Shown here: positions 1-64,000 of the stretch, piece by piece | Layout: every line of letters begins with the position of its first letter | Position numbering within the stretch: the first letter of the stretch is position 1 | Assembly (NCBI GenBank): GCA_044343935.1 | Contig: JBIJDU010000003.1 | Location: forward strand, 5,365 to 69,364 | DNA length: 64,000 bases | Source: Candidatus Nanopelagicales bacterium | GTDB taxonomy: Bacteria; Actinomycetota; Actinomycetes; S36-B12; UBA5976 | Reading direction: 5' to 3' | Program-made: the position numbers and the translations under genes | The notes under the pieces: generated by a model | What the model was told of the DNA's origin: nothing | Database searches by the model: none | Seen by the model: the letters and a program-made list of their open reading frames with translations, nothing else

Positions 1-393
1 AACTGGTTCGTCGGCAGATTCAAAAATAAATTCATAACTATCTTCAACGACATGGCCATCGGCCGAAACTACACGGTAATTAACAAAGTAAGAACCAGAA
101 ACTGTGGCATCGGGCAAACTAACTGTTACCAAATTACCCGAAACAACTGAATCCATTAAATCAATCTGCACTCCGGCAACGTCAGTAACTGAAACGAAGT
201 TAACCTGCTGCTCCTGAGTAGTTATTAAATCCTCATTGAATTGGAGCACCACTTCTTTTGGCCAGGTAGTCACTAACTCATCTGCAGCAGGTGATGCCGA
301 CTCTAGGTCAGCATGTGCAAAAACTGGTGAAATCAAGACATAGCCAGAGATGAAGAGTGAAGCAATTAGTATTTTAAGTTTGCGGCGATGCAA
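1..393 (-). CDS. CopC-domain copper-binding protein (5' part; gene runs off the left edge)
   Basis: Not in the ORF track because there is no stop in the window. The minus-strand frame is open from 393 to 1 (131 codons). TTG at 393-391 directly follows the TAA (396-394) of the upstream ORF. Translation MHRRKLKILIASLFISGYVLISPVFAHADLESASPAADELVTTWPKEVVLQFNEDL...GSYFVNYRVVSADGHVVEDSYEF gives a signal peptide followed by a CopC/YobA-type pattern (HA.L..S.P ... Y.V.YRVVS.DGH). Confidence 0.65.
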   Translation of the reverse strand, partial: MHRRKLKILIASLFISGYVLISPVFAHADLESASPAADELVTTWPKEVVLQFNEDLITTQEQQVNFVSVTDVAGVQIDLMDSVVSGNLVTVSLPDATVSGSYFVNYRVVSADGHVVEDSYEFIFESADEPV

Positions 394-630
394 TTATTTT
401 CCTTTTCCTCTGCCAAACAAGATCATCAATGAAACTACAATGGAAGCACCAGTTGCCAAAACTCGTTGAATTCTTAAATTACCAGCTTCATCAAAAAAGA
501 ACTCACGTAATGAATTAGTGGTTTGTCGCTTTATGCCTTCTTTTGAGAGGGCTTCGGACACTTCATCAATGCTTTCGGCAAGCTTCTTGCGCGCGGCTTC
601 AGCCTGATTTTCCAGATCATCTAGCGACAT
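394..630 (-). CDS. small tail-anchored membrane protein, family not recognised
   Basis: 78-aa ORF. The N-terminal half is charged and helical (LENQAEAARKKLAESIDEVSEAL). There is one C-terminal TM segment (VLATGASIVVSLMILFG). Its stop abuts the CopC start. Confidence 0.5.
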   Translation of the reverse strand: MSLDDLENQAEAARKKLAESIDEVSEALSKEGIKRQTTNSLREFFFDEAGNLRIQRVLATGASIVVSLMILFGRGKGK

Positions 631-658
631 AATTCCTCCGAGGCAATTCTACGCCTAG

Positions 659-1423
659 TTACTTTTTGGCCAGCGAAGGATCTAATTTAAAGCCAAAGGG
701 CAGTTCTAGCCGGTGCTGTTTGATTAATGCTTCATCACTGAGCAATTCATAAGTGCTTCGGTCGGCAACTATGGTGCCAGAACTTAAAATAACGGAGCGC
801 GAACACAACTCAAGTGCATAAGGCAGATCATGTGTCACCATCAACATTGTGATATCTAACGAATCAAGAATCTCAGCAATTTCGCGACGGGCGGCCGGGT
901 CCAAATTGGAACTTGGTTCATCCAGCACCAAAATCTCTGGCTTCATTGCTAACACAGTTGCGATAGCTACTCGACGTCGTTGGCCAAAAGACAAATGTTG
1001 TGGTGATCGATCAGCAAATTCCAGCATACCTACTGCAGCAAGCGAAGCAATAACAGTTTCGGTTAGGGCATCTCCAACAACTCCCATATTGGACGGCCCA
1101 AATGCCACATCGTCGCGCACTGTTGGCATAAACAATTGATCATCTGGATCTTGAAAAACGATGCCTACTTTACTGCGAATTTGTTTAATATTTTCTTGAT
1201 TAACTGGCATACCAGCAATTCGAACTTCTCCTACACCTGGAAACAAAATGCCATTTAGATGCAACACTAAAGTTGTTTTACCAGCACCATTTGGACCAAG
1301 CAGAGCAATTTTCTCGCCTCGATGGACATGCAAGTCAACACCAAACAACGCTTGATGACCATCTGGATAGGCATAAGCAACCCGATTGAGTTCTAGGACT
1401 GGGTCACTCAAAAAATCCTCCAA
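659..1423 (-). CDS. cbiO: ECF-type cobalt/nickel transporter ATPase
   Basis: Walker A GPNGAGKTT, signature LSFGQRRR and Walker B ILVLDEPSS. It overlaps the upstream T-component gene by 16 nt. Confidence 0.9.
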   Translation of the reverse strand: MEDFLSDPVLELNRVAYAYPDGHQALFGVDLHVHRGEKIALLGPNGAGKTTLVLHLNGILFPGVGEVRIAGMPVNQENIKQIRSKVGIVFQDPDDQLFMPTVRDDVAFGPSNMGVVGDALTETVIASLAAVGMLEFADRSPQHLSFGQRRRVAIATVLAMKPEILVLDEPSSNLDPAARREIAEILDSLDITMLMVTHDLPYALELCSRSVILSSGTIVADRSTYELLSDEALIKQHRLELPFGFKLDPSLAKK

Positions 1424-2184
1424 TTAATAACTAAAACCAAAACTGCAGCCAGCGGCAAAACAAAACCAATCGCCCATTGCGACGGCGTCGCAACTGCTAT
1501 TTGATAGCTAGGCATTTTGCCTTGGTAGCCACGTGAAAGCATAGCCAAATGCACTCGCTCTCCTCGTTCATAGGCCCGGATAAATAACGCGCCAGCCGCT
1601 TTAGCAATAACTGGCCAAGATCTAATCCCTGTTTCAAAATAGCCGCGGCTTTGTCGAGCGATTCGCATTCGGCGCATTTCGTCAACAACTACATCAACAT
1701 ATCGAACCATGAATGCTGCAATCTCAACGAGCATATTTGGCACTTTAAGTCGTGATAGCCCGGAAAGCAGATCACGCATTGGCGTAGTTGATGCCAGCGT
1801 GATTGAACTAAGCACGCCAATCGTTCCCTTAAACAGCAATCCAATTCCAGCCGTAAGCCCAGCTTGCGACAACTCCAGACCTAATACTTGAACGTACGGT
1901 CCGGCAGAGAAAAATGGCATCAAAATAGCAAAAATGACAAATGGCACTTCAATTACCATTCTTCGCAACACCGTTAGTGGTGGCAGCTGGGCAATTGCTA
2001 TTACTGTCAAGATAATTGCAATATAAGTAACAAACAGCCACCAATTACCAAGTGGCGTGAGCACTACTACAAAAACGAAAAACAACATTGCCAGAACCTT
2101 TACTTCAGCTGGAAGTCGATGGACTACTGAATCGCGCGCAATGAGAAGCTTTCCAGCAATATCGTGCTGTTGACTAGTGCCCAA
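1408..2184 (-). CDS. cbiQ: ECF transporter transmembrane (T) component
   Basis: Polytopic membrane protein with the cytoplasmic ARQSRG-type coupling helix region (RIARQSRGY). It sits between the PDGLE gene and cbiO. Confidence 0.85.
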   Translation of the reverse strand: MGTSQQHDIAGKLLIARDSVVHRLPAEVKVLAMLFFVFVVVLTPLGNWWLFVTYIAIILTVIAIAQLPPLTVLRRMVIEVPFVIFAILMPFFSAGPYVQVLGLELSQAGLTAGIGLLFKGTIGVLSSITLASTTPMRDLLSGLSRLKVPNMLVEIAAFMVRYVDVVVDEMRRMRIARQSRGYFETGIRSWPVIAKAAGALFIRAYERGERVHLAMLSRGYQGKMPSYQIAVATPSQWAIGFVLPLAAVLVLVINWRIF

Positions 2185-2193
2185 GTTCTATAT

Positions 2194-2487
2194 TTACTTT
2201 CGCTTCGCTAGGAATTTAAACATCAACGTTGATAGCGCCAACATTAGAAGAACTCCAATTACCCCTGCTAGCGCAACTGAAAGACGGTCATCGGCAATCC
2301 CAGAAATACCATAATCTGCAAGAGGTGAATCACCTAAGCCATGATCGGTCGCATCTGCCAAAAATCCCTTTTCTTCAGCGACTTTTTCTAAACCGTCGGG
2401 ATCGCCACTTGCGTAATATGAAACAACGCCAGCAAGGATTAAAGTTACAAATACGCCAAGCGCGAAGAATTTATTTTTTAGCTTCAT
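2194..2487 (-). CDS. PDGLE-domain membrane protein (CbiN-position accessory subunit)
   Basis: 97 aa with N- and C-terminal TM helices and a literal GDPDGLEKV motif. It occupies the cbiN position between cbiM and cbiQ. Confidence 0.8.
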   Translation of the reverse strand: MKLKNKFFALGVFVTLILAGVVSYYASGDPDGLEKVAEEKGFLADATDHGLGDSPLADYGISGIADDRLSVALAGVIGVLLMLALSTLMFKFLAKRK

Positions 2488-3170
2488 TAACTAACCTTGC
2501 TTTCCCTAATCTCAAGCTCAGCCTTCACTTTCCCGCGAGCACCAAAAACTAAATCAGGTCGTAGCGCAAGTACCGCAGACACAGTCAGCAAAGTAATAAT
2601 GCCCTCGCCAATTCCGATCAACACATGCACACTAAACATGGCAATAAACACATCCATGATGTCTAGCGTGCCGGTGCCACCTAACGCATATTGGAAAACA
2701 AATGCACTAGCCGATGCCGGCACCGAAACAAGCGCTGCCAGAAACGCTCCAACGATCACACCAGTGCGGCCACGAATAAATTTTGTAACTAACTGAAAGA
2801 CCAACCAGCCCGCAATAACCGTAATAATTGCCATATTGAAAACATTGAAGCCAAGCGCAGTTAGCCCGCCATCCGCAAACAACAATGCCTGCAAAATAAC
2901 TACTGTGCTAACCGCAATCATGCCGGTCCATGGCCCAACCAAAATTGCTGCTAACGCACCACCCATCAAATGGCCGCTAGTGCCCAGCGCAACTGGGAAA
3001 TTCAGCATCTGCGCGGCAAATACGTAAGCTGCTACTAAGCCAGCCATTGGGGCGGCTTTCTCATCTAATTCCGCACGAGCCTTGCTCAGGGCTACGGCAA
3101 GAATTGAGGCAGAAACAGCACCAGTTCCCAGTGAAACTGGAGCGTTTATAAAGCCATCGGGTGCATGCAT
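2487..3170 (-). CDS. cbiM: ECF cobalt/nickel substrate-capture subunit CbiM/NikM
   Basis: Start refined to the ATG at 3170-3168, with AAGGAG a few nt upstream. This gives the N-terminus MHAPDGF typical of the CbiM/NikM metal-binding N-terminus. The extra 58 codons of the tracked ORF run antisense through a tRNA gene and are discarded. Confidence 0.9.
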   Translation of the reverse strand: MHAPDGFINAPVSLGTGAVSASILAVALSKARAELDEKAAPMAGLVAAYVFAAQMLNFPVALGTSGHLMGGALAAILVGPWTGMIAVSTVVILQALLFADGGLTALGFNVFNMAIITVIAGWLVFQLVTKFIRGRTGVIVGAFLAALVSVPASASAFVFQYALGGTGTLDIMDVFIAMFSVHVLIGIGEGIITLLTVSAVLALRPDLVFGARGKVKAELEIRESKVS

Positions 3171-3206
3171 TGGATCTCCTTTGAGGGAAACCATAGAGCA
3201 AATCCA

Positions 3207-3233
3207 CCTTTTTGCAAACTCTTTGCAAAAAGG
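3207..3233. promoter_or_regulatory. perfect 12-3-12 inverted repeat in the cbiM leader (operator or RNA hairpin)
   Basis: CCTTTTTGCAAA-CTC-TTTGCAAAAAGG read directly from the sequence. It lies 37-63 nt upstream of the cbiM ATG, in the 107-nt gap between cbiM and the tRNA. Confidence 0.35.
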
Positions 3234-3277
3234 CCGCCGCGGCACGGGATTCCCCCCTGCATTACCCTTACCCCCCT

Positions 3278-3362
3278 GCGGAAGTGGCGAAATTGGCAGA
3301 CGCACTGGATTTAGGTTCCAGCGCTTTCGGGCGTAGGGGTTCAAGTCCCCTCTTCCGCACCA
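3278..3362 (+). tRNA. tRNA-Leu (anticodon UAG), CCA encoded
   Basis: Hand-folded. Acceptor GCGGAAG/CTTCCGC, D arm GCG-AAATTGGCAGA-CGC, anticodon arm CTGGA-TTTAGGT-TCCAG, long variable arm CGCTTTCGGGCGT, T arm AGGGG-TTCAAGT-CCCCT, discriminator A plus CCA. Total 85 nt. Confidence 0.93.
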
Positions 3363-3366
3363 AAAG

Positions 3367-3400
3367 AAAACCGAGTCAGATTTTTGTCTGGCTCGGTTTT
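3367..3400. terminator. bidirectional rho-independent terminator (tRNA-Leu / hpf)
   Basis: AAAACCGAGTCAGA-TTTTTG-TCTGGCTCGGTTTT hairpin with one G-T position. It has T-runs on the + strand and A-runs on the other side. It lies between the tRNA 3' end and the hpf stop (3417). Confidence 0.7.
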
Positions 3401-3416
3401 CTTTCTTTTAGATTAC

Positions 3417-3980
3417 TTAAGCGGTGCCGTTTTCCATCGTGATGATGCCATAGCTGTAGCCACGTCGCCGATAAACCACTGCAGGTTTATTGGTCCTAGT
3501 ATCTACAAAAATATAGAAATCATGATCCAGCATCTCCATCGCGTCAATTGCTTCTTCGCGAGTTAGTTTCTGGGCCAAATGCGACTTCTCCCTGACAATT
3601 TGATAGTCATCGGAAGCGAAATCTGTTGGTTCATCTTCGGGCAGCGCTAATGGCATCTCTTTAAGTGAACGATGCTTAACATCTTTATTTCGTTCATGCA
3701 CTTTACGAAGCTGCAATTCAAATTTTTCTGCTGCCATATCAAATGCCGAAATGTTGTCACTATTTGCTGCTTCGGCGCGCACTAATGGACCTGCGCCATG
3801 ACTGGTCAACTGAACTTTATGTGCACCATCTCCATGTCGAGGGTTCTGTTCCAAATTTACCTCAACATCTACTCGATCAATTCGAACGCCAAAGCGTTCC
3901 ATGCGTAATAACCGTTCATGCACTCGTTCTTTAAACGGATCACTCAGATGAGATTTCTTACTGTGAATTTGAATATCCAT
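3417..3980 (-). CDS. hpf: ribosome hibernation promoting factor (long form)
   Basis: N-terminal RaiA/HPF domain (MDIQIHSKK...RVDVEV...HKVQLT) plus a C-terminal dimerisation domain (FYIFVDTRTNKPAVVYRRRGYSYGII). Confidence 0.9.
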   Translation of the reverse strand: MDIQIHSKKSHLSDPFKERVHERLLRMERFGVRIDRVDVEVNLEQNPRHGDGAHKVQLTSHGAGPLVRAEAANSDNISAFDMAAEKFELQLRKVHERNKDVKHRSLKEMPLALPEDEPTDFASDDYQIVREKSHLAQKLTREEAIDAMEMLDHDFYIFVDTRTNKPAVVYRRRGYSYGIITMENGTA

Positions 3981-4117
3981 GCATGCCTCCTCGCCGGCGA
4001 TTTAGCTACCCCAAACCTACTCTCGAACCGACCAAGCTGTCATCTAATAATTCATCCCATTTCGGAAAAACTTGAGGGGTTAATCACACAAATAGGTGAG
4101 GGTTCATTAACAAATCG

Positions 4118-5782
4118 TTATTCCCTCGGGAAGGTAGCGCTTATCCCCGTCCCAATCTGATCCCATGATGATTGAGAACGCAGCCAGATTCGCTGTTGCC
4201 CATCTTGCGCAACCAGACTGCCAAATCCATTTGCGGCGAGGTAAGTGGCTCCAGCTGGTAATTGCACAATTGTTTGAGCCGCTGTTGCAATGTTCGCCAA
4301 CACAGCTACTGGCTCTTGCTGATTCGGGAAAAAAACTAACATGACAACTTCAGTTGAGCTAAACCAATTTAAGCTCGCCACACTTCCGGTTATATTCAGA
4401 ATAGTCAGTCTGTCTTGCAGCGCAATATTGCGATCCGATTTCGCCAATCGCACAATTGAAAGTGTTGCTTGAGAACCCGATTGGCTGATCACTGCAACTC
4501 TCACATTATCTGGGCCAACCATGGCATGACTAAGTTGTGAGCCAGGTGGGATTTCTAAATTTGCTGGCAACAGATTAATGCCATCATAACCAAAGAGCGT
4601 GCGACTGGATTGATTCACAAACCACAAAGTTCCATTGGCATCAAAATTTAAATCGGTAACTTGTGATACTTGATTTATTATTCGCGGCAGTTGAGAACGA
4701 TAGCCAACCGCAATTTCACCTCTACTTGGAAGTGAGACTGCAATGCGTTGCTCGTCGCTGGCGATACTTAGATCGCTTGGATTACTAAACTCTGATAGCC
4801 AGGAACTTACTCTCAAATTAGTGGTCGGTTGAACCAAATCACCACTAGTTGAAATTGCATAAAGGTTGGTTACTTTGACAGACCTATTTCCTGGCCAATT
4901 ATCAGTTGCCAAATCCATCGGATTAGCAATTCCACTTACGCTCAACAGCTGACCTCCAACCGTAACTTCTAGCTGAGCAACATCCGTAAGTGGCTGCAGC
5001 GTCTGTGCGAGTTGACCAATTAGCAAGGATTGCTCTCTGTTATTTAGACGAAGCAATTCCACATTGAAGTCCACAATGACTCGACTATCAATCTGCTGAA
5101 CCGATTCAAGCCCACCTGAGATTTGTGAATCCAGCAAATTCACCACCGCTGGTTTTAACCATTCATTACTGCCATAACTCAATGCCCGCACCAATTGAGT
5201 TGCAGCATCTAGTCGTTGTGAGATTGCAATAAAATCAGGGACCAGTTTTGTTCGCTGTTTATCAACAAACCATAAGGTTGCAATCTCGAAGTTCCGCTGA
5301 AATTCGGTTCTTGGTAGCAAAATACCGGCAGGTGGATTTGTTATTCGCCATTCACCCAATTCTTGAGTTAAAAAGAAATCAACCGATTGAGTGCCTAACG
5401 AGGGCGCAAATGATGGGCGAAACTCTTCGTCTAAGGTCAACTTAGGTATGCCAACTGCAGAAACAGTGGTCTGGTTGGCTTGGCTTAAGTTAAGTGCAGT
5501 TTCAAATACCTGAATACCTGCTGATGGTGACCATTCTGCCGCTATGGCATCAGCAAGATATTCACGAGCAATCGAATAGTCACCGAGCGGGCTCGCATTC
5601 GCAGCTAAAAATCCAGTCACAATTTCAAGTTGTGATGCGCCACGTCTTGGGGCACGCGGAAATATTGTTTCTGCTGGAGTTTGATCAACTGCACCAATTT
5701 CTAATCCAGACGTTACTGGACCAGCTGTTGGAATGCTGCCACAGCCTGCTAGCAATAAAAAGGTCAACAAATACTTTTTCAT
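4118..5782 (-). CDS. lpqB: lipoprotein LpqB
   Basis: Lipobox LLAGC at the N-terminus. It overlaps mtrB by 4 nt. The mtrA-mtrB-lpqB order is the conserved actinobacterial arrangement. Confidence 0.85.
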   Translation of the reverse strand: MKKYLLTFLLLAGCGSIPTAGPVTSGLEIGAVDQTPAETIFPRAPRRGASQLEIVTGFLAANASPLGDYSIAREYLADAIAAEWSPSAGIQVFETALNLSQANQTTVSAVGIPKLTLDEEFRPSFAPSLGTQSVDFFLTQELGEWRITNPPAGILLPRTEFQRNFEIATLWFVDKQRTKLVPDFIAISQRLDAATQLVRALSYGSNEWLKPAVVNLLDSQISGGLESVQQIDSRVIVDFNVELLRLNNREQSLLIGQLAQTLQPLTDVAQLEVTVGGQLLSVSGIANPMDLATDNWPGNRSVKVTNLYAISTSGDLVQPTTNLRVSSWLSEFSNPSDLSIASDEQRIAVSLPSRGEIAVGYRSQLPRIINQVSQVTDLNFDANGTLWFVNQSSRTLFGYDGINLLPANLEIPPGSQLSHAMVGPDNVRVAVISQSGSQATLSIVRLAKSDRNIALQDRLTILNITGSVASLNWFSSTEVVMLVFFPNQQEPVAVLANIATAAQTIVQLPAGATYLAANGFGSLVAQDGQQRIWLRSQSSWDQIGTGISATFPRE

Positions 5783-7269
5783 GAGAGCACAGCTGAACTT
5801 ACTTTTGGTAATTTAATGATGAAAGTGGTGCCACCGTTAACTGTGTCCTGCACCTCTATCTCGCCATCATGCTGCTTCACATCTTCCATGGCAATTGATA
5901 ATCCCAAGCCAGATCCACCATGATCGCGAGATCTAGATGGATCTGCTCGCCAGAATCGCTCAAACACTTGTTTTTTCTGGTCAACAGTCAAACCAACACC
6001 ATAATCAACAACGGCAATTACGCACGAATCATCTGTGTCAAATATGACTATCTCTATTTGTGTTGTGCCAGAGTGTTTGATTGCATTGGTGACTAAATTT
6101 CGCAGCGCTCGCTCAATACGTCGACTATCAATGTTTATTGACAGTAGCGGTGCTGAATCAGTTACCTTGATCTGGATATTCGCAGCAGCTGCAACTGGCG
6201 CTACCGTATCCAAAGCACGCTGGACTAGTTCGGCAACCTGATAAGTTGAGATTTGTAGTGGTGATGCACCAGCATCCATTCGACTAATTTCCAGTAAGTC
6301 TGCCAGCATTATTTCAAATCTATCAAGTTCACCCTGTAATAACTCAGCAGCTCTCGCCATCTCTGGTGGAAATTCATCTCTTTTTGCATGTAACAAATCC
6401 GCTGCTAACCGCACGGTAGTTACTGGCGTACGTAATTCATGGCTTACATCAGAAACAAACCGCTGCTGCACAATTGATAACTCCTCTAGCCGCTTGATTT
6501 GCTTTTCTAAAGTTGCGGTCATTGAATTAAACGAGTGTGCCCAACGGGCGACTTCATCTTCGCCAGAAACTTGTAGTCGCTGATCTAACAATCCATTAGC
6601 AATTTTCTGCGCAGTATCTGCTGCTGCTCGAATTGGATCGGTAATTCTTCTGGTCAGAAAAATCACAACTAGAATCAAACTTGCTGCAAGCAGAATGCTG
6701 ATAAAGACAAGTGAGGACTGCACCACATCCAATAATTGTTGTTGTTGAGTTGTTGGGTAAAGTAGAAACAAGCCATATTGCTGTTGTTGGGCAATGCTAA
6801 GTGGTGCACCAACCGCAATTGCCGGAACACTACTGCCATCTACATAATTGATGGTGCTGTAGGTCCATTGCTGAGAATTCTCAGCAAATACTTTTACCAA
6901 CAACTCCGCAGTCACCGAACTTGGCAGCACAGAGTTAGTTGAACGCTCTGGTCCACCACCATTTGATAACAGCACTACTTCATAGGCAGCTGGCTCGCCA
7001 GAGCGTCTGGCTAAGGTTGCTACCACAGAATCAACCACCGCAGCGGTTGGTGGAACATTAGGTCCAAAAGAATCAACTACATCTTGCGCAAACTCAAGAC
7101 CAACTACCGCGTCAATTAGTGATTCATCAACTTTTGCCTCAACGACTCGAGTTTGTACTTGATTAATTAGCAGCGCAGCAGAACCAATAACTATAGCCAG
7201 GATCAAGAAACTGGAACTTGCTACCACTCGCAACGAAAGCGATCTTCGCCATCGCGCTAGCGGACTCAT
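5779..7269 (-). CDS. mtrB: sensor histidine kinase MtrB
   Basis: Two TM segments, a HAMP region, H-box SHELRTP and an ATPase G-box GGSGLGLSI. It overlaps mtrA by 4 nt. Confidence 0.9.
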   Translation of the reverse strand: MSPLARWRRSLSLRVVASSSFLILAIVIGSAALLINQVQTRVVEAKVDESLIDAVVGLEFAQDVVDSFGPNVPPTAAVVDSVVATLARRSGEPAAYEVVLLSNGGGPERSTNSVLPSSVTAELLVKVFAENSQQWTYSTINYVDGSSVPAIAVGAPLSIAQQQQYGLFLLYPTTQQQQLLDVVQSSLVFISILLAASLILVVIFLTRRITDPIRAAADTAQKIANGLLDQRLQVSGEDEVARWAHSFNSMTATLEKQIKRLEELSIVQQRFVSDVSHELRTPVTTVRLAADLLHAKRDEFPPEMARAAELLQGELDRFEIMLADLLEISRMDAGASPLQISTYQVAELVQRALDTVAPVAAAANIQIKVTDSAPLLSINIDSRRIERALRNLVTNAIKHSGTTQIEIVIFDTDDSCVIAVVDYGVGLTVDQKKQVFERFWRADPSRSRDHGGSGLGLSIAMEDVKQHDGEIEVQDTVNGGTTFIIKLPKVSSAVLS

Positions 7270-7946
7270 ACCACGCTCGCCTTGTAACCAACGCCTCTGA
7301 CAGTTAGCACAATTGTTGGATTCTCTGGATCGTCTTCAATTTTCGCACGTAGTCGCTGCACATGAACATTAACTAATCTGGTATCTGCTGGATGTCGATA
7401 TCCCCAAACCTCTTGGAGCAATACTTCCCGAGTGAAAACTTGGCCAGGTTTTTTCAGCAAGCAAACTAATAAGTCAAATTCCAGCGGGGTCAATTGAATA
7501 GCGCTGCCATTCTTATTGACAGTGTGCCCGTTAACATCAATTGACAGTGAGCCATAGGCCAATGATGCCGTGTCTTTAGTAATTTCTCGTCTTGCTCGTG
7601 CGCGCAGCCTTGCCACAAGTTCGCGTGGCTTAAACGGCTTAACAATGTAATCATCAGCGCCAGCTTCTAGGCCAAGCACCACGTCTGAGGTATCACCCCG
7701 CGCGGTAAGCATAATTATTGGCGTGCCAGATTCAGCGCGAATTTCCCGGCAAATCTGTACCCCATCTTTGCCCGGTAACATCACATCAAGTAACACTAAA
7801 TCAGGCTTTTGATTTCGGAATGTAGTTAGTGCAGTTGCGCCATCTAGACAAAATAGCGGCTCAAAGCCTTCGGCCCGCAGCACAATTCCCAGCATCTCGG
7901 CTAGGGCTGAATCATCGTCAACCACAAGGACACGAACTACACTCAT
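7266..7946 (-). CDS. mtrA: OmpR-family response regulator MtrA
   Basis: Start refined to the ATG at 7946 (MSVVRVLVVDDD). Receiver Asp in LVLLDVMLPGKDG. Winged-helix C-terminus (LTVRGVGYK). Confidence 0.93.
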   Translation of the reverse strand: MSVVRVLVVDDDSALAEMLGIVLRAEGFEPLFCLDGATALTTFRNQKPDLVLLDVMLPGKDGVQICREIRAESGTPIIMLTARGDTSDVVLGLEAGADDYIVKPFKPRELVARLRARARREITKDTASLAYGSLSIDVNGHTVNKNGSAIQLTPLEFDLLVCLLKKPGQVFTREVLLQEVWGYRHPADTRLVNVHVQRLRAKIEDDPENPTIVLTVRGVGYKASVV

Positions 7947-8007
7947 GGGGTAATCGTGCCACCTCCCCAAATTCACTGATCGGCACACCCGAAGGAGCAA
8001 AGACTAA

Positions 8008-8982
8008 ATGGCAAACCTAGGTAATGAACAGCCGTTTCCGGGTTCAATTCCATTCCGGCCGTTAGCTATCGGCGATATTTTAGCTGGATTGCTGCGCACC
8101 GTGAAGCTCACCTGGCGGGTGTTATTGGTGGTGGGTTTAGTAGTGGGATTTGCCGCCGGCGTCCTCTCGTTAGTTATCACTTTCATCTCTAACTTATTTG
8201 GCTTAGATGAAGCCGAGCAAACAATTGCCGAGTCGGCAGCTAACGCCACCACAAATGAAGAATTGATTGCCGCATTTGCAGATCTATCTGACAACCTATC
8301 TAGTATTTTGTTGGGCTTTTCACTTGCGCTGGTCTCAGCGTTGGTGATGCAAGTAATCGCAACAGGCGTTATTACACATATTGCAGCTGATGCCATCTTG
8401 GGTAAAAGGATTTCTGGAAGTGACGCATGGGTGCGAATTCAACCGCGGATTTTGGGATTAATTGGCTTATCAATTGCCGTGTTTTTGATTGCGATTGCTG
8501 GTGCTGCAATAGGCGTAGTGCCAATTTTGTTACTGGCACCGTTCACCTCTGGTATCTCTGCTGGTTTCATCATTATTGGATTGGTGGCAGCGTTAGTTTT
8601 TGCAATCGCAGTTAGCATTCGATTAGGACTTGCTGCACCGATTTACATTTTGGAGCAAACCACAATTGGCAAAGCACTAATTCGTTCAAATGAATTAGTT
8701 AAAGGCAGCAGTTGGCGAGTGTTGGGGTATGTAATTCTCAGTTCAATTATTGCGCAGATTCTTGGTAGTGTTTTCTCAGCACCAACTCAATCTGCCGCGA
8801 TTGCTGCTGCGGCAGCTGATCCTGCTTCGAGCACTGCAACTTTTTTGGAAAGTATTTCAACTGTTATATCAACTGCAGTTGCATTACCTGTAACCGCAAC
8901 CGTGCTCACCTTGGTCTACGCGGATTTACGCATTCGCAAAGAGAACTTTGCGGATGAACTACGCCGGGCTAGCGAGGGCTAG
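8008..8982 (+). CDS. polytopic membrane protein (glycerophosphodiester-phosphodiesterase membrane-domain-like), function unknown
   Basis: 324 aa with about 6 hydrophobic segments and the C-terminal motif [11 protein letters not shown]. Divergent from mtrA. The family call is from memory only. Confidence 0.55.
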
Positions 8983-10472
8983 TAGCGATAGTGATCTGGC
9001 TTGAATGGGCCGCTCTTAGTTACACCCATGTATTCGGCTTGCTCCGTGGTTAATTCAGTAAGCGATACGCCAAGTGCAGTTAAGTGCAGTCGAGCCACTT
9101 TCTCGTCTAGGTGCTTTGGCAGCGTGTAGACACCAATTGGATAGGCACCAGTGTTGGTGAACAACTCAATTTGCGCTAGCACCTGATTGGTGAACGAGGT
9201 TGACATCACAAATGATGGGTGACCAGTTGCATTGCCTAGGTTTAGCAGGCGACCTTCCGATAGCACAATGATTGATTTGTGATCTGGGAAGATCCATTCA
9301 TCAACTTGTGGCTTGATGTTATTGCGCACAACTCCTGGCACCTTGGCAAGTCCAGCCATATCAATTTCATTATCAAAATGGCCAATGTTGCCCAAAATGG
9401 CCTGATGACGCATCTGACGCATGTGATCAACAGTGACCACGTTCTTGCAACCAGTTGCAGTGATCACAATGTCTGCTTCACCAATTACTTCTTCTAAAGT
9501 TTTTACGGTGTAGCCATCCATTGCGGCCTGCAGCGCACAAATTGGATCAATCTCAGTTACCACAACGCGAGCACCCTGGCCGCGTAGTGATTCAGCTGAA
9601 CCCTTACCGACATCGCCATAACCGCAGATAACGGCAAGCTTGCCAGCAATCAACACATCAGTTGCGCGATTAATGCCGTCGATCAATGAGTGGCGGCAGC
9701 CGTACTTGTTATCAAACTTACTCTTAGTTACCGCATCGTTTACGTTAATTGCTGGGAAGAGCAACTTGCTCTCTTTTGCCATTTCATATAGTCGATGCAC
9801 ACCAGTTGTTGTCTCTTCCGTTACACCTTTTATGCCAGCGGCAATCTTGGTCCAGCGCTGATTGTCCGCGGCTAAGGAAGCGGCCAAAGTTTGTAGCACT
9901 ACTGCGAATTCTTCAGAGTCTGCTGTTGCTGGATCAGCAACAATGCCTGTGCGCTCAGCTTCTTTACCTAAGTGCACCAACATGGTGGCATCGCCACCAT
10001 CATCCAAGATCATGTTTGGTCCCTTGCCATCTGGCCAAATTAGAACCTGCTCAGTGCACCACCAATATTCTTCAAGTGATTCACCTTTCCAGGCATAAAC
10101 TGGAACGCCAGCTGGTTTATTAACACTGCCGTTAGGTCCAACTACTACTGCTGCTGCAGCATGATCTTGGGTGGAGAAAATGTTGCAGCTAGCCCAACGG
10201 ACTTCAGCACCCAACTCAACCAAGGTCTCAATTAGCACTGCAGTTTGCACAGTCATATGCAATGAGCCGGTAATGCGAGCACCCTTAAGCGGCTTGCTGG
10301 TGCCGAACTCACGGCGCATTGCCATTAGGCCTGGCATCTCGTTCTCAGCAAGATTAATCTCTTTGCGACCAAATTCAGCAAGTGATAAATCGGCAACTTT
10401 ATAGTCTGGGGCATAGCCAGAATTTGAAAGTACGTCTGAGCCGATGGTGGCAGTACCAAGATCTAGCGCCAT
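8979..10472 (-). CDS. ahcY: adenosylhomocysteinase
   Basis: Start refined to the ATG at 10472, with GGAG upstream. Motifs are [16 protein letters not shown], the NAD site [18 protein letters not shown], and the C-terminus DHYRY. Confidence 0.95.
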
Positions 10473-10535
10473 TTTTTCTCCGTAGGTCAAGTAGGGCGGT
10501 ATTCTCGCAGACTTGAGCAAATTCGCGTACTTTGG

Positions 10536-11672
10536 CTAGCCCTGCGCGAGCCCAGCCTTGAGATCAACGATGAATGGGATTGGCCCTGGGTCAATGCCAG
10601 TTGCCAGCGCCACATAAGCAGAGGCGTAATCCACGATGGTAGCAATAGTGGCTACCCGATGCAGTGGTTGCTGCTCATCAGCGGTGATGGTGGTCACCAA
10701 CATCCCGCGCGAAATAGCCAGATCGGTCACTAAGTCAGCAGTGCGGCGAGCAAGTTCGCTCTCTTGCGCATCGCGTAGCAGCACTAATCGCAGACCAGAA
10801 GTAATTGTTGGATCTTCAATTCGATCCTTAAACAACTGTTCCACTGCATCGTCGTCATCTAGAAAGAAGCCATCCATAACCACCACTTGATTATGCGCCG
10901 CTTCAGGCAATGTGCCATAAATTGCTGGCGCATTGGCATTCTCATTTAACTGACAGGCAAATCGATATGCCAGTGGCGCTAACTGCGAGCTGGTTGCCCA
11001 GCAAATAGTGACATGTCCGGCAACTTCTAGCGCTAATGCTTTTGCCGCACTTTCATCCAACGCTGAAGTTGCACCATTTTGAGTTGATAGCAGATCTAAT
11101 TTATCGGCAAGTGCTGCCGCGTCTTTTGCTTTGAACTCCATTAAGCCAAGCGCATCAGCAATCATCAACTGCGGTGTTAACAACAACCATAAACATGCTC
11201 TTGGCATTCGACCTGCGGGATCAATCTCAATCAAATCGGCACGATGATCTGATACCAAATTTGCCAGTTTTGAATTTGCTGATGAAATTGCTACCACACG
11301 ACAACCCCGCTGCAGCGCACTTTGCGTTGCACTTAAGGTTTCTGCGGTATTGCCAGATGCTGAACAGGAAATTACAAAATCATTACTACCAACCCAAGCA
11401 GGTAACGAATCGGAATTCACCGCAATAACTGGAATGCCGCCATTTGTAATGTTGGCTTGCAGAATCTGACCGGCAATTCCAGATCCGCCCATTCCTAAAA
11501 TAACTACTGCTCGCGGTTGCTCAGACTTAATTGAATTGAGCAATTCAGCAGAAACTGCTTTGCTAGCCACTCGGACTTGCGCACCTGCTTCAGCGATCGC
11601 TTTTAGCATCTGCGTGCTGTCGCACAACGCCATGGCATCAGCATCATCAAGCAACGCATCATCAATTATCAT
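10536..11672 (-). CDS. SIS-domain sugar-phosphate isomerase (bifunctional glucose-6-P/mannose-6-P isomerase type)
   Basis: Contains GMGGSGIAG and a second SIS-like half. It lies downstream of manB, as does the Rv3256c homologue in mycobacteria (synteny from memory). Confidence 0.75.
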   Translation of the reverse strand: MIIDDALLDDADAMALCDSTQMLKAIAEAGAQVRVASKAVSAELLNSIKSEQPRAVVILGMGGSGIAGQILQANITNGGIPVIAVNSDSLPAWVGSNDFVISCSASGNTAETLSATQSALQRGCRVVAISSANSKLANLVSDHRADLIEIDPAGRMPRACLWLLLTPQLMIADALGLMEFKAKDAAALADKLDLLSTQNGATSALDESAAKALALEVAGHVTICWATSSQLAPLAYRFACQLNENANAPAIYGTLPEAAHNQVVVMDGFFLDDDDAVEQLFKDRIEDPTITSGLRLVLLRDAQESELARRTADLVTDLAISRGMLVTTITADEQQPLHRVATIATIVDYASAYVALATGIDPGPIPFIVDLKAGLAQG

Positions 11673-11826
11673 TTTTTTCCTTTAGCAAAATAGCAATTTC
11701 GTTTTTAATAACAAATTGCTGGCCACAAGTTAGGCAAACCAACTGATCTGCCTGCAGTTGCAGCTGGCCGCTATCGCCAGCCGGACAGCGCAAAATTTGT
11801 GTTAAATCGCCAATGGAGAGCCTCAC
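11662..11826 (-). CDS. Trm112-like small zinc-ribbon protein (54 aa, below the ORF-track cutoff)
   Basis: Hand translation from GTG 11826: VRLSIGDLTQILRCPAGDSGQLQLQADQLVCLTCGQQFVIKNEIAILLKEKNDN. This matches the Trm112 family pattern (ILxCP ... L.C..C...F.I...I..LL). It fills the otherwise empty manB-SIS gap, and its stop overlaps the SIS start by 11 nt. Confidence 0.55.
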   Translation of the reverse strand: MRLSIGDLTQILRCPAGDSGQLQLQADQLVCLTCGQQFVIKNEIAILLKEKNDN

Positions 11827-11850
11827 TCCCCTACTTTCGCACAGGAAGGG

Positions 11851-13221
11851 CTAAAAGTCTCCAATTACGGCAAGGGCAGCAGCAACTTGCTGCTGCAAAA
11901 TCTCTTCGCTATCAGCTTCTACGTTCAAGCGCACCAGCGGCTCGGTGTTGCTGGCTCTCACATTTAGCCACCAAGTCTGGCTGGTAATTGTGATCCCATC
12001 TAACTCATCTAATTCATTTCCCGGTCCAAAAGCGCGCTTCACGCGATCGATTGCCGCTGTTACATCTGGTACTTTGGAATTAATTTCACCTGATTGTGGA
12101 TAGCGAGCACATGATGCAATTAACTCACTAAATTTTTTATCGCTATTAGATAACTCTGCAATTGCAAACAGCGCTGCTAACATTCCAGAATCCGCAAACC
12201 AGAAATCTCGGAAATAAAAATGGCCAGAGTGCTCGCCACCAAATACCGCATTGCGCTCAGCCATTACTTGCTTAATAAACGAATGTCCAACTCGAGTTCG
12301 CACCGCATGGCCACCATGCTCGGCAATAATTTCAGGTACTGCATTGGAGCTGATTAAATTATGCACGATGGTTGCGCCTGGATTATTGAGCAGAAATCGT
12401 TTTGCAATTAACGCAGTTAGCGCACTTGGCGTCACCAGCGCACCAGTTTCATCAACTAAGAAACAGCGATCTGCATCACCATCAAATGCCAGTCCCAAAT
12501 CCGCGTTAGTTTCAATTACTTTTTGTTGTAATTGAACTAAATTAGTTGGATCAATTGGATTTGCTTCATGATTGGGAAAATTGCCATCTAACTCAAAATA
12601 CATCTCAATGACTGACAGGCCTGGCAGCGCCAACACACTAGGTGCGGTATGACCAGCCATTCCATTACCCGCATCAACCACCACAGTTAGTGGTTTAACT
12701 TGATTTAGTCCGGCTAATTCATGTAAGAACTTGGCATAGTCAGCCAATACGTCTTGCCTGGTAATTGAGCCAGTAGTAGCCGCCGGTTCAATACTGCCGG
12801 CAGCCACAATCTCTTTTATTTTTGCTAAGCCCGTTTCTTGACCAACTGGTTTGGCGCCAGCAAGACATAACTTAATTCCGTTATAGGCGGCTGGATTATG
12901 ACTTGCAGTGAGCATCGCGCCTGGTAATTTCAACTTACCGGATGCAAAATAAAGTTGATCAGTACTTGCCAGCCCAATATCAATCACATCAACGCCTTGC
13001 GAGTTAACGCCTGCGGCAAAAGCCTGGGCATAGCCAACGCCGCTATCGCGCATATCGCGACCTAGCACAATGGCACCAGGGCCACCGCCAGCAACGGCAA
13101 TATCTAACGCAACCACAAATGCCGCACCAACTGCTTGCACGATTTCGGCATTGAGTTCAGTGTCAACTAGGCCACGAATGTCGTAGGCCTTAAAGATTTT
13201 CGCTAATTGCGGCATTGCCAT
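11851..13221 (-). CDS. manB: phosphomannomutase/phosphoglucomutase
   Basis: Phosphoserine loop TASHNPAAYNGIK, Mg site FDGDADR and sugar loop GGEHSGH. Confidence 0.9.
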   Translation of the reverse strand: MAMPQLAKIFKAYDIRGLVDTELNAEIVQAVGAAFVVALDIAVAGGGPGAIVLGRDMRDSGVGYAQAFAAGVNSQGVDVIDIGLASTDQLYFASGKLKLPGAMLTASHNPAAYNGIKLCLAGAKPVGQETGLAKIKEIVAAGSIEPAATTGSITRQDVLADYAKFLHELAGLNQVKPLTVVVDAGNGMAGHTAPSVLALPGLSVIEMYFELDGNFPNHEANPIDPTNLVQLQQKVIETNADLGLAFDGDADRCFLVDETGALVTPSALTALIAKRFLLNNPGATIVHNLISSNAVPEIIAEHGGHAVRTRVGHSFIKQVMAERNAVFGGEHSGHFYFRDFWFADSGMLAALFAIAELSNSDKKFSELIASCARYPQSGEINSKVPDVTAAIDRVKRAFGPGNELDELDGITITSQTWWLNVRASNTEPLVRLNVEADSEEILQQQVAAALAVIGDF

Positions 13222-13246
13222 GTCGCCAGCGTATCTGGCTAATTAA

Positions 13247-13558
13247 TTATTCGGTAGGTGGCACTAACCGAAGTTGTGGCCTAGGCATATTGGTGCCAGC
13301 AGGATGCCGATCTCGATAACTAGTGTCGTAATCCAGATCGGTGCCAGTTAACAGCGCCGCATCAACTTTCAATCTAACAACTTCCCAGCCAACCGGAACG
13401 GTTAGTGAATCGGTATGCGATTGGCACAAGTCGTAGCAATGTGGTTCTGGCGCTGCTGCAAGTGGACCCAGCACTGCGGTTGAGTCGGCATAGACGTAAG
13501 TCAGCGTCGCTACCGCGACCCGCTTACATGCTGGCTTAGAACACACCCGGTTACCCAC
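13247..13558 (-). CDS. DUF3499 protein (Rv3258c-like)
   Basis: Contains CSKPACKRVAVATLTYVYADSTAVLGPLA...EPHCYDLCQSH...GWEVVRL. Start moved to GTG 13558 (MGNRVCSKPAC). The tracked ATG at 13636 would overlap the divergent gene by 46 nt, and homologues as I remember them start just before the Cys motif. Confidence 0.7.
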   Translation of the reverse strand: MGNRVCSKPACKRVAVATLTYVYADSTAVLGPLAAAPEPHCYDLCQSHTDSLTVPVGWEVVRLKVDAALLTGTDLDYDTSYRDRHPAGTNMPRPQLRLVPPTE

Positions 13559-13590
13559 GCGCTCAAGGTAGTGGGTCTTACGCTTTTCTC

Positions 13591-13968
13591 GTGTTAAGAC
13601 ACAGGGATAGACATGGCCGACGACCAACTGAGCCACTGCGCTGGGATTGGCCTGAGTTAATCAGTCAAGCCCATAACTCAATTCTGCGCAGTGTGATTAA
13701 GCGGGCACCGGAACTAGAAGCACAAATTCGAGGAATTAGGTTCGAATTAATTGATCTACCGAACTTAACTGAATTAGAACTAGGAAACCAGCTATCACTT
13801 ACAAATGCGGCAGTTACTCCAACTGGAATTCAGGTTGCCATCTTTCGCCGACCAATTGAAGTGCGAGCCAGTAGCAACAAGGGCCGTGTTTCGTTACTAC
13901 GTTTTGCAATAGCCGAATCGTTAGCCGAATTACTAAATGTTGATATCGAAATTTTTAACGAAAACTAA
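13591..13968 (+). CDS. Rv3259-like 'metallopeptidase family' protein (no HExxH visible)
   Basis: N-terminal RHRDRHGRR and the central IAIFRRPIEVRA motif. It sits between DUF3499 and whiB, as in other actinobacteria (from memory). Confidence 0.65.
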   Translation: MLRHRDRHGRRPTEPLRWDWPELISQAHNSILRSVIKRAPELEAQIRGIRFELIDLPNLTELELGNQLSLTNAAVTPTGIQVAIFRRPIEVRASSNKGRVSLLRFAIAESLAELLNVDIEIFNEN

Positions 13969-14222
13969 ACTGCTTTACGACGAAGTCGTCGTCGCTCGCG
14001 CTCAGATAATCCGCCCCAGATGCCAAAGCGTTCATCGTTCTCCAAGGCGTATTCCAAACATTCGACTCGTACTTCACAAGACAAGCAAACGCGCTTTGCA
14101 TCCCGAGTAGAGCCACCTTTTTCTGGGAAGAAAGCCTCTGGATCGGTTTGTGCACATAGTGCCCGCTCTTGCCAAGAAATCACTTCTAGGTCTACATCGA
14201 GCATGCGACCAACAGATGCCAT
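13965..14222 (-). CDS. whiB: WhiB-family Fe-S transcription factor (WhiB2/WhmD-type by synteny)
   Basis: Four Cys (ALCAQ ... RVCLSCEVRVEC), the GIWGG turn and a basic tail RERRRLRRK. Confidence 0.93.
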   Translation of the reverse strand: MASVGRMLDVDLEVISWQERALCAQTDPEAFFPEKGGSTRDAKRVCLSCEVRVECLEYALENDERFGIWGGLSERERRRLRRKAV

Positions 14223-14348
14223 GGAAAAATCCCTTCTAAGTGGGTGAATTACACACTTGTTATTCGGTTTTAGTCAAGTTTTAAGGGGAAAATAGCCCTT
14301 TCGGGGGCAGAAAATTAGTTAATCACCAGTAACTGGGGGCATATCTGG

Positions 14349-15404
14349 CTAATTTCCAGAAAGCGCTAGATCGGGCCAAACCCTTGTCCCTGGCGGAATT
14401 TCAGCCTCAATTTGGCAGTGTTCTGAAATCACAACGCGAGTTAAAGCCAGATTGTCCGCCAACTGTGATTTTGCTCCCAAAATTGAATCAAAGAGCTGTG
14501 CCCCTGCGCCAACTTGTGCTGCTGTAAAAACAATTGAGCCAGAAACCACCGCACCAGCACCAATAATGGCATCAGCTGAGATCACGGAACCACCAAAAAT
14601 TATTGCCGTTGGATCTACTTTTGCGCTCGGATGAATGATTGCTTCGGATCTAGTTTTAATCAATGGCGAAGGCACAATTTGCTGTACTAAATCCGCTGAA
14701 CCTTGAATATAAGAATAAGGCGTTCCTAAATCTAAGAAATATGAATTATCCAAATAACCCAGCATCACTACCCCATCAGCTAGCGCAGCTGGAAACACTT
14801 CACGCTCAACTGATGCTGGCACCCCTGGTGCAATTCGCTGAACTAACTCATAACTCAAAATGTAACAACCAGCATTAATTTGATCGGTAACAATTTCAGC
14901 TGCAGTTTTAGGCTTTTCTAAAAACGCAGTGACTTGGCCGCTGGCATCAGTTGGTACTAAACCAAACGCACTGGGGTCCGGCACTGAAACTAGATGCAGC
15001 GAACCCGCGGCATTGCTTGCGCCATACTGAGAAATTTGTGCCTTGAGATCATGCCCGCTTAACACGTCACCGTTTAGCACAACTACTGATTCGCCAGCTG
15101 CCAGCCCGAGTTGATCAGCGGCATTTCGGATTGCACCACCAGTGCCAAGCGGGGTTTGCTCAACGGCAACTTTTATCTCAGTGGTCAGATAATTCTCAGT
15201 GGCGAGCCAGTTATCAAATACTTCAGCTCGGTATGAAGTTGCCAACATAACTTCCGTAATCCCAGCATCAGCTAATTTCGCTATTTGGTGAGCAGTAATT
15301 GGATAACCAGCAACTGGCAACATTGGTTTTGGCGTAGCTAACGTTAATGGTCGAAGCCGAGTGCCTTCGCCACCAACTAATAAAATCGCTTTAGTGATGC
15401 TCAT
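14349..15404 (-). CDS. manC: mannose-1-phosphate guanylyltransferase (NDP-sugar pyrophosphorylase with LbH tail)
   Basis: LVGGEGTRLRPLTLATPKPMLPV nucleotidyltransferase motif. C-terminal hexapeptide-repeat region. Confidence 0.85.
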   Translation of the reverse strand: MSITKAILLVGGEGTRLRPLTLATPKPMLPVAGYPITAHQIAKLADAGITEVMLATSYRAEVFDNWLATENYLTTEIKVAVEQTPLGTGGAIRNAADQLGLAAGESVVVLNGDVLSGHDLKAQISQYGASNAAGSLHLVSVPDPSAFGLVPTDASGQVTAFLEKPKTAAEIVTDQINAGCYILSYELVQRIAPGVPASVEREVFPAALADGVVMLGYLDNSYFLDLGTPYSYIQGSADLVQQIVPSPLIKTRSEAIIHPSAKVDPTAIIFGGSVISADAIIGAGAVVSGSIVFTAAQVGAGAQLFDSILGAKSQLADNLALTRVVISEHCQIEAEIPPGTRVWPDLALSGN

Positions 15405-15405
15405 C

Positions 15406-16617
15406 TTAATTTGTCGCCGGCTTAATGTGTTCTATCCAAACCGATCTAGTTGGAATCGCTGCTCGTAAATTTCGACCAGAAAGCAGCGCTTTTTCGCCAG
15501 TTGACGAAACAGCGCGGAACATCCGAACTGAACCGCCTGGATTACGAGATGCTACTTGCACTTTAACCACATCTGGCAACTTAAATAACTTTGCTAATTG
15601 AGAAGCACTAACTGGCACGCTCCATCTAACTTGCGGCCCGGCGAGCGGATCAATTGAGAACTGATCTTCCACGCTTTTTGCCCAAGGACGTGGCGATCCC
15701 CAAACATCTTCGCTGTTCTCTGTCTTGCCGTTAGAGCGAGCGAAAAACCAAGCCGCCACCGGCTTTTGATCTAATCCGATCACTTGTCCAGCAGTTGTTC
15801 GCACTGCTTTGCGCCAATTGGCATATCCGGGCAATCGATATCTTTCACTGCCGCGCATGTTTTGATCACCAACTGAGAAGACATGACAACCACAACTTGT
15901 TTTTGCTCCAGCATTCACTGCCGTAATGGCAATACTGCGCGATGCAATTGCTTGTGCTTCTAGCGCTGCGGCTGGCCAAGTGGAGGCCACTTCCGCAACT
16001 AAATTCAAATACTCATCTTTTACCTGAAGTTTCAATACCGCCTGCACTGAATTTCCTCTGGCAGATAACAGCAACGGACCGAATCGATATTTAGTTGAGC
16101 TGCTATCTGCCCGTGTCAGCATTAATTCACTCTTTGGCTCTGCACTGCTAAACCCAGCCACACCAGACCATGAAATCTCCGCAGTTGGCGTTCGAACTAA
16201 TTCACCGCTGCTTGCGGTAAAAACTAAGGTGCCGTTTTCTGCAGTTACGCTCATCGCTTCAAGCGAATTGATCGGGGATTCTAAGTTTGTAATTGTCAGC
16301 GAGGTTTGATCAGTTTTGCGAATTGGAACCGCTGCAATAGTTAAGTTGGATTGATTTGCGGCAACATTGACCAGTATTGGCACCGCATCATCAACCTGAA
16401 TTAACTGTGCTGCTGGGTAGTAATGCGCGAGAATTTCAGCTGCACTTCGCCCATTTTGCGCCTGCACAAATGCGCCAACCTGACTCATGCCAACGCCATG
16501 TCCCAGGCCAAATCCGGCAATTAGAAAGTTAGGAGGCGCGGGGTTGGCCGCAGCGCTAGGGACAGTAATTGCCAACAACATCAGCGCTAGTGCTGCCCGA
16601 AAAATCGCCATGGGCAA
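15406..16617 (-). CDS. SpoIID/LytB-domain protein (secreted peptidoglycan-remodelling factor)
   Basis: Signal peptide, then GLGHGVGMSQVGA...ILAHYYPAAQL and WPAAALEAQAIASRS motifs. Confidence 0.75.
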   Translation of the reverse strand: MPMAIFRAALALMLLAITVPSAAANPAPPNFLIAGFGLGHGVGMSQVGAFVQAQNGRSAAEILAHYYPAAQLIQVDDAVPILVNVAANQSNLTIAAVPIRKTDQTSLTITNLESPINSLEAMSVTAENGTLVFTASSGELVRTPTAEISWSGVAGFSSAEPKSELMLTRADSSSTKYRFGPLLLSARGNSVQAVLKLQVKDEYLNLVAEVASTWPAAALEAQAIASRSIAITAVNAGAKTSCGCHVFSVGDQNMRGSERYRLPGYANWRKAVRTTAGQVIGLDQKPVAAWFFARSNGKTENSEDVWGSPRPWAKSVEDQFSIDPLAGPQVRWSVPVSASQLAKLFKLPDVVKVQVASRNPGGSVRMFRAVSSTGEKALLSGRNLRAAIPTRSVWIEHIKPATN

Positions 16618-16721
16618 TTATTGACGGGAAAGTGTGAGAAAATCAGCCACATATTGCGCGTGGAGCAGAACTCACAGAACTTCCTAATTGAGTCATCTAT
16701 TCTCGCCTCAAGGAGAGTTAA

Positions 16722-18131
16722 GTGCGGATAAAAGGTCATCGGCCATCGTTGGTGCTGTTAAGCAGCATCAGCGCTGTTACCTTGGCCATTACTTTGATAT
16801 CTGGCTTGTTTGGTATTGCGCTTAGAACTGTTGCAGATGAAGTAAATACCACCGACATCTCAGCCCAACTTGGTGATCGACCTGCTATCCCGGCATCGCC
16901 AACCGGTCCGATTGATATTTTGATTATGGGAAGCGATACCAGGGCTGGTCAAGGCAGAAAGTACGGTCAACCTGGCTATTACACCTCAGCGCATTCTGAT
17001 ACTACGTTGCTTGCACATATATATGAGGATCGAAAACGAGTATTAGTGGTTAGCATTCCGCGCGATACCATCGTTCGAATTCCAGAATGCACTAATTCCG
17101 AAGGCAAGGTTTATCCGCCAATTACAACCAGATTCAATTACGCCTTCACTCAAGGTGGGCCTGGTTGCACCGTAAAAACAGTTGAGTCAATTACCGGTAT
17201 CACCATTGAGCATTTCGCGGTACTGGATTTCCGCGGCTTTAAGGCAGTTGTCGATGCGTTAGGTGGTGTTGAAGTATGTGTGCCAGAAGATGTAAATGAC
17301 AATAAGAGCAAGTTATTCATCGATGCCGGCTTGCAGACACTAAATGGAGAAGACTCGCTGGCTTACGTTAGAACCAGATACGGCTTAGGTGATGGCGGAG
17401 ATATTTCGCGAATTTCTAGACAGCAAGATTTTCTCAAGTCAATGGTCCGCAAAATTACTAGCTCGCAAGTGCTGCTTGACCCAATCCGATTATTCCGAAC
17501 CTTAAATGAAGTTGCTAAATCCTTAACAACCGATCCGGCGTTGGGATCTGTTGAAAAAATGACTGCGTTAGTTCGCAGCATCGCCGGAATTGATCCCAGC
17601 AAGATTAGATTTATGACCGCACCTATCTCAACAAATCCAAAAGATCGAAATACCGTGGTTTTTTCCAAGATTGAAGCGACCAAACTTTGGACAGCATTAG
17701 CCAATGATGAGGGTTATAACGAGCCAATTGAGTTAACTGAGTCTCAAATTCCTGATGTACCAGTAACTACTGTCTCAGTCACTGTGCTAAATGGCACCAG
17801 CATTCCGGGTGCCGCCAGTGAAGCGGCTAATTTGTTAGGTGATGAAGGTTTCAAGATTGTCGGAACTAGAAATGCCCCTGAACCGGTTTCGGAAAGTTAC
17901 ATCCGAGCTAGTGAAAATCAATTACCGCAGGCCCGAACATTAGCCAAAGCATTGGGCAACAACATTGAAATTCAAATTCAGGATTCCCGCAGTAATGACA
18001 TTAAGTTATTTATTGGGTCAAATAGAGTTAATGTGATTGGTTTTCCAAAAATTGAAGAAAAGCCAGCTACTTGGCAACAACCAAAGCCATCTGGTTCAGA
18101 TGAGAAAAGTCCTTGCCTAGTTAAGAATTAG
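16722..18131 (+). CDS. LytR-CpsA-Psr (LCP) family glycopolymer-peptidoglycan ligase
   Basis: GTG start with AAGGAG upstream. N-terminal TM anchor. LCP core ILIMGSDTR...SDTTLLAHI...VVSIPRDT. C-terminal LytR_C-like domain. Confidence 0.9.
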   Translation: MRIKGHRPSLVLLSSISAVTLAITLISGLFGIALRTVADEVNTTDISAQLGDRPAIPASPTGPIDILIMGSDTRAGQGRKYGQPGYYTSAHSDTTLLAHIYEDRKRVLVVSIPRDTIVRIPECTNSEGKVYPPITTRFNYAFTQGGPGCTVKTVESITGITIEHFAVLDFRGFKAVVDALGGVEVCVPEDVNDNKSKLFIDAGLQTLNGEDSLAYVRTRYGLGDGGDISRISRQQDFLKSMVRKITSSQVLLDPIRLFRTLNEVAKSLTTDPALGSVEKMTALVRSIAGIDPSKIRFMTAPISTNPKDRNTVVFSKIEATKLWTALANDEGYNEPIELTESQIPDVPVTTVSVTVLNGTSIPGAASEAANLLGDEGFKIVGTRNAPEPVSESYIRASENQLPQARTLAKALGNNIEIQIQDSRSNDIKLFIGSNRVNVIGFPKIEEKPATWQQPKPSGSDEKSPCLVKN

Positions 18132-20349
18132 CGCTAGGTAAATCTTCAGTTAGTAGTTTGGTCCAGGCAGCATTAACTTCAGTTAAGCCATATCGGTTAG
18201 AGATTTCAGTTTGTGCTTGATTGCCTAACGCTCGCCACTGACCATTGGCGGTTGCTTCCAAGATGAATTTGGCAGCTGCAGCTGCATCAGCATGAATCCA
18301 TTTCGCATCATAAATCTGATCTGAACCTGGCCAAGGCAAAATAACTGGCACTGCGCCACTGGCGGCACCTTCGGCTGGGGCTAAATGAAAAGACTCATCA
18401 TCTGATGTGGAGAGCACCCAACCTACCCGGCGTAGCCAATTCGCTACGTCAGCTCCATAGTCATCAAAAATAATGCTGCCACGAAGCAACTCACTGCGTT
18501 CAACTTCTTCAAATATTTCCCGAAACGCAACTCGCTCGGCTTCATCTCGCCAGACCCATGGCATTTGCCATGGCAATTTAGATTTGATAACTAACTTGAA
18601 TCTTGGATCGGACTTTCTTAATTCTGCCAAAATTTTAATTGCCAGATCTGGCCGCTTTCGCATGGGCGCTGCACCAATTAAGCCGATGGTAAATTGCGCA
18701 TCATCAAACTTAGGTCTATTCAAATCAGCGACATCAACCCAATTAGGCACCATCACAACTCGATTTTTTGGTACTGAAGTTTTTGTCAACGTTAAGTCAG
18801 CATATGGTTTTGAGACGCAAACTAATTGATCAACCGCAGCACCATTTATGGTTTCTGGCCATGGCCGCGATAGCTCAAATCGATGCAATCGCACAATCAA
18901 GCGCTGTTTGGCTTTTTTGTGCTTGGCGTACCAAAGCGCATTACCGCCGCACCATTCGCAAACAATTACATCTGCCCATTTCAGCATTGCTTTGCTAACT
19001 CGGCCTTCATTGCGATTGATTGCCGGCCAATGATCAAACCGCAGTTCGATGCCGGGCATGCCTTGCCAGAACGCCGCAATTTTGGTGAAGAACTTAAGAT
19101 CATGACTTGCCACAACAACTCGCATCGGCCGGCCGTGTTTAGCTACAAAATCCTTAACTCCCGCAGATGGCAGCGGAATGTGCTGATCCAATAACTGCTT
19201 CACCCTTGCAACTGAACTGGTCATCGAAAAAGCAGCAGTTGCATTACTAATTGCACTTGCCGCTTTAGTTAACTTATCCGGTTGCGCAACTACTTCAGCT
19301 AAAACTTTTGCAACATTCGAATTGGCGTCAACAAACAACGGGTAATCGGAGCCAAGCAACTGCTCGTGTATCAAATTTCGATTAAGCAGCACTGGTACGC
19401 CGAGCGAACCGAACTCAAGTACTTTTGTTGATAACTCAAGCGATGCGTCTAATTCTTCCGCCCGCCAGGACATTCCCACGTGAGACTTCGCAGCTTGGGT
19501 CATTGCGGCTGCTCGAGCCATTCCGCCATGCGCAATCACACCTGGCGTCTTTTCCAACGCAGTTTGCATTTGCGCAGCCCAGCTAGGAAGCTCTTTTGGA
19601 TTGTGGACCTTGTCGCCCACCATGTTTAACTCTGCGCTTACCCCCAGTTCAGCTAACTGAGCTGGTACTTGAGTCATTTCCAAGGTATTCCAAAGTGGTG
19701 CAAATTTTCCGGTGTAGACCAGCGATAACGGATTTGCTGGGGTGCCAATCTTTTCTAGATTTAAGTTAGCTTTAGTTGGCGACTCAGCCACAATTGGCGA
19801 CCAGATAGCGCACTTACCCGCAGTTTGAGCAATTGTGGCTTCTAGTAGTGCACGCAAATACTCAGTTTGACACAACATGAGATGGCTAGCTTTAGCAACT
19901 TCCCCTAACCATTTGCGACTTGCCGCATCCATCGCTGCGGCAGATTGTGGAATATCAGTTAAGTAAGTCCATAACTTACCGTGCACTACTTCAGATTTTG
20001 CCAACTGCGGTGCTAGTTTGCCACCTCGAATCATGATTGCATCAAACAATTCTTGTTTATGTAATTTCTCAATCATTGAAACCGCATTAGGCACTGTTAG
20101 TGAATCACCTTTTGTAAAAAGTGACTTAAATTTTGAAACGGCATCAGTAAATGGATTGATGATGGTGATGTTTTCAAATTCGTTAAGTGGTAGCAATAGT
20201 CGATCTGTTGTTGGTCTTGCTTTGAGCAGAAAATAAACATCAACGCCAGCGCGAGCGAGCACTTCAGCTGCAGATGCTGCCCAGACTGCTGAGCCATCAA
20301 TAATATTCATATTGACATCGCCATAAAGCAAAATTTTTCGATTAGTCAT
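18121..20349 (-). CDS. two-module GT-B glycosyltransferase (candidate glycopolymer polymerase)
   Basis: 742 aa. Module 1 starts ILLYGDVNMNIIDGSAVW. Module 2 starts MRVVVASHDLKF and ends with a GT4-like ESFHLAPAEGAASGAVPV (EX7E-like) motif. Confidence 0.7.
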   Translation of the reverse strand: MTNRKILLYGDVNMNIIDGSAVWAASAAEVLARAGVDVYFLLKARPTTDRLLLPLNEFENITIINPFTDAVSKFKSLFTKGDSLTVPNAVSMIEKLHKQELFDAIMIRGGKLAPQLAKSEVVHGKLWTYLTDIPQSAAAMDAASRKWLGEVAKASHLMLCQTEYLRALLEATIAQTAGKCAIWSPIVAESPTKANLNLEKIGTPANPLSLVYTGKFAPLWNTLEMTQVPAQLAELGVSAELNMVGDKVHNPKELPSWAAQMQTALEKTPGVIAHGGMARAAAMTQAAKSHVGMSWRAEELDASLELSTKVLEFGSLGVPVLLNRNLIHEQLLGSDYPLFVDANSNVAKVLAEVVAQPDKLTKAASAISNATAAFSMTSSVARVKQLLDQHIPLPSAGVKDFVAKHGRPMRVVVASHDLKFFTKIAAFWQGMPGIELRFDHWPAINRNEGRVSKAMLKWADVIVCEWCGGNALWYAKHKKAKQRLIVRLHRFELSRPWPETINGAAVDQLVCVSKPYADLTLTKTSVPKNRVVMVPNWVDVADLNRPKFDDAQFTIGLIGAAPMRKRPDLAIKILAELRKSDPRFKLVIKSKLPWQMPWVWRDEAERVAFREIFEEVERSELLRGSIIFDDYGADVANWLRRVGWVLSTSDDESFHLAPAEGAASGAVPVILPWPGSDQIYDAKWIHADAAAAAKFILEATANGQWRALGNQAQTEISNRYGLTEVNAAWTKLLTEDLPSANS

Positions 20350-20971
20350 TGGTTATCGCAGACTTGAGTTGAGTCGAATCAAAATTTGCAGCTGAGATCA
20401 CTTGGTCAAAACTTAAATCAGTAACCGCATGCTCCCAATTCTTTCGCGGCGAATTTTCCCAAAATAAAACTGGAATTTGATTGCTTTGCGCAGATTTAAC
20501 AATTCGAGCAAGTTGCGCTGCACGATCAGGAGCTAGTGGATTGCCAAGGTGGCGCCAAACTGAACTTACTTCGCCGGCGTTGGCAGCAATAACGACTACC
20601 TGCGGTTTAAATGGCAGCAATACATCAGCCACATCTTTATCGTGCGGCATCAGCGGCAAGACATAACAATCTTTTGCCAATTCATCAATCAGATCATCCC
20701 CTGCAACTGCGGCAACTCGAATTCCGAAATTAAACGGTGTTGCCCGGCGCACGCGTTGCAACATAGGCTCGCCTAGCTCAGTTGAGAATTGCCGATTATC
20801 CGATTCGTGCCGAAGTCGCCACAGCCGAACTAAGTTCTTCACTGCCACTAACGATCGCCTGGGATCCTTGGCGATTGCCAACAGCGCAGTGCCAACCAAA
20901 TAAGCACCAGAATTTTTCAGTTGTGCTAGCTCAGCTTCCAATTTCTGGACGCGATCGGTTAATTCATTCAT
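20342..20971 (-). CDS. hypothetical protein with N-terminal coiled coil, coupled to the two-module GT
   Basis: 209 aa. Heptad-like N-terminus (LTDRVQKLEAELAQLKN). It overlaps wecB by 4 nt upstream and the 742-aa GT by 8 nt downstream. No family recognised with confidence. Confidence 0.5.
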   Translation of the reverse strand: MNELTDRVQKLEAELAQLKNSGAYLVGTALLAIAKDPRRSLVAVKNLVRLWRLRHESDNRQFSTELGEPMLQRVRRATPFNFGIRVAAVAGDDLIDELAKDCYVLPLMPHDKDVADVLLPFKPQVVVIAANAGEVSSVWRHLGNPLAPDRAAQLARIVKSAQSNQIPVLFWENSPRKNWEHAVTDLSFDQVISAANFDSTQLKSAITND

Positions 20972-22062
20972 CTGCTACCTAGAAATTCAATAATTGCTGC
21001 AGCAATGCGCTCGCCCGCTTTGCCATCCCATAGCGGTGGCACTACATCTTTTGGTGCTGGCAATTCAGTCACGCGCTGCACCAAATTATCGACTGTTACC
21101 AATTGATTTGAACCATATGTAATAGTGATTGGACGCTCCGTATTGGGGCGCAATGTTAAACAAGGCACTTTAAGAATTGTGGTTTCTTCTTGCACGCCTC
21201 CAGAGTCAGTGACAACAAACTTTGCCCCTTTGACTAACGAGATGAAATCGATGTAATTAAGTGGCTCAATAACTTTGATTCCATCATATTCACCAAGGCC
21301 GGCGTTATACAGTGATGCTTTTCCGCGCGGATGCAGCGGCAGCACGATTTGGGTTTGTTTGGAAACTTCACCTAGTGCTGTGACAATCAATTTAGCAGTT
21401 GTAAGATCATCCACATTCCCAGGTCGATGCAAAGTGGCAACCGCATAATCACCAGTGATGCCGAGTTGATTGGTAATTTTTACCGAATCAAACTCTGCTA
21501 GATGAGATAACAACGTATCAATCATGGAATTACCTACAAAAACTATTTTTCGCTCGGCTAACCCTTCTCGCTTCAGATTGTCTTCTGCTTCTGGGCTGGT
21601 AATCAGTAATAAATCAGAAAGCTGATCAGTTAACTTTCGATTTATCTCTTCAGGCATAGACAAATCAAAACTTCGCAACCCCGCTTCAACGTGCGCAACT
21701 GGAATTTCTAATTTTGCTGCTACTAATGCGGCAGCAACCGTAGAATTCACATCGCCGTAAACCACAATCATTGCTGGCTTCACATCCGCGATTGCTTTTT
21801 CAAAGCCAACCATAATCGCGGCAGTTTGGCTGGCATGTGAACCAGAACCAACCCCAAGATTTAAATCAGGTGTTGGCAGATTTAATAATCTAAAAAACGA
21901 ATCACTTAGCGCATCGTCATAATGCTGGCCGGTATGAATCAACCGTTGCGGAATTCCTGCCTTGGCTAATGCCGCGATAACGGGGGCAGCCTTTGGGAAA
22001 TTCGGTCGAGCGCCAGTAACGTGGACAACATCGCCACTTCGTATTACTGCCTGCTGCGTCAC
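20968..22062 (-). CDS. wecB: UDP-N-acetylglucosamine 2-epimerase (non-hydrolysing)
   Basis: Motifs HTGQHYD, VYGDVNST, HVEAGLRS and DSGGVQEE. Confidence 0.92.
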   Translation of the reverse strand: MTQQAVIRSGDVVHVTGARPNFPKAAPVIAALAKAGIPQRLIHTGQHYDDALSDSFFRLLNLPTPDLNLGVGSGSHASQTAAIMVGFEKAIADVKPAMIVVYGDVNSTVAAALVAAKLEIPVAHVEAGLRSFDLSMPEEINRKLTDQLSDLLLITSPEAEDNLKREGLAERKIVFVGNSMIDTLLSHLAEFDSVKITNQLGITGDYAVATLHRPGNVDDLTTAKLIVTALGEVSKQTQIVLPLHPRGKASLYNAGLGEYDGIKVIEPLNYIDFISLVKGAKFVVTDSGGVQEETTILKVPCLTLRPNTERPITITYGSNQLVTVDNLVQRVTELPAPKDVVPPLWDGKAGERIAAAIIEFLGSR

Positions 22063-22112
22063 TGCGCTCTCCTAAGCGTGAGAAACTTGGCTCTAGCCGT
22101 GAGTATTCCACC

Positions 22113-23561
22113 ATGGCATGGGAAAGTAGGACAGCGTTGCGCTACTTAACTGGGTTGCGAGCCCTGCCATGGGCAATCAGCACCATATTGCTTCGGCTGC
22201 TGCGATCCCCACGCCTAACTCTAGAAGCCATATTGCGCAAGGCGGGCATAAATCTCCGGAACACCGCAAATCCAGCAAAATCAGGGGACTTTCCCAATCC
22301 AATCAGGCGCGGACCTGCGCATCGCAGCATTAATCCGCGACCAAACTCAGTGCTGCACTTTATTACCAATTGCTTGCCCTATACCCAAGCTGGCTACACC
22401 ATTCGAACTCATAACGTAATAGCTGCCCAACTAGCTGCTGGAATCTCAGCTAGCGCAGTTACCAGATATGGCTATCCAATCAGTATTGGCAATTTTAAAA
22501 CTGGCGTCAAAACTGAGTTACCAAGTTTTTCAGGCGATAGCAAGATTACTTACCACCATTTAATTCCAACCAAATTTGCCACAACAACTGAATTAGAAGT
22601 TGCAGCAGCAACAGCATCTAAACTAGTAGCAAAACTTCGCCCCAGCGTGCTTCATGCCGCAACCGATTTTATTAACGGTGAAATTGCAGCTGCCGTTGCA
22701 ACTGCCACAGATTTACCATTTGCTTATGAAGTACGCGGATTTTTAGAACAATCCTGGTTAACTAAATCAGCCGAAAACCGTGATGACTCTGCTTATTATC
22801 AAGAATTTCTGCGGCGCGAAACCGAAGTGATGCAACAAGCAGCAGCAATAACAACATTAAGCGAAACCATGAAAGCCGAAATCATAAGTCGCGGTGTGGC
22901 TGCTGCAAAAATCCACTTAGCACCAAATGCCGTATCAGATCAGTTGTTAAGTGAAGTTAAATCTGCAGCAGCGGCAAGAGCACAACTGCATTTGCCTGAA
23001 TTACCTACGTTTGGTATCGCCACCACGCTTTACCAATTTGAAAATGTGAGCCTTTTGATTGAATCACTTGAGCAACTTTGGCAAAGCGGCAAACAAGCAC
23101 AGTTGTTAATTGTGGGTGATGGACCCGAGTTAGCTGGCTTAACTGCCCGGGCAAAATCAAGCCCAGTTGCAGCACATATTCACCTGGTTGGCCGAAAACC
23201 ATTTGAGCAAACCATTACGCACTATCAAGCCATGGATGTGTTCTGTGTCCCCAGAACCCATTCGCTAGTGACGCAATTGGTAACTCCGCTTAAACCCATT
23301 GAAGCGATGGCGCTGGGTCGCCCGGTTATTGCCAGCAATTTGCCAGCGCTGGCTGAGTTAATCAAGCATGAGCAAACCGGGCTTTTAGTTCAGCCCGATT
23401 CCGCCACTGCGCTCACCGAAGCCCTTGGCCAACTTCTGTACGATTCAGGCTATCGCCACAATTTAGCTACCGCGGCGAAAGAATGGGTTGCTAACACTCG
23501 AACCTGGTCTCAGGTAGCGCAGACTTATCAACAGATTTACCAACAGCTAGGCAAGCGCTAA
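22113..23561 (+). CDS. glycosyltransferase family 4 with ~90-aa basic N-terminal extension
   Basis: GT-B fold signatures. C-terminal VFCVPRTHSLVTQLVTPLKPIEAMALGRPVIAS. Divergent from wecB. Confidence 0.8.
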   Translation: MAWESRTALRYLTGLRALPWAISTILLRLLRSPRLTLEAILRKAGINLRNTANPAKSGDFPNPIRRGPAHRSINPRPNSVLHFITNCLPYTQAGYTIRTHNVIAAQLAAGISASAVTRYGYPISIGNFKTGVKTELPSFSGDSKITYHHLIPTKFATTTELEVAAATASKLVAKLRPSVLHAATDFINGEIAAAVATATDLPFAYEVRGFLEQSWLTKSAENRDDSAYYQEFLRRETEVMQQAAAITTLSETMKAEIISRGVAAAKIHLAPNAVSDQLLSEVKSAAAARAQLHLPELPTFGIATTLYQFENVSLLIESLEQLWQSGKQAQLLIVGDGPELAGLTARAKSSPVAAHIHLVGRKPFEQTITHYQAMDVFCVPRTHSLVTQLVTPLKPIEAMALGRPVIASNLPALAELIKHEQTGLLVQPDSATALTEALGQLLYDSGYRHNLATAAKEWVANTRTWSQVAQTYQQIYQQLGKR

Positions 23562-23579
23562 CGCTTGCGCGGAGGGTTA

Positions 23580-24839
23580 ATGAAGACAGATCTCGCGGTA
23601 ATTGGATTGGGCTATGTCGGTTTGCCACTGGCTCAGGAAGCACTTCGCGCCGGGCTATCAGTTGTTGGTTACGACGTAAGTGATCGCGTAATAACTGGGC
23701 TGAACGCTGGTAAATCACATGTTGATGATTTGTCGGACACTGACATTCAAACCATGATCAAAAATGGATTTACCGCAAGCAAAGATGATCAAGTACTGGA
23801 AGCAGCTAGTGCCATTGTGATTTGTGTGCCAACACCACTTTCCGCCGATGGCGGACCTGATCTTTCTGCCGTGCTTGGTGCTACCGCAGCAGTTGCCAAG
23901 AATTTGAAAAAAGGTCAATTAATTGTTTTGGAGTCAACTACTTATCCAGGCACAACCGAAGAAGTAGTTAAGCCTATCTTGGAGGCTGGCGGCTTGGTTG
24001 CTGGCGAAGATTTTTATCTAGCATTTTCGCCAGAGCGAATTGACCCAGGTAATAAAAAATTTGGGATGCGCAACACGCCAAAAGTTGTTGGTGGTATTAA
24101 TCAAGTTAGCACTGACAAAGCGGTCGCGATGTATGCCAATTTTGTTGATACCGTGGTTCGTGCCAAAGGCGCTAAAGAAGCTGAAATGGCAAAATTGCTC
24201 GAAAACACTTATCGTCATATCAACATTGCGCTGGTGAATGAAATGGCAATGTTCTGCAATGACCTCGGAATTGATTTATGGGATGTAATCAGATGCGCCT
24301 CAACTAAGCCATTCGGTTTTCAAGCTTTTTATCCTGGCCCAGGTGTTGGCGGACACTGCATCCCAATTGATCCAAATTATTTATCGCATCAAGTTAAAAC
24401 GAATCTGGGCTATCCATTTAAGTTTGTTGAGTTGGCACAAGAGATTAATGCGGGTATGCCCAACTATGTGATTCGCCGCGTGCAAGATCAACTAAACACT
24501 GCTGGAAAAGCACTAAATGGAGCAACTGTGTTGCTGTTAGGTGTTACTTACAAACCAAACATTGCAGATCAGCGTGAATCCCCCGCAATTCCAATTGGGC
24601 TTGGCTTAATTGAAAAGGGTGCCAAGGTGATATTTCATGATCCCATGGTTGAGGTTTGGCGCCTAGCTGGCACTGAACTGCCACGAGTTGCAGATCTAAC
24701 TGCCGCACTTAAGCAAGCAGATATCACTGTGATGTTGCAAGACCATGCTAGCTATGACGCTGACCTATTAATTTCCAACTCGAATTTGTTGTTTGATACT
24801 CGCGGCAAATTAGATCATCCCGAGGTGGAGCGACTGTGA
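23580..24839 (+). CDS. UDP-N-acetylhexosamine 6-dehydrogenase (WecC/WbpA/TviB family)
   Basis: Start refined to ATG 23580, with GGAGGG upstream. Rossmann motif VIGLGYVGLPLA, LESTTYPGTTEE, and catalytic Cys GVGGHCIPIDP. The substrate (ManNAc versus GlcNAc) cannot be resolved from sequence alone. Confidence 0.85.
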   Translation: MKTDLAVIGLGYVGLPLAQEALRAGLSVVGYDVSDRVITGLNAGKSHVDDLSDTDIQTMIKNGFTASKDDQVLEAASAIVICVPTPLSADGGPDLSAVLGATAAVAKNLKKGQLIVLESTTYPGTTEEVVKPILEAGGLVAGEDFYLAFSPERIDPGNKKFGMRNTPKVVGGINQVSTDKAVAMYANFVDTVVRAKGAKEAEMAKLLENTYRHINIALVNEMAMFCNDLGIDLWDVIRCASTKPFGFQAFYPGPGVGGHCIPIDPNYLSHQVKTNLGYPFKFVELAQEINAGMPNYVIRRVQDQLNTAGKALNGATVLLLGVTYKPNIADQRESPAIPIGLGLIEKGAKVIFHDPMVEVWRLAGTELPRVADLTAALKQADITVMLQDHASYDADLLISNSNLLFDTRGKLDHPEVERL

Positions 24840-25675
24840 GTGAATTTCACCAGCTAAAACCAGTTGGTCAGAAGTTAAGTTTTGGCGCATACATAAAGGA
24901 CTTATGGAAGCGTAGATTTTTCATGATGTCATTTGCTCGGGCTCGTGTTGAAGGACAAAACTCCAGTGCCGCTTTGGGTCAACTTTGGTTGCTATTAACG
25001 CCGCTGTTAACCGCAGCAGTTTATTACCTTTTATTTGGTGTAATTCTTGGCGTCTCTCGTGGGATTGAAAACTTTATCGCATTTTTAGTTATTGGGGTAA
25101 TGATGTTTCGATTTACTTCCAATAGTGCAAACGCCGGTGCAATATCGATTATCTCAAACAAAGGATTAATCCGATCACTACATTTCCCCAGGGCGTTGCT
25201 ACCAATCTCAGCATCACTCCAGCAATTCCTGCAATTTCTACCATCGCTTATAGTGGTATTGATTGCCGTGATAGCAACTGGCGAACCAATTAGATTTACT
25301 TGGATATTGATAATTCCTATCATTCTGATTCAATTTGTTTTTAACACTGGAATTGCCTTGCTGCTTGCACGAGTTGTGAATAGGACCCGTGATTTAGCGA
25401 AGTTGAGTCCATTCTTAATTCGCATGTGGGGATATCTCAGTGGCATTTTCTTTAGTATTGAGTTATCCAAAGAGAGATTTCCAGAACTGATTGAACCTTT
25501 TTTGAGCTACAACCCTGCACATATTTTTATGCAGTTGACTCGAAGTATTTTCATTGAGTCGATTGATTCTTCAATGCAAGATTGGTTATGGGGAATTGGC
25601 TGGGCGATGGCGGTATTTTTGCTAGGTTTTTATTTCTTCTTCAAAGGTGAAGGTAAATATGGTCGAGACCAATAG
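24836..25675 (+). CDS. ABC-2 type polysaccharide/teichoic-acid export permease (Wzm/TagG-like)
   Basis: 279 aa with six hydrophobic segments. It overlaps the upstream dehydrogenase by 4 nt and is followed by the cognate ATPase. Confidence 0.88.
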   Translation: MSEFHQLKPVGQKLSFGAYIKDLWKRRFFMMSFARARVEGQNSSAALGQLWLLLTPLLTAAVYYLLFGVILGVSRGIENFIAFLVIGVMMFRFTSNSANAGAISIISNKGLIRSLHFPRALLPISASLQQFLQFLPSLIVVLIAVIATGEPIRFTWILIIPIILIQFVFNTGIALLLARVVNRTRDLAKLSPFLIRMWGYLSGIFFSIELSKERFPELIEPFLSYNPAHIFMQLTRSIFIESIDSSMQDWLWGIGWAMAVFLLGFYFFFKGEGKYGRDQ

Positions 25676-26420
25676 TCGAACCGTTGTTGTTGAAGACTTA
25701 CATGTTTATTATCGAATTCGAACTAAAGTGAAAAGCAAACAAATTGCGGTAAAACAGAATTTACTTGATAAAGCGCTGCGTCGAACTCGCAAAGTTCCCT
25801 TGAAGGAAGTTCATGCCCTGAAGGGCGTTAGTTTCACAACTCATCAAGGTGAAGCGGTTGCCATCATTGGTCGTAATGGCGCTGGCAAAAGCACGCTGCT
25901 GCGCGCAATATCAGGGTTGATTCCGGCCCGAACTGGCTCAATTCTCACCTCATCGCAGCCCTCATTGCTAGGTGTTAATGCAGCACTGATGAATCATTTG
26001 TCGGGCCGACGAAATATCGAACTTGGTGGGTTGGCGTTAGGCATGACACCAGCTGAAGTTGAAGCGAACATGGATGCCATCATTGAATTTTCCGGCTTGG
26101 GTGAATTTATTGATCTGCCACTTAGCACCTATTCCGCTGGCATGGGCGCCAGATTGCGATTTGCGATTGCCTCTTCAGTGCCACAAGAAATTCTGATGAT
26201 TGATGAAGCACTGGCAACTGGTGATGTTAACTTCAAGAAGCGATCGCAAGAGCGGATTTCCGAGCTTAAAGCAAAAGCGGGCACGGTGTTTTTGGTTAGC
26301 CATTCGCATTCCGTCATTCGCGAGACCTGTAACCGCGCCATCTGGCTTGATAAAGGCAAAATGGTGATGGATGGTCCAATGGAGGAAGTTCTCAGCGCCT
26401 ACGAGCAAGCGACTACTTAA
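25659..26420 (+). CDS. polysaccharide export ABC ATPase (Wzt/TagH-like, no C-terminal carbohydrate-binding domain)
   Basis: ATG at 25659. Walker A GRNGAGKST, signature YSAGMGARL and Walker B ILMIDEALATGD. The protein ends shortly after the NBD. Confidence 0.9.
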   Translation: MVETNSRTVVVEDLHVYYRIRTKVKSKQIAVKQNLLDKALRRTRKVPLKEVHALKGVSFTTHQGEAVAIIGRNGAGKSTLLRAISGLIPARTGSILTSSQPSLLGVNAALMNHLSGRRNIELGGLALGMTPAEVEANMDAIIEFSGLGEFIDLPLSTYSAGMGARLRFAIASSVPQEILMIDEALATGDVNFKKRSQERISELKAKAGTVFLVSHSHSVIRETCNRAIWLDKGKMVMDGPMEEVLSAYEQATT

Positions 26421-26422
26421 CT

Positions 26423-27505
26423 ATGCGTGTCTTGGTGATAACGGTGGTGCACCACCCACAAGACGCACGGATTTATTTTCGTGAAATCTCAGCACTGTTA
26501 AGTCACGGCCATCAAGTTAGCTACGCCGCTGCATTTGATTCTTTTCCCATTTCACAACTTGATTCTAGAATTGAAACTATCACAATTCCAAGAGCTAGTG
26601 GCAAAAGCCGATTAAAGGCATTGCTAGCTGCGCGCAAATTGCTGCGATCTAGATCTATTGATTTTGACTTAGTTTTAATTCATGATCCAGAGTTATTATT
26701 AGTAGCAAGCTCGAGCAAAACTGCAGTTGTTTGGGATGTTCATGAAGATACCGCTGCTGCTATCTCAGCTAAAGCATGGTTACCTAAGCTACTCAAGCGG
26801 CCAGCTGCAAGATTCATTAAAAAACTAGAACTGCGTGCCGAGCAACAGCACCACTTGCTGCTAGCCGAAACTGAATATCAATCTCGATTCACCAAACCTC
26901 ATCCAGTAATTCCAAATACTACGTTGGTGCCAGATTATGGTGGGGTTGGACCAACTAAATCAGTTGTTTATTTAGGGAGCATCACCACGCTGCGCGGTGG
27001 TCAAACTTTGCTCTCGGTTGGTAAATCACTTAAACAGCATGGAATTTTGTTGGAGTTAATTGGTAGTTGCCCAGAAACTGATCTCGCCGCGCAATTAACA
27101 AAAGCAGCAAACAATGGTGATTTGATCTGGCATGGATTTATGCCAAACCAAGCAGCAAAACAGCTCTTGCCAGGCAAATTGGCCGGTCTTTCACTGTTGC
27201 AAAATCATCCAAATTATCAAGTTAGCCAACCCACCAAGATCTACGAATACCTTGCTGCCGGAATCCCAGTTATTTCAACTGCACTACCCCACGCCAAAAC
27301 CTTAATCAACACTGCCGATGCTGGCGTTATTGTTGACTTTGATAATGCCGAGCAAGTTGTGGCTGAAATTCTTAACTTAGCTAATGACTCATCTGCTTGG
27401 CAGCGATTGGGCAAAAATGGACATCGCTACGTCCAACAACATCATAATTGGGGTGTTGATCAAGAAAAGTTTGTTAGCGCGCTCGAAGATTTCGCGGCGA
27501 AGTAA
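26423..27505 (+). CDS. glycosyltransferase family 4
   Basis: 360 aa with a GT-B C-terminal half (QPTKIYEYLAAGIPVIST). It starts 3 nt after the ATPase stop. Confidence 0.8.
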   Translation: MRVLVITVVHHPQDARIYFREISALLSHGHQVSYAAAFDSFPISQLDSRIETITIPRASGKSRLKALLAARKLLRSRSIDFDLVLIHDPELLLVASSSKTAVVWDVHEDTAAAISAKAWLPKLLKRPAARFIKKLELRAEQQHHLLLAETEYQSRFTKPHPVIPNTTLVPDYGGVGPTKSVVYLGSITTLRGGQTLLSVGKSLKQHGILLELIGSCPETDLAAQLTKAANNGDLIWHGFMPNQAAKQLLPGKLAGLSLLQNHPNYQVSQPTKIYEYLAAGIPVISTALPHAKTLINTADAGVIVDFDNAEQVVAEILNLANDSSAWQRLGKNGHRYVQQHHNWGVDQEKFVSALEDFAAK

Positions 27506-28475
27506 GAAATCCGACGCCCCAGCTCATATGCATAGTTAATAACACAATTGGTTGCCAGAGCAAAGTCAATAGATCCTTCTTATTAAAGATAAGAATGGAG
27601 CCAACAAGAATTAAAGATAAATACCCAGCAATTGGCACGAAAAACAACCAAGCCCAGCCCAACCCAAATGCAGTTGTGACCAGTAACAGCAAAATTGAAG
27701 TCAGTAGCGCTGAAACCGTAACCGGCGGCGCTAAGTAACGAAGCGACTTAGTTTTAGGATATGTCCGCGCAACTTCACGCCGCCATCTACCGTATTCAAA
27801 GTATTGTTTCGCTAGTAATCTAATTGACGAACGTGGTCGATAAGTGACTTCTAATCTGGGATCAAACCAAACTTTGCCGCCAGTTTGCCGAATTCGGTAA
27901 TTCATCTCCCAATCTTGGGCACGAATAAATGTTTCGTCATAACCGCCAACCCGATCAATAGCGCTCCGCTTAAACACACCCAGATAAACTGTTTTTGTTT
28001 CACCAGCACCACCACCAGTATGAAATCGGGCTGGCCCAACACCTAACGCACTTCGCATCGCAGCAGCTACTGCCTTTTCAAATCTTGTTCGGCCAGTTGC
28101 TGCCATCACACCACCGACTACATCTGCACCAGTTTCAGCGAGCACATTAAGTGCGATCTGAATGTAATTAGGTGTTAACAGGGAATGGCCATCAACTCGA
28201 ACAATCACTTCGTATTTTGACTGCGCGATAGCAAGATTTAATGCAGCAGCAGTTTTTCCAGTTGGATTAGTGACTAACTTAATTCTGGAATCGGCTTGGG
28301 CCAATTTTTCGGCAATCTGATTTGTTTGATCAGTTGAAGGACCAAGGGCTAACACCAGCTCAATTGGGACTGAAACTTGCTGCGCCAAAATCTCCGCGAC
28401 CGCAGCGCTGAGATGCTTGGCTTCGTTTAAAACTGGCATAACGACGCTAACTCCAGTTAGCGGCCCGGTGTTCAT
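27474..28475 (-). CDS. glycosyltransferase family 2 with C-terminal TM helices
   Basis: Start refined to ATG 28475 (MNTGPLTGVSVVMPVLNE). GT-A core (VRVDGHS; RAQDWEMNYR). Three hydrophobic segments at the C-terminus. Confidence 0.85.
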   Translation of the reverse strand: MNTGPLTGVSVVMPVLNEAKHLSAAVAEILAQQVSVPIELVLALGPSTDQTNQIAEKLAQADSRIKLVTNPTGKTAAALNLAIAQSKYEVIVRVDGHSLLTPNYIQIALNVLAETGADVVGGVMAATGRTRFEKAVAAAMRSALGVGPARFHTGGGAGETKTVYLGVFKRSAIDRVGGYDETFIRAQDWEMNYRIRQTGGKVWFDPRLEVTYRPRSSIRLLAKQYFEYGRWRREVARTYPKTKSLRYLAPPVTVSALLTSILLLLVTTAFGLGWAWLFFVPIAGYLSLILVGSILIFNKKDLLTLLWQPIVLLTMHMSWGVGFLTSPRNLRAR

Positions 28476-28500
28476 GGTGTGAAACCTTAGCGGTGAGAGA

Positions 28501-29625
28501 ATGAGCACTGATAGCAGAAGGGATGACGTGTCGGCCAAACCGAAGATTGTGCTTCATATCGGAACTATGAAGTCTGGCACCACCTATCTGCAGCATGGAC
28601 TGCTGAGCCAGTTGTCGCAGCTAGCCGAGAATGGTTGGCTTTATCCAATGCAATTTGCGCCAGCACGAGGTGCGATAAATCATGAGCGAGCAATTTATGG
28701 ACTAGTGGGAAACCATATTCCTTGGGTTGATAGCGCAACAGCGCAACGGATGGCACCGCAATGGCAGAAATTGATCACCGAGATTTCAACCACTAATAGC
28801 AATGTGCTGTTATCTGCTGAAGCAGTTGCGGTAATGATGGAGGATGGAATTGAGAAGTTGTTATCGGCGCTTCCTGTTCGAGATATTGAAGTGGTGCTTA
28901 CCGCTCGAGATTTAGCTCGAGTGCTTCCCTCGTCGTGGCAGCAGAGTGTTCGAAATGGCAGACCATATGGTTATGAAGAATATTTTGACCGCATCAAACG
29001 TGCCAAAGAATTACCAATCAACGAATCAGTTGGTAGCAATTTCTGGCGAAGTTACCAACTGAGTGATGTAGTTTTAAGATGGCAGAAATTTATTCCGTTA
29101 GCGAACATCTCAATAGTCACAGTGCCGACAAAGTTAAGTTCAGATTCGCTTTGGGCTAGATTTGTGAACGCAGTGAATCTGCCATTGGAGACTAGTGAAC
29201 CAATATTTGATGATAAAAAAGCTCATACTTCAATCACTTGGCCTGAAGCGGAGGTCTTGACTCAGCTGAACCAAAAGTGGGCAAAACAAGGTAAGCCTAA
29301 GAAAGCACAAGATCAATTGCGTCGCCGAATTGTGCAGGAGGGGTTTCAGCATCGAGCTAATCGCGGCCAGGCAATTGCGCTCACCGCACCTTGGCTTTCG
29401 CTAGCCCAGCAATGGGCGGCGCAAGATGTTGAACAATTGCTGCAAATTGGGGTGCGAATTCAAGGCAATATCAACGAACTTCTCACAGCAGCGGAGTTAG
29501 CCCCAGCTCAGCCGTGTACTGCGGCTGAAATTGCCGAGGCGAGCGAAGTTGCTGCTCGATTCCATGATCGAATGCGACTGCAGGCAATAACTACCCTTTT
29601 TGGCATCTCTCGAAAACGCAGTTAA
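28501..29625 (+). CDS. predicted PAPS-dependent sulfotransferase-fold protein
   Basis: IVLHIGTMKSGTTYLQ resembles the 5'-phosphosulfate-binding loop (K-[ST]-G-T-T). LTARDLARVLPSSWQQS resembles the 3'-phosphate-binding R...S motif. It is the first gene of a + strand run with ugd and cysD. Confidence 0.6.
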   Translation: MSTDSRRDDVSAKPKIVLHIGTMKSGTTYLQHGLLSQLSQLAENGWLYPMQFAPARGAINHERAIYGLVGNHIPWVDSATAQRMAPQWQKLITEISTTNSNVLLSAEAVAVMMEDGIEKLLSALPVRDIEVVLTARDLARVLPSSWQQSVRNGRPYGYEEYFDRIKRAKELPINESVGSNFWRSYQLSDVVLRWQKFIPLANISIVTVPTKLSSDSLWARFVNAVNLPLETSEPIFDDKKAHTSITWPEAEVLTQLNQKWAKQGKPKKAQDQLRRRIVQEGFQHRANRGQAIALTAPWLSLAQQWAAQDVEQLLQIGVRIQGNINELLTAAELAPAQPCTAAEIAEASEVAARFHDRMRLQAITTLFGISRKRS

Positions 29626-29658
29626 GGTAGATTTGGCCGCATCAACCGCTAGGACTTA

Positions 29659-30972
29659 ATGACTACAGGCATGCAGGTATCCGTTGTTGGATGCGGCTAT
29701 TTAGGCGCGGTATTAGCTGCTGTGCTAGCCGAACAAGGCAATCAAGTGATTGGGCTTGATGTCGATGACGCCAAAGTCTCCCAACTAAATTCTGGTATTC
29801 CGCCATTTTTCGAACCAGAGTTTGAATCTGTTCTGCAGCGTTCATTAGCGAGCGGCAAATTAAGCTTCACAACTGATCCAGCCAGAATAGCTAGTAGTGA
29901 GATTGTGTTCATTTGTGTTGGCACCCCACAGCTTGACGGTGGTGCCGCTGATTTATCGCAACTATGGCGAGCTGCTGATGCTATTGCACCACATTTATCA
30001 CCAACTGCAATTGTGGTTGGTCGCTCAACTGTGCCAGTTGGTACAGCTGCAAAATTAGAACAGCGGCTTAATCAGAAATCTGGTCATAGTTTCCAATTAG
30101 CTTGGAATCCAGAATTTCTGCGCGAAGGTCATGCTATAGCTGACACTCGATTGCCAGATCGAATTGTGATCGGATCAACAAACGCTGATGCAATTACAAA
30201 GATTAAAGATATTTATCAACCACAGTTAGTCAATCAAGTTCCGTTCTTGGTTATGGATGTTTCAACTGCCGAACTAGTTAAAGTATCCGCAAATGCATTT
30301 TTGGCAACAAAAATTTCATTTATTAATGCAATTTCAGAAGTTGCCGATATTGCTGGGGCTGACATTGTTGCGTTGGCTGAAGCAATTGGTCTTGATCCAA
30401 GAATTGGAAACAAGTTTCTAGCCGCTGGCGTTGGCTTTGGTGGTGGCTGCTTACCAAAAGACATTCGCGCCTTTATCGCAAGCAGTCAAGAGATTGGTGC
30501 TGGTGAAGCGATGCAATTCTTAGTTGAAGTTGACCGGATCAATCTGCGCCAGCGCGATCGAGTAGTTAAGTTGGCAACATCCAAACTAGGTAATGTAGCT
30601 GGCAAGAAGGTCGTGGTGCTCGGCGCTGCCTTTAAGCCCAATAGCGATGACGTCCGCGACTCCCCAGCGCTAGATGTGGCAAATGCCATGCATCAACTTG
30701 GCGCGACGGTATTTGTCCACGACCCAAAGGCCATCGATAACGCTCGAGCGCGCTTTCCGGAGCTCAATTATGAGCGTGACCTCACCGAAATTTTTAAGAA
30801 TGCTGAATTAGTATTGCACTTAACCGAATGGCAGCAGTATCGAGAGTTAGATCCGGCAAAGTTGCTATCCAAGGTGGCTAATCCAGTAATTATTGATGGC
30901 CGAAACGTGCTGGATTTTGCAAAGTGGCGAGCTGCTGGCTGGCAGATTGCTGGAATGGGCAAACGGACTTAA
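29659..30972 (+). CDS. ugd: UDP-glucose 6-dehydrogenase
   Basis: [13 protein letters not shown]ossmann motif. Catalytic Cys [19 protein letters not shown]. Confidence 0.92.
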
Positions 30973-31889
30973 TGACTAGTGAACTAATTAGTACTGACCA
31001 GGTGTTAGACGCACTTGAGTCAGAGGCAATTGGTATTTTGCGTGAAACTGCTGGAGCATTCAAGAATCCAGTTGTGCTCTATTCGGTTGGTAAAGATTCC
31101 AGCGTTTTGCTTGAACTTGTTAAAAAAGCATTCGCGCCAGCGCCAATTCCATTCACTTTTCTTCATGTCGATACCACATTTGATCCCCATGAAATGATCG
31201 AATTTAGAGACGCAATCGCAAAGGAACTAGGACTTAATTTAGTCGTGCATGTAAACCCTGAGGGCGCAAACGGGGCAGTTACGCCGTGGACCCATGGCGT
31301 TCAGGAATACACCAGAATTATGAAAACAATTGCGTTACGACAGGCCTTAGATGCGGGCGGCTATGACGCAGCTATCGGAGGGGCAAGGCGTGACGAAGAG
31401 CGTTCTCGCTCAAAAGAGCGAGTGTTTAGTTTGCGCGAACCCGGCCACCGTTGGGAACCAAGAAATCAACGCCCGGAGATGTGGCGAACGCGCAATACGT
31501 CTTTAACTGAAGGTCAAACTATGCGGGTTTTCCCATTGAGTAATTGGACTGAAGTAGACATCTGGCGTTACATCAGGCGCGAAAAAATCAAACTAGTTCC
31601 ACTTTATTTCGCTAAACCCAGGCGAAGTATTATCCGTGATGGTCAGGTGATTGTTTTGGATGACGATCGCATGCCCCTTCTTCCCGGTGAAGTTCCACAA
31701 GATCGGATCGTGAGATTTAGATCGTTAGGATGCTATCCAGTTACCGCGGCTATTGAATCGACCGCCGCTACCATAGATGAGCTCGTCGCCGAAATGGAAG
31801 CTGCCCGCATTAGTGAAAGAGCAGGGAGACTTATCGATGGCGATCGAGAGGATTCGATGGAAGCAAAAAAGACCGAAGGTTATTTCTAA
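30972..31889 (+). CDS. cysD: sulfate adenylyltransferase subunit 2 (copy 1)
   Basis: ATG at 30972 overlaps the ugd stop (TAATG). PP-loop [19 protein letters not shown], and the C-terminus KKTEGYF. Confidence 0.93.
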
Positions 31890-31901
31890 TCCATTACAAA
31901 T

Positions 31902-32756
31902 TTAGGGATTACAACTTTCGCATCGCGCTGGCTCTAATACCGTCGCCACAACTCTTTTCATCACCATGAAATCGCATGAAACGCAGCCAAGTAGTTCTCG
32001 GTGCACAGCATCAGGATTTAATCGATCGCAATCTCTGCAACGTAATCCTCGATCATATATCTCTTTTCCCCAACCTGGACAATCGCACTTGGGGCAGAGA
32101 GCGCAAATTCGAGCTATCAGATTATTACCCAAGCTTGCAAGATTTTTCTGTCGTGATGGTGATGAGTTAGCGCGAAAATCTGACTCTATAACTACTTGTT
32201 TATCGTTAGACTTATCAGCAATCTGAGCAATTGCAAAACTAAGTTTTGCTATCTCATCAATTCCCTTTACTGAAAATTTTTTGCCGCTTGATTTATACCC
32301 ACTAACAATCAACTTATGTTTTGGAAAGTCTGCCCGAACTAAGAATTCACTCAAATCAGTAGTTGGGTCGGCTGTTATTCTTGCAGCCACTATTTCGGTA
32401 AATCGTTTCGAGACTTCAATTACTAAGTCTCTCTCACCATCACAAAAGACCATTGTCTCGATATCAGAGTTAATAAACGGCAAAACCGGATCTGCTCCGA
32501 TAGATCCTTCTGAACCAATTCCAAAACTTAAACCAAGTTCTTCCATACCCCATTTTGCCTTGATTAAAGCTGTATCAAACGGAGAATTTAATCGAGCAAT
32601 CTCGCCACTGAAAGTGCCCAGGGTGTCGGTATCCACGTTAGCATTAACAATTTTCGCTGATAGTTTTTCTAAAAAAAATGGCGCAATGATTAAATGCTTT
32701 TGGTGTTTTGTTGCAAAGGCAATTTCTTTTCCGTAATAAGGGTGGGGTTTTTGCAC
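31902..32756 (-). CDS. uncharacterised protein with C-terminal double zinc ribbon (resembles what I recall as DUF6671; unverified)
   Basis: 284 aa. N-terminal motifs ATKHQKH, DTDTLGTFSGE and GSEGSIGADPVLPF. The C-terminus has CALCPKCDC...CRDC...CVSC...CESC. Lower-GC coding sequence. Confidence 0.7.
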   Translation of the reverse strand: MQKPHPYYGKEIAFATKHQKHLIIAPFFLEKLSAKIVNANVDTDTLGTFSGEIARLNSPFDTALIKAKWGMEELGLSFGIGSEGSIGADPVLPFINSDIETMVFCDGERDLVIEVSKRFTEIVAARITADPTTDLSEFLVRADFPKHKLIVSGYKSSGKKFSVKGIDEIAKLSFAIAQIADKSNDKQVVIESDFRANSSPSRQKNLASLGNNLIARICALCPKCDCPGWGKEIYDRGLRCRDCDRLNPDAVHRELLGCVSCDFMVMKRVVATVLEPARCESCNP

Positions 32757-32767
32757 GATTTTGAAAG

Positions 32768-33130
32768 TTATTGGAAAATCGAAATTAGTGAGCCAATTGA
32801 CTCATTAGACTCCGATGGGTGCCTAAATTTTCTGGTTGCGTTTATCTTATAGGTGTTTTTTCGTCCCTTTTTTACAACTCGAATATACCCAGCCTCAGCT
32901 AGATCAGAGATGATGGCTTGAGCGCTACGCTCCGTAATTCCTACCGTATTTGCTATGTCCCTAATCAGACTGTCTGGATATCGAGACACATGAACAAGGA
33001 CATGACCATGATTGGAAAGAAATGTCCACTGTTTTCGATTTATTGCAGTCTGGGCACTGGTCGCCTTCTTTACCTTGCTCTGCATAGCCAAATAATACCT
33101 GAAATCTTCCTCAGGTATAGATCCTGACAT
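32768..33130 (-). CDS. small winged-helix DNA-binding protein (ArsR/MarR-like)
   Basis: 120 aa. HTH-like IRDIANTVGITERSAQAIISDLAEAGYI, followed by a wing VVKKGRKNTYKIN. Confidence 0.72.
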   Translation of the reverse strand: MSGSIPEEDFRYYLAMQSKVKKATSAQTAINRKQWTFLSNHGHVLVHVSRYPDSLIRDIANTVGITERSAQAIISDLAEAGYIRVVKKGRKNTYKINATRKFRHPSESNESIGSLISIFQ

Positions 33131-33143
33131 CGAATTATTTGTT

Positions 33144-33171
33144 TTGACAAGAAAATTTTTTCCTGTATTGT
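33144..33171 (+). promoter_or_regulatory. sigma70-like promoter giving a leaderless or near-leaderless IDH-like mRNA
   Basis: TTGACA (33144-33149), a 16-nt spacer, then TATTGT (33166-33171). The first ATG is at 33179, 7 nt after the -10 element, and no SD is visible. The whole divergent gap is 48 nt. Confidence 0.4.
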
Positions 33172-33178
33172 ACTTCCT

Positions 33179-34624
33179 ATGATGATGATAAATCCCGTTA
33201 AGACCGTCACGGTAATCCCAGGTGATGGTATTGGTCCAGAGGTCATTAGTTCAGTAAAAGAACTCATTTCGGCAAGTGGTGCGAGGGTGGAATGGGAAGA
33301 GCAAATCGCTGGTGAGCATGCCTTTCAGCGGGGAATTGCAACCGGCGTACCGATTGAAACCATAGAATCTATTGAGAAGAATCGGGTAGTTCTCAAAGGA
33401 CCATTGGCTACCCCAATCGGCCATGGTCAAAAAAGCGCGAATGTTACGTTGCGTAAATTTTTTGAAACTTTTGCCAATATCCGACCGGCCAGAGAGCTCC
33501 CAGGGGTGCCTAGTGCATTCGCGGGAAGAGGCATTGACTTTGTGGTGGTCCGCGAAAATATCGAGGATCTTTATGCTGGCGTAGAACACTTTCAGACGCC
33601 AAATGTAACGCAATGTTTGAAACTAATTTCAAGGCTTGGCTGTCAACGAATCAGTGATGCGGCCTTTGCTTTTGCGGTTGCTGAGCATAGAAGGCATGTC
33701 ACAGTTGCCACTAAAGCTAACATAATGAAACTGACCGAAGGGATGTTCAAAAGCGAATTTGAGGCTATAGCTGCTCGTTATCCTGAAATTACAACATCTC
33801 ACATGCTTATAGATAACTGTGCACATCAAATGGTGATTAAGCCAGAACAATTCGACGTAATAGTTACTTCCAACATGAATGGTGACATAATTAGCGATCT
33901 TGCCAGTGGCCTAGTAGGTGGACTTGGATTCGCACCTTCAGCAAATATTGGGTACGACATTGCCATGTTTGAACCTGTTCATGGTACGGCACCAGATATT
34001 GCAGGTTTGAACAAAGCAAATCCAACCGCTGCTATTTTGTCGGCAACAATGTTACTTCGTCACATCAATGAGTTTGATTCAGCGAATAAAATTGAACAGG
34101 CTTTATTTGCTACTCTCGATCAAAATATATTTACATCTGATGTCGCGAAGGATAATGGATTAAGCACGAGCAAATTCACCGAAGAGATCATTTCACGATT
34201 GGGATCTAAATCCAGCATGCAATCAAGAGCACACAAGTCTTTTGATATGACCAAAATTATGCCTGAAAACAGTGACCTAAAGGCAGGTTCAAGAGAGAAA
34301 GTTGGCGTTGATATCTTTATTGAAACTAACGATAGCCCTGAAAATCTGGCTTGGAAAATTGAGATGATCATCAAGGAAACTCCTTATACTCTCAAAATGA
34401 TTTCTAATCGTGGAACTCAAGTTTGGCCCGCTACTGGAGGATCAGCTACTTTGGTTGATCACTTCAGATGTAGATTTGTTATTTCGGATCGCAGCAGATG
34501 GAATGACCGCTCTATCTTGGAATTAGTTTCAATTATTTCAAACCATTTTAGGTGGATGCACATTGAAAAATTAGAGCAAATCAATGGCTCTCCTGGGTTC
34601 TCTAAAGCCCACGGTGAAAATTGA
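33179..34624 (+). CDS. NAD-type isocitrate dehydrogenase family enzyme with ~145-aa extra C-terminal domain
   Basis: VIPGDGIGPEV and LKGPLATPIGHGQKSANVTLRKFFETFANIRP (the IDH3-like substrate loop), plus NMNGDIISDLASGLVGGLG. Residues from about 335 to 481 have no counterpart in ~335-aa IDH/IPMDH enzymes. Confidence 0.85.
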   Translation: MMMINPVKTVTVIPGDGIGPEVISSVKELISASGARVEWEEQIAGEHAFQRGIATGVPIETIESIEKNRVVLKGPLATPIGHGQKSANVTLRKFFETFANIRPARELPGVPSAFAGRGIDFVVVRENIEDLYAGVEHFQTPNVTQCLKLISRLGCQRISDAAFAFAVAEHRRHVTVATKANIMKLTEGMFKSEFEAIAARYPEITTSHMLIDNCAHQMVIKPEQFDVIVTSNMNGDIISDLASGLVGGLGFAPSANIGYDIAMFEPVHGTAPDIAGLNKANPTAAILSATMLLRHINEFDSANKIEQALFATLDQNIFTSDVAKDNGLSTSKFTEEIISRLGSKSSMQSRAHKSFDMTKIMPENSDLKAGSREKVGVDIFIETNDSPENLAWKIEMIIKETPYTLKMISNRGTQVWPATGGSATLVDHFRCRFVISDRSRWNDRSILELVSIISNHFRWMHIEKLEQINGSPGFSKAHGEN

Positions 34625-34888
34625 TCTAATCAGTAAATTCTTCTCATCTGGATTCATCTTTACCTGGATTCGGACATAAAATAGCCACGCGGAGCAAAAA
34701 ATGTCGGCCAAGGCATTTATGTTCAGATTCACCACATAGGATTCGTCGGGTACTAATGAAAGGTAATCCTGAACTAGATTAACTAGGCATAAAGAGCAAC
34801 CGTAAGTCGATGCCAATAATCGCTAAACTGAAGGTGTTAATCTGATTGCCATAGCCAATCAAACGTGAAGAGTAGGTCAGATACGGTT

Positions 34889-35806
34889 ATGTCCATGTCA
34901 ACAATCAGTACCCATCAAGTGCTTGATGCTTTAGAGGCCGAAGCGATAGGAATTCTTCGTGAGACTGCCGGATCATTCAAAAATCCAGTCTTGATGTATT
35001 CGATTGGCAAAGATTCAAGCGTGCTGTTGGAGCTTGCTCGCAAGGCATTTTTTCCGGCTCCAATCCCATTTACATTCCTTCATATTGACACTACTTTTAA
35101 ATTTCGAGAGATGATTGAGTTTCGTGAGGCTCGCGCTAAAGAGTTTGGTTTAAACCTAATTGTTCACACCAATCCCGAAGGAGCCAACGGCGAAGTTACA
35201 GCTTGGACTCATGGTGCACAGGAATACACTCGAATCATGAAAACTGTTGCTCTCCGCCAAGCATTAGATGCGGGAGGATATGACGCCGCGATTGGCGGTG
35301 CTCGTCGCGACGAAGAGCGTTCTCGCTCCAAAGAGCGGGTATTTAGTTTACGAGAGCAAGGGCATCGCTGGGAGCCAAGAAATCAGCGACCAGAAATGTG
35401 GCGATCTAGGAATACTGCGTTAAGCGAGGGTCAATCAATGCGTGTATTTCCATTGAGTAATTGGACCGAAATTGATGTCTGGCGTTATATCAAACGTGAA
35501 AATATTGAAATTGTGCCACTTTATTACGCTAAGCCAAGAAGAAGCGTGATAAGAGATGGTCAGATTATTGTGCTAGACGATGATCGTATGCCACTTCTGC
35601 CAGGTGAGGTGCCGCAAAACCGGATGGTGAGATTTCGATCGCTTGGTTGCTATCCAGTGACTGCTGCAATTGAATCAACTGCAACAACAATGGATGAATT
35701 GGTCGCCGAAATGGAAGCAATAAAAGTAAGTGAACGCGCTGGTCGATTAATTGATGGTGATCGCGAAGCATCCATGGAAGCCAAAAAGACGGAAGGGTAT
35801 TTCTGA
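34889..35806 (+). CDS. cysD: sulfate adenylyltransferase subunit 2 (copy 2)
   Basis: ATG 34889 was chosen because [11 protein letters not shown] aligns with [11 protein letters not shown] of copy 1. [11 protein letters not shown] and GGARRDEE motifs. The stop overlaps the cysNC start (TGATG). Confidence 0.92.
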
Positions 35807-37644
35807 TGTCCACTTCAACAACACCATTATTGCGCGTTGTGACCTGTGGTTCAGTTGATGACGGCAAGAGCACATTGATCGGTCGGTTATTGGTAGAAAC
35901 TGATTCCGTTCCACTTGATGAAGTGGAACGCGCTCGCACATATCGCAGAGCTGGGTCAATTATTCCAATAGGTGAAGTAGATTATTCATTGCTGACTGAT
36001 GGTTTAGAGGCTGAGCGGGAACAAGGCATAACTATCGATGTGGCATACCGGCACTTACTACTGCCATCTGGCCGAAGAGTCATTCTGGCTGATGGCCCAG
36101 GCCATGAGCAATACACGAGAAATATGGCGGTTGCTGCATCGGACGCTGATGTTGCACTGCTGCTCGTCGATGCAACTAAAGGTGTTCGGGATCAAACTAT
36201 GCGCCACCTAACGGTTTGCGCACTTATGGGTGTGGGAACTGTAATTGCCGTTATCAATAAATTGGATGCTAAGGATTTTTCTGAGCAAATTGCAGCTGAC
36301 ATTGCTACAAGATTAACTGAGGCGGCAAATCGACTTGGGGTAAAAAACTTAATGATGATTCCCGTTAGTGCACTTTTGGGTGATAACGTAATTACGGAAA
36401 GTAAAAATACTCCTTGGTATAACGGACCAACGGTGTTAGGTGCATTGCAGCAATGGCAACCTGGCCAATCGCTGGCTGATCAATCGCTAAGGTTACCGGT
36501 ACAGACAATCTTGCGAGCAGACAACTGGCGCGGTTATGGCGGTACTTTAGTTAGTGGCACTTTACGTTTGGGTGATAGTTTTGTAGTTGCGCAAACAGGT
36601 AAGCAAGCAAAAGTTGCTGAAATGTATGTAAATGGCAAAGTAGCAAGTCAAGCACTACCTGGTGAGGCAGTTGCAATCAAACCAGATGTTGAAATAGACA
36701 TCTCTAGAGGCGATGTAATTTCTGACAAATTACAAGACTTACAACCAGCCGATAGGTTTTCTGCTGATTTGGTTTGGATTGGTGAAGAGCCGTTAGCCCA
36801 TGGCCGGTCATATGCCTTGATCTCAGGTCCAGCGTCTGTTAATGCCACTGTCACCACTATTCGCCACAAACTCGATGTTAATACTGGCCATGAAGATGCT
36901 GCCCGCGTACTAAATCTTAATGAAATTGGTCGAGTTACTATCGCAACTGAAAAACCGATTCCGTTAGATCTTTACAGTGAGATGCGAGATACCGGTGGTT
37001 TCTTATTAGTTGATCGAGTTACTAAACACACAGTTGCTGCTGGCATGGTGCACCATGTGCTGCGTCGCTCATTTAACGTGGTGCCACATGAGTTTGAGAT
37101 CAATAAAGAAGCTCGCGGTCGATTAAAAGCTCAAACACCAAAAGTAATTTGGCTAACTGGTCTGCCAGGCTCGGGTAAATCTACGCTAGCAAATGAAGTA
37201 GAGCGCCGACTTTATGCAGCTGGCGTCCACACTTATCTGCTCGATGGCGATAACGTGCGAACTGGCTTAAACAAAGACCTAGGTTTCACTGCAACTGATC
37301 GAGCTGAGAATGTTCGTCGAGTCGGCGAAGTTGCTAAGTTGATGGTGGATGCTGGTTTGATAGTTCTAGTATCGCTAGTTTCACCGTTTAGAAGCGACCG
37401 AGATGCAGTGAAAGAGTTATTCCCAACCGGCGAGTTCATTGAGGTATTTGTTAATACGCCAGTTGAGATTTGTGCGCAGCGAGATCCAAAAGGACTATAC
37501 GCAAAAGCGCAAGCTGGTAATCTGCCAAATATGACTGGCATGGGACAAAATTACGAACCACCACTTAAGGCGGATTTAGTAATTGATGGCACCGCAGACT
37601 TGGCGCAAAGCGCAGCTTTAGTTATCTCAAAAATTATGGGTTAA
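35806..37644 (+). CDS. cysNC: bifunctional sulfate adenylyltransferase subunit 1 / adenylylsulfate kinase
   Basis: GTPase motifs [18 protein letters not shown] and NKLD. C-terminal APS kinase [13 protein letters not shown] and LDGDNVR. Confidence 0.95.
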
Positions 37645-38149
37645 GTTGTTGCTTTAGTTTTTGCTGCAACTCATTATTCTTAGTGATCACTAAGTCAGAT
37701 AACTCTGCTCGGTAGTTATCCAACTTTGCCTGCAATGCCTTATCGGTGCTAGCTAAAATTCGAAGTGCTAATAGGCCAGCATTCTTGGCACCGTTAATTG
37801 CAACAGTGGCAACTGGAATGCCTGCTGGCATCTGCACCACGCTTAGTAATGAATCCAGACCATCAAGATGGGATAGCGCTACTGGCACACCAATTACCGG
37901 CAAACTTGTCGCTGATGCAATCATTCCGGGTAGATGTGCCGCACCGCCAGCACCAGCAATAATTACTTGAATGCCAGATTCAGCCGCACTAGCCGCAAAT
38001 TCCAACATCTGAGTCGGCGTTCGATGGGCTGAGATAACAGCAACATCCGAAGTAACACCAAATTCCTGCAGCGTTGTAACAGCGGGCTCCATGGTGGGCC
38101 AATCGGAATCTGAGCCCATCACCACGGCAACTTTAGCTGCAGTCATCAT
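37634..38149 (-). CDS. purE: N5-carboxyaminoimidazole ribonucleotide mutase
   Basis: Motifs [14 protein letters not shown] and AGGAAHLPG. Convergent 11-nt overlap with cysNC. Confidence 0.95.
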
Positions 38150-38163
38150 GGTTCCATTCTAGA

Positions 38164-39315
38164 TTATTCATCAATCTTACCTGCCAAGAAATCAGTGGCA
38201 TGGGCGATGCGCTGTTTAAGGTCAGTCAGATCTGATCCCAGTAAATTGATATGGCCTACTTTTCGATTGGGTTTAACCTCTTTGCCATACAAATGAATTT
38301 TAAGTTCTGGATCTCGCGCTAAACAATGCAGCAAGCCACGGTGTAGGTCGAGATGTTCGCCGCCCAGGATGTTTCCCATAACAACTTTCGATGCAGTCAT
38401 GGCCGGTGAGCCAAGTGGCAAATCCAGCACGGCTCGCAGATGGTTTTCAAATTGTGATGTCACTGCCCCATCCTGGGTCCAGTGACCAGAATTATGTGGT
38501 CGCATTGCTAGCTCATTAACTAATAGCGCACCACTGCCCGTATCGAACATCTCAACTGCGAGTACCCCAATCACATCCAACTCAGCAGCAATCTGAAGTG
38601 CTAACTGTTGCGCTTGCGATGCTCGCTCTTCATCTAAATCTGGAGCGGGCGCTAACACTTGGGTGCAGATGCCATTTTGCTGCACGGTTTCCACAATTGG
38701 ATACGCCACCGCTTGATTATGTGGTGATCGAACCACCAAGGCAGAAAGTTCTCGCTGAAATTTAACTTTTTCTTCCAATAAAACTGGAAAGCTCAACTGC
38801 GCTAACTCAACAGCGTCATTTACTACCCAAACCCCACGACCGTCATATCCACCACGCGGCGATTTTGCGATCAACGGATAGCCAATTTGATTAGCAAATT
38901 CAGTCGCACCCGATAGATCAACGGCGACTTTCCAATTAGGCATTGGTGCATCTAACTGCTGAAGTTTGGCTCGCATGGCTGACTTATCTGCCGCAAACTC
39001 AATTGCTTCACTGGTTGGATAGACCTTAATTCCGCTCGTTGTTAGATGAGTCAAAGTTGCTGGTGGAACTAACTCGTGGTCCAACGTGATCACATCGACC
39101 GATTGGGCAAACTTCAGCACCGCAACTAAATCAGTTAACTCACCCACCACCGTATCAGCAACAACTAACGCGGCACTCTCTGAATTAGATTGCGCAAAAA
39201 CTTTAAATTGAATACCGAGCGCGCTGGCAGCTTCTGCCATCATGCGCGCTAACTGACCTGCCCCAAGCACACCAACAACCAATGTGCCAATAGGAAGATC
39301 AGATCTAGCGTGCAT
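38164..39315 (-). CDS. purK: N5-carboxyaminoimidazole ribonucleotide synthase
   Basis: ATP-grasp protein upstream of purE. C-terminal YGK...RKVGHI motif. Confidence 0.93.
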   Translation of the reverse strand: MHARSDLPIGTLVVGVLGAGQLARMMAEAASALGIQFKVFAQSNSESAALVVADTVVGELTDLVAVLKFAQSVDVITLDHELVPPATLTHLTTSGIKVYPTSEAIEFAADKSAMRAKLQQLDAPMPNWKVAVDLSGATEFANQIGYPLIAKSPRGGYDGRGVWVVNDAVELAQLSFPVLLEEKVKFQRELSALVVRSPHNQAVAYPIVETVQQNGICTQVLAPAPDLDEERASQAQQLALQIAAELDVIGVLAVEMFDTGSGALLVNELAMRPHNSGHWTQDGAVTSQFENHLRAVLDLPLGSPAMTASKVVMGNILGGEHLDLHRGLLHCLARDPELKIHLYGKEVKPNRKVGHINLLGSDLTDLKQRIAHATDFLAGKIDE

Positions 39316-40075
39316 CTGCTGGCCTTAAATGAATGACATCGCCAGCAACTACTTCAACTAAACCAGAATCAGTGTCAATCACTAATGCTCCTTGATCAGT
39401 AATTCCAGTGGCAATACCAACGACTTGATCGCTATTGGCTAGTTGAACTTGAACTGCTTGCCCAATAGTACTCAATTCAGCGGTTACTAAATCGCGTACC
39501 TGCTGGTCGGTCATCCCTGCTGCTTGCTGAATTAGCGCATTTAGCTCCAATAGAAAATCAGCAAGTGCCGGTAGGTAATCGGTAATACCAAGGTGGGCAG
39601 CTGATTCAATTTTCGGTGCGGCAAAAAAGTTAATGCCAATACCAACTACAGCGTAATGAGCAGTTCGCTCAATCAATATCCCAGCAAATTTTCCAGAACT
39701 AATCAAACAGTCGTTGGGCCATTTGATTTTAATTTGATCTGAGACATACTTTTGCAACGCTTTCTTTAATGCAATTGCAGTGAGCAGGCTGAGCCAACTA
39801 GGTGTTGCTTCAAAGTGAGTTAGCGGCACTGCAACTGAGATCGGCACTGAACCAGTTGGGCTCTCCCAGCTACGCCCCTGTCGGCCACGGCCAGCGGCCT
39901 GCTTGGTTGCAATACGAATTGACCATGGACCTGCGGCTTGCTCAGCCAACTCAGAAATTAACAGTGCATTAGTTGAGTCGACCTGATCCAGCCAGCGCAG
40001 ATCGGTTACCAGCATCGGCTGGGACGCCAATAAACCCATCAGTAGGGGGCGATGTGAACTAATTACCTCGGCCAC
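39305..40075 (-). CDS. birA: biotin--[acetyl-CoA-carboxylase] ligase
   Basis: [11 protein letters not shown] motif and KWPND. The start is uncertain. GTG 40075 is preferred over the tracked 40147, which would overlap accD5. Confidence 0.82.
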
Positions 40076-40112
40076 GCGGCTAGGGTACGAGTTGGGTAAC
40101 CCAGGAGGACAG

Positions 40113-41696
40113 ATGAACACCGCTGATTCCCATAATCCCAGGTCCACAGCTGGAAAGCTGGAGGAGTTGGCGATCTTTCGTGATCATGCCCTGCATTCGG
40201 CATCTGCGGCAGCAGTTGAACGGCAACACCAACGTGGCAAGCAGACTGCGCGCGAGCGAATAGCGCAATTACTTGATGAGGGTTCATTTGTCGAGCTCGA
40301 TGAGTTAGTTAGACATCGCTCTAGCAATTTTGGTTTAGATGATGACCGACCTTTTGGCGATGGCGTGGTTACTGGTTACGGCACTATTGATAGCCGGCCA
40401 GTTGCTATCTTCGCACAAGACTTCACCATCTTTGGTGGCTCTCTTGGTGAAGTAATGGGTGAAAAAATTGTGAAGATAATGGACTGGGCAATTAAAAATG
40501 GTTGTCCAATTATTGGTATTCAAGACAGCGGCGGCGCACGTATTCAAGAAGGTGTGTCATCGCTTGATCTCTATGGTGAAATTTTTTATCGCAATGTCTT
40601 AGCCTCTGGCGTAATTCCACAGATTTCGTTAATTATGGGTCCATGTGCTGGCGGTGCGGTCTACTCTCCGGCGCTAACTGACTTTGTGGTGATGGTTAAT
40701 GAAACTTCACATATGTTCATCACCGGCCCTGATGTAATTAAAACTGTAACTGGTGAAGATGTTGGTTTTGAAGAGTTAGGCGGTGCAGTTGCTCACACTA
40801 CTAAATCTGGCGTTGCCCATTACGGCGCAATTGATGAAGCAGATGCGCTTAACTACGTAAAAGCCTTGCTCTCCTATTTACCAAGCAACAATTTAGATCG
40901 AGCGCCAAATTTTGATGCGGAAGCAACACTTGAACCAACTGAGATAGATCTTGCCTTGAATCAATTGATCCCCGATGAATCAAATCAACCATATGACATG
41001 TTCAAATTGATTGAGGCATTGCTAGATGATGGTGATTTTCTAGAAATCCAGCCAAACTTTGCGCCAAATATCATTACTTGTTTCGGTCGAATTGAAGGCC
41101 AGTCAGTTGGCATTGTGGCAAATCAACCAATGCAATTTGCTGGCACGTTAGACATTAATGCGTCCGAAAAAGCGGCTCGATTCGTCCGCACCTGCGATGC
41201 CTTCAATATTCCAGTTGTTAGCTTGGTGGATGTGCCTGGCTTCTTACCTGGCACCAATCAAGAATGGGATGGCATCATCCGACGCGGTGCTAAATTGATT
41301 TATGCCTATGCCGAGGCAACCGTGCCAAAGATAACTTTAATTACCCGAAAAGCTTACGGTGGCGCTTATGTGGTGATGGGTGCAAAAAGCTTGCGAGCTG
41401 ATATCAATTTTGCTTGGCCTACCGGACAAATTGCCGTTATGGGTGCATCAGGTGCAGTTAGCATTATTCATCGCAAGGAGATCACAGCAGCAGATGATAA
41501 AGAGGCAAAGCGCGCCGAACTACTGCGTGAATACGAAGACACGTTAGATAATCCGTATGTCGCAGCAGAGCGCGGCTATATTGATCGCATCATCTTGCCA
41601 AGTGAAACCAGAAGTGAAATTGTGAAGGCACTTCGGGCACTCAAGAATAAGCGTGATCAAACTCCAATTCGTAAACATGGAAACATTCCCCTATGA
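40113..41696 (+). CDS. accD5: acyl-CoA (propionyl/acetyl) carboxylase carboxyltransferase beta subunit
   Basis: ATG 40113 with AGGAGG upstream. Two crotonase-like CT halves ([14 protein letters not shown]). Confidence 0.93.
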
Positions 41697-41890
41697 GTGA
41701 ACTCAATCTAAAAGTTCTAAGTGGCAGCGCTAGCGCTGATGAAATTGCTGCGATTATGGCGGTGCTAACTGCTATTGCGGCGGCAAAACCAAGCAAACCG
41801 GCACCTGCAAACTCTAATTGGGCTGATCCAGCGCTATTGCACCGTCGGCCACTGCCATCATCATGGGCATCTAGTTTCCTTGTTAGGTAA
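41693..41890 (+). CDS. accE: acyl-CoA carboxylase epsilon subunit
   Basis: 65 aa, Ala-rich ([15 protein letters not shown] ... W). It overlaps accD5 by 4 nt, as in mycobacterial accD5-accE5. Confidence 0.75.
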
Positions 41891-41892
41891 AT

Positions 41893-42504
41893 ATGAAATT
41901 AGTTTTGGCGTCAGCTTCACCGGCACGTGCCATGCTTATGCGCAATGCTGGCCTCAGGTTTGAAGTTTTAGTTTCACATGTTGATGAAGAAGCCATTCAA
42001 GCGGCAAATTCAGAATTAACTCCCGCCGAATTAGTAATTAAGTTAGCGCAGGCAAAAGCCCAAGCAGTTGCAGCACAAGTTTCAGATGCGCTGGTAATTG
42101 CTGCCGATTCAATGTTTTTATTTGACGGAACACTTTATGGCAAACCACTTGATCATGCAGTTGCTCAAGAGCGCTTAAGTCGAATGCAAAGCAAATTTGG
42201 TGAATTAATCACTGGGCATGCCGTAATTGATACTAAATCTGGAGTTTGTCATAGTGCGGTGGCTTCGGCGATAGTGCAATTTAGTGAGATGAGTGAAACT
42301 GAAATTTCAGCTTATTTAGCATCCGAGGAGCCGTTGCATGTTGCTGGCAATTTCACGTTAGATGGTCTTGGTGCGGCATTTATCGAACAAGTAAGCGGAG
42401 ATCCCGCGGCAGTTGTTGGGCTCTCCTTAAACACTTTAAGAAAATTGATAAACAGCCACGGATATGAATACACCCAGCTGTGGCAACTGGGCAGTAACAA
42501 CTAG
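41893..42504 (+). CDS. maf: Maf-like nucleoside triphosphate pyrophosphatase
   Basis: MKLVLASASPAR N-terminus, ADS...DG..YGKP and LDGLGAAFIE. Confidence 0.9.
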   Translation: MKLVLASASPARAMLMRNAGLRFEVLVSHVDEEAIQAANSELTPAELVIKLAQAKAQAVAAQVSDALVIAADSMFLFDGTLYGKPLDHAVAQERLSRMQSKFGELITGHAVIDTKSGVCHSAVASAIVQFSEMSETEISAYLASEEPLHVAGNFTLDGLGAAFIEQVSGDPAAVVGLSLNTLRKLINSHGYEYTQLWQLGSNN

Positions 42505-42533
42505 GGTTTTAATCTTCGGCAGGAAAGGCAGTC

Positions 42534-44285
42534 ATGGCAACGAAAATCTCAAAACTGCTCATCGCTAATCGCGGCGAGATAGCAGTACGGGTGATTCGTG
42601 CTTGCCGAGATGAGCAGATAAAAACCGTTGCGGTTTATTCAGAAGGTGATCGCAATAGTATGCATGTCAGCTTAGCTGATGAGGCGTACTCATTAGCAGG
42701 TAAATCTGCAAAAGAAACTTATTTAGATATCGACAAAATTATTTCGATTGCAAAATCTAGCGGCGCCGATGCAATTCATCCAGGCTATGGCTTTCTATCT
42801 GAGAATGCCCAGTTCGCCCAAGCAGTCCTCGATGCTGGTTTGATCTGGGTAGGGCCACCACCTGTTGCCATTACTGCGCTTGGTGACAAAGTTCAAGCTC
42901 GACATATTGCCCAAAAGGTTGGGGCACCGCTTGTGCCTGGCACCACAGACCCAGTTTCCGATGCGACTGAAGTAGTTGAATTTGCTAATGCACACGGTTT
43001 GCCAATTGCCATTAAGGCGGCTTTTGGTGGTGGCGGGCGCGGAATGAAGGTTGCTCGTAGCATTGAAGAAATTCCAGAATTGTTTGAATCGGCTGTTCGC
43101 GAAGCAGTTGCGGCATTTGGCCGAGGTGAGTGTTTTGTCGAGCGTTATTTAGATAATCCGCGCCATGTGGAGACCCAGGTACTTGCTGATAGTCATGGCA
43201 ATGTTGTAGTTATCTCAACTCGAGATTGCTCGCTACAGCGTAGGCATCAAAAACTTGTCGAAGAAGCGCCCGCACCATTTTTAACTGATGATCAAATTGC
43301 TCGGCTGTATCAATCAAGTAAAGACATCATGAAAGAAGCAGGCTACCAAAATGCTGGCACTTGTGAGTTTCTGATTGGCGAAGATGGCACTATTTCCTTT
43401 TTAGAAGTAAACACCAGATTGCAAGTAGAGCATCCGGTATCCGAAGAAGTAACTGGGATTGATCTAGTTCGCGAGCAGTTACGCATTGCCCGCGGTGAAA
43501 AGATTGAATATGGCGATCCAATTGCTAGAGGTCATAGCATTGAGTTTCGTATTAATGGTGAAGATCCAGGACGTGGCTTCTTGCCAGCACCTGGCAAGTT
43601 AACTAAATGGGTAATTCCAGATGGACCTGGTGTCCGAATGGACACCGGTTACCGCGAAGGTGACAGCGTCAGCGGTGACTTTGATTCTCTTTTAGGCAAA
43701 CTAATTATCACCGGCGCAACTCGCGAGCAAGCACTTGCGCGAGCGCGACGGGCATTAACTGAAATGCAGATAGCCGGAATTCCAACCGCACTGACATTTC
43801 ACCAAGTGGTGGTAAATGAACCCGACTTTATTGGTGAAGCTGGATTTAATGTTCACACCAGATGGATTGAAACTGATTTTAAAAATGAAATCCCAGCCCA
43901 ATCAAGCACGTTAATAGATGATGAATTCACGATGGACGATCCTATCGTGGTGGAAGTCAACGGAAAGCGCATTGAAGTTGCGCTGCCACAGAACATATCG
44001 ATTGGATCCAAAAAAGCAGCAGCTAAAAAACCAGTTCGACAACGCAGTAGCTCGGCACCAGCAGCATCTGGAAACGCAATTGTGGCACCGATGCAGGGCA
44101 CTATTGTGAAAATTGCCGTTAGCGCTGGCACAGCAGTTGCCGCAGGTGATTTGATTATGGTGATTGAAGCGATGAAAATGGAGCAGCCATTAACTGCTCA
44201 TAAATCTGGCGTTATTGCCAGCATCACCGCAGAAATTGGCATCACCGTTCAATCAGGCACTGTGCTCTGCGAAATTACGGATTAG
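42534..44285 (+). CDS. accA: acetyl/propionyl-CoA carboxylase alpha subunit (biotin carboxylase + BCCP)
   Basis: [13 protein letters not shown], an ATP-grasp core, and the C-terminal biotinylation motif IEAMKME. Confidence 0.95.
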
Positions 44286-44586
44286 CTCGCTTCATTATCC
44301 GGCCGACAATGTTTAGGCCAGCAAAAGCAACCGCAAACTTAATAACTGATAGTGAATCATCAGCAAAGCCATTAACTACTGCTGGAATTGAAAGTATCGC
44401 AGCAAGCAACAGGGCATTTTTTACACTGGCAGCCATGGCACCCCAGAGCAAACCAAAGACTCCAGAGATCATCAATAGATACGCATACTCCACGCCAGTT
44501 TCTTCGGCATTATTTTGAGTATCAAGCCAGGCGATAAAGATCGAAAAAATCACCATTGCTACAACAAGAATAGAAGTGCGTTTCAT
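44275..44586 (-). CDS. small membrane protein
   Basis: 103 aa with three or four hydrophobic segments. It abuts the lpdA-like stop. No family recognised. Confidence 0.5.
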
Positions 44587-46016
44587 TACAGCTCCGTTCC
44601 ATGATTAACTCGGTGCAGTCTACGTGCTGCTTCGGCAATTGAGCCGGTTAAGCTCGGATAAACCGTAAATGTGTGTGCCAACTGATCAGTGGTCAATCGT
44701 TGCTCAACGGCAATTGCAATTGGATAAATCAACTCACTGGCATTACGTGCCACTACTACCCCGCCCAAAATCACACCCGAATCTACATTGCTAAACAATT
44801 TAACAAAACCATCGGTTTGACCTTGCATTTTTGCTCGTGCATTACCAGCTAGCGATAGCAGCATAGTTCGGGCTGGAATCTCACCGCTATCAACTTGTCG
44901 TTGCGTTACCCCTACTGATGCAATCTCCGGATCGGTAAATACGTTACTGCTGACAGTTTGTAAATCAAGTGGCGATACCGCATCGCCTAACGCGTGATAC
45001 ATCGCGATTCTGCCCTGCATCGCGGCAACTGACGCTAGCGGCAAAACTCCAGTACAGTCTCCAGCAGCATAAACATTTCTAACTGAAGTGCGCGATACCC
45101 GATCAACTTCAATATGACCACTCGCAGTGGTTTTAACACCAATTTCAGCAAGTCCAACATCTTGCGTGTTTGGAAGTGAACCTATTGCAACTAACGCGTG
45201 GCTGCCCGAGATAACTTCACCAGAAGCTAACTTAACTTCAACTCCATTACCGGTACTAACAACTTCAACGGCACGAGCATTATTTATTACTTTCATGCCG
45301 CGACGAGCAAATACTCGCTCCAGCGCTGCTGCCGCATCCGGATCTTCACCTGGTAGCACTCGAGCCCGAGAAGAGATCAGGGTGACATCACTGCCTATTG
45401 CGTTATATGCAGAAGCAAACTCAGCACCAGTTACGCCAGATCCAATCACAATCAATTTTGATGGTAGTTCAGTTAAGTCATATAACTGTTGCCAATCTAG
45501 AATTCGATCTCCATCAGGTTTTATTGTTGGCATGACTCTCGGACGAGCACCAGTTGCAATCAGTAGTACATCAAACTTCAGCTCTCGCTCACCCACGGTT
45601 ACTAAGCCAGATCCACTAATAACTGCTTCGCCAGAAATCAATTCAATTTTTTCAGCAATCAACTTAGTAGTGATATCAGCACTCTGTGCTAGTGCTAAAG
45701 ACTTAATACGCTTATTGATTTGAAGTAAATCTGAACTAACTTGGTCAGCATTTGCGGCTACACCAGCTAACTGCACACCTAATTCACCAGATTCAGAAGT
45801 TGTAGTGATCGACTCAGCGGTGGCAATTAGAGTTTTTGACGGCACGCAATCAGTTAGTACGGTTGAGCCACCTAGCGCATCGTTGCTAACTAACTGGACT
45901 CGAGCGCCTAGTTGAGCGGCAACTAAGGCTGCTTCATATCCGCCTGGCCCGCCGCCAATGATTACTACCTGAGTCACGGGGTGGATTCTGGCAGAGGCTT
46001 GGCCAAATCCTGGCAC
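44586..46016 (-). CDS. flavoprotein disulfide-reductase-family NAD(P)H dehydrogenase (Mtb LpdA/Rv3303c-like)
   Basis: FAD motif IIGGGPGGYEAAL. There is only one Cys in the usual redox CxxxxC position (LTDCVPSKT), as I recall for the quinone-reductase-type LpdA. The start may instead be GTG 45977. Confidence 0.85.
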   Translation of the reverse strand: MPGFGQASARIHPVTQVVIIGGGPGGYEAALVAAQLGARVQLVSNDALGGSTVLTDCVPSKTLIATAESITTTSESGELGVQLAGVAANADQVSSDLLQINKRIKSLALAQSADITTKLIAEKIELISGEAVISGSGLVTVGERELKFDVLLIATGARPRVMPTIKPDGDRILDWQQLYDLTELPSKLIVIGSGVTGAEFASAYNAIGSDVTLISSRARVLPGEDPDAAAALERVFARRGMKVINNARAVEVVSTGNGVEVKLASGEVISGSHALVAIGSLPNTQDVGLAEIGVKTTASGHIEVDRVSRTSVRNVYAAGDCTGVLPLASVAAMQGRIAMYHALGDAVSPLDLQTVSSNVFTDPEIASVGVTQRQVDSGEIPARTMLLSLAGNARAKMQGQTDGFVKLFSNVDSGVILGGVVVARNASELIYPIAIAVEQRLTTDQLAHTFTVYPSLTGSIAEAARRLHRVNHGTEL

Positions 46017-46035
46017 CTACGACTAATCTCGGCTC

Positions 46036-46839
46036 ATGACCGCTGAATTAGATCCCTATCAGGCTGCCGCCGCAGCTGCCCGAGTCCTCGCTAAAGAGAC
46101 TGGGGTGGTGCACCATGATGTTTTAGTGGTGTTGGGCTCGGGTTGGACCCCTGCTGCTGATGAGTTTGGCACCCCCACCGCTGAGATCACAGTTACTAAC
46201 CTGCCCGGCTTCGCCGCACCAGCTGTGGCTGGACATGCGGGCAAATTGCGATCAGTTCGAGTTGGTTCATTAAATGTCTTATTGCAATTAGGTCGAACTC
46301 ATTTTTACGAGAAAAATGATGCGCAAGCTGTGGTGCATGCGGTGCGAACAGCGCTAGCAGCAGGAGTTAAAACGGTAGTGTTAACAAATGCCGCAGGCTC
46401 GCTTCACACTACTTGGCCGCCTGGCACACCAGTGTTGATTAAAGATCAAATTAACTTAACTGGGGGCACTCCATTAGTTGGTGCTCGGTTCGTCGATGTA
46501 ACTGAAATCTATTCCAAAAGATTGCGTGACTTAGCAAAGCAAGTAAAACCAGATTTGCCCGAAGGTGTTTACACCGCATTCCATGGTCCGCAGTATGAAA
46601 CTCCAGCCGAGATTGCAATGGTAAAAGCAATTGGTGGCGATTTAGTTGGAATGTCTACTGCGCTTGAGGCAATTGCTGCTCGCGAAGGTAATGCTGAAGT
46701 GCTTGGTATTTCACTTGTCACAAATCTCGCAGCTGGCATGACCGGTGAGAAACTTAATCACGAAGAAGTACTTGAAGCAGGCAAGCAAGCAGCAACTTCG
46801 ATGGGCAAACTATTAGTTGAGGTTGTAAGTAAGTTATGA
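46036..46839 (+). CDS. punA: purine nucleoside phosphorylase
   Basis: LGSGW, GRTHFYE, GPQYETPAE and GMSTALE motifs. Confidence 0.92.
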   Translation: MTAELDPYQAAAAAARVLAKETGVVHHDVLVVLGSGWTPAADEFGTPTAEITVTNLPGFAAPAVAGHAGKLRSVRVGSLNVLLQLGRTHFYEKNDAQAVVHAVRTALAAGVKTVVLTNAAGSLHTTWPPGTPVLIKDQINLTGGTPLVGARFVDVTEIYSKRLRDLAKQVKPDLPEGVYTAFHGPQYETPAEIAMVKAIGGDLVGMSTALEAIAAREGNAEVLGISLVTNLAAGMTGEKLNHEEVLEAGKQAATSMGKLLVEVVSKL

Positions 46840-48485
46840 ACTCAGAACAGCAGTTGATTCAAACTGCTCATGCCTGGGTAGCGCAAGACTTTGATCCAGC
46901 AACTATTTCAGAATTGAAAGAATTAATTTCAAAAGTCCCACATGATCCAGTTGCCCTTGCTGAATTAGCTAGCAGATTTGCCGGACCATTGCAGTTTGGT
47001 ACGGCAGGACTTCGCGCTGAAGTAGCCGCTGGCGAATCAAGAATGAATTGTGCCACTGTCGCGAAAGCTGCTTGGGGCGTTTCTAGCTGGTTACTCGCAA
47101 ATCAGAAAAAAGTGTTATTGGTTGGCAATGATGCCAGAAATGGATCAGTTGACTTTGCTGAAGTTACCTGCGGTATCGCGGCAGCATTGGGGCTTAACGT
47201 AATTCGATTGGCTGGTCCAGTACCGACGCCAGTTTTGGCCTATGCCCTCACAGAGTTAAAAGCAGATGCGGCAATTATGGTAACTGCGTCTCATAATCCA
47301 GCAAAAGACAATGGCTACAAGGTTTATGACCATTCTGGTTCACAAATTATTAGCCCCAGCGACAAAGAGATTGCAGCGCTGATTGCGAAAGCACCTGCTG
47401 CCAAAGATATTGATCGGTCTGGCAATTACCAAACAGTTGAGATGATTGATAAGTATGTTTCATACGTTACAGAAAATGCGCTACCAGGTCTTACTAAAGA
47501 TTTAAAAATCGCATACACCGCGCTGCACGGCGTTGGCTCAATTACATTCAATAAGTTACTTACTCAAGTTGGCTATCAAAACTTAGTAGAAGTTAAGACA
47601 CAGCAGCAACCTGATCCAGCATTTCCAACAGTAGATTTCCCAAATCCGGAAGAAGATGGCGCAATGGATTTACTGCTCGCGCTTGCTGAAGCAGAAAATG
47701 CCGACATTGCTATTGCAAATGATCCAGATGCCGATCGCACCGCAATTGCCCTGCCAACTCAAACTGGTTGGCACCGGCTATCTGGTGATGAATTAGGCAC
47801 GTTATTAGCTTGGTGGTGCGTGATGCGGGCTAACCTACAAAACAAACCAGTAACTGGCGCCATGGCAGCATCAATTGTCTCAAGTTCCATGATCAAGCGA
47901 ATTGCAACAGCCAATAAACTTGATTTTAGTTTTACTTTAACTGGTTTTAAATACGTCGGACGAGTTACTAATTTAAAATTTGGTTATGAAGAGGCAATTG
48001 GTTATTGCGTATTGCCTGAAAAGATAAAAGATAAAGATGGAATTTCGGCTTCTCTGTTTGCAATTGAATTAGTGAGTTATCTCAAATCGAATAATAAATC
48101 GGCCCTACAGCAGTTAGATGAGCTCTACCAAACTTATGGCACTGTGCTTACTAAGCAAATTACGCTGCGGCTAACTGATGTTGCAGCAGTTGGAGCCAAG
48201 TTGGCTGAAATCATGAGCAACTTACCCACCGTACTAGGCGATACGAAACTTACCAACATTTCTGATTTTTCATCCGGTATCGATGGTTTACCAAAAGCAA
48301 GCGGAATTCGATTGAGTTTTGGTAATGGCCGAATCATCATCCGGCCAAGTGGCACAGAACCAAAACTTAAGTGCTACATCGAAGTTGCCGCTGAACCAGA
48401 CCATGATCTGGCTGCTCAAAAAGCCAAGTTATCTCGCCAATTAGACCTGCTGGCTGATGAATTAGCCAAGTTGGTTCAAGCCTGA
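46836..48485 (+). CDS. phospho-sugar mutase (PmmB-type, probable phosphopentomutase role)
   Basis: TASHNPAKDNGYK phosphoserine loop and NDPDADR Mg site. It overlaps punA by 4 nt. Confidence 0.88.
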   Translation: MNSEQQLIQTAHAWVAQDFDPATISELKELISKVPHDPVALAELASRFAGPLQFGTAGLRAEVAAGESRMNCATVAKAAWGVSSWLLANQKKVLLVGNDARNGSVDFAEVTCGIAAALGLNVIRLAGPVPTPVLAYALTELKADAAIMVTASHNPAKDNGYKVYDHSGSQIISPSDKEIAALIAKAPAAKDIDRSGNYQTVEMIDKYVSYVTENALPGLTKDLKIAYTALHGVGSITFNKLLTQVGYQNLVEVKTQQQPDPAFPTVDFPNPEEDGAMDLLLALAEAENADIAIANDPDADRTAIALPTQTGWHRLSGDELGTLLAWWCVMRANLQNKPVTGAMAASIVSSSMIKRIATANKLDFSFTLTGFKYVGRVTNLKFGYEEAIGYCVLPEKIKDKDGISASLFAIELVSYLKSNNKSALQQLDELYQTYGTVLTKQITLRLTDVAAVGAKLAEIMSNLPTVLGDTKLTNISDFSSGIDGLPKASGIRLSFGNGRIIIRPSGTEPKLKCYIEVAAEPDHDLAAQKAKLSRQLDLLADELAKLVQA

Positions 48486-48531
48486 GCCACAGTGCTAGGT
48501 TTTGGCATTAGCAGCGGCTGAAGGTGTGCTG

Positions 48532-49455
48532 ATGAATATTGCAGTAGTGGGAAGCACCAACATTGATATGGTGACTTACGCCAATGTGCTGCCAGAATCT
48601 GGCGAAACTTTAAAAGGCGAGAATTTCCTGCTTGGCTTTGGTGGTAAAGGTGCTAATCAAGCCGTTATGGCAGCAAGATTTGGTGCACCGGTATTCATGG
48701 TCAATTCAATTGGCGAAGATGTGTTTGGCGACACCACGCTGGAAAACTTTAATACTCAAGGCGTCAACACAAAGTATGTCAATCGAGTCGCCGGGCCATC
48801 TGGTGTTGCACCAATTTGGGTAGATGGCAACGGTGAAAATCGCATCATTGTGGTACCAGGTGCTAATGGCAAAATGACTGTCAGCCAGGCAGAATCTGCA
48901 ATTGCAGAAATTGATGATCTTGCAATTGTGCTTGGTCAATTTGAAATACCACAGCAAGTTACCGCTGCAGCATTCAAAACTGCCCAAGCTAAGAATGCAA
49001 TTACAATCTTGAACCCAGCCCCATTTGAAAAAGTATTACCTGAATTGCTCGAAAATTGTGACTGGATTATTCCAAATGAATCCGAATTTGCCGGACTGCA
49101 TCCAGCTGGAAAATTTCCAGTTAGCGATACTGAGGTTATTGAATTAGCAAATCTACTTAACACCAATTTATGTGTAACCTTAGGTGAAGCAGGAGTTGCC
49201 GTAGTTGTTCGCGGTGAAAATAAGGTGGTTCGAATTGCTGCAACTGCAGTTAAACCGGTAGACACCACTGGAGCGGGCGATTGTTTCGTTGGCTCATTTA
49301 GCTATGGCTTAGTTTCTGGTCTAACCCCAGCTGATGCTGCGAAATTGGGCACGCGCTGTGCGTCACTTAGTGTTACTCGGCTTGGTGCGCAGGCTTCCTA
49401 CCCCACACCAGCTGAAGCAGCTGAGCTATTGGCTACGGTTAGGTCAGGTAACTAA
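48532..49455 (+). CDS. rbsK: ribokinase
   Basis: ATG 48532 (MNIAVVGSTNIDM). GGKGANQA and the anion hole DTTGAGD. Confidence 0.88.
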   Translation: MNIAVVGSTNIDMVTYANVLPESGETLKGENFLLGFGGKGANQAVMAARFGAPVFMVNSIGEDVFGDTTLENFNTQGVNTKYVNRVAGPSGVAPIWVDGNGENRIIVVPGANGKMTVSQAESAIAEIDDLAIVLGQFEIPQQVTAAAFKTAQAKNAITILNPAPFEKVLPELLENCDWIIPNESEFAGLHPAGKFPVSDTEVIELANLLNTNLCVTLGEAGVAVVVRGENKVVRIAATAVKPVDTTGAGDCFVGSFSYGLVSGLTPADAAKLGTRCASLSVTRLGAQASYPTPAEAAELLATVRSGN

Positions 49456-50414
49456 TGCTGAACAGTCGAACCATCCAGCCAGCCACACTGCAAGAAGTGG
49501 GCGCAACTGAGGCTAGCCTAAAAGCATTTCTGCATGGATTACCTGGCGTTGATCAAGTTGGTGCTGATGCTCGAGCAGCGATGCTAGGCACAAGATCAAT
49601 AAAAACTTCGGCAAAAAATCAAGCCATTGATTTAGCAATCAGCATGATTGATTTAACAACACTAGAAGGTGCCGATACGCCAGGCAAAGTTCGCACGCTG
49701 TGTGCAAAGGCAAAACGGCCAGATGCGGAAGATCCAACAGTGCCAACTGTCGGTGCAGTTTGTGTCTATGGCGATTTAGCAAACATTGCCAAGCAGGAAT
49801 TGCAACATACCGATATCAAAGTTGCTGCAGTTGCTACTGCTTTTCCATCTGGCAGAGCCAGTTTAAAAGTGAAATTACTAGATACTCAAGAAGCAGTAGC
49901 TAATGGCGCTGATGAAATTGATATGGTGATTGACCGTGGCGCATTCCTAGCTGGGCGCTATTTAGATGTGTTTAATGAAATTGTTGCCGTAAAAGAAGTT
50001 TGTGGTGAAGCACATCTCAAAGTTATTCTAGAAACTGGCGAATTGAAAACCTATGACAATGTTAAGCGCGCTTCGTGGCTGGCCATGCTAGCTGGTGCAG
50101 ATTTTATTAAAACCTCAACTGGAAAAGTTCAGCCTGCTGCAACTCTGCCGGTAACGCTAGTGATGCTACAGACAATTCGCGACTTTGAAGCGATGACAAA
50201 CATAAAGGTTGGAATGAAGCCAGCGGGTGGAATTAAAACCACAAAAGATGCAATTAAATATTTAGTTCTAGTAAATGAGACACTAGGTGAAGCATGGCTC
50301 ACGCCAAAGTTATTTAGATTAGGAGCATCCAGCCTACTGAATGATTTGTTGATGCAGCGATATCGAATGAAAACTGGTCGTTATGCTGGTAATGATTATG
50401 TGACGGTTGACTAA
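49455..50414 (+). CDS. deoC: deoxyribose-phosphate aldolase (long actinobacterial form)
   Basis: Schiff-base region DFIKTSTGK. IDMVI. Start overlaps the rbsK stop (TAATG). Confidence 0.9.
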   Translation: MLNSRTIQPATLQEVGATEASLKAFLHGLPGVDQVGADARAAMLGTRSIKTSAKNQAIDLAISMIDLTTLEGADTPGKVRTLCAKAKRPDAEDPTVPTVGAVCVYGDLANIAKQELQHTDIKVAAVATAFPSGRASLKVKLLDTQEAVANGADEIDMVIDRGAFLAGRYLDVFNEIVAVKEVCGEAHLKVILETGELKTYDNVKRASWLAMLAGADFIKTSTGKVQPAATLPVTLVMLQTIRDFEAMTNIKVGMKPAGGIKTTKDAIKYLVLVNETLGEAWLTPKLFRLGASSLLNDLLMQRYRMKTGRYAGNDYVTVD

Positions 50415-50416
50415 TT

Positions 50417-51859
50417 ATGAAATTTGAATATTCGCCGGCACCAGAATCAACTGCCATAGTCAATATCAACTCAAGTTATGATCTATTTATTAATGGTGAA
50501 TTTGTGCCAAGTAGGACTGGTAAGAAATTCCAAACTATTAACCCTGCAACTGAAGCAGTGCTAGCTGAAATAACTGAAGCGTCTGATTTGGATGTCGATG
50601 CTGCGGTTTTAGCAGCCAGAAAAGCTTACAAAACATGGTCAAAATTAACTGGTACTGAGCGAGCGAAATATATCTATCGAATTGCTCGAATCATTCAAGA
50701 TCGGGCACGTGAAATTGCGGTGCTTGAAACATTAAACAACGGAAAGCCCATCCGCGAATCGCGCGATGTGGATATTCCGCTAGTTTCGGCTCACTTTTTT
50801 CACTATGCCGGTTGGGCAGATAAGTTGGAGTATGCCGGGATGGGGCCCAACCCAACTCCGCACGGGGTGGTTGGTCAGATAATCCCATGGAATTTTCCCA
50901 TGCTGATGTTGGCTTGGAAGATTGCGCCAGCACTTGCTGCTGGAAATACGGTGGTACTTAAGCCAGCTGAAACTACCTCCCTAACCGCGCTGTTGTTTGC
51001 TGAAATTTGCCAGCAAGCAGAGCTACCTGCTGGCGTTGTGAATATTGTGACTGGCGCAGGCGCAACTGGCCGAGCAATTGTTAATCACCCAGATATCAAC
51101 AAACTTGCTTTCACTGGATCAACTGAAGTTGGTCGGATGATTGCCCAAGCTGTAGCTGGCACAGCTAAGAAATTGACGTTGGAGTTAGGTGGCAAGGCTG
51201 CCAACATTGTGTTTGATGATGCCCCGATTGATCAAACTGTTGAAGGGATTGTCAACGGAATTTTCTTCAATCAAGGTCATGTTTGCTGTGCTGGCTCTCG
51301 ATTATTAGTACAAGAATCTATCCATGATGAACTGCTTGCACTGCTTTATCAGCGGCTAGATCGACTTCGAGTTGGTGACCCGCTCGATAAGAACACTGAC
51401 GTTGGCGCAATTAATTCAGCTGCCCAATTAGCAAAGATTCAAGAATTAGCTGCCAGCGGTGATGCGGAAGGGGCGCATCGATGGAGCGCATCATGCGAAT
51501 TGCCAGCAACTGGCTTTTGGTTCCCACCCACAGTATTTACCAATGTTTCACAATCACATCGAATTGCTCGAGAAGAAATTTTTGGGCCAGTGCTGAGTGT
51601 GCTAACTTTCCGCACCCCAGATGAAGCCATTTCAAAAGCAAATAACACGCCATATGGCTTAAGCGCTGGTATCTGGACTGAAAAGGGAAGCCGTATTTTG
51701 GAAGTTGCCAGCAAGCTTCGCGCCGGTGTGGTCTGGGCCAATACCTTTAATAAGTTTGATCCAACTAGCCCATTTGGTGGCTACAAGGAATCCGGCTATG
51801 GCCGTGAAGGTGGCCGGCATGGCTTAGAAGCATATTTAGTAGCGAGCAAAAATGACTAA
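50417..51859 (+). CDS. aldehyde dehydrogenase (full length)
   Basis: PWNFP, LELGGK, catalytic Cys CCAGSR and EEIFGPV. Confidence 0.92.
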   Translation: MKFEYSPAPESTAIVNINSSYDLFINGEFVPSRTGKKFQTINPATEAVLAEITEASDLDVDAAVLAARKAYKTWSKLTGTERAKYIYRIARIIQDRAREIAVLETLNNGKPIRESRDVDIPLVSAHFFHYAGWADKLEYAGMGPNPTPHGVVGQIIPWNFPMLMLAWKIAPALAAGNTVVLKPAETTSLTALLFAEICQQAELPAGVVNIVTGAGATGRAIVNHPDINKLAFTGSTEVGRMIAQAVAGTAKKLTLELGGKAANIVFDDAPIDQTVEGIVNGIFFNQGHVCCAGSRLLVQESIHDELLALLYQRLDRLRVGDPLDKNTDVGAINSAAQLAKIQELAASGDAEGAHRWSASCELPATGFWFPPTVFTNVSQSHRIAREEIFGPVLSVLTFRTPDEAISKANNTPYGLSAGIWTEKGSRILEVASKLRAGVVWANTFNKFDPTSPFGGYKESGYGREGGRHGLEAYLVASKND

Positions 51860-52688
51860 TCCAATTGAAGTTAAACGAACTGCCAAGTTATTTATCAATG
51901 GCGCATTTCCTCGCTCCGAATCAGGTCGTTCTTATCCGGTATCAGACGCAGCTGGCAACTTCATTGCCAATGTCGCTAATGCAACTAGAAAAGATGCTCG
52001 CGATGCGGTTGTTGCAGCAAGTGCAGCTCAGCCAAAATGGACTAGCGCCACCGCGTATAACCGGGGCCAGATTCTTTATCGAATCGCAGAGATGCTCCAA
52101 GGCCGTAGCGCTCAATTTGTTTCGGAATTAAAAGCCGCTGGAGTTAAGCATGCGGAAGCTGAAGTGAATCAAGCAATTGATCGAATCATCTGGTATTCCG
52201 GCTGGTCCGACAAATTAGCCATGACGCAAGGTAGTGCCAATCCAGTAGCTGGCCCATATTTCAACTTCTCGATTCCCGAGCCAACTGGGGTCATCGCAGT
52301 AATTATTAGCGAGCACCCCCCACTAATTTCGCTGGTTGATCAGATCTGTGCTGCAATTGTTAGTGGCAACACGGTAGTTGCGCTAGCGCAACAATCCGCA
52401 CCACTTGTTGCAGTTTCCTTTGCTGAAGTGCTGGCAACTTCTGATTTACCAGCGGGTGTAGTTAATTTACTAACTTGCGATTCAGATGAGATTGCAATTT
52501 GGCTTGCTTCCCACTTAGAAGTAGATGGCATTGATATAAGCGGTGTTACTGATATTGCCTTCAAGACTAAATTGGAAGCTGAAGCTGCAATTAATCTAAA
52601 GCGCGTACTGCGCGAATTCAAAGACGGTTATCAAGCGATGAAAACTTGGCTGGAGATTAAAACCGTTTGGCACCCACAGGGGTTCTAG
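51852..52688 (+). CDS. aldehyde-dehydrogenase-family protein lacking the catalytic domain
   Basis: 278 aa. It aligns with the ALDH NAD-binding domain up to the position of LELGGK (here NLKRVLREFKDG). It then jumps to an ALDH-like C-terminal tail (LEIKTVW). There is no catalytic Cys and no EEIFGP motif. It overlaps the upstream ALDH by 8 nt. Confidence 0.72.
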   Translation: MTNPIEVKRTAKLFINGAFPRSESGRSYPVSDAAGNFIANVANATRKDARDAVVAASAAQPKWTSATAYNRGQILYRIAEMLQGRSAQFVSELKAAGVKHAEAEVNQAIDRIIWYSGWSDKLAMTQGSANPVAGPYFNFSIPEPTGVIAVIISEHPPLISLVDQICAAIVSGNTVVALAQQSAPLVAVSFAEVLATSDLPAGVVNLLTCDSDEIAIWLASHLEVDGIDISGVTDIAFKTKLEAEAAINLKRVLREFKDGYQAMKTWLEIKTVWHPQGF

Positions 52689-53773
52689 CTAAATTTTGCT
52701 ATTGCTGCTGCATAGCCTGGTTTTACTATCTCATTAATGATTGCCAGCCGTTGATCAAATGGAATAAAGGCACTTTTCATTGCATTAATGGTGAGCCAGC
52801 GCAGCTGTTCCAGCGTGAAGCCAGCCTGGGTATGTAATAGATACATCTCATTTGTCATGGAGGTTTGCGACATAAGTCGATTATCAGTATTCACGGTAGC
52901 GCGAAAACCTAATTTGGTCAGCGTGGTGATTGGATGCTCGGCAATACTTTTTGCAGCACCAGTATGAACATTTGACACTGGACATAATTCCAGCGGCACC
53001 CGGCGATCTCTGACGTAATGTGCCAATTCACCTAACTCAAAACTGCCATCAGGTAAGGTCTTGATGTCATCGATGATTCGAACACCATGCCCTAATCGAT
53101 CCGCACCACAAACCTGAACCGCTTCCCAGATCGATGGCAAGCCAAACGCTTCGCCAGCATGAATGGTCATATGAAAGTTAGCCCGGTGAATCTCATCGAA
53201 GGCATCAAGATGTCTGGCTGGTGGATATCCCGCTTCTTTGCCGGCAATATCAAATCCAACAACACCTTTACTGCGCCATCTAATGGCTAACTGGGCAATC
53301 TCCGTTGATCGAGCCGCCGTACGCATTGCAGTTAGCAAGGTGCGCATCACAATTGGTTTGCCGGCTTGGCCCATATCTTTTTCGCCTCTAGCAAAACCGG
53401 TAACAACCGCCTCAACAATTTCATCCAGCGATAAACCTTTTAACTGGTGTAGTTCTGGGGCAAATCTAATTTCGGCATAAACCACTCCATCATTGGCATG
53501 ATCCACCGCACATTCATAGGCAACTTGTTCAATTGAAGCAAAACTTTGCATCACGCCAACTGTGTGTTGGAAAGTTTCTAAATAAGTTTCTAGCGACCCA
53601 GAGTCGCAGGCATCTTTAATCGATTTTGCTAACTCAACTGGATCGGTAGTTGGCAGTCCTTGATAGCCCTCAACTTTGGCTAGTTCAGCCACCGTCTGGG
53701 GGCGAAGTCCCCCATCGAGATGGTCATGCAGCACTGCCTTAGGCAGGGTCTTGATCTGATCAAAAGTAAGCAT
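52685..53773 (-). CDS. add: adenosine deaminase
   Basis: Start refined to ATG 53773 (MLTFDQIKTLPKAVLHDHLDG). HAGE and VNTDN motifs. Confidence 0.93.
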   Translation of the reverse strand: MLTFDQIKTLPKAVLHDHLDGGLRPQTVAELAKVEGYQGLPTTDPVELAKSIKDACDSGSLETYLETFQHTVGVMQSFASIEQVAYECAVDHANDGVVYAEIRFAPELHQLKGLSLDEIVEAVVTGFARGEKDMGQAGKPIVMRTLLTAMRTAARSTEIAQLAIRWRSKGVVGFDIAGKEAGYPPARHLDAFDEIHRANFHMTIHAGEAFGLPSIWEAVQVCGADRLGHGVRIIDDIKTLPDGSFELGELAHYVRDRRVPLELCPVSNVHTGAAKSIAEHPITTLTKLGFRATVNTDNRLMSQTSMTNEMYLLHTQAGFTLEQLRWLTINAMKSAFIPFDQRLAIINEIVKPGYAAAIAKFS

Positions 53774-53926
53774 CTTGCCCCTATCTAAGCCGATGAAACA
53801 TTGAATTAACACGCCGCCCACCCGCTCAACGCGCAAGTAACCTACAAAAAGTCCTAGGCTCGCGCCAAACCGGGCTTCCCCGCCCCTTCTCCGGTTTCCA
53901 TCTAACGAGAAGTCCCAGGAGGACCC

Positions 53927-55363
53927 GTGCTGGAAAGCGTGTTCAAATTAAAACAACGAGGAACCACCGTCGGAACTGAAATACGCGGCGGCCTCGTTAC
54001 GTTCTTAACGATGGCTTACATCATCGTACTAAATCCGCTGATCTTGGGTTACACCCCAGATATCAACGGTCAGTACTTAGCTGGTGGTGAAGCACCAAAC
54101 TTGCCAATGATTGCTGCCGCAACCGCATTAGTTGCTGGCGTGCTAACCATTTTGATGGGAGCTGTGGCTAACTTTCCGTTAGCTCTAGCAACTGGATTGG
54201 GCATCAATGCCTTCGTGGCTCGAATCGCTGCAAACTACATGTCCTGGAACGAAGTGATGGGACTTGTCGTACTAGAAGGTTTGATCATTACGGTATTAGT
54301 CCTAACTGGATTCCGAGTTGCGGTTTTCAAGGCAATCCCACGACAGTTAAAAGTTGCTATCTCTGTTGGTATTGGATTGTTTATCGCACTAATTGGACTA
54401 GTTGATGCTGGCTTTGTGCGTTGGACGCAATCTGCCGTGCCACCGTTAACCCTTGGCGTTGGCGATAAATTAGTTGGTTGGCCAGTAGTTGTATTCATTC
54501 TTGGTGTACTAACTATTTCAGTGCTTTATGCTCGAAAAGTGCGCGGTGCCATCTTGATCGGTGTTGTTGGTGCCACCGTGCTGGCTGTAATTTTGGAAGC
54601 CGCATACAACATTGGTCCAGCATTTATTTCGCCGGAAGAAAACAATCCAAGTGGTTGGGGTCTTAATGTGCCATCAATTCCAGATTCATTTGTTGCCACT
54701 CCCGATTTTGGCCTACTAGGACAATTTGATCTGCTTGGTGGTTTTGCTACCGCTGGCATCTTGACTGCTGGCTTGTTGGTGTTCTCGCTGCTCATTACTG
54801 ACTTCTTTGACACCATGGGAACCATGACCGCAATTAGTGCTGAAGCGGGCTTAACTGACAATAATGGCAATATTCCAAGTGCAGACCGAATCTTGCTAGT
54901 TGACTCACTTGCCGCCGTTGCTGGCGGTGCTGCTGGTGTTTCATCAAACACCTCTTACATCGAATCAGCTTCTGGTGTTGGTGAAGGTGCTCGAACTGGA
55001 TTGGCATCAGTTGTAACTGGTGTCGCATTCCTACTTGCAACTTTCCTATCCCCCCTAGTTGCGTTAGTGCCATACGAAGCCGCAACACCGGCTTTGATTG
55101 TGGTTGGCTTCTTGATGATGACACAGATCAAAGATATTGATTGGACTGATGTCACTATTGCACTACCAGCATTCTTGACCATCATCTTGATGCCATTTAC
55201 CTACTCGATCGCAGTTGGTATTGGTGCTGGTTTCGTAACTCACGTAATTTTGAAGGCATTCACTGGTAAGGCAAAGGACATCCACCCAATGATGTGGGTT
55301 GCTGCTGGTGCATTCTTCATTTACTTTGCGAAGTACCCAATTGAAATCCTATTTGGGATCTAG
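53927..55363 (+). CDS. NCS2/AzgA-family purine (adenine/guanine/hypoxanthine) permease
   Basis: GTG start with AGGAGG upstream. 478 aa, polytopic. N-terminal LKQRGTTVGTEIRGGLVTFLTMAYI is typical of the AzgA/PbuG type. Confidence 0.88.
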   Translation: MLESVFKLKQRGTTVGTEIRGGLVTFLTMAYIIVLNPLILGYTPDINGQYLAGGEAPNLPMIAAATALVAGVLTILMGAVANFPLALATGLGINAFVARIAANYMSWNEVMGLVVLEGLIITVLVLTGFRVAVFKAIPRQLKVAISVGIGLFIALIGLVDAGFVRWTQSAVPPLTLGVGDKLVGWPVVVFILGVLTISVLYARKVRGAILIGVVGATVLAVILEAAYNIGPAFISPEENNPSGWGLNVPSIPDSFVATPDFGLLGQFDLLGGFATAGILTAGLLVFSLLITDFFDTMGTMTAISAEAGLTDNNGNIPSADRILLVDSLAAVAGGAAGVSSNTSYIESASGVGEGARTGLASVVTGVAFLLATFLSPLVALVPYEAATPALIVVGFLMMTQIKDIDWTDVTIALPAFLTIILMPFTYSIAVGIGAGFVTHVILKAFTGKAKDIHPMMWVAAGAFFIYFAKYPIEILFGI

Positions 55364-55371
55364 TTCGCTTT

Positions 55372-55413
55372 AAAAATAGCCGGTGCAACATTTGCGTTGC
55401 ACCGGCTATTTTT
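55372..55413. terminator. bidirectional rho-independent terminator
   Basis: Perfect 18-bp stem AAAAATAGCCGGTGCAAC-ATTTGC-GTTGCACCGGCTATTTTT between the convergent permease and cupin genes. Confidence 0.85.
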
Positions 55414-55765
55414 ATTCTTCTCGATTTACTAAATCAGGCGAAAATGCTGGCAAACAAATTGCAACGTATTCAGTTTCAACATCTAAGGTGGAATAGCGAA
55501 TACGCTCACCCGCTTTTGTGATGATGGCTTGGCCGGCAGTGATAATGGTGATGCCACGTTCATGCTCTAATTGGACTTTGCCGCGCAACACTAAAGTGAT
55601 TTCATCAAACTCTGGCGTCTGAAACGGTTCAGTCCAATTCGGTGGTGCCACCATTTTGGCAACTGACAGATCTGAATTGCCAGAATTTACGGCACCGACA
55701 AATTCCAAAATCTCTTTGCCGCCCGGCACTTCAATTGCAGTTGGTGCTGAAATTAGTTTTGGCAC
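55412..55765 (-). CDS. cupin-domain protein
   Basis: 117 aa small beta-barrel-like sequence. It immediately follows deoA (stop and start adjacent). Weak call from size and pattern. Confidence 0.6.
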   Translation of the reverse strand: MPKLISAPTAIEVPGGKEILEFVGAVNSGNSDLSVAKMVAPPNWTEPFQTPEFDEITLVLRGKVQLEHERGITIITAGQAIITKAGERIRYSTLDVETEYVAICLPAFSPDLVNREE

Positions 55766-57055
55766 TTATGCTCCTACTCGACCTAAGATCAAATCTGGTT
55801 TAGTCACATTTTGACTATCAGAAATCTCAATTGCATCACTGAGCGCTGAGATTGCTAATTCGAATCTTGCTTCGTCATCACTATGCAGATTTATCATTGT
55901 TGCGCCAGCTGATATCGCCGCTCCCAACTCAATCTCCCAGGTAACTCCGGCTGCTGCCTGCACCGCATCTTCCTTTCGGCTTCGGCCAGCACCAAGTCGC
56001 CAAGCGGCGATGCCCACCGCTAACGCATCAAATTTAGAAACTACGCCTGTTTTTGATGCAGTTATTTGATGAGTGAATTTTGCCCTGGCTAGTGGTTTAG
56101 TTAAGTCGCCATGCTGCGCCTTGATCATGGCTTCCCATTTTGCCATCGCTTTGCCATTTTTGAGATTTTCTACTGGGTTTATGCCAGTAATGCCAACTAA
56201 CTGCAGCATTTCCGATGCCAGCTCAACCGTTAACGCCACCACGTCAGCTGGACCGCCGCCGTTGAGTACTTCAATTGCTTGGTTTACCTCAAGAGCATTG
56301 CCAGCTGCTTGCCCTAACGGCTGTGCCATGTTGGTCAGCAGCGCCTTGGTTTTAACCCCAGCAGCATTCCCAATCTCAACCATAGTTTTCGCAAGTTCGG
56401 TTGCCTGATCTAAAGTTTTCATAAAGGCACCTGAGCCCACTTTGACATCTAACACCAGCGCAGAAGTTCCTTCTGCAATTTTTTTGCTCATAATTGATGA
56501 GGCAATCAGCGGGATAGCTGGCACTGTGCCAGTGACATCGCGAAGCGCATATAGTTTTTTATCTGCTGGTGCTAAGCCAGCGCCAGCCGCACAAATAACT
56601 GCGCCAACTTGTTGCAGCACCGCCAGCATCTGCGCATTTGTCAGATTTGCTTGCCAACCTGGAATTGATTCCAATTTATCAAGCGTGCCACCAGTATGGC
56701 CAAGACCGCGGCCAGATAGCTGTGGCACGGCGGCACCATATGATGCAACTAATGGCGCTAGTGGCAGCGTGATCATGTCGCCCACGCCGCCAGTTGAATG
56801 CTTATCGACAGTGGGCAGCGCCAAACTGGAAAAATCCAACCGCTCGCCACTGTTGATCATGGCCTGGGTCCAGTCCACTATTTCGCGCATCTGCATGCCA
56901 TTTAACAAAATTGCCATCGCCATTGCGGACATCTGCTCATCGGCCACTACACCTCGGACATAAGCATCGATCATCCAATTTATTTCAGCGGTGGATAGTT
57001 GACCAAAATCGCGTTTAGTTGCGATTAAATCAACCGCGGAAAATGGTTCAATCAT
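55766..57055 (-). CDS. deoA: thymidine (pyrimidine-nucleoside) phosphorylase
   Basis: DKHSTGGVGD, SGRGLGHTGGTLDKLE. Confidence 0.93.
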   Translation of the reverse strand: MIEPFSAVDLIATKRDFGQLSTAEINWMIDAYVRGVVADEQMSAMAMAILLNGMQMREIVDWTQAMINSGERLDFSSLALPTVDKHSTGGVGDMITLPLAPLVASYGAAVPQLSGRGLGHTGGTLDKLESIPGWQANLTNAQMLAVLQQVGAVICAAGAGLAPADKKLYALRDVTGTVPAIPLIASSIMSKKIAEGTSALVLDVKVGSGAFMKTLDQATELAKTMVEIGNAAGVKTKALLTNMAQPLGQAAGNALEVNQAIEVLNGGGPADVVALTVELASEMLQLVGITGINPVENLKNGKAMAKWEAMIKAQHGDLTKPLARAKFTHQITASKTGVVSKFDALAVGIAAWRLGAGRSRKEDAVQAAAGVTWEIELGAAISAGATMINLHSDDEARFELAISALSDAIEISDSQNVTKPDLILGRVGA

Positions 57056-57456
57056 GAAGTGCTACGGGTTGCTAAATCATCTGGGCCAAAAGCATCTGGC
57101 AGCAGTGTGGCAAATGCAATTGGTCCGTTGCTGGTCATGAGTTGTAGCGTTCGACCGCCATGTTCCCATAACAATTGTCGGCATCTGCCGCATGGTGCAA
57201 CTGGTTGCCCATCGCTGGCAACTACAACTAGTGCTGCCAACGTGCCGCCGCCCTGTCGTGCCAAATCGCTGACTAAGCCGCACTCGGCACACAATCCAAG
57301 ACCGTAAGAAGCATTCTCCACATTACAACCAGTAATCAATCTGCCATCGGTGGTCATTGCAGCCGCGCCAACTGGGAATTTGGAATATGGGCAGTAAGCA
57401 AACGCAAGCATCTTTCGTGCTTCATCCCAAAGCAAATCCCAATTTATTTCGCTCAT
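57052..57456 (-). CDS. cdd: cytidine deaminase
   Basis: Zinc motifs CAECG and PCGRCRQ. 134 aa. Confidence 0.93.
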   Translation of the reverse strand: MSEINWDLLWDEARKMLAFAYCPYSKFPVGAAAMTTDGRLITGCNVENASYGLGLCAECGLVSDLARQGGGTLAALVVVASDGQPVAPCGRCRQLLWEHGGRTLQLMTSNGPIAFATLLPDAFGPDDLATRSTS

Positions 57457-58694
57457 TTACTCTCACCTTTGCGATACGGAATGCCATCTGCTGCTGGTGG
57501 TCGCAATCGCTGTGAGGCAAATGCCAGCACTAACAAAGTAGCTAAGTAAGGCGCTACCAGCGCAACTTCACGAGGAAGTTGCGTGGTAACTAAGAACCAA
57601 CTTATTAAGGCCGCTGAGATAACACCTAACGCAAACATAGTTTGATAACGCTTGGCTCGAAGCGCGAAAATGGCTAACGCAAATAGCACTAACGCACCAA
57701 GTAATACCACCGCACGCATCGCGGTGCCGTTGGCGTCACGCAGCTGCAGCGCATCGATATAACCAAATACTGCCGCACCCATTGCGGTGCCACCTGGTCG
57801 CCAGTTGCCAAAGATCATGGTGGCAAGACCAATAAAGCCGCGACCACCAGTTTGACCTTCTCGATATACCCCACTTGCCGCAATCGCTAAAAATGCACCA
57901 CCAAGGGCAGCAAGTACACCAGATGTTAATACGCCAATATATTTATACAAATAAACATTGACACCTAATGAATCAGCAGCATGTGGATTTTCACCCACAG
58001 ATCGAAGACGCAAGCCAAACGGAGTTCGCCATAAAATATAACTCGTTGCAATAAATAATCCGGCCGCCAACACCGTCAGAATCGATAATCTGAAGAAAAC
58101 ACCGGAGATAAATCCAGCTATTTCAGAAATCATGAAATAGCCGTCACGGTGAATATCAACTAACGGATCAGATAACGAATCTAAGGTGAATGTTGGAAGT
58201 GGTTCAATTGATGGTGATTGCGTAGGTCCACCGCCTGGCAAATTTGCGAATGTGATTTTGGCAAAGAACTGAGCAAATCCCAGTCCCAAAATATTCATCG
58301 CAGTACCGGCGATAATTTGATCAACACCAAACGTAATTGTTGCTAACGCAAATATTGCCGCACCAGCTAAGCCAAATCCAATGGCACCAAGCAAGCCAAC
58401 CCAAGGGCCATATTGATAACCGAGCCAGCCGGCACCAAATGTACCCAGAATCATCATTCCCTCAAGTCCAATATTCACCACACCAGCGCGCTCTGCCCAC
58501 AGGCCGCCTAATCCGGCTAAGCCAATTGGCACGGCTAGGCCGAGTGCCGCGGAGATAGTGCCGCGACTGGTTAGATCCAAGACATCAGCCCAGATCCGCA
58601 CCAGCGAAAGCGTTGCTAATATCGAAATCGCAATCACAAAGAACTTAACTTTTTTAGATGCGGTGCTGCGCCACACCATTAATGCTGCAGTCAT
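57453..58694 (-). CDS. nucleoside (BMP-type) ABC transporter permease
   Basis: 413 aa polytopic protein. Second permease of a BMP lipoprotein / two-NBD ATPase / two-permease operon. Confidence 0.88.
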   Translation of the reverse strand: MTAALMVWRSTASKKVKFFVIAISILATLSLVRIWADVLDLTSRGTISAALGLAVPIGLAGLGGLWAERAGVVNIGLEGMMILGTFGAGWLGYQYGPWVGLLGAIGFGLAGAAIFALATITFGVDQIIAGTAMNILGLGFAQFFAKITFANLPGGGPTQSPSIEPLPTFTLDSLSDPLVDIHRDGYFMISEIAGFISGVFFRLSILTVLAAGLFIATSYILWRTPFGLRLRSVGENPHAADSLGVNVYLYKYIGVLTSGVLAALGGAFLAIAASGVYREGQTGGRGFIGLATMIFGNWRPGGTAMGAAVFGYIDALQLRDANGTAMRAVVLLGALVLFALAIFALRAKRYQTMFALGVISAALISWFLVTTQLPREVALVAPYLATLLVLAFASQRLRPPAADGIPYRKGESK

Positions 58695-59755
58695 TAATGG
58701 CCCGCCGATCCAACCGCAGCTTGCTGCCGTTTTATCTTGATGCGTCGAGTTACTTCATAGGCAATAACTACGCTTAACACAATGACACCTTGCATAATCA
58801 CAATAATTTCACGTGGCACACCAGTTAGATCCAATATCTGCGCACTGACATCCAAGAACGCCCAAAGTAATGCGCCAAATGCAATACCAACCGGATGGTT
58901 TCTCCCTAACAGCGCAATTGCAATTCCAGTAAAGCCATAGTTGCCTGGGAAATTAACGGTAAAGGTGTATTGCGCACCAAGCAGTAATGGTAAACCAACC
59001 AGACCAGCCACTGCACCAGAAAGCAGCATGGCATAAACCGTCATTCGCTTTACGTTTACTCCGCTTGCTACTGCTGCAGTTGGTGACATCCCAACGGCGC
59101 GTAGATCAAAGCCAAATCGAGTTCGGTTCAAGATGTACCAATAACTTACGCCAAGCGCTACCGCGAGGAAGAACATGCCATAGACGGGAATTGGTGCTGA
59201 GGGCAAGGTAAAGCCTGGAATGCGATTCCCTTCTGAAATTATTGGTGTACCTATTACATTTTCAGCTGTTTGAACACCTAATACTGTTGGCGCCATCAGA
59301 TAAGCAATAAGTCCAATTGCGATGAAGTTCAACATAATCGTTGAGATAACTTCACTTACTCCGCGCACTACTTTTAGCCAAGCAGCAATGCCTGCCCAAG
59401 CAGCACCAACTAGCATCGAAATAAAGATAATGATCGGAATTCCCAAGTAACCAGGGAACGTGACATACCCCGCAACCAAAGCGGCAACTGCAGTAGCCAA
59501 TCTATACTGGCCGTTCACACCAATGTTGAACAGGTTCATTTTAAAACCAATTGCTACCGCAACCGCGCTGAAATAATAAGTAGTAGCACTGTTAAGGATC
59601 AGCGTCATACTTCGTGGGGTGGTGGCATAATCAAACATTCGCAAAAATGTGGAGATCGGATTTGCGCCAAATGCCAACAAAATTAACGACGCGAAAATTA
59701 CTGAAAACATCACTGCAAAAAGTGGCGCAAGTAAGGTATCAAGTCGCTTAATCAT
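58694..59755 (-). CDS. nucleoside (BMP-type) ABC transporter permease
   Basis: 353 aa polytopic protein. It overlaps the ATPase gene by 4 nt. Confidence 0.88.
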   Translation of the reverse strand: MIKRLDTLLAPLFAVMFSVIFASLILLAFGANPISTFLRMFDYATTPRSMTLILNSATTYYFSAVAVAIGFKMNLFNIGVNGQYRLATAVAALVAGYVTFPGYLGIPIIIFISMLVGAAWAGIAAWLKVVRGVSEVISTIMLNFIAIGLIAYLMAPTVLGVQTAENVIGTPIISEGNRIPGFTLPSAPIPVYGMFFLAVALGVSYWYILNRTRFGFDLRAVGMSPTAAVASGVNVKRMTVYAMLLSGAVAGLVGLPLLLGAQYTFTVNFPGNYGFTGIAIALLGRNHPVGIAFGALLWAFLDVSAQILDLTGVPREIIVIMQGVIVLSVVIAYEVTRRIKIKRQQAAVGSAGH

Positions 59756-61296
59756 TGCTTTCCAGCCTTAACCGCACCAGTCATCGCATTACCTAACTCT
59801 TGTGGTGTAACTGTTGCTGGATCGGCATCTGCGACAAATTTTCCACGCAAAATCACTTTGATTGAATCACTCATGCCAATTAATTCATCCAAATCTGCTG
59901 AAATTAAAAGCACTGCTAAACCTTTTTCGCGAGCGGCGCGAAGTTCATCCCAAATTGCCGCTTGCGCACCCACATCAACGCCACGAGTAGGATGCGATGC
60001 AACTAGCAAAATTGGCTCACCTGACATCTCCCGACCAATAATAAATTTCTGTTGGTTGCCGCCAGATAGCGCACTTGCCAGCACATCAACACTTGGCGTG
60101 CGCACGTCAAATTCCGAAATAATTCGCTTGGCATCTTCCCGAGCAAGTTTTGGGGTCAATCTAAAGCCCTTGGCATTTGGTATTTGAGTCTGATGGCCTA
60201 ACATTCGGTTTTCCCAAAGCGGTGCATCAAGCAGTAGCGCCAATCTGGATCTATCTTCAGGTATGTAAGCAACTCCAAGTTCGCGACGCTTTCTAGTTCC
60301 TAGCTCTGAAACATCAACCCCATTAATTACAACTTTTCCGGTTGCTGCTTTAGTACCCATAATTGCTTCAACCAATTCAGATTGGCCGTTACCTTCTACC
60401 CCAGCAATGCCAAGAATCTCGCCAGCATGAATTTCAAAGCTTAAATCTGAAATTTCATCTTTACCATCTTTATTGGTAGCAGTGAGCCCGGATACAGAAA
60501 GAATAACTTTGTCAGTAACAGTTGAGCCACGAGTTTCTGGCGTTGGTAGTTCACTACCCACCATTAATTCCGCTAACTCTTCAGCAGTTACTTGTTGAGT
60601 CTTGAGATTCAAGGTCGCAACTGTGGTGCCGCGGCGAATCACGGTAATTTCATCCGCAATTTCTAACACTTCATCAAGCTTATGGCTGATAAACATAATT
60701 GTTATGCCTTCAGCTTTCAGGCCATTTAGTGCCTCAAACAATTCATCAACTTCATGTGGCACTAGAACTGCAGTTGGTTCATCTAAAATCAAAATACGGG
60801 CACCTCGATAGAGCACCTTTAAGATCTCAACTCGTTGCCGGTCACCAACACCTAGATCGCCAACTAGTGCATCAGGATCAATATCTAATCCGTAATTGGT
60901 GGAAATTTCTACAATTTTATTTCGTGCTGCAGTGAAATCCAACGAACCTGCTTTTCTCGGCTCGCTTCCTAAAACGACATTTTCCAAAACAGTAAAGTTA
61001 TCCGCCAGCATGAAATGTTGGTGCACCATGCCGATACCGACATCAATGGCATCTGATGGTGAGTTAAAAACAATCTCAGTGCCGTTAACTGAAATTGTTC
61101 CTTCATCAGCTTTCTGCATGCCGTAAAGAATCTTCATCAAGGTTGATTTGCCAGCACCATTTTCGCCCACAATGGCATGGACTGTCCCAGATTCAACTTT
61201 TAAGTTGATATCGCTGTTAGCAATGACTCCCGGAAACCGCTTCCAGATCCCCTGCAATTGAACTGCGAGCAAAATCTTTCTCCTTGCTGCCACCAT
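59752..61296 (-). CDS. ABC transporter ATPase with two nucleotide-binding domains
   Basis: First Walker A GENGAGKST, with Walker B ILILDEPT. Second NBD with signature LSGGNQQK. Confidence 0.92.
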   Translation of the reverse strand: MVAARRKILLAVQLQGIWKRFPGVIANSDINLKVESGTVHAIVGENGAGKSTLMKILYGMQKADEGTISVNGTEIVFNSPSDAIDVGIGMVHQHFMLADNFTVLENVVLGSEPRKAGSLDFTAARNKIVEISTNYGLDIDPDALVGDLGVGDRQRVEILKVLYRGARILILDEPTAVLVPHEVDELFEALNGLKAEGITIMFISHKLDEVLEIADEITVIRRGTTVATLNLKTQQVTAEELAELMVGSELPTPETRGSTVTDKVILSVSGLTATNKDGKDEISDLSFEIHAGEILGIAGVEGNGQSELVEAIMGTKAATGKVVINGVDVSELGTRKRRELGVAYIPEDRSRLALLLDAPLWENRMLGHQTQIPNAKGFRLTPKLAREDAKRIISEFDVRTPSVDVLASALSGGNQQKFIIGREMSGEPILLVASHPTRGVDVGAQAAIWDELRAAREKGLAVLLISADLDELIGMSDSIKVILRGKFVADADPATVTPQELGNAMTGAVKAGKQ

Positions 61297-61368
61297 AAAA
61301 ATAGGCCCGGACTGACAATTACGCCAGCCCGAGCCTACCGCTAAGCACTCTAAGAATGCTCAGCCAAA

Positions 61369-62436
61369 TTAGTCGAGCGTGCTGCTTACAACGATTTCAC
61401 CGCTGATGATCTTTGCGGCATATTCGTCAGCAACAGTTGCCAATGGGGCAACTGCTGGGTTTGATGATGAGTAACCCACACCTTCACGGCTTAGATCGAA
61501 GTTCTGGATACCTGATAGTGGTGCACCATCTACCACGCTCTTAATAACTTCGTATACCGAAACATCTACTCGCTTTAGCATTGAGGTGATGATGTTGTCT
61601 TTGAACTCAGCACGTGCTGGTAGCACGTATTCGTCTGAGTCAACACCAATTCCCCAATAGCCAGCAGCAGAGCCACCAGCTGCTGCGATTGCCTGATGCA
61701 TACCAAGTCCTGATCCACCAGCTGCTGCGTAAACAATGTCAACGCCGCTGTCGATCATGCCTTCAGTTGCAATCTTGGCGCGGTCTGGTGCATTCCATGC
61801 GCTGTTGTCACCAGCTGGACCCATGTATGCAACCTGGATCTCAATATCTGGATTTACCGCCTTAGCACCTTGCTCATAACCAGCCTGGAAAGCCTTAATC
61901 AAATCGATTTCCATACCACCAATGAAACCAACTTTGCCTGACTTCGATGCAGTTGCTGCAATTGTTCCGACCAAGAATGAGCCCTGTTCGGCTGCGAAGA
62001 TCAAACTAGCAACGTTTGGTGCATCTACCACTGAGTCAACAATTCCAAAAGTGGTGTCTGGGAATTCTGGAGCTACTTCAGCTAGCGCTGCACTATATGC
62101 GAAGCCAACTGCAATAACTGGGTTGTAACCATCTGCGGCAAGCAAACGTAGTCGCTCAGCGCGCTCTGGGTCGCCATCGCTGTCTGCTGCTTCAACTTCA
62201 TTTACCTCAACACCGAATTCAGAAATAGCGCGGTCTACACCGGCTGCAGCTGCATCGTTGAAGGTACCGTCACCACGGCCACCTGAGTCATAGGCCAAAC
62301 CGACCTTAACTACTGGGGCATCAGTGCCAGCATCAGTTGTCTCATCACTGCTTGAACAAGCAGCCAAAACCAATGCACCAGCAAAAAGTACTGATGCAAT
62401 CTTGATAATCCTGCGCAAAGGATTCTCCTTTTTCAT
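61369..62436 (-). CDS. BMP-family (PnrA-like) nucleoside-binding lipoprotein
   Basis: Start refined to ATG 62436 (MKKENPLRRIIKIASVLFAGALVLAACSSS, lipobox LAAC), with GGAG upstream. The tracked 60-codon extension is rejected. Confidence 0.9.
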   Translation of the reverse strand: MKKENPLRRIIKIASVLFAGALVLAACSSSDETTDAGTDAPVVKVGLAYDSGGRGDGTFNDAAAAGVDRAISEFGVEVNEVEAADSDGDPERAERLRLLAADGYNPVIAVGFAYSAALAEVAPEFPDTTFGIVDSVVDAPNVASLIFAAEQGSFLVGTIAATASKSGKVGFIGGMEIDLIKAFQAGYEQGAKAVNPDIEIQVAYMGPAGDNSAWNAPDRAKIATEGMIDSGVDIVYAAAGGSGLGMHQAIAAAGGSAAGYWGIGVDSDEYVLPARAEFKDNIITSMLKRVDVSVYEVIKSVVDGAPLSGIQNFDLSREGVGYSSSNPAVAPLATVADEYAAKIISGEIVVSSTLD

Positions 62437-62554
62437 ATTTTTGATTTGCCACGAAGACCGTAGCTTTGACCGAATTTTATCGAGTTTTAAGGGGTCGATG
62501 CATACCCAGAACAGCCTCGCTACCGAACTGTTATCAAATCTAGGGTGATTGCTG

Positions 62555-64000
62555 TCACATACTCTCAGCCGGAACGAATTCGCCCCAAACTGAGCGCAGC
62601 ACCTCGCAGATTTCACCCACGGTGGCCATCGCCAAAATCGCCCGCTCCATTGGGTAAAGCAGGTTATCCCCAGATTCTGCGGCGGCCCTCATATCCGTTA
62701 ACGCCTCGGCCACTTCCGCTTGATTTCGTTGGCTGCGAATGGTGGCTAAAGATGCCACTTGCTTGGCCTCAATTGCTGGGTCAATTCTGTACGGCTGATA
62801 TCCCTCAGTGGACTGATCAGCAAACTGATTAACTCCAACAATGATGCGTTGTTGCGAATCAATTTCCCTGGCAATCTGATAAGCGGATTCTTCAATAATG
62901 CGTTTTTGCATTCCTTGCTCAATTGCCGATACCGCCCCACCAAGCTGTTCAATTCGATCAATCAAACGTTTAATCTCAGTTTCTAATTCCAACGTCATTG
63001 CTTCAACTGCATAAGAGCCGGCAAAGGGATCAACGGTGCGAGTGAGATCCGTTTCATGCGCAATCACCTGCTGTGTTCGAAGGGCTAACGTGGCAGCTTT
63101 TGCGGTTGGCAAACCAATTGCTTCATCAAACGAATTCGTGTGCAGTGACTGAGTCCCGCCAAGCACCGCAGCTAATGCTTGAATCGTAACCCGCACTAAA
63201 TTTACTTCTGGCTGCTGTGCTGTTAATTGCACACCAGCTGTTTGAGTATGGAACTTAAGTGCAGTTGACTTATCTGACGTGGCACCAAATTCATCTTTCA
63301 TAATTTGATACCAAACTTTTCTTGCTGCGCGAAACTTTGCTACCTCTTCCAACAAAGTGCTGCGCACCACAAAAAAGAAAGAGAGCCGTGGCGCAAACTC
63401 ATCGACCGCTAACCCAGCTGAAATTGCTGCTCGAACGTAAGCCATGGCGTTAGCCAAGGTGAAGGCAATTTCTTGCGCTGGCGTCGCACCTGCTTCCGCC
63501 ATGTGATAACCAGAAATCGATATTGTGTTCCAGGCGGGAAGCTCAGCGGCACAGTATTGAAAGATATCTGTGGTTAATCGCATTGAGGGTTTTGGTGGAA
63601 AAATGTAGGTGCCGCGTGCGATGTATTCTTTTAGGACATCGTTTTGAAGTGTGCCAGAAAGCTTTGTTAAATCAGCACCTTGCTCTTGTGCTACCAATTT
63701 ATACATCAATAACAAAATAGCCGCTGGGCTGTTAATTGTCATAGATGTTGAGACTTGATCTAATGAAATCCCAGCAAATAGTCTTCGTATGTCAGCGATA
63801 GTGTCTATTGCAACGCCAACTCGTCCTACTTCACCTTTAGCAAGTGGATGATCGGAGTCGTAACCCATCTGAGTTGGTAAATCAAAAGCCACTGATAATC
63901 CAGTAGTACCCTGCTCGATCAGGTCGCGATAGCGTTGGTTTGATTGATCAGCATCACCAAATCCAGCATATTGCCGCATCGTCCAAGTCCGACCCAAGTA
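62555..64000 (-). CDS. methylmalonyl-CoA-mutase-family large (catalytic) subunit, 3' part; no fused B12-binding domain
   Basis: The frame is open to the window edge. TMRQYAGF, TGLSVAFDLPTQMGYDSD and ISISGYHMAEAG motifs. The protein ends right after the TIM-barrel/linker region (VWGEFVPAESM). Confidence 0.9.
   Translation of the reverse strand, partial: YLGRTWTMRQYAGFGDADQSNQRYRDLIEQGTTGLSVAFDLPTQMGYDSDHPLAKGEVGRVGVAIDTIADIRRLFAGISLDQVSTSMTINSPAAILLLMYKLVAQEQGADLTKLSGTLQNDVLKEYIARGTYIFPPKPSMRLTTDIFQYCAAELPAWNTISISGYHMAEAGATPAQEIAFTLANAMAYVRAAISAGLAVDEFAPRLSFFFVVRSTLLEEVAKFRAARKVWYQIMKDEFGATSDKSTALKFHTQTAGVQLTAQQPEVNLVRVTIQALAAVLGGTQSLHTNSFDEAIGLPTAKAATLALRTQQVIAHETDLTRTVDPFAGSYAVEAMTLELETEIKRLIDRIEQLGGAVSAIEQGMQKRIIEESAYQIAREIDSQQRIIVGVNQFADQSTEGYQPYRIDPAIEAKQVASLATIRSQRNQAEVAEALTDMRAAAESGDNLLYPMERAILAMATVGEICEVLRSVWGEFVPAESM

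Follow-up and report, generated by a model that had tools for sequence, protein, structure and literature searches.

Genes for the synthesis of PAPS located beside sulfotransferases in a polysaccharide cluster have been called a hallmark of sulfated polysaccharide synthesis, in a study that also solved the structure (PMC11641403). The ABC-transporter-dependent capsule clusters of Vibrio sp. KMM 8419 and Cobetia marina contain a second, cluster-borne set of cysD, cysN and cysC together with sulfotransferases (PMC11641403, PMC11766843), and sulfation in these bacteria was inferred to be cytoplasmic and to precede export, as we propose below. Sulfotransferases are likewise embedded in two further bacterial polysaccharide clusters, synechan (xss) of Synechocystis and wps-1 of Actinoplanes missouriensis (PMC8205485, PMC13390465); the latter is also actinobacterial and also predicted only, and its phenotype needed an adjacent sulfate adenylyltransferase/APS kinase gene (PMC8205485, PMC13390465). 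Here we describe such an arrangement in an uncultured freshwater Nanopelagicales-related actinobacterium, where the best explanation of the region is that it represents the tailoring end of a gene cluster for a wall glycopolymer. The candidate sulfated wall polymer put forward in an earlier sequence-only reading of the window (the whole 64-kb stretch of DNA analysed) is supported by the predicted fold of the sulfotransferase, its PAPS-motif residues, the PAPS genes, the type of cluster and the linkage in relatives.

All the features that this reading had described between positions 28501 and 37644 are present where it had placed them (Table 1), and its view that the PAPS genes and the sulfotransferase are embedded in a wall-glycopolymer cluster is borne out by the identification of LCP, MnaA, Wzm/Wzt and glycosyltransferase genes. 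Judged by their domains, the genes around the sulfotransferase constitute a predicted ABC-exported, LCP-attached wall-glycopolymer cluster. The best equivalog-type matches of the UDP-HexNAc dehydrogenase are UDP-ManNAc dehydrogenases, although none reaches the cut-off of its model, and the Wzt/TagH-type ATPase lacks a C-terminal carbohydrate-binding extension. The 742-aa protein is conserved at the same place in contigs L001-L004, which are near-identical and belong to the same species. The GT2 gene, whose start was taken as called on contigs L001/L002, is divergent from the sulfotransferase gene. A priming transferase (TagO/WecA) or TagA was not found within the window.

Table 1. Positions in the window of the predicted wall-glycopolymer genes, the sulfation module and the inserted block.
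Feature	Position	Strand	Basis
LCP (LytR-CpsA-Psr) glycopolymer-to-peptidoglycan ligase	16722..18131	+	PF03816 E 1.9e-46, LytR_C; TIGR00350 161 bits, above cut-off
742-aa protein, weak C-terminal GT4-like region	18121..20349	-	Weak Glyco_trans_1_4 and Glyco_transf_4 matches only; no NCBIfam match
209-aa protein without assigned function, inside cluster	20342..20971	-	No Pfam or NCBIfam match; no TM segment
MnaA/WecB, UDP-GlcNAc 2-epimerase, makes UDP-ManNAc	20968..22062	-	PF02350 E 4.8e-97; TIGR00236 300 bits (cut-off 210)
GT4 glycosyltransferase	22113..23561	+	PF00534 E 9.7e-29
UDP-ManNAc (or related UDP-HexNAc) 6-dehydrogenase, source of N-acetyl-hexosaminuronic acid	23565..24839	+	TIGR03026 427 bits
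Wzm/TagG-type ABC-2 permease, polysaccharide exporter	24836..25675	+	PF01061; best NCBIfam match galactan export permease Wzm/RfbD; five TM-like segments
Wzt/TagH-type ABC ATPase, 257 aa	25647..26420	+	Best NCBIfam galactan exporter Wzt/RfbE (E 1.7e-50), TagH (E 2.8e-48)
GT4 glycosyltransferase	26423..27505	+	PF00534 and PF13692
GT2 glycosyltransferase, C-terminal membrane segments	27474..28475	-	PF00535 E 3.8e-21; TM-like windows aa 247-280
374-aa predicted PAPS-dependent glycan sulfotransferase, soluble	28501..29625	+	Uncharacterised family without Pfam model
ugd, UDP-glucose 6-dehydrogenase (Ugd/TuaD-like), makes UDP-GlcA	29659..30972	+	Three UDPG_MGDP_dh domains
cysD1, sulfate adenylyltransferase small subunit, CysD paralogue 1	30972..31889	+	TIGR02039 438 bits (cut-off 397)
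Inserted block: DUF6671 protein (31902-32756 -), 120-aa HTH-like ORF (32768-33130 -), icd, isocitrate dehydrogenase (33179-34624 +)	31902..34624		Pfam and NCBIfam matches
cysD2, CysD paralogue 2	34889..35806	+	TIGR02039 449 bits
cysNC, CysN-CysC fusion: ATP sulfurylase GTPase subunit and APS kinase, makes PAPS	35806..37644	+	NF004035 742.9 bits (cut-off 715); PF00009, PF22594, PF01583 E 7e-65

The Ugd protein scored 431 bits against TIGR03026 and matched TuaD with an E value of 1.7e-114. The plus-strand run had been described as coupled by TAATG; this holds for the ugd/cysD1 junction, where the cysD1 ATG overlaps the ugd TAA at 30970-30974 and translational coupling is predicted, but not for the sulfotransferase gene and ugd, which are separated by a gap of 33 nt. 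Downstream, the second cysD and the fused cysN-cysC expected to make PAPS are intact; they meet at a TGATG, in which the cysNC start overlaps the stop of cysD2. The scores of CysNC and of the two CysD copies exceed curated cut-offs, and the CysNC translation displays the G1 motif GSVDDGKST, the G4 motif NKLD and the kinase P-loop GLPGSGKST. The protein encoded by cysD2 shares 90-94% identity with CysD from L008-L013 (cysD1, 85%) and cysD2 is the orthologue of the single cysD of relatives, with cysD1 being a long-branch sister of that orthologous clade. The three genes that separate the two copies are missing in L005 and L008-L013, only L007 and L086 carrying the block; the extra cysD, DUF6671 gene, HTH-like ORF and icd are a species-specific insertion, and the block probably lies outside the sulfation module. 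Against the nearest relative (dS ~0.6) all genes are under purifying selection, dN/dS being 0.10 for the sulfotransferase gene, 0.07 for ugd and 0.011 for cysD1.

The 374-aa protein has no match to any Pfam, NCBIfam or PDB sequence, and its membership in Pfam sulfotransferase families falls below threshold when judged by sequence; weak matches to Sulfotransfer_3 and Sulfotransfer_1 occur in 19 and 17, respectively, of 48 family members. The HMM and structure search suggested earlier yielded no Pfam model, while the AlphaFold (AF2) model (pLDDT 91.5, pTM 0.88) led through Foldseek to heparan-sulfate (HS) 3-O-sulfotransferases, and the modelled protein has a sulfotransferase fold. These enzymes made up the top six matches (E 1e-4 to 4e-4, probability 1.00) and all PDB matches with E <1e-3, followed by NDST1 and the bacterial sulfotransferase 3rnl. 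The TM-scores of the search were moderate (0.45 and 0.64). The 5'-PSB and 3'-PB motifs recognized in the sequence-only reading, HIGTMKSGTTYLQ at aa 19-31 and TARDLARVLPSSWQQS at aa 134-149, agree with this fold: the Lys of HIGTMKSGTT and the Arg of TARDLARVLPS (K24 and R136) align on the PSB Lys and 3'-PB Arg of human HS3ST1 (sequence checked against 1zrh_A), and they are invariant, together with Q31, E107, W146, W194 and G322, in 48 homologues down to 24% identity. Profile-profile comparison with HS3ST1 was not significant (E 0.05-0.06). Since 365-aa homologues begin MSA..., the gene may start at an alternative GTG at 28528. The protein has no TM segment and the enzyme is therefore taken as cytoplasmic.

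Comparative genomics strengthens the link between the sulfotransferase and the PAPS genes. The order sulfotransferase-ugd-cysD occurs in all seven orthologous loci (at least 54% identity) and in six continues unbroken through cysNC and purE; an unbroken sulfotransferase-ugd-cysD-cysNC order is also seen in L005, a near-identical strain. In six related genomes the module is invariably preceded by a cluster with genes for GT4, GT2, a Wzm/Wzt-type exporter, a UDP-ManNAc dehydrogenase, MnaA and an LCP ligase, and a reverse search starting from CysNC recovers the same sulfotransferase neighbourhood. Among more distant members, cysDNC is divergently adjacent in three paralogue loci (L014, L061, L096) and is absent within 10 kb from most distant family loci in Nanopelagicales. 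Across the family, GT4 and/or Wzt/Wzm homologues lie within 10 kb in 42 of 79 loci.

It could be argued that the role of cysD-cysNC is, wholly or in part, ordinary sulfate assimilation through CysH and sulfite reductase encoded elsewhere, its adjacency to glycan genes being synteny without function. The window covers no more than 64 kb of the genome, the neighbour of cysNC is always purE, in housekeeping surroundings, and in Mycobacterium tuberculosis one cysDNC operon feeds both assimilation and sulfation. Against this, actinobacterial CysH uses APS, not PAPS, and has no need of a CysC domain. In all orthologous loci, moreover, translational coupling joins cysD to ugd and the sulfotransferase-like gene belongs to the same unit, and the sequence-only reading's statement that cysH, sulfite reductase and cysK are not visible in the 64 kb agrees with our scan, which found no such domain in the scanned ORFs of at least 120 aa. 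No cultured Nanopelagicales has a complete pathway for assimilatory sulfate reduction (PMC5301498, PMC12817590, bioRxiv 10.1101/343640); the source organism lies outside the cultured genera with published genome analyses, and so this lack is an extrapolation here. The earlier phrase 'rather than sulfur assimilation' has just two foundations, the APS use of CysH and the papers on cultured Nanopelagicales (PMC5301498, PMC12817590). We regard an assimilatory role as unlikely, and infer that PAPS may be used here only for sulfation.

A sulfotransferase acting on another acceptor, whether lipid, quinone, small metabolite or protein, in the manner of Stf0 and Stf3 of mycobacteria, seems quite improbable. 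The sequence does not reveal the acceptor, and orphan family members lie between glnA and glnE, between accA and maf, or after an MCCase/HMGL operon, some members thus lying beside acyl-CoA carboxylase or glnA/glnE genes; the family, in some of its distant members, therefore also occurs outside glycan clusters. The orthologues and a paralogue group of ~36% identity, however, have kept GT4-Wzt-Wzm-ManNAc-DH genes as neighbours despite deep divergence, a TagF-type teichoic-acid cluster in L103 contains four family genes, the sulfotransferase gene is coupled with ugd, and the top structural matches are polysaccharide, not small-molecule, sulfotransferases. That the protein is instead another P-loop-like enzyme, such as a kinase that phosphorylates or caps the polymer, would fit the lack of a significant sequence match to sulfotransferase models and the presence of PezT/zeta, PFKFB3 and thymidylate kinase further down the Foldseek list (E 1e-3 to 3e-2). 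This is very improbable, however, as the six best matches and most of those with E <5e-3 are sulfotransferases, the Lys of the GxxKSGTT loop precedes Gly-Thr-Thr as in PSB loops and not as in Walker A GxxxxGK[ST], the RDxxxRxxPS strand-helix motif is in register with the 3'-PB of HS3ST1, and the linkage with PAPS-making genes is conserved.

In the reading that we favour, and consider fairly probable, a teichuronic-acid-like polymer is O-sulfated in the cytoplasm with PAPS as donor, then exported by an ABC transporter and attached to the wall by an LCP enzyme. MnaA, the UDP-HexNAc dehydrogenase and Ugd would supply UDP-ManNAc, an N-acetyl-hexosaminuronic acid and UDP-GlcA, from which three GT4 enzymes and one GT2 enzyme would assemble the polymer, carried on a polyprenyl lipid, on the cytoplasmic side of the membrane. 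ATP sulfurylase, formed by CysD and CysN, and the APS kinase CysC fused to CysN would convert sulfate to PAPS, and the soluble 374-aa enzyme, acting in the cytoplasm, would transfer the sulfuryl group of PAPS to hydroxyls of the growing polymer, K24 putatively binding the 5'-phosphosulfate, R136 and S144 the 3'-phosphate, and E107 acting as general base. A Wzm/Wzt-type ABC transporter would then export the sulfated polymer, and the LCP enzyme would join it to peptidoglycan.

Compared with known systems, M. tuberculosis also employs an actinobacterial CysD and CysN-CysC fusion to make PAPS for sulfation, and its core gene order lpqB-mtrBA...sahH...manB...Lcp1...purEK-birA-accD5 is shared with the 64-kb stretch. 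There, however, the Stf acceptors are trehalose lipids (sulfolipid-1) and menaquinone (sulfomenaquinone), the stf genes lie outside a wall-polysaccharide cluster and cysDNC also feeds assimilation. The teichuronic acids of Bacillus subtilis (tua operon) and Micrococcus luteus, phosphate-free anionic uronic-acid wall polymers, resemble the proposed product in the TuaD-like ugd, the ManNAcA-type dehydrogenase and the expected LCP attachment; no cluster protein reaches the cut-off of a tua equivalog model, export in those systems is through the Wzx-like TuaB rather than an ABC transporter, and we know of no sulfation of teichuronic acid. In Sinorhizobium, dedicated duplicate sulfate-activation genes (NodPQ) provide PAPS for the glycan sulfotransferases NodH and LpsS, whose acceptors, lipo-chitooligosaccharide and LPS, differ from that proposed here, as do the enzyme families and cell envelope. 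The best structural matches, HS 3-O-sulfotransferases and the NDST domain (1vkj, 3uan, 1zrh, 1nst), act on a uronic-acid/hexosamine polymer, as would the 374-aa enzyme, and the PSB Lys and 3'-PB Arg/Ser align in register. These animal Golgi enzymes, however, share only 12-14% identity with the protein, whose family has an extra helical C-terminal part of ~140 aa and an invariant Glu after strand 2, not at the catalytic Glu position of HS3ST1.

PAPS genes with a sulfotransferase in a polysaccharide cluster are thus an arrangement already known elsewhere, whereas wall-polymer sulfation, most likely here, was not previously described for this actinobacterial group. The Vibrio and Cobetia systems are Gram-negative capsules with Kps-type export, chemically proven sulfate and annotated sulfotransferases; the system described here is a predicted Gram-positive, LCP-attached wall polymer with a sulfotransferase family lacking a Pfam model. 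Similarly, xss and wps-1 direct Wzx/Wzy-dependent export of an extracellular polysaccharide and encode canonical, InterPro-recognised sulfotransferases, in contrast with the ABC-type export, LCP attachment and unrecognised sulfotransferase family predicted for this locus.

Every ORF named in the sequence-only reading was found at the locus (see table), in a window whose G+C content is ~46%. The TAATG coupling claimed for the forward-strand run applies to the ugd/cysD1 junction, but not to the 374-aa ORF and ugd, which are separated by a short spacer. The second cysD and the PAPS-making CysN-CysC fusion were both borne out, as the two cysD copies and the fusion exceed the curated cut-offs (396.6 bits for TIGR02039 and 715 bits for NF004035) and their catalytic motifs are intact; the translations show the CysD PP-loop SxGKDS, the G1 and G4 motifs of the CysN GTPase and the P-loop of the APS kinase. 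Between cysD1 and cysD2 lie a DUF6671 protein (-), a 120-aa HTH-like ORF (-) and a 481-aa isocitrate dehydrogenase (+). An Rfam scan of the icd-cysD2 spacer (260 nt) and the rest of the window revealed no riboswitch, the sole match being one tRNA, while a promoter and terminator scan of 26000-38500 gave sites no more numerous than in shuffled sequence. The longest ORFs of the predicted sulfotransferase gene (+) and the divergent GT2 gene (-) overlap at 28501-28538; homologues suggest shorter genes, starting from GTG 28528 and from 28475, respectively, with ~50 nt left for two divergent starts. An identical 14-nt string, GGACTTAATGACTA, lies over the start codons of ugd (29653-29666) and cysD1 (30963-30976), and could be chance, a common translation-initiation context or a recombination scar. 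Elsewhere in the window, the longest CbiM ORF begins inside a tRNA, and its TTG start is therefore probably too far upstream. A full-length 480-aa aldehyde dehydrogenase is immediately followed by a 278-aa ORF whose match to the aldehyde dehydrogenase profile covers just the N-terminal half of that model; this ORF may be a truncated duplicate.

Features of the sulfation operon and of other parts of the window
Feature	Position	Strand	Details
374-aa ORF (predicted sulfotransferase)	28501-29625	+	HIGTMKSGTTYLQ = aa 19-31; TARDLARVLPSSWQQS = aa 134-149
ugd	29659-30972	+	33 nt after 374-aa ORF; curated model above cut-off
cysD1	30972-31889	+	ATG overlaps ugd TAA (TAATG); TIGR02039 438 bits
cysD2	34889-35806	+	TIGR02039 449 bits
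cysN-cysC fusion (cysNC)	35806-37644	+	TGATG coupling to cysD2; NF004035 742.9 bits
cysD1-DUF6671-ORF120-icd block	30972-34888		between ugd and cysD2
CbiM, longest ORF	2487-3344	-	TTG start
tRNA	3278-3359	+	
742-aa and 209-aa proteins	18121-20971	-	
278-aa ORF	51852-52688	+	partial aldehyde dehydrogenase profile match

The 374-aa protein is very probably a sulfotransferase, an assignment that draws on its modelled fold and its motifs. The two kinds of search suggested for it gave different answers: Pfam and NCBIfam scans of the protein returned no match, whereas an AlphaFold2 model built from a 48-member alignment (pLDDT 91.5, pTM 0.88) displays the sulfotransferase alpha/beta fold, and its top Foldseek matches are heparan-sulfate 3-O-sulfotransferases. 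Indeed, all six PDB structures matched with E <1e-3 belong to this group; NDST1 and a bacterial sulfotransferase come next, and P-loop kinases score lower. The 5'-phosphosulfate-binding (PSB) and 3'-phosphate-binding (3'-PB) motifs proposed from the sequence are both present, although the curated family models do not recognize the protein. HIGTMKSGTTYLQ comes after strand 15-21 and aligns with IGVRKGGTRALLE of the human heparan-sulfate 3-O-sulfotransferase HS3ST1 (sequence confirmed against 1zrh_A), placing K24 on the PSB lysine (IGVRKGGT); across 48 sequences K24 never varies, and conservation at G26, T27 and T28 is at least 90%. Similarly, the invariant R136 immediately follows strand 128-135, and S144, eight residues further on in helix 138-151, is strictly conserved among the 22 closer sequences, though not across the full set of 48. 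R136 and S144 align to LRDPSERVLS of HS3ST1, and the strand ISIVT to IHIVD. Invariant across the 48 members, which extend down to 24% identity, are K24, Q31, E107, R136, W146, W194 and G322. In the model K24, E107 and R136 follow strands 1, 2 and 3, respectively, which is the order of PSB loop, catalytic base and 3'-PB in known sulfotransferases. At the sequence level, phmmer and the family profile found only chance matches among PDB sequences (E >0.1), and hhalign of the family against HS3ST1, as a single sequence or an 18-sequence profile, was not significant (E 0.05-0.06), although the motifs were still in register. Weak matches to Sulfotransfer_3 and Sulfotransfer_1 occur in 19 and 17 of the 48 members, respectively (best E 9e-5); the Pfam sulfotransferase matches of these relatives (E 9e-5 to 0.01) are under the cut-off and lie mainly over the N-terminal loop. 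The 374-aa protein has no membrane segments, and its gene is under purifying selection (dN/dS = 0.10).

The genes upstream support the wall-glycopolymer setting that had been claimed for the operon. They encode an LCP (LytR-CpsA-Psr) ligase, a 742-aa GT4-like protein, a 209-aa protein, MnaA/WecB and a GT4, followed by a UDP-ManNAc-dehydrogenase-like enzyme (ManNAc-DH), a Wzm/Wzt (TagG/TagH-like) exporter, a second GT4 and a membrane-anchored GT2. One locus thus contains a Wzm/Wzt-type exporter, an LCP ligase, nucleotide-sugar genes and glycosyltransferases, the exporter proteins giving family-level matches only, under equivalog cut-offs. From 4118 to 44285 the gene order is lpqB-mtrB-mtrA, sahH, pgi/pmi, pmm, DUF3499, manC ... 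LCP ... purE-purK-birA-pccB-maf-accA, and the glycopolymer and sulfation genes sit after the LCP gene and before purE. The order from lpqB to accA mirrors that of the Rv3244c-Rv3285 region of M. tuberculosis, and this conserved actinobacterial neighbourhood also holds the wall-linker genes of mycobacteria. On this gene content and neighbourhood, 'wall-glycopolymer cluster' is a fair description of the locus as read from its sequence. A priming GlcNAc-1-P transferase (TagO/WecA) and the linkage-unit enzyme TagA were not found among the scanned ORFs of the window and may be encoded elsewhere in the genome, like wecA in mycobacteria. The 742-aa protein carries a faint C-terminal GT4 signal and the 209-aa protein has no match; both are soluble by hydropathy, and they are candidate polymerase or linkage-unit enzymes.

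The operon is conserved beyond this genome. The exact 374-aa protein occurs in at least 22 metagenome contigs of the same species, and 79 family loci from species-representative genomes, found with the 22-sequence alignment, were analysed by tblastn. In all seven orthologous loci (54-89% identity), which derive from Nanopelagicales- or Actinomycetota-labelled MAGs, ManNAc-DH, Wzm, Wzt, GT4, GT2 (-), sulfotransferase, ugd and cysD follow one another in this order, with direct continuation into cysNC and purE in six. Paralogues of ~36% identity, often arranged in tandem pairs, adjoin GT4-Wzt-Wzm-ManNAc-DH in another ~35 loci, and at three of the paralogue loci (L014, L061 and L096) cysC-cysN-cysD is divergently adjacent. 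In a reverse search of metagenome contigs from CysNC, ugd-cysD-cysNC-purE was the sole arrangement recovered, and every flank of sufficient length also contained the sulfotransferase gene.

The duplication of cysD reflects an inserted block, cysD1-DUF6671-ORF120-icd, that separates ugd from the ancestral cysD. The block is found only in this species and in its nearest relative (L007 and L086), and is missing from six related genomes and from the near-identical strain L005. It could be argued that cysD1 is a decaying duplicate, but its dN/dS of 0.011 rejects this view; the four block genes, whose DUF6671 product has a Cys-rich C-terminus, are under purifying selection throughout (dN/dS 0.011-0.21). 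The single cysD of relatives groups with cysD2, and cysD1 is the long-branch sister of that clade. Compared with the window over 29620-37000, L005 is 99-100% identical until the end of the sulfotransferase gene, ~94% in ugd, ~75% over cysD and most of cysN, and again 95-99% from the cysC part on. The uninterrupted operon of L005 might be viewed as an assembly collapse of two cysD copies. This explanation is rejected because cysD1 and cysD2 are too unlike (73% DNA identity, with no exact shared word >20 nt) and L005 carries a third cysD allele. The mosaic is, from these sequence comparisons, allelic replacement by recombination within the operon, and fits a recombination hot spot, consistent with phage-driven surface variation.

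The absence of visible cysH, sulfite reductase and cysK from the 64 kb was upheld, as no CysH, sulfite-reductase or cysteine-synthase domain was detected in scanned ORFs of at least 120 aa; nor do the related loci contain cysH, sulfite reductase or cysteine synthase in their gene order within ±10 kb flanks. The operon structure argues that PAPS is not made for assimilation, as does the use of APS by actinobacterial CysH, which leaves sulfation as the only need for CysC. A further argument is provided by cultured Nanopelagicales, all of which are reported to lack complete assimilatory sulfate reduction and to need reduced sulfur (PMC5301498, PMC12817590, bioRxiv 10.1101/343640). It should be emphasized that this literature argument is an extrapolation to the organism described here, since the nearest named relatives of its SahH are uncultured 'Candidatus Nanopelagicales' MAGs (91-93% identity), with no cultured genus among the top matches.

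With respect to acceptor, residue roles and order of steps, we infer a mechanism in which the 374-aa enzyme would carry out PAPS-dependent O-sulfation in the cytoplasm. The acceptor would be a uronic-acid-containing, teichuronic-acid-like polymer that is still lipid-linked, and the sulfated product would then leave through Wzm/Wzt and be attached to the wall by the LCP ligase. For the proposed use of PAPS by this enzyme, its conserved association with cysD-cysNC is the one indirect line of support. The enzyme could alternatively add a chain-terminating cap read by the exporter. This is probably not the case because Wzt (257 aa) lacks a C-terminal carbohydrate-binding domain, and because many loci hold two to four tandem family genes. 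Returning to sulfation of the polymer itself, a broader and distinctly speculative reading, which we consider rather unlikely to hold in full, is that a lineage unable to assimilate sulfate, or without need to do so, keeps a sulfate-activation operon solely for sulfating a phosphate-free uronic-acid wall polyanion. Sulfate esters would then replace teichoic-acid phosphate as wall charge in phosphorus-poor lakes, and the enzyme would be the founding characterized member of a very large unrecognized sulfotransferase family that tailors Gram-positive wall polymers. In marine phytoplankton sulfolipid substitutes for phospholipid, which, if the reading is true, would be a parallel to the exchange of phosphate for sulfate in the wall.

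The family is large and its genomic contexts are varied; some MAGs, for instance JAURFD01 and VGBL01, carry family genes without cysDNC alongside. The first search returned 219 homologues, mostly actinobacterial 'hypothetical proteins' without a precomputed Pfam domain, while a profile search recovered 25,626 cluster representatives at E<=1e-3, of which 2,416 also passed E<=1e-30; some members are tandem double-domain fusions 750-850 aa long. In an uncultured actinobacterium (L103, 1437-11161) four family genes lie within a TagF-type teichoic-acid cluster (three Glyphos_transf genes and a GT2). Confinement of the family to glycan clusters is nevertheless rejected: in Nocardioides dokdonensis (L101, 10001-13534) three tandem copies come after an operon for methylcrotonyl-CoA carboxylase and HMG-CoA lyase, and lone members are flanked by accA and maf in Motilibacter and by glnA and glnE in a Nanopelagicales MAG. 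Members adjoining Wzt/Wzm were also observed on contigs (L024 and L068) binned as Limnocylindrales (Chloroflexota) and Rubricoccaceae, the cause being lateral transfer between freshwater plankton or else misbinning.

If the proposal is true, organisms related to the most abundant bacterioplankton of fresh waters produce a sulfated wall polyanion, which would explain the retention of cysD-cysNC in a lineage described as reduced-sulfur-dependent, mean that bacteria contribute sulfated glycans to the organic-sulfur pool of lakes, and provide a function for a large family of actinobacterial 'hypothetical' proteins. Sulfated polysaccharides are considered rare in bacteria. Our literature searches returned no sulfated peptidoglycan-attached Gram-positive wall polymer, and none of the papers found that name Nanopelagicales, Planktophila, Nanopelagicus or the acI lineage mentions a sulfotransferase. 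PAPS genes and sulfotransferases within a polysaccharide cluster are an established signature of sulfation in marine Gram-negatives, where structures have been solved (PMC11641403), and the same signature is known for cyanobacterial synechan (PMC8205485). An actinomycete case has so far been predicted only, in a 2026 paper that still terms sulfated polysaccharides essentially cyanobacterial (PMC13390465). In contrast with the Gram-negative and synechan clusters, the locus described here is predicted to direct the synthesis of an LCP-attached, ABC-exported Gram-positive wall polymer, its sulfotransferase family is recognized by no curated model, and its host lineage is reported to be auxotrophic for reduced sulfur.

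Follow-up and report, generated by a model that had tools for sequence, protein, structure and literature searches.

A lineage-specific three-gene insert between two divergent cysD genes at the border of a glycan cluster in a freshwater actinobacterium

Introduction

Rhizobia carry second copies of CysD and CysN, named NodP and NodQ, which supply activated sulfate for the sulfation of Nod factors. NodQ and CysN are treated in PMC1780047. [quoted passage not shown] Among Planktophila and other Nanopelagicales, GI1 has been described as a large island at which surface-structure genes are replaced, and isolates have been reported without complete assimilatory sulfate reduction (PMC12817590). Two described routes place foreign DNA beside a shared gene without an integrase, a transposase or att-like repeats, namely homology-facilitated illegitimate recombination (PMC3240628) and the Campbell single crossover.

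Here we describe a locus of Candidatus Nanopelagicales bacterium, a streamlined and very abundant freshwater actinobacterium, that touches on each of these systems. Within the window (the whole 64,000-nt stretch of DNA analysed), an insert of ~3 kb separates two cysD genes in the order ugd-cysD1 / DUF6671-wHTH-IDH / cysD2-cysNC, at the border of a block of glycosyltransferases, an LCP ligase, an ABC exporter and sugar-nucleotide enzymes.

Results

The features of the locus are listed in Table 1. cysD1 is translationally coupled to ugd and runs into the convergent DUF6671 gene, and a terminator scan found no terminator-like hairpin at J1. It lies 3 kb away from cysNC, the sole CysN partner within the locus. 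This layout agrees with a first-pass annotation made from the letters alone, which had placed two indel-free cysD copies here, the first coupled to ugd and only the second followed by cysNC, with a 12-nt left junction and three intervening genes for a double zinc-ribbon protein, a wHTH protein and an IDH-like enzyme.

Table 1. Coordinates of the features of the cysD locus, numbered within the window
Feature	Position	Strand	Description
374-aa glycan-cluster protein	28501-29625	+	no Pfam family
ugd	29659-30972	+	UDP-glucose/GDP-mannose dehydrogenase family (Pfam); native left flank; stop overlaps cysD1 start
cysD1	30972-31889	+	918 nt, 305 codons; A-type; orphan without adjacent cysN
Junction J1	31890-31901		12 nt; the stop codons of cysD1 and of DUF6671 converge on it
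DUF6671 gene	31902-32756	-	PF20376
wHTH gene	32768-33130	-	120 aa; MarR-like; same direction as DUF6671
wHTH/IDH divergent intergenic region	33131-33178		presumed operator region
IDH gene	33179-34624	+	NADP-dependent isocitrate dehydrogenase, 480-aa type
Junction J2	34625-34888		264-nt non-coding spacer upstream of cysD2
cysD2	34889-35806	+	918 nt, 305 codons; B-type; overlaps cysNC start by 1 nt
cysNC	35806-37644	+	CysN GTPase fused to APS kinase (NF004035, 742.9 bits)

Nothing in the J2 spacer resembles the 3′ end of ugd, which in relatives is the sequence preceding cysD. The spacer is 68% identical to that of the sister species, its mismatches fall evenly on all codon phases, no ORF is conserved, and it has no Rfam match. 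Between the divergent wHTH and IDH genes, a consensus scan alone picked out a promoter-like site (TTGACA-16-TATTGT, 33144-33171). The same divergent layout is present at five other loci (L119, L126, L131, L132 and L169), and wHTH may control both the IDH and the wHTH-DUF6671 promoters. Pfam, NCBIfam and PADLOC scans found no integrase, recombinase or transposase among the three insert genes, and no tRNA, Rfam element or flanking repeat was found at the insert other than the cysD copies themselves; the first reading had likewise seen no integrase, transposase or repeats. The single tRNA in the window lies at 3278-3359. Compared with an integrative mobile element or classical genomic island, the insert shows atypical composition and lacks an integrase, recombinase or transposase gene, a tRNA target and short flanking direct repeats.

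The insert is the strongest compositional outlier of the window, although the difference is modest. Its GC content is 41.4%, compared with 46.3% for the window as a whole (sd 1.4 in 3-kb windows), making it the lowest-GC 3-kb window (0.6% of windows are equally low or lower), and it is also the top tetranucleotide outlier (z about 4.1). The first-pass estimate of 30-42% against about 50% therefore had the direction right and the size overstated. The shortfall sits at first codon positions (45.5-49.8%, against 57.2 ± 3.9), and GC3 is normal and host-like for IDH and wHTH, two of the three insert genes. Atypical tetranucleotides, low GC1 and largely host-like GC3 together fit an old acquisition; alternatively, the low GC1 could reflect faster protein evolution under AT-biased mutation.

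In five related species, ugd-cysD-cysNC is contiguous with one cysD copy, and the three genes are therefore a lineage-specific insertion. This single-copy order, found in L002-L005, L083/L084 and L086-L088, is colinear with the window at 21-31.9 kb and 34.9-45.8 kb, and no single-copy relative holds a remnant of the trio or of the J2 spacer. The two-copy order is limited to the window species (L093) and a sister species (L001, L174-L176 and the P0123 contig). L093 is 99-100% identical to the window and spans both junctions, and the order is identical in the sister-species contigs L174, L175 and L176 and in the 83.7-kb contig with P0123, the sister species being 13% diverged at the nucleotide level and aligning over 20.8 kb without gaps. 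Since the two-copy form occurs in several independent assemblies of both species, the insertion is real, old and lineage-specific, and predates the split of the two species. Homologous genes of 918 bp on both sides can mislead assemblers into a chimeric join or a collapsed repeat, but the copies are only 73% identical and assemblers would not confuse them. With independent assemblies of two species recovering the same order, an assembly artefact is effectively refuted and has a negligible chance of being the explanation.

Allelic exchange by homologous recombination at the cysD locus is directly visible in two relatives. L083 and L005 are 98-99% identical except in a tract of ~2.4 kb, at 67-80% identity, that runs from the 3′ end of ugd through cysD into the 5′ end of cysNC. 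The L083 cysD is a divergent allele that has replaced the resident gene within an ordinary ugd-cysD-cysNC operon. The swapped alleles differ by 25-30% at the nucleotide level, which bears on the way microdiversity arises in Nanopelagicales. For the window itself, the evidence suggesting recombination is of a single kind, phylogenetic incongruence. The site signal for a sister relation of the window and L004 is seen in both flanks but is missing over cysD1 and cysD2-cysNC (Fisher p = 6e-6), and the cysNC tree conflicts with the flank trees by placing the window with L002/L003 (87% bootstrap). Campbell-type integration through cysD would leave copy 1 with a native 5′ and a donor 3′ part and copy 2 with the reverse. 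Over the first 60 nt, cysD1 matches the majority base of the relatives at 13 sites and cysD2 at 8; cysD2 has N-terminal residues found in no other copy and not of the A type, and the apparently native cysD1 5′ end depends on about 15 variable codons. No clear switch point was seen, and no breakpoint or reciprocal chimera is demonstrable within either cysD. As for the earlier proposal of insertion by homologous recombination through cysD, recombination through this locus is shown directly in L083 against L005.

The flank trees recover ((window, sister), L004) with 100% bootstrap, nested among single-copy species, and over its full length ugd has its nearest counterparts in the sister species and L004. 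This nesting sets one gain of the insert against at least four losses. Were the two-copy form instead ancestral to the family, the single-copy relatives would have lost the insert independently, each time when cysD1 recombined with cysD2, and would now carry chimeric genes. Deletion between direct repeats is mechanistically easy, and the single genes expected from it, cysD1-like at the 5′ end and cysD2-like at the 3′ end, weakly match the N-terminal residues. The L083 tract, however, reaches into ugd and cysNC, which is impossible for a deletion between cysD1 and cysD2, and together with the number of losses and the lack of any remnant this makes the ancestral arrangement highly improbable.

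The two cysD copies differ at 48 residues (84.3% amino acid identity); the first-pass hand count of about 43 substitutions, or about 85%, came close. At the nucleotide level there are 251 differences (72.7% identity), 176 of them at third codon positions, in keeping with the many synonymous differences seen earlier. The longest identical run is 20 nt, synonymous sites are saturated (pS 0.82) and no gene-conversion tract links the copies. Both pass the NCBIfam models TIGR02039 and NF009214 for CysD, the small subunit (subunit 2) of sulfate adenylyltransferase (cut-offs 396.6 and 413 bits), cysD1 with 438.8 and 426.0 bits and cysD2 with 449.6 and 445.5. The CysD family is marked by a PP-loop, SxGKDS, and by the motif GGARRDEE(R/K)SR. 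The PP-loop is intact in cysD1 (YSVGKDSS) and in cysD2 (YSIGKDSS), as is the second motif (15 residues) in both copies.

In the CysD tree, the family forms a clade with 100% bootstrap, within which an A clade of cysD1, the cysD1 of the sister species and L083 is recovered at 99% and cysD2 groups with L002/L003/L005/P0125 at 81%; the two window copies are sisters in 0 of 500 bootstraps. At the protein level, cysD1 is 85-86% identical to the single cysD of the relatives and 89% to that of L083, and cysD2 is 90-94% identical to those of L002-L005, against 84% to cysD1. A recent tandem duplication (in-paralogues) was rejected, because the copies are never sisters and cysD2 is closer to its orthologues. 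The first reading had proposed old paralogues or xenologues; as the CysD phylogeny then called for bears out, these relationships mark cysD1 and cysD2 as old xenologues, not recent duplicates. cysD2 looks orthologous to the gene of the relatives, yet cysD2-cysNC also conflict with the species tree, and either copy may be the resident one. Saturation at synonymous sites between all cysD types leaves their relative timing unreadable from dS. Neither uniform composition, nor sister-leaf CysD copies shared by all relatives, nor misassembly was found.

Between the window and the sister species, dS is about 0.6 (0.54-0.65) in the flanks and in both cysD copies. All five genes, the trio and the two cysD copies, are intact, and their dN/dS ratios of 0.011-0.21 indicate purifying selection on each, with 0.011 for cysD1, the lowest of the region, 0.039 for cysD2, 0.06 for IDH and 0.21 for DUF6671. 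These ratios bear on an origin in place, in which cysD would have been duplicated in tandem, copy 1 would have diverged fast and the trio would have been inserted later by illegitimate recombination, possibly copied from the genome's own wHTH-DUF6671/IDH. The lack of a mobile-element signature and of detectable breakpoints agrees with this account, as do the Nanopelagicaceae affinity of the trio, its host-like GC3 and the fast evolution of DUF6671. Yet cysD1 is the most constrained gene of the region and no relaxed duplicate, it never pairs with cysD2, and it groups firmly with the L083 allele. Because that allele arrived with flanking ugd 3′ and cysNC 5′ sequence in ordinary order, the A type is a normal orthologous allele elsewhere and not a product of local divergence. 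We consider an origin in place unlikely.

The DUF6671 protein matches PF20376 at 100.8 bits (gathering score 23.8, E 1e-28), and its C-terminus carries two zinc ribbons with four CxxC pairs. Its AF2 model (pLDDT 94.5) has Maf/HAM1 as top Foldseek matches (E about 1e-2, prob 0.99-1.0), and the N-terminal α/β domain can tentatively be likened to Maf/ITPase. The nearest homologues outside are from Nanopelagicaceae (49-51% identical). The family counts 2058 representative clusters, and a literature search found no paper mentioning it. The wHTH protein has no more than a winged-helix resemblance to MarR: its MarR_2/HTH matches are weak and below the gathering score (MarR_2, 21.3 bits against 27 required), and its homologues in L089 and L105 do match MarR/MarR_2 weakly. 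In Planktophila-type loci, the regulator that accompanies DUF6671 shares 59-61% identity with it. The window gene probably starts at an internal codon and would then encode about 105 aa, the length at which the sister-species gene is called. IDH exceeds the NF006673 equivalog cut-off (541.9 bits against 509) and contains PF00180 (Iso_dh, E 1e-105) and PF18324 (Isocitrate_DH_C_bact, E 6e-27). Its best match outside the clade is 68% identical, and Nanopelagicales-labelled IDHs reach 59-60%.

The cargo of the insert is non-random. Elsewhere in actinobacteria, wHTH-DUF6671 forms a conserved module, sometimes joined by IDH, which in other lineages adjoins bicarbonate/CO2-uptake genes and, repeatedly, an orphan cysD. 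An orphan cysD without cysN lies beside DUF6671/IDH modules in L006, L089/L090/L111, L158 and L172, which fall in several unrelated CysD clades, and L168 retains a cysD remnant in this position. The earlier description of the insert genes as unrelated to sulfur or glycan metabolism is therefore doubtful for sulfur. Capture of a foreign cysD-containing fragment was also proposed then; the source is not a distant organism, the closest homologues of wHTH and DUF6671 being Nanopelagicaceae genes and third-position GC host-like.

These neighbourhoods raise the question of why cysD1 was kept. As an explanation of maintenance, compatible with the origin preferred below, cysD1-DUF6671-wHTH-IDH might be a functional unit in which cysD1 is the dedicated partner of the DUF6671 module. 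The recurrent orphan cysD genes and the strong constraint on cysD1 speak for it, as do metagenomic DUF6671 loci with sufficient flank, where cysD lies within 4 kb in 4 of 56 and cysN in none of the 56. Against it, cysD1 falls outside the orphan clades, in the canonical cysD clade of the family; its A-type relative in L083 is part of an ordinary ugd-cysD-cysNC operon; the window gene is convergent with DUF6671 and coupled to ugd; and in Nanopelagicaceae the majority of wHTH-DUF6671 pairs lack a neighbouring cysD. We regard such a partnership as doubtful.

The glycosyltransferase block is colinear in all relatives, and the variable part is the cysD-cysNC edge. The 374-aa protein of the cluster, conserved in all relatives, has no Pfam, NCBIfam or PDB match, and its single-sequence AF2 model (pLDDT 37) is unusable; going by the motifs GTMKSGTTY and RDLARVLPSS alone, it is possibly a sulfotransferase and hence a consumer of PAPS.

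Discussion

The explanation we favour, with some confidence, is that xenologous DNA was inserted, anchored by homology, where the edge of the wall-glycan cluster forms a hot spot of recombination. In the common ancestor of the window and sister species, ugd-cysD-cysNC would have received DNA of a different lineage within the same family, with cysD, possibly together with adjoining ugd or cysNC, serving as the homologous anchor. The other end would have been joined by illegitimate recombination, or a circularised fragment would have entered through one crossover, in either case yielding the present order, in which both cysD genes are full-length and not sisters. With 73% nucleotide identity and no identical run longer than 20 nt, they are too diverged for recombination between them to remove the insert. 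This mechanism presupposes a donor in which the module adjoined a cysD, and we infer that one existed; among about 180 loci retrieved, none has the module beside a family-type cysD. The trio may also be a copy, or a translocation, of genes from elsewhere in the genome, such as a native Sbt_1|wHTH-DUF6671 locus and a housekeeping IDH.

The conserved ugd-cysD-cysNC operon most likely makes PAPS for glycan sulfation, a role that fits the incomplete assimilatory sulfate reduction reported for Nanopelagicales isolates (PMC12817590). Both CysD proteins would be expected to work with the single CysN domain of CysNC. More speculatively, wHTH-DUF6671, IDH and orphan CysD might form an uncharacterised conserved actinobacterial module for inorganic-carbon handling, which the window lineage would have rebuilt by capturing a canonical cysD allele, with cysD1 (dN/dS 0.011) kept as its adenylyltransferase and not as a spare subunit of the PAPS pathway. 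The module natively lies beside SbtA-like bicarbonate transporter genes, other lineages have a DabB-DabA-cysD-DUF6671 operon, and one database protein fuses DabA to DUF6671; even so, we give this carbon reading a low likelihood. Its neighbours, a MarR-like regulator, an IDH, bicarbonate/CO2-uptake genes and an orphan CysD, make the function of DUF6671 approachable by experiment.

The locus offers a dated example of gene gain without mobile-element machinery in a freshwater bacterium that is both streamlined and very abundant. With a shared gene next to the cell-surface glycan cluster as its anchor, recombination would have added a metabolic and regulatory module and left two long-lived, functional xenologues of a single enzyme subunit. 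As with NodP/NodQ, genes for glycan modification are accompanied by an additional gene of the CysD type; unlike them, the window duplicates CysD only, with one CysNC, and the extra copy is a close same-family xenologue (84% amino acid identity) and not half of an old dedicated paralogue pair. The pairing of CysD with a CysN-APS kinase fusion is that of M. tuberculosis (PMC4373884), to which the window adds a second, orphan CysD, coupled to ugd and distant from cysNC. The placing of foreign DNA beside a shared gene, with a homologous gene at the insert border, is what homology-facilitated illegitimate recombination (PMC3240628) and the Campbell crossover have in common with this insert. It differs in that the crossover point and illegitimate joint are not found here and Campbell-type reciprocal chimeras are not demonstrable, the event predating the species split and synonymous sites being saturated. 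The likeness to GI1 (PMC12817590) lies in the adjoining cell-surface cluster and in the divergent tract replaced within a species in L083 against L005, whereas in the window clade a second cysD and three genes were added and not exchanged like for like. The two-cysD insert is a case of recombination at a cell-surface gene cluster and no new kind of element.

Two full-length cysD genes bracket a three-gene insert

The first-pass annotation had described two full-length, indel-free cysD copies and an insert whose left junction measures only 12 nt, and both points hold on the sequence. The ORF listing and direct comparison yield two 918-nt genes that align without indels (table), and both exceed the curated NCBIfam CysD cut-offs. 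Their proteins differ at 48 of 305 amino acids (84.3% identity) and the genes at 251 nucleotides (72.7% identity), 176 of which fall at third codon positions. The left copy, cysD1, overlaps the ugd stop codon by one base; the right copy, cysD2, is preceded by a 264-nt spacer and overlaps the cysNC start by one base. Between them lie a DUF6671 gene, a small winged-helix (wHTH) gene and an NADP-isocitrate dehydrogenase (IDH) gene. For the exact 14-nt repeat listed in the table, approximately 0.14 chance matches are expected in the 8.7-kb region.

Features of the window, with dS and dN/dS values between the window and its sister species
Feature	Coordinates	Strand	Basis or remark	dS	dN/dS
tRNA	3278-3359		sole tRNA of the window		
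Wall-glycopolymer cluster	10.5-31 kb (upstream portion 10536-26420)				
374-aa protein	28501-29625	+	present in every relative's glycan cluster		
14-nt repeat GGACTTAATGACTA	29652-29665 and 30965-30978		spans ugd and cysD1 start codons		
cysD1	30972-31889		ORF listing, NCBIfam CysD	0.63	0.011
DUF6671 gene	31902-32756	minus	PF20376; four C-terminal CxxC pairs	0.79	0.21
wHTH gene	32768-33130	minus	MarR-like matches, all sub-threshold	1.07	0.042
Candidate promoter TTGACA-16-TATTGT	33144-33171		consensus match only; within the 48-nt wHTH/IDH intergenic region		
IDH gene	33179-34624		NF006673, 541.9 bits vs cut-off 509	0.79	0.063
cysD2	34889-35806		ORF listing, NCBIfam CysD	0.54	0.039
cysNC	35806-37644			0.61	0.020
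purE	37634-38149				
Flanks				0.44-0.65	

The insert is compositionally unusual, as the first-pass annotation had noted, but its figures of 30-42 versus about 50% G+C much overstated the size of the anomaly: the computed values are 41.4% for the insert and 46.3% for the window. The insert is nonetheless the lowest 3-kb window in GC (0.6% of windows are equally low or lower; sd 1.4) and the top outlier in tetranucleotide usage (z ~4.1), and its three genes occupy ranks two to four when the 56 ORFs are ordered by increasing GC. The deficit is located at first codon positions (45.5-49.8% versus 57.2 +/- 3.9), while GC3 is ordinary for IDH (36.7) and wHTH (38.8), versus a mean of 38.5. Two readings fit this composition: an old acquisition, equilibrated since then at synonymous sites, or proteins that drifted to AT-rich codons.

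The two-copy state is genuine and confined to one terminal clade

Misassembly as the source of an apparent two-cysD arrangement is excluded by an independent metagenome contig (L093; L numbers denote fetched loci), which is 99-100% identical to the window and crosses both junctions, and by the same gene order in several contigs of the sister species (L001/L094, which terminates within IDH, L174, L175, L176 and a further contig of 83.7 kb). Across a gap-free 20.8-kb alignment, the window and the sister species share 86.8% identity. That alignment pairs window 21902-42756 with L174, and the intergenic DNA and 264-nt spacer are likewise gap-free.

The first-pass annotation had raised whether ugd-cysD-cysNC is contiguous elsewhere. 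In five related Nanopelagicales species (L002, L003, L004, L005 with L083/L084, and L086-L088) it is, with a single cysD, and is colinear with two segments of the window, 21-31.9 kb and 34.9-45.8 kb. Flank-protein trees recover ((window, sister), L004), (L002, L003) and (L083, L005), each at 100%, and the two-copy state is therefore limited to a single terminal clade that is nested within lineages with one cysD, which amounts to one gain versus at least four losses.

Both cysD genes and all three insert genes are intact in the window and in the sister species. Together with the dS and dN/dS values (table), this indicates that the insertion is older than the split of both species; intactness and dN/dS likewise indicate that cysD1 and cysD2 have both been kept functional. 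The strongest constraint in the region is seen in cysD1.

Homologous recombination at ugd-cysD-cysNC

The CysD2 protein shares 90-94% identity with the one CysD that each of L002-L005 encodes, and CysD1 is 85-86% identical to these same proteins and 89% identical to that of L083. The two copies, which had been read as old paralogues or xenologues, are not sisters: in a neighbour-joining CysD tree (297 columns, 500 bootstraps, supports counted as bipartitions), pairing of cysD1 with cysD2 received 0% bootstrap. The family clade received 100%, an 'A' clade of cysD1, the sister-species cysD1 and L083 99%, and cysD2 with L002/L003/L005 and the protein P0125 81%. Dating by dS was rejected because comparisons between all cysD types are saturated (pS 0.71-0.84). 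Gene conversion between cysD1 and cysD2 was also rejected, as no conversion tract was found between them and their longest identical run, 20 nt, is at chance level.

The behavior of cysD1-like (A-type) and cysD2-like (B-type, the common single cysD of relatives) alleles is most apparent in L083 and L005, which belong to one species and share 98-99% nucleotide identity over 14 kb. Within a sharply bounded 2.4-kb tract (L083:2500-4900) identity is only 67-80%. The tract comprises ~600 nt at the 3' end of ugd, the whole cysD (L083:3099-4016) and ~850 nt at the 5' end of cysNC, and L083 carries an A-type cysD where L005 carries a B type. The L083 tract is a homologous-recombination import from a donor ~25-30% diverged. 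The A type is therefore an ordinary allele elsewhere, present in standard ugd-cysD-cysNC order and mobile by homologous recombination. These data speak strongly against cysD1 as a locally diverged duplicate, so that an in-situ duplication of cysD followed by fast divergence is unlikely. An ancestral duplication with repeated loss would be unparsimonious and would leave the L083 tract unexplained, making it highly improbable.

The window's own ugd is native-like up to its end, with the sister species and L004 as nearest relatives. Site signal uniting the window with L004 is present left of cysD1 and right of cysNC (311:185 sites), but disappears in cysD1 and in cysD2-cysNC (244:261 sites; Fisher p = 6e-6), with the switch near 37.6-37.9 kb in the cysNC/purE region. 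In its own tree the cysNC protein joins L002/L003 (87% bootstrap), whereas both flanks place the window with L004 (100%). The cysD-cysNC segment as a whole was therefore not inherited vertically in one of two lineages, the window clade or L004.

Taken as a whole, the arrangement probably arose before the window/sister split, when ugd-cysD-cysNC received DNA of a different lineage within the family by homology-anchored insertion. Such an event would have produced two xenologous functional cysD genes too diverged to recombine. The imported DNA may have been cysD1 plus the three genes, with ugd or the 5' end of cysD as anchor; the three genes plus cysD2-cysNC, with cysNC as anchor; or a circular fragment that entered through one crossover inside cysD. 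Each of these routes would require an unsampled donor in which the three-gene module adjoins a cysD. In-situ duplication, ancestral duplication and misassembly all rank below homology-anchored insertion. As for the operon, cysD1 remains translationally coupled to ugd, and cysD2-cysNC now lies downstream of IDH and the 264-nt spacer.

Breakpoints, spacer and mobile elements

A Campbell reciprocal-chimera test, in which informative sites of cysD1 and cysD2 were scored against B-type relatives and A-type L083, returned a weak 5' bias alone, in ~15 variable codons of a region that varies in all relatives. Within the first 60 nt, the relatives' majority base is matched at 13 sites by cysD1 and at 8 by cysD2, and the N-terminal residues H9 and S29 of cysD2 are unique to it and not A-type. 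The 264-nt spacer does not resemble the 3' end of ugd. It is 68% identical to that of the sister species, with mismatches distributed 29/27/28 over the three codon phases, indicating non-coding DNA, and its best-conserved part is the last ~60 nt. A ugd remnant or hidden gene in the spacer was rejected, as it has neither a conserved ORF nor codon periodicity. Rfam at permissive threshold yielded zero RNA elements, spacer included, and searches for signs of mobile elements yielded zero repeats, integrases or transposases. Phage origin was rejected because DUF6671 is absent from viral contigs; cysD occurs on one unrelated viral contig (61% identity). Defence-system membership was rejected as well, PADLOC matches being weak and judged not meaningful.

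The insert is a conserved module that recurs beside orphan cysD genes

The nearest outside homologues of the DUF6671 protein (49-51% identical) are in Planktophila/Nanopelagicaceae, where wHTH-DUF6671 occurs in window order and orientation, divergent from an SbtA-like (Sbt_1) bicarbonate transporter gene. This pair was seen in L105 (L105:6692-8860, close to gyrB-gyrA), L173 (L173:5657-7858), L179, L180 and L181, always divergent, and the insert wHTH protein is 59-61% identical to the Planktophila-type DUF6671-paired regulators. All three genes recur as Sbt_1 / DUF6671-IDH-wHTH in L091, as IDH-wHTH-DUF6671 in L089/L090/L111, and as wHTH / IDH-DUF6671 in L119, L126, L131, L132 and L169. From these contexts, the trio can be recognised as a module conserved in low-GC freshwater Actinobacteria and not a random assortment. 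The insert IDH sits on a long branch (top match outside the clade 68%), and Nanopelagicales-labelled IDHs, 59-60% identical to it, form a separate clade. No second copy of the trio was found within the window. The donor search covered the neighbourhoods of the top IDH and DUF6671 homologues; the module was present there and never adjoined a family-type cysD.

An orphan cysD, without nearby cysN, adjoins the module in several unrelated lineages: IDH-wHTH-IDH / cysD in L006 (L006:302-4803), cysD-MT-MT / IDH-wHTH-DUF6671 in L089/L090/L111 (L089:3366-8737; L111:5-4834), LysR / DabB-DabA-cysD-DUF6671 (L158:5149-6923), cysD-DUF6671 (L172:6808-8213) and a 107-aa C-terminal cysD remnant just upstream of DUF6671 (L168:5948-7140). 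Of 56 metagenomic DUF6671 loci from beyond the window clade, each with 2 kb or more of flanking sequence, 4 have cysD within 4 kb and 0 have cysN. The module-linked orphan CysDs group apart from cysD1, in two or more clades. On the actinobacterial L006 contig (64% GC), the wHTH gene beside the orphan cysD lies between two tandem IDH genes (L006:302-3805), and each of these IDHs shares 59% identity with that of the window. In P0419, a 1029-aa protein from the representative library, a DabA domain (inorganic-carbon pump subunit) is fused to a DUF6671 domain; with the Nanopelagicaceae Sbt_1 neighbourhood, the fusion connects DUF6671 with genes for bicarbonate/CO2 uptake. As a side finding, the DUF6671 module, with the orphan CysD that repeatedly accompanies it, may be of more value than the insertion.

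Sulfate activation within a surface-glycan locus

The wall-glycopolymer cluster encodes PGI-like, phosphomannomutase, NTP-transferase, SpoIID and LCP (LytR-CpsA-Psr) ligase proteins, glycosyltransferases, a UDP-GlcNAc 2-epimerase, two UDP-sugar dehydrogenases and an ABC-2 exporter. Motifs GTMKSGTTY and RDLARVLPSS in its 374-aa protein resemble the PAPS-binding 5'-PSB and 3'-PB loops of sulfotransferases, and our guess from these motifs is that it is a putative sulfotransferase. No family match was found in Pfam (E up to 10), NCBIfam or PDB (sequence and profile), and a single-sequence AF2 model (pLDDT 37) gave no support for this assignment. A sulfotransferase here would account for the placement of cysD-cysNC in a glycan cluster, and we infer that cysD-cysNC provides PAPS for glycan sulfation. 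Nanopelagicales isolates have been reported without complete assimilatory sulfate reduction and with surface structures encoded on a replacement island (PMC12817590). The event described here belongs to a known type, recombination-driven gain at a surface-glycan locus.
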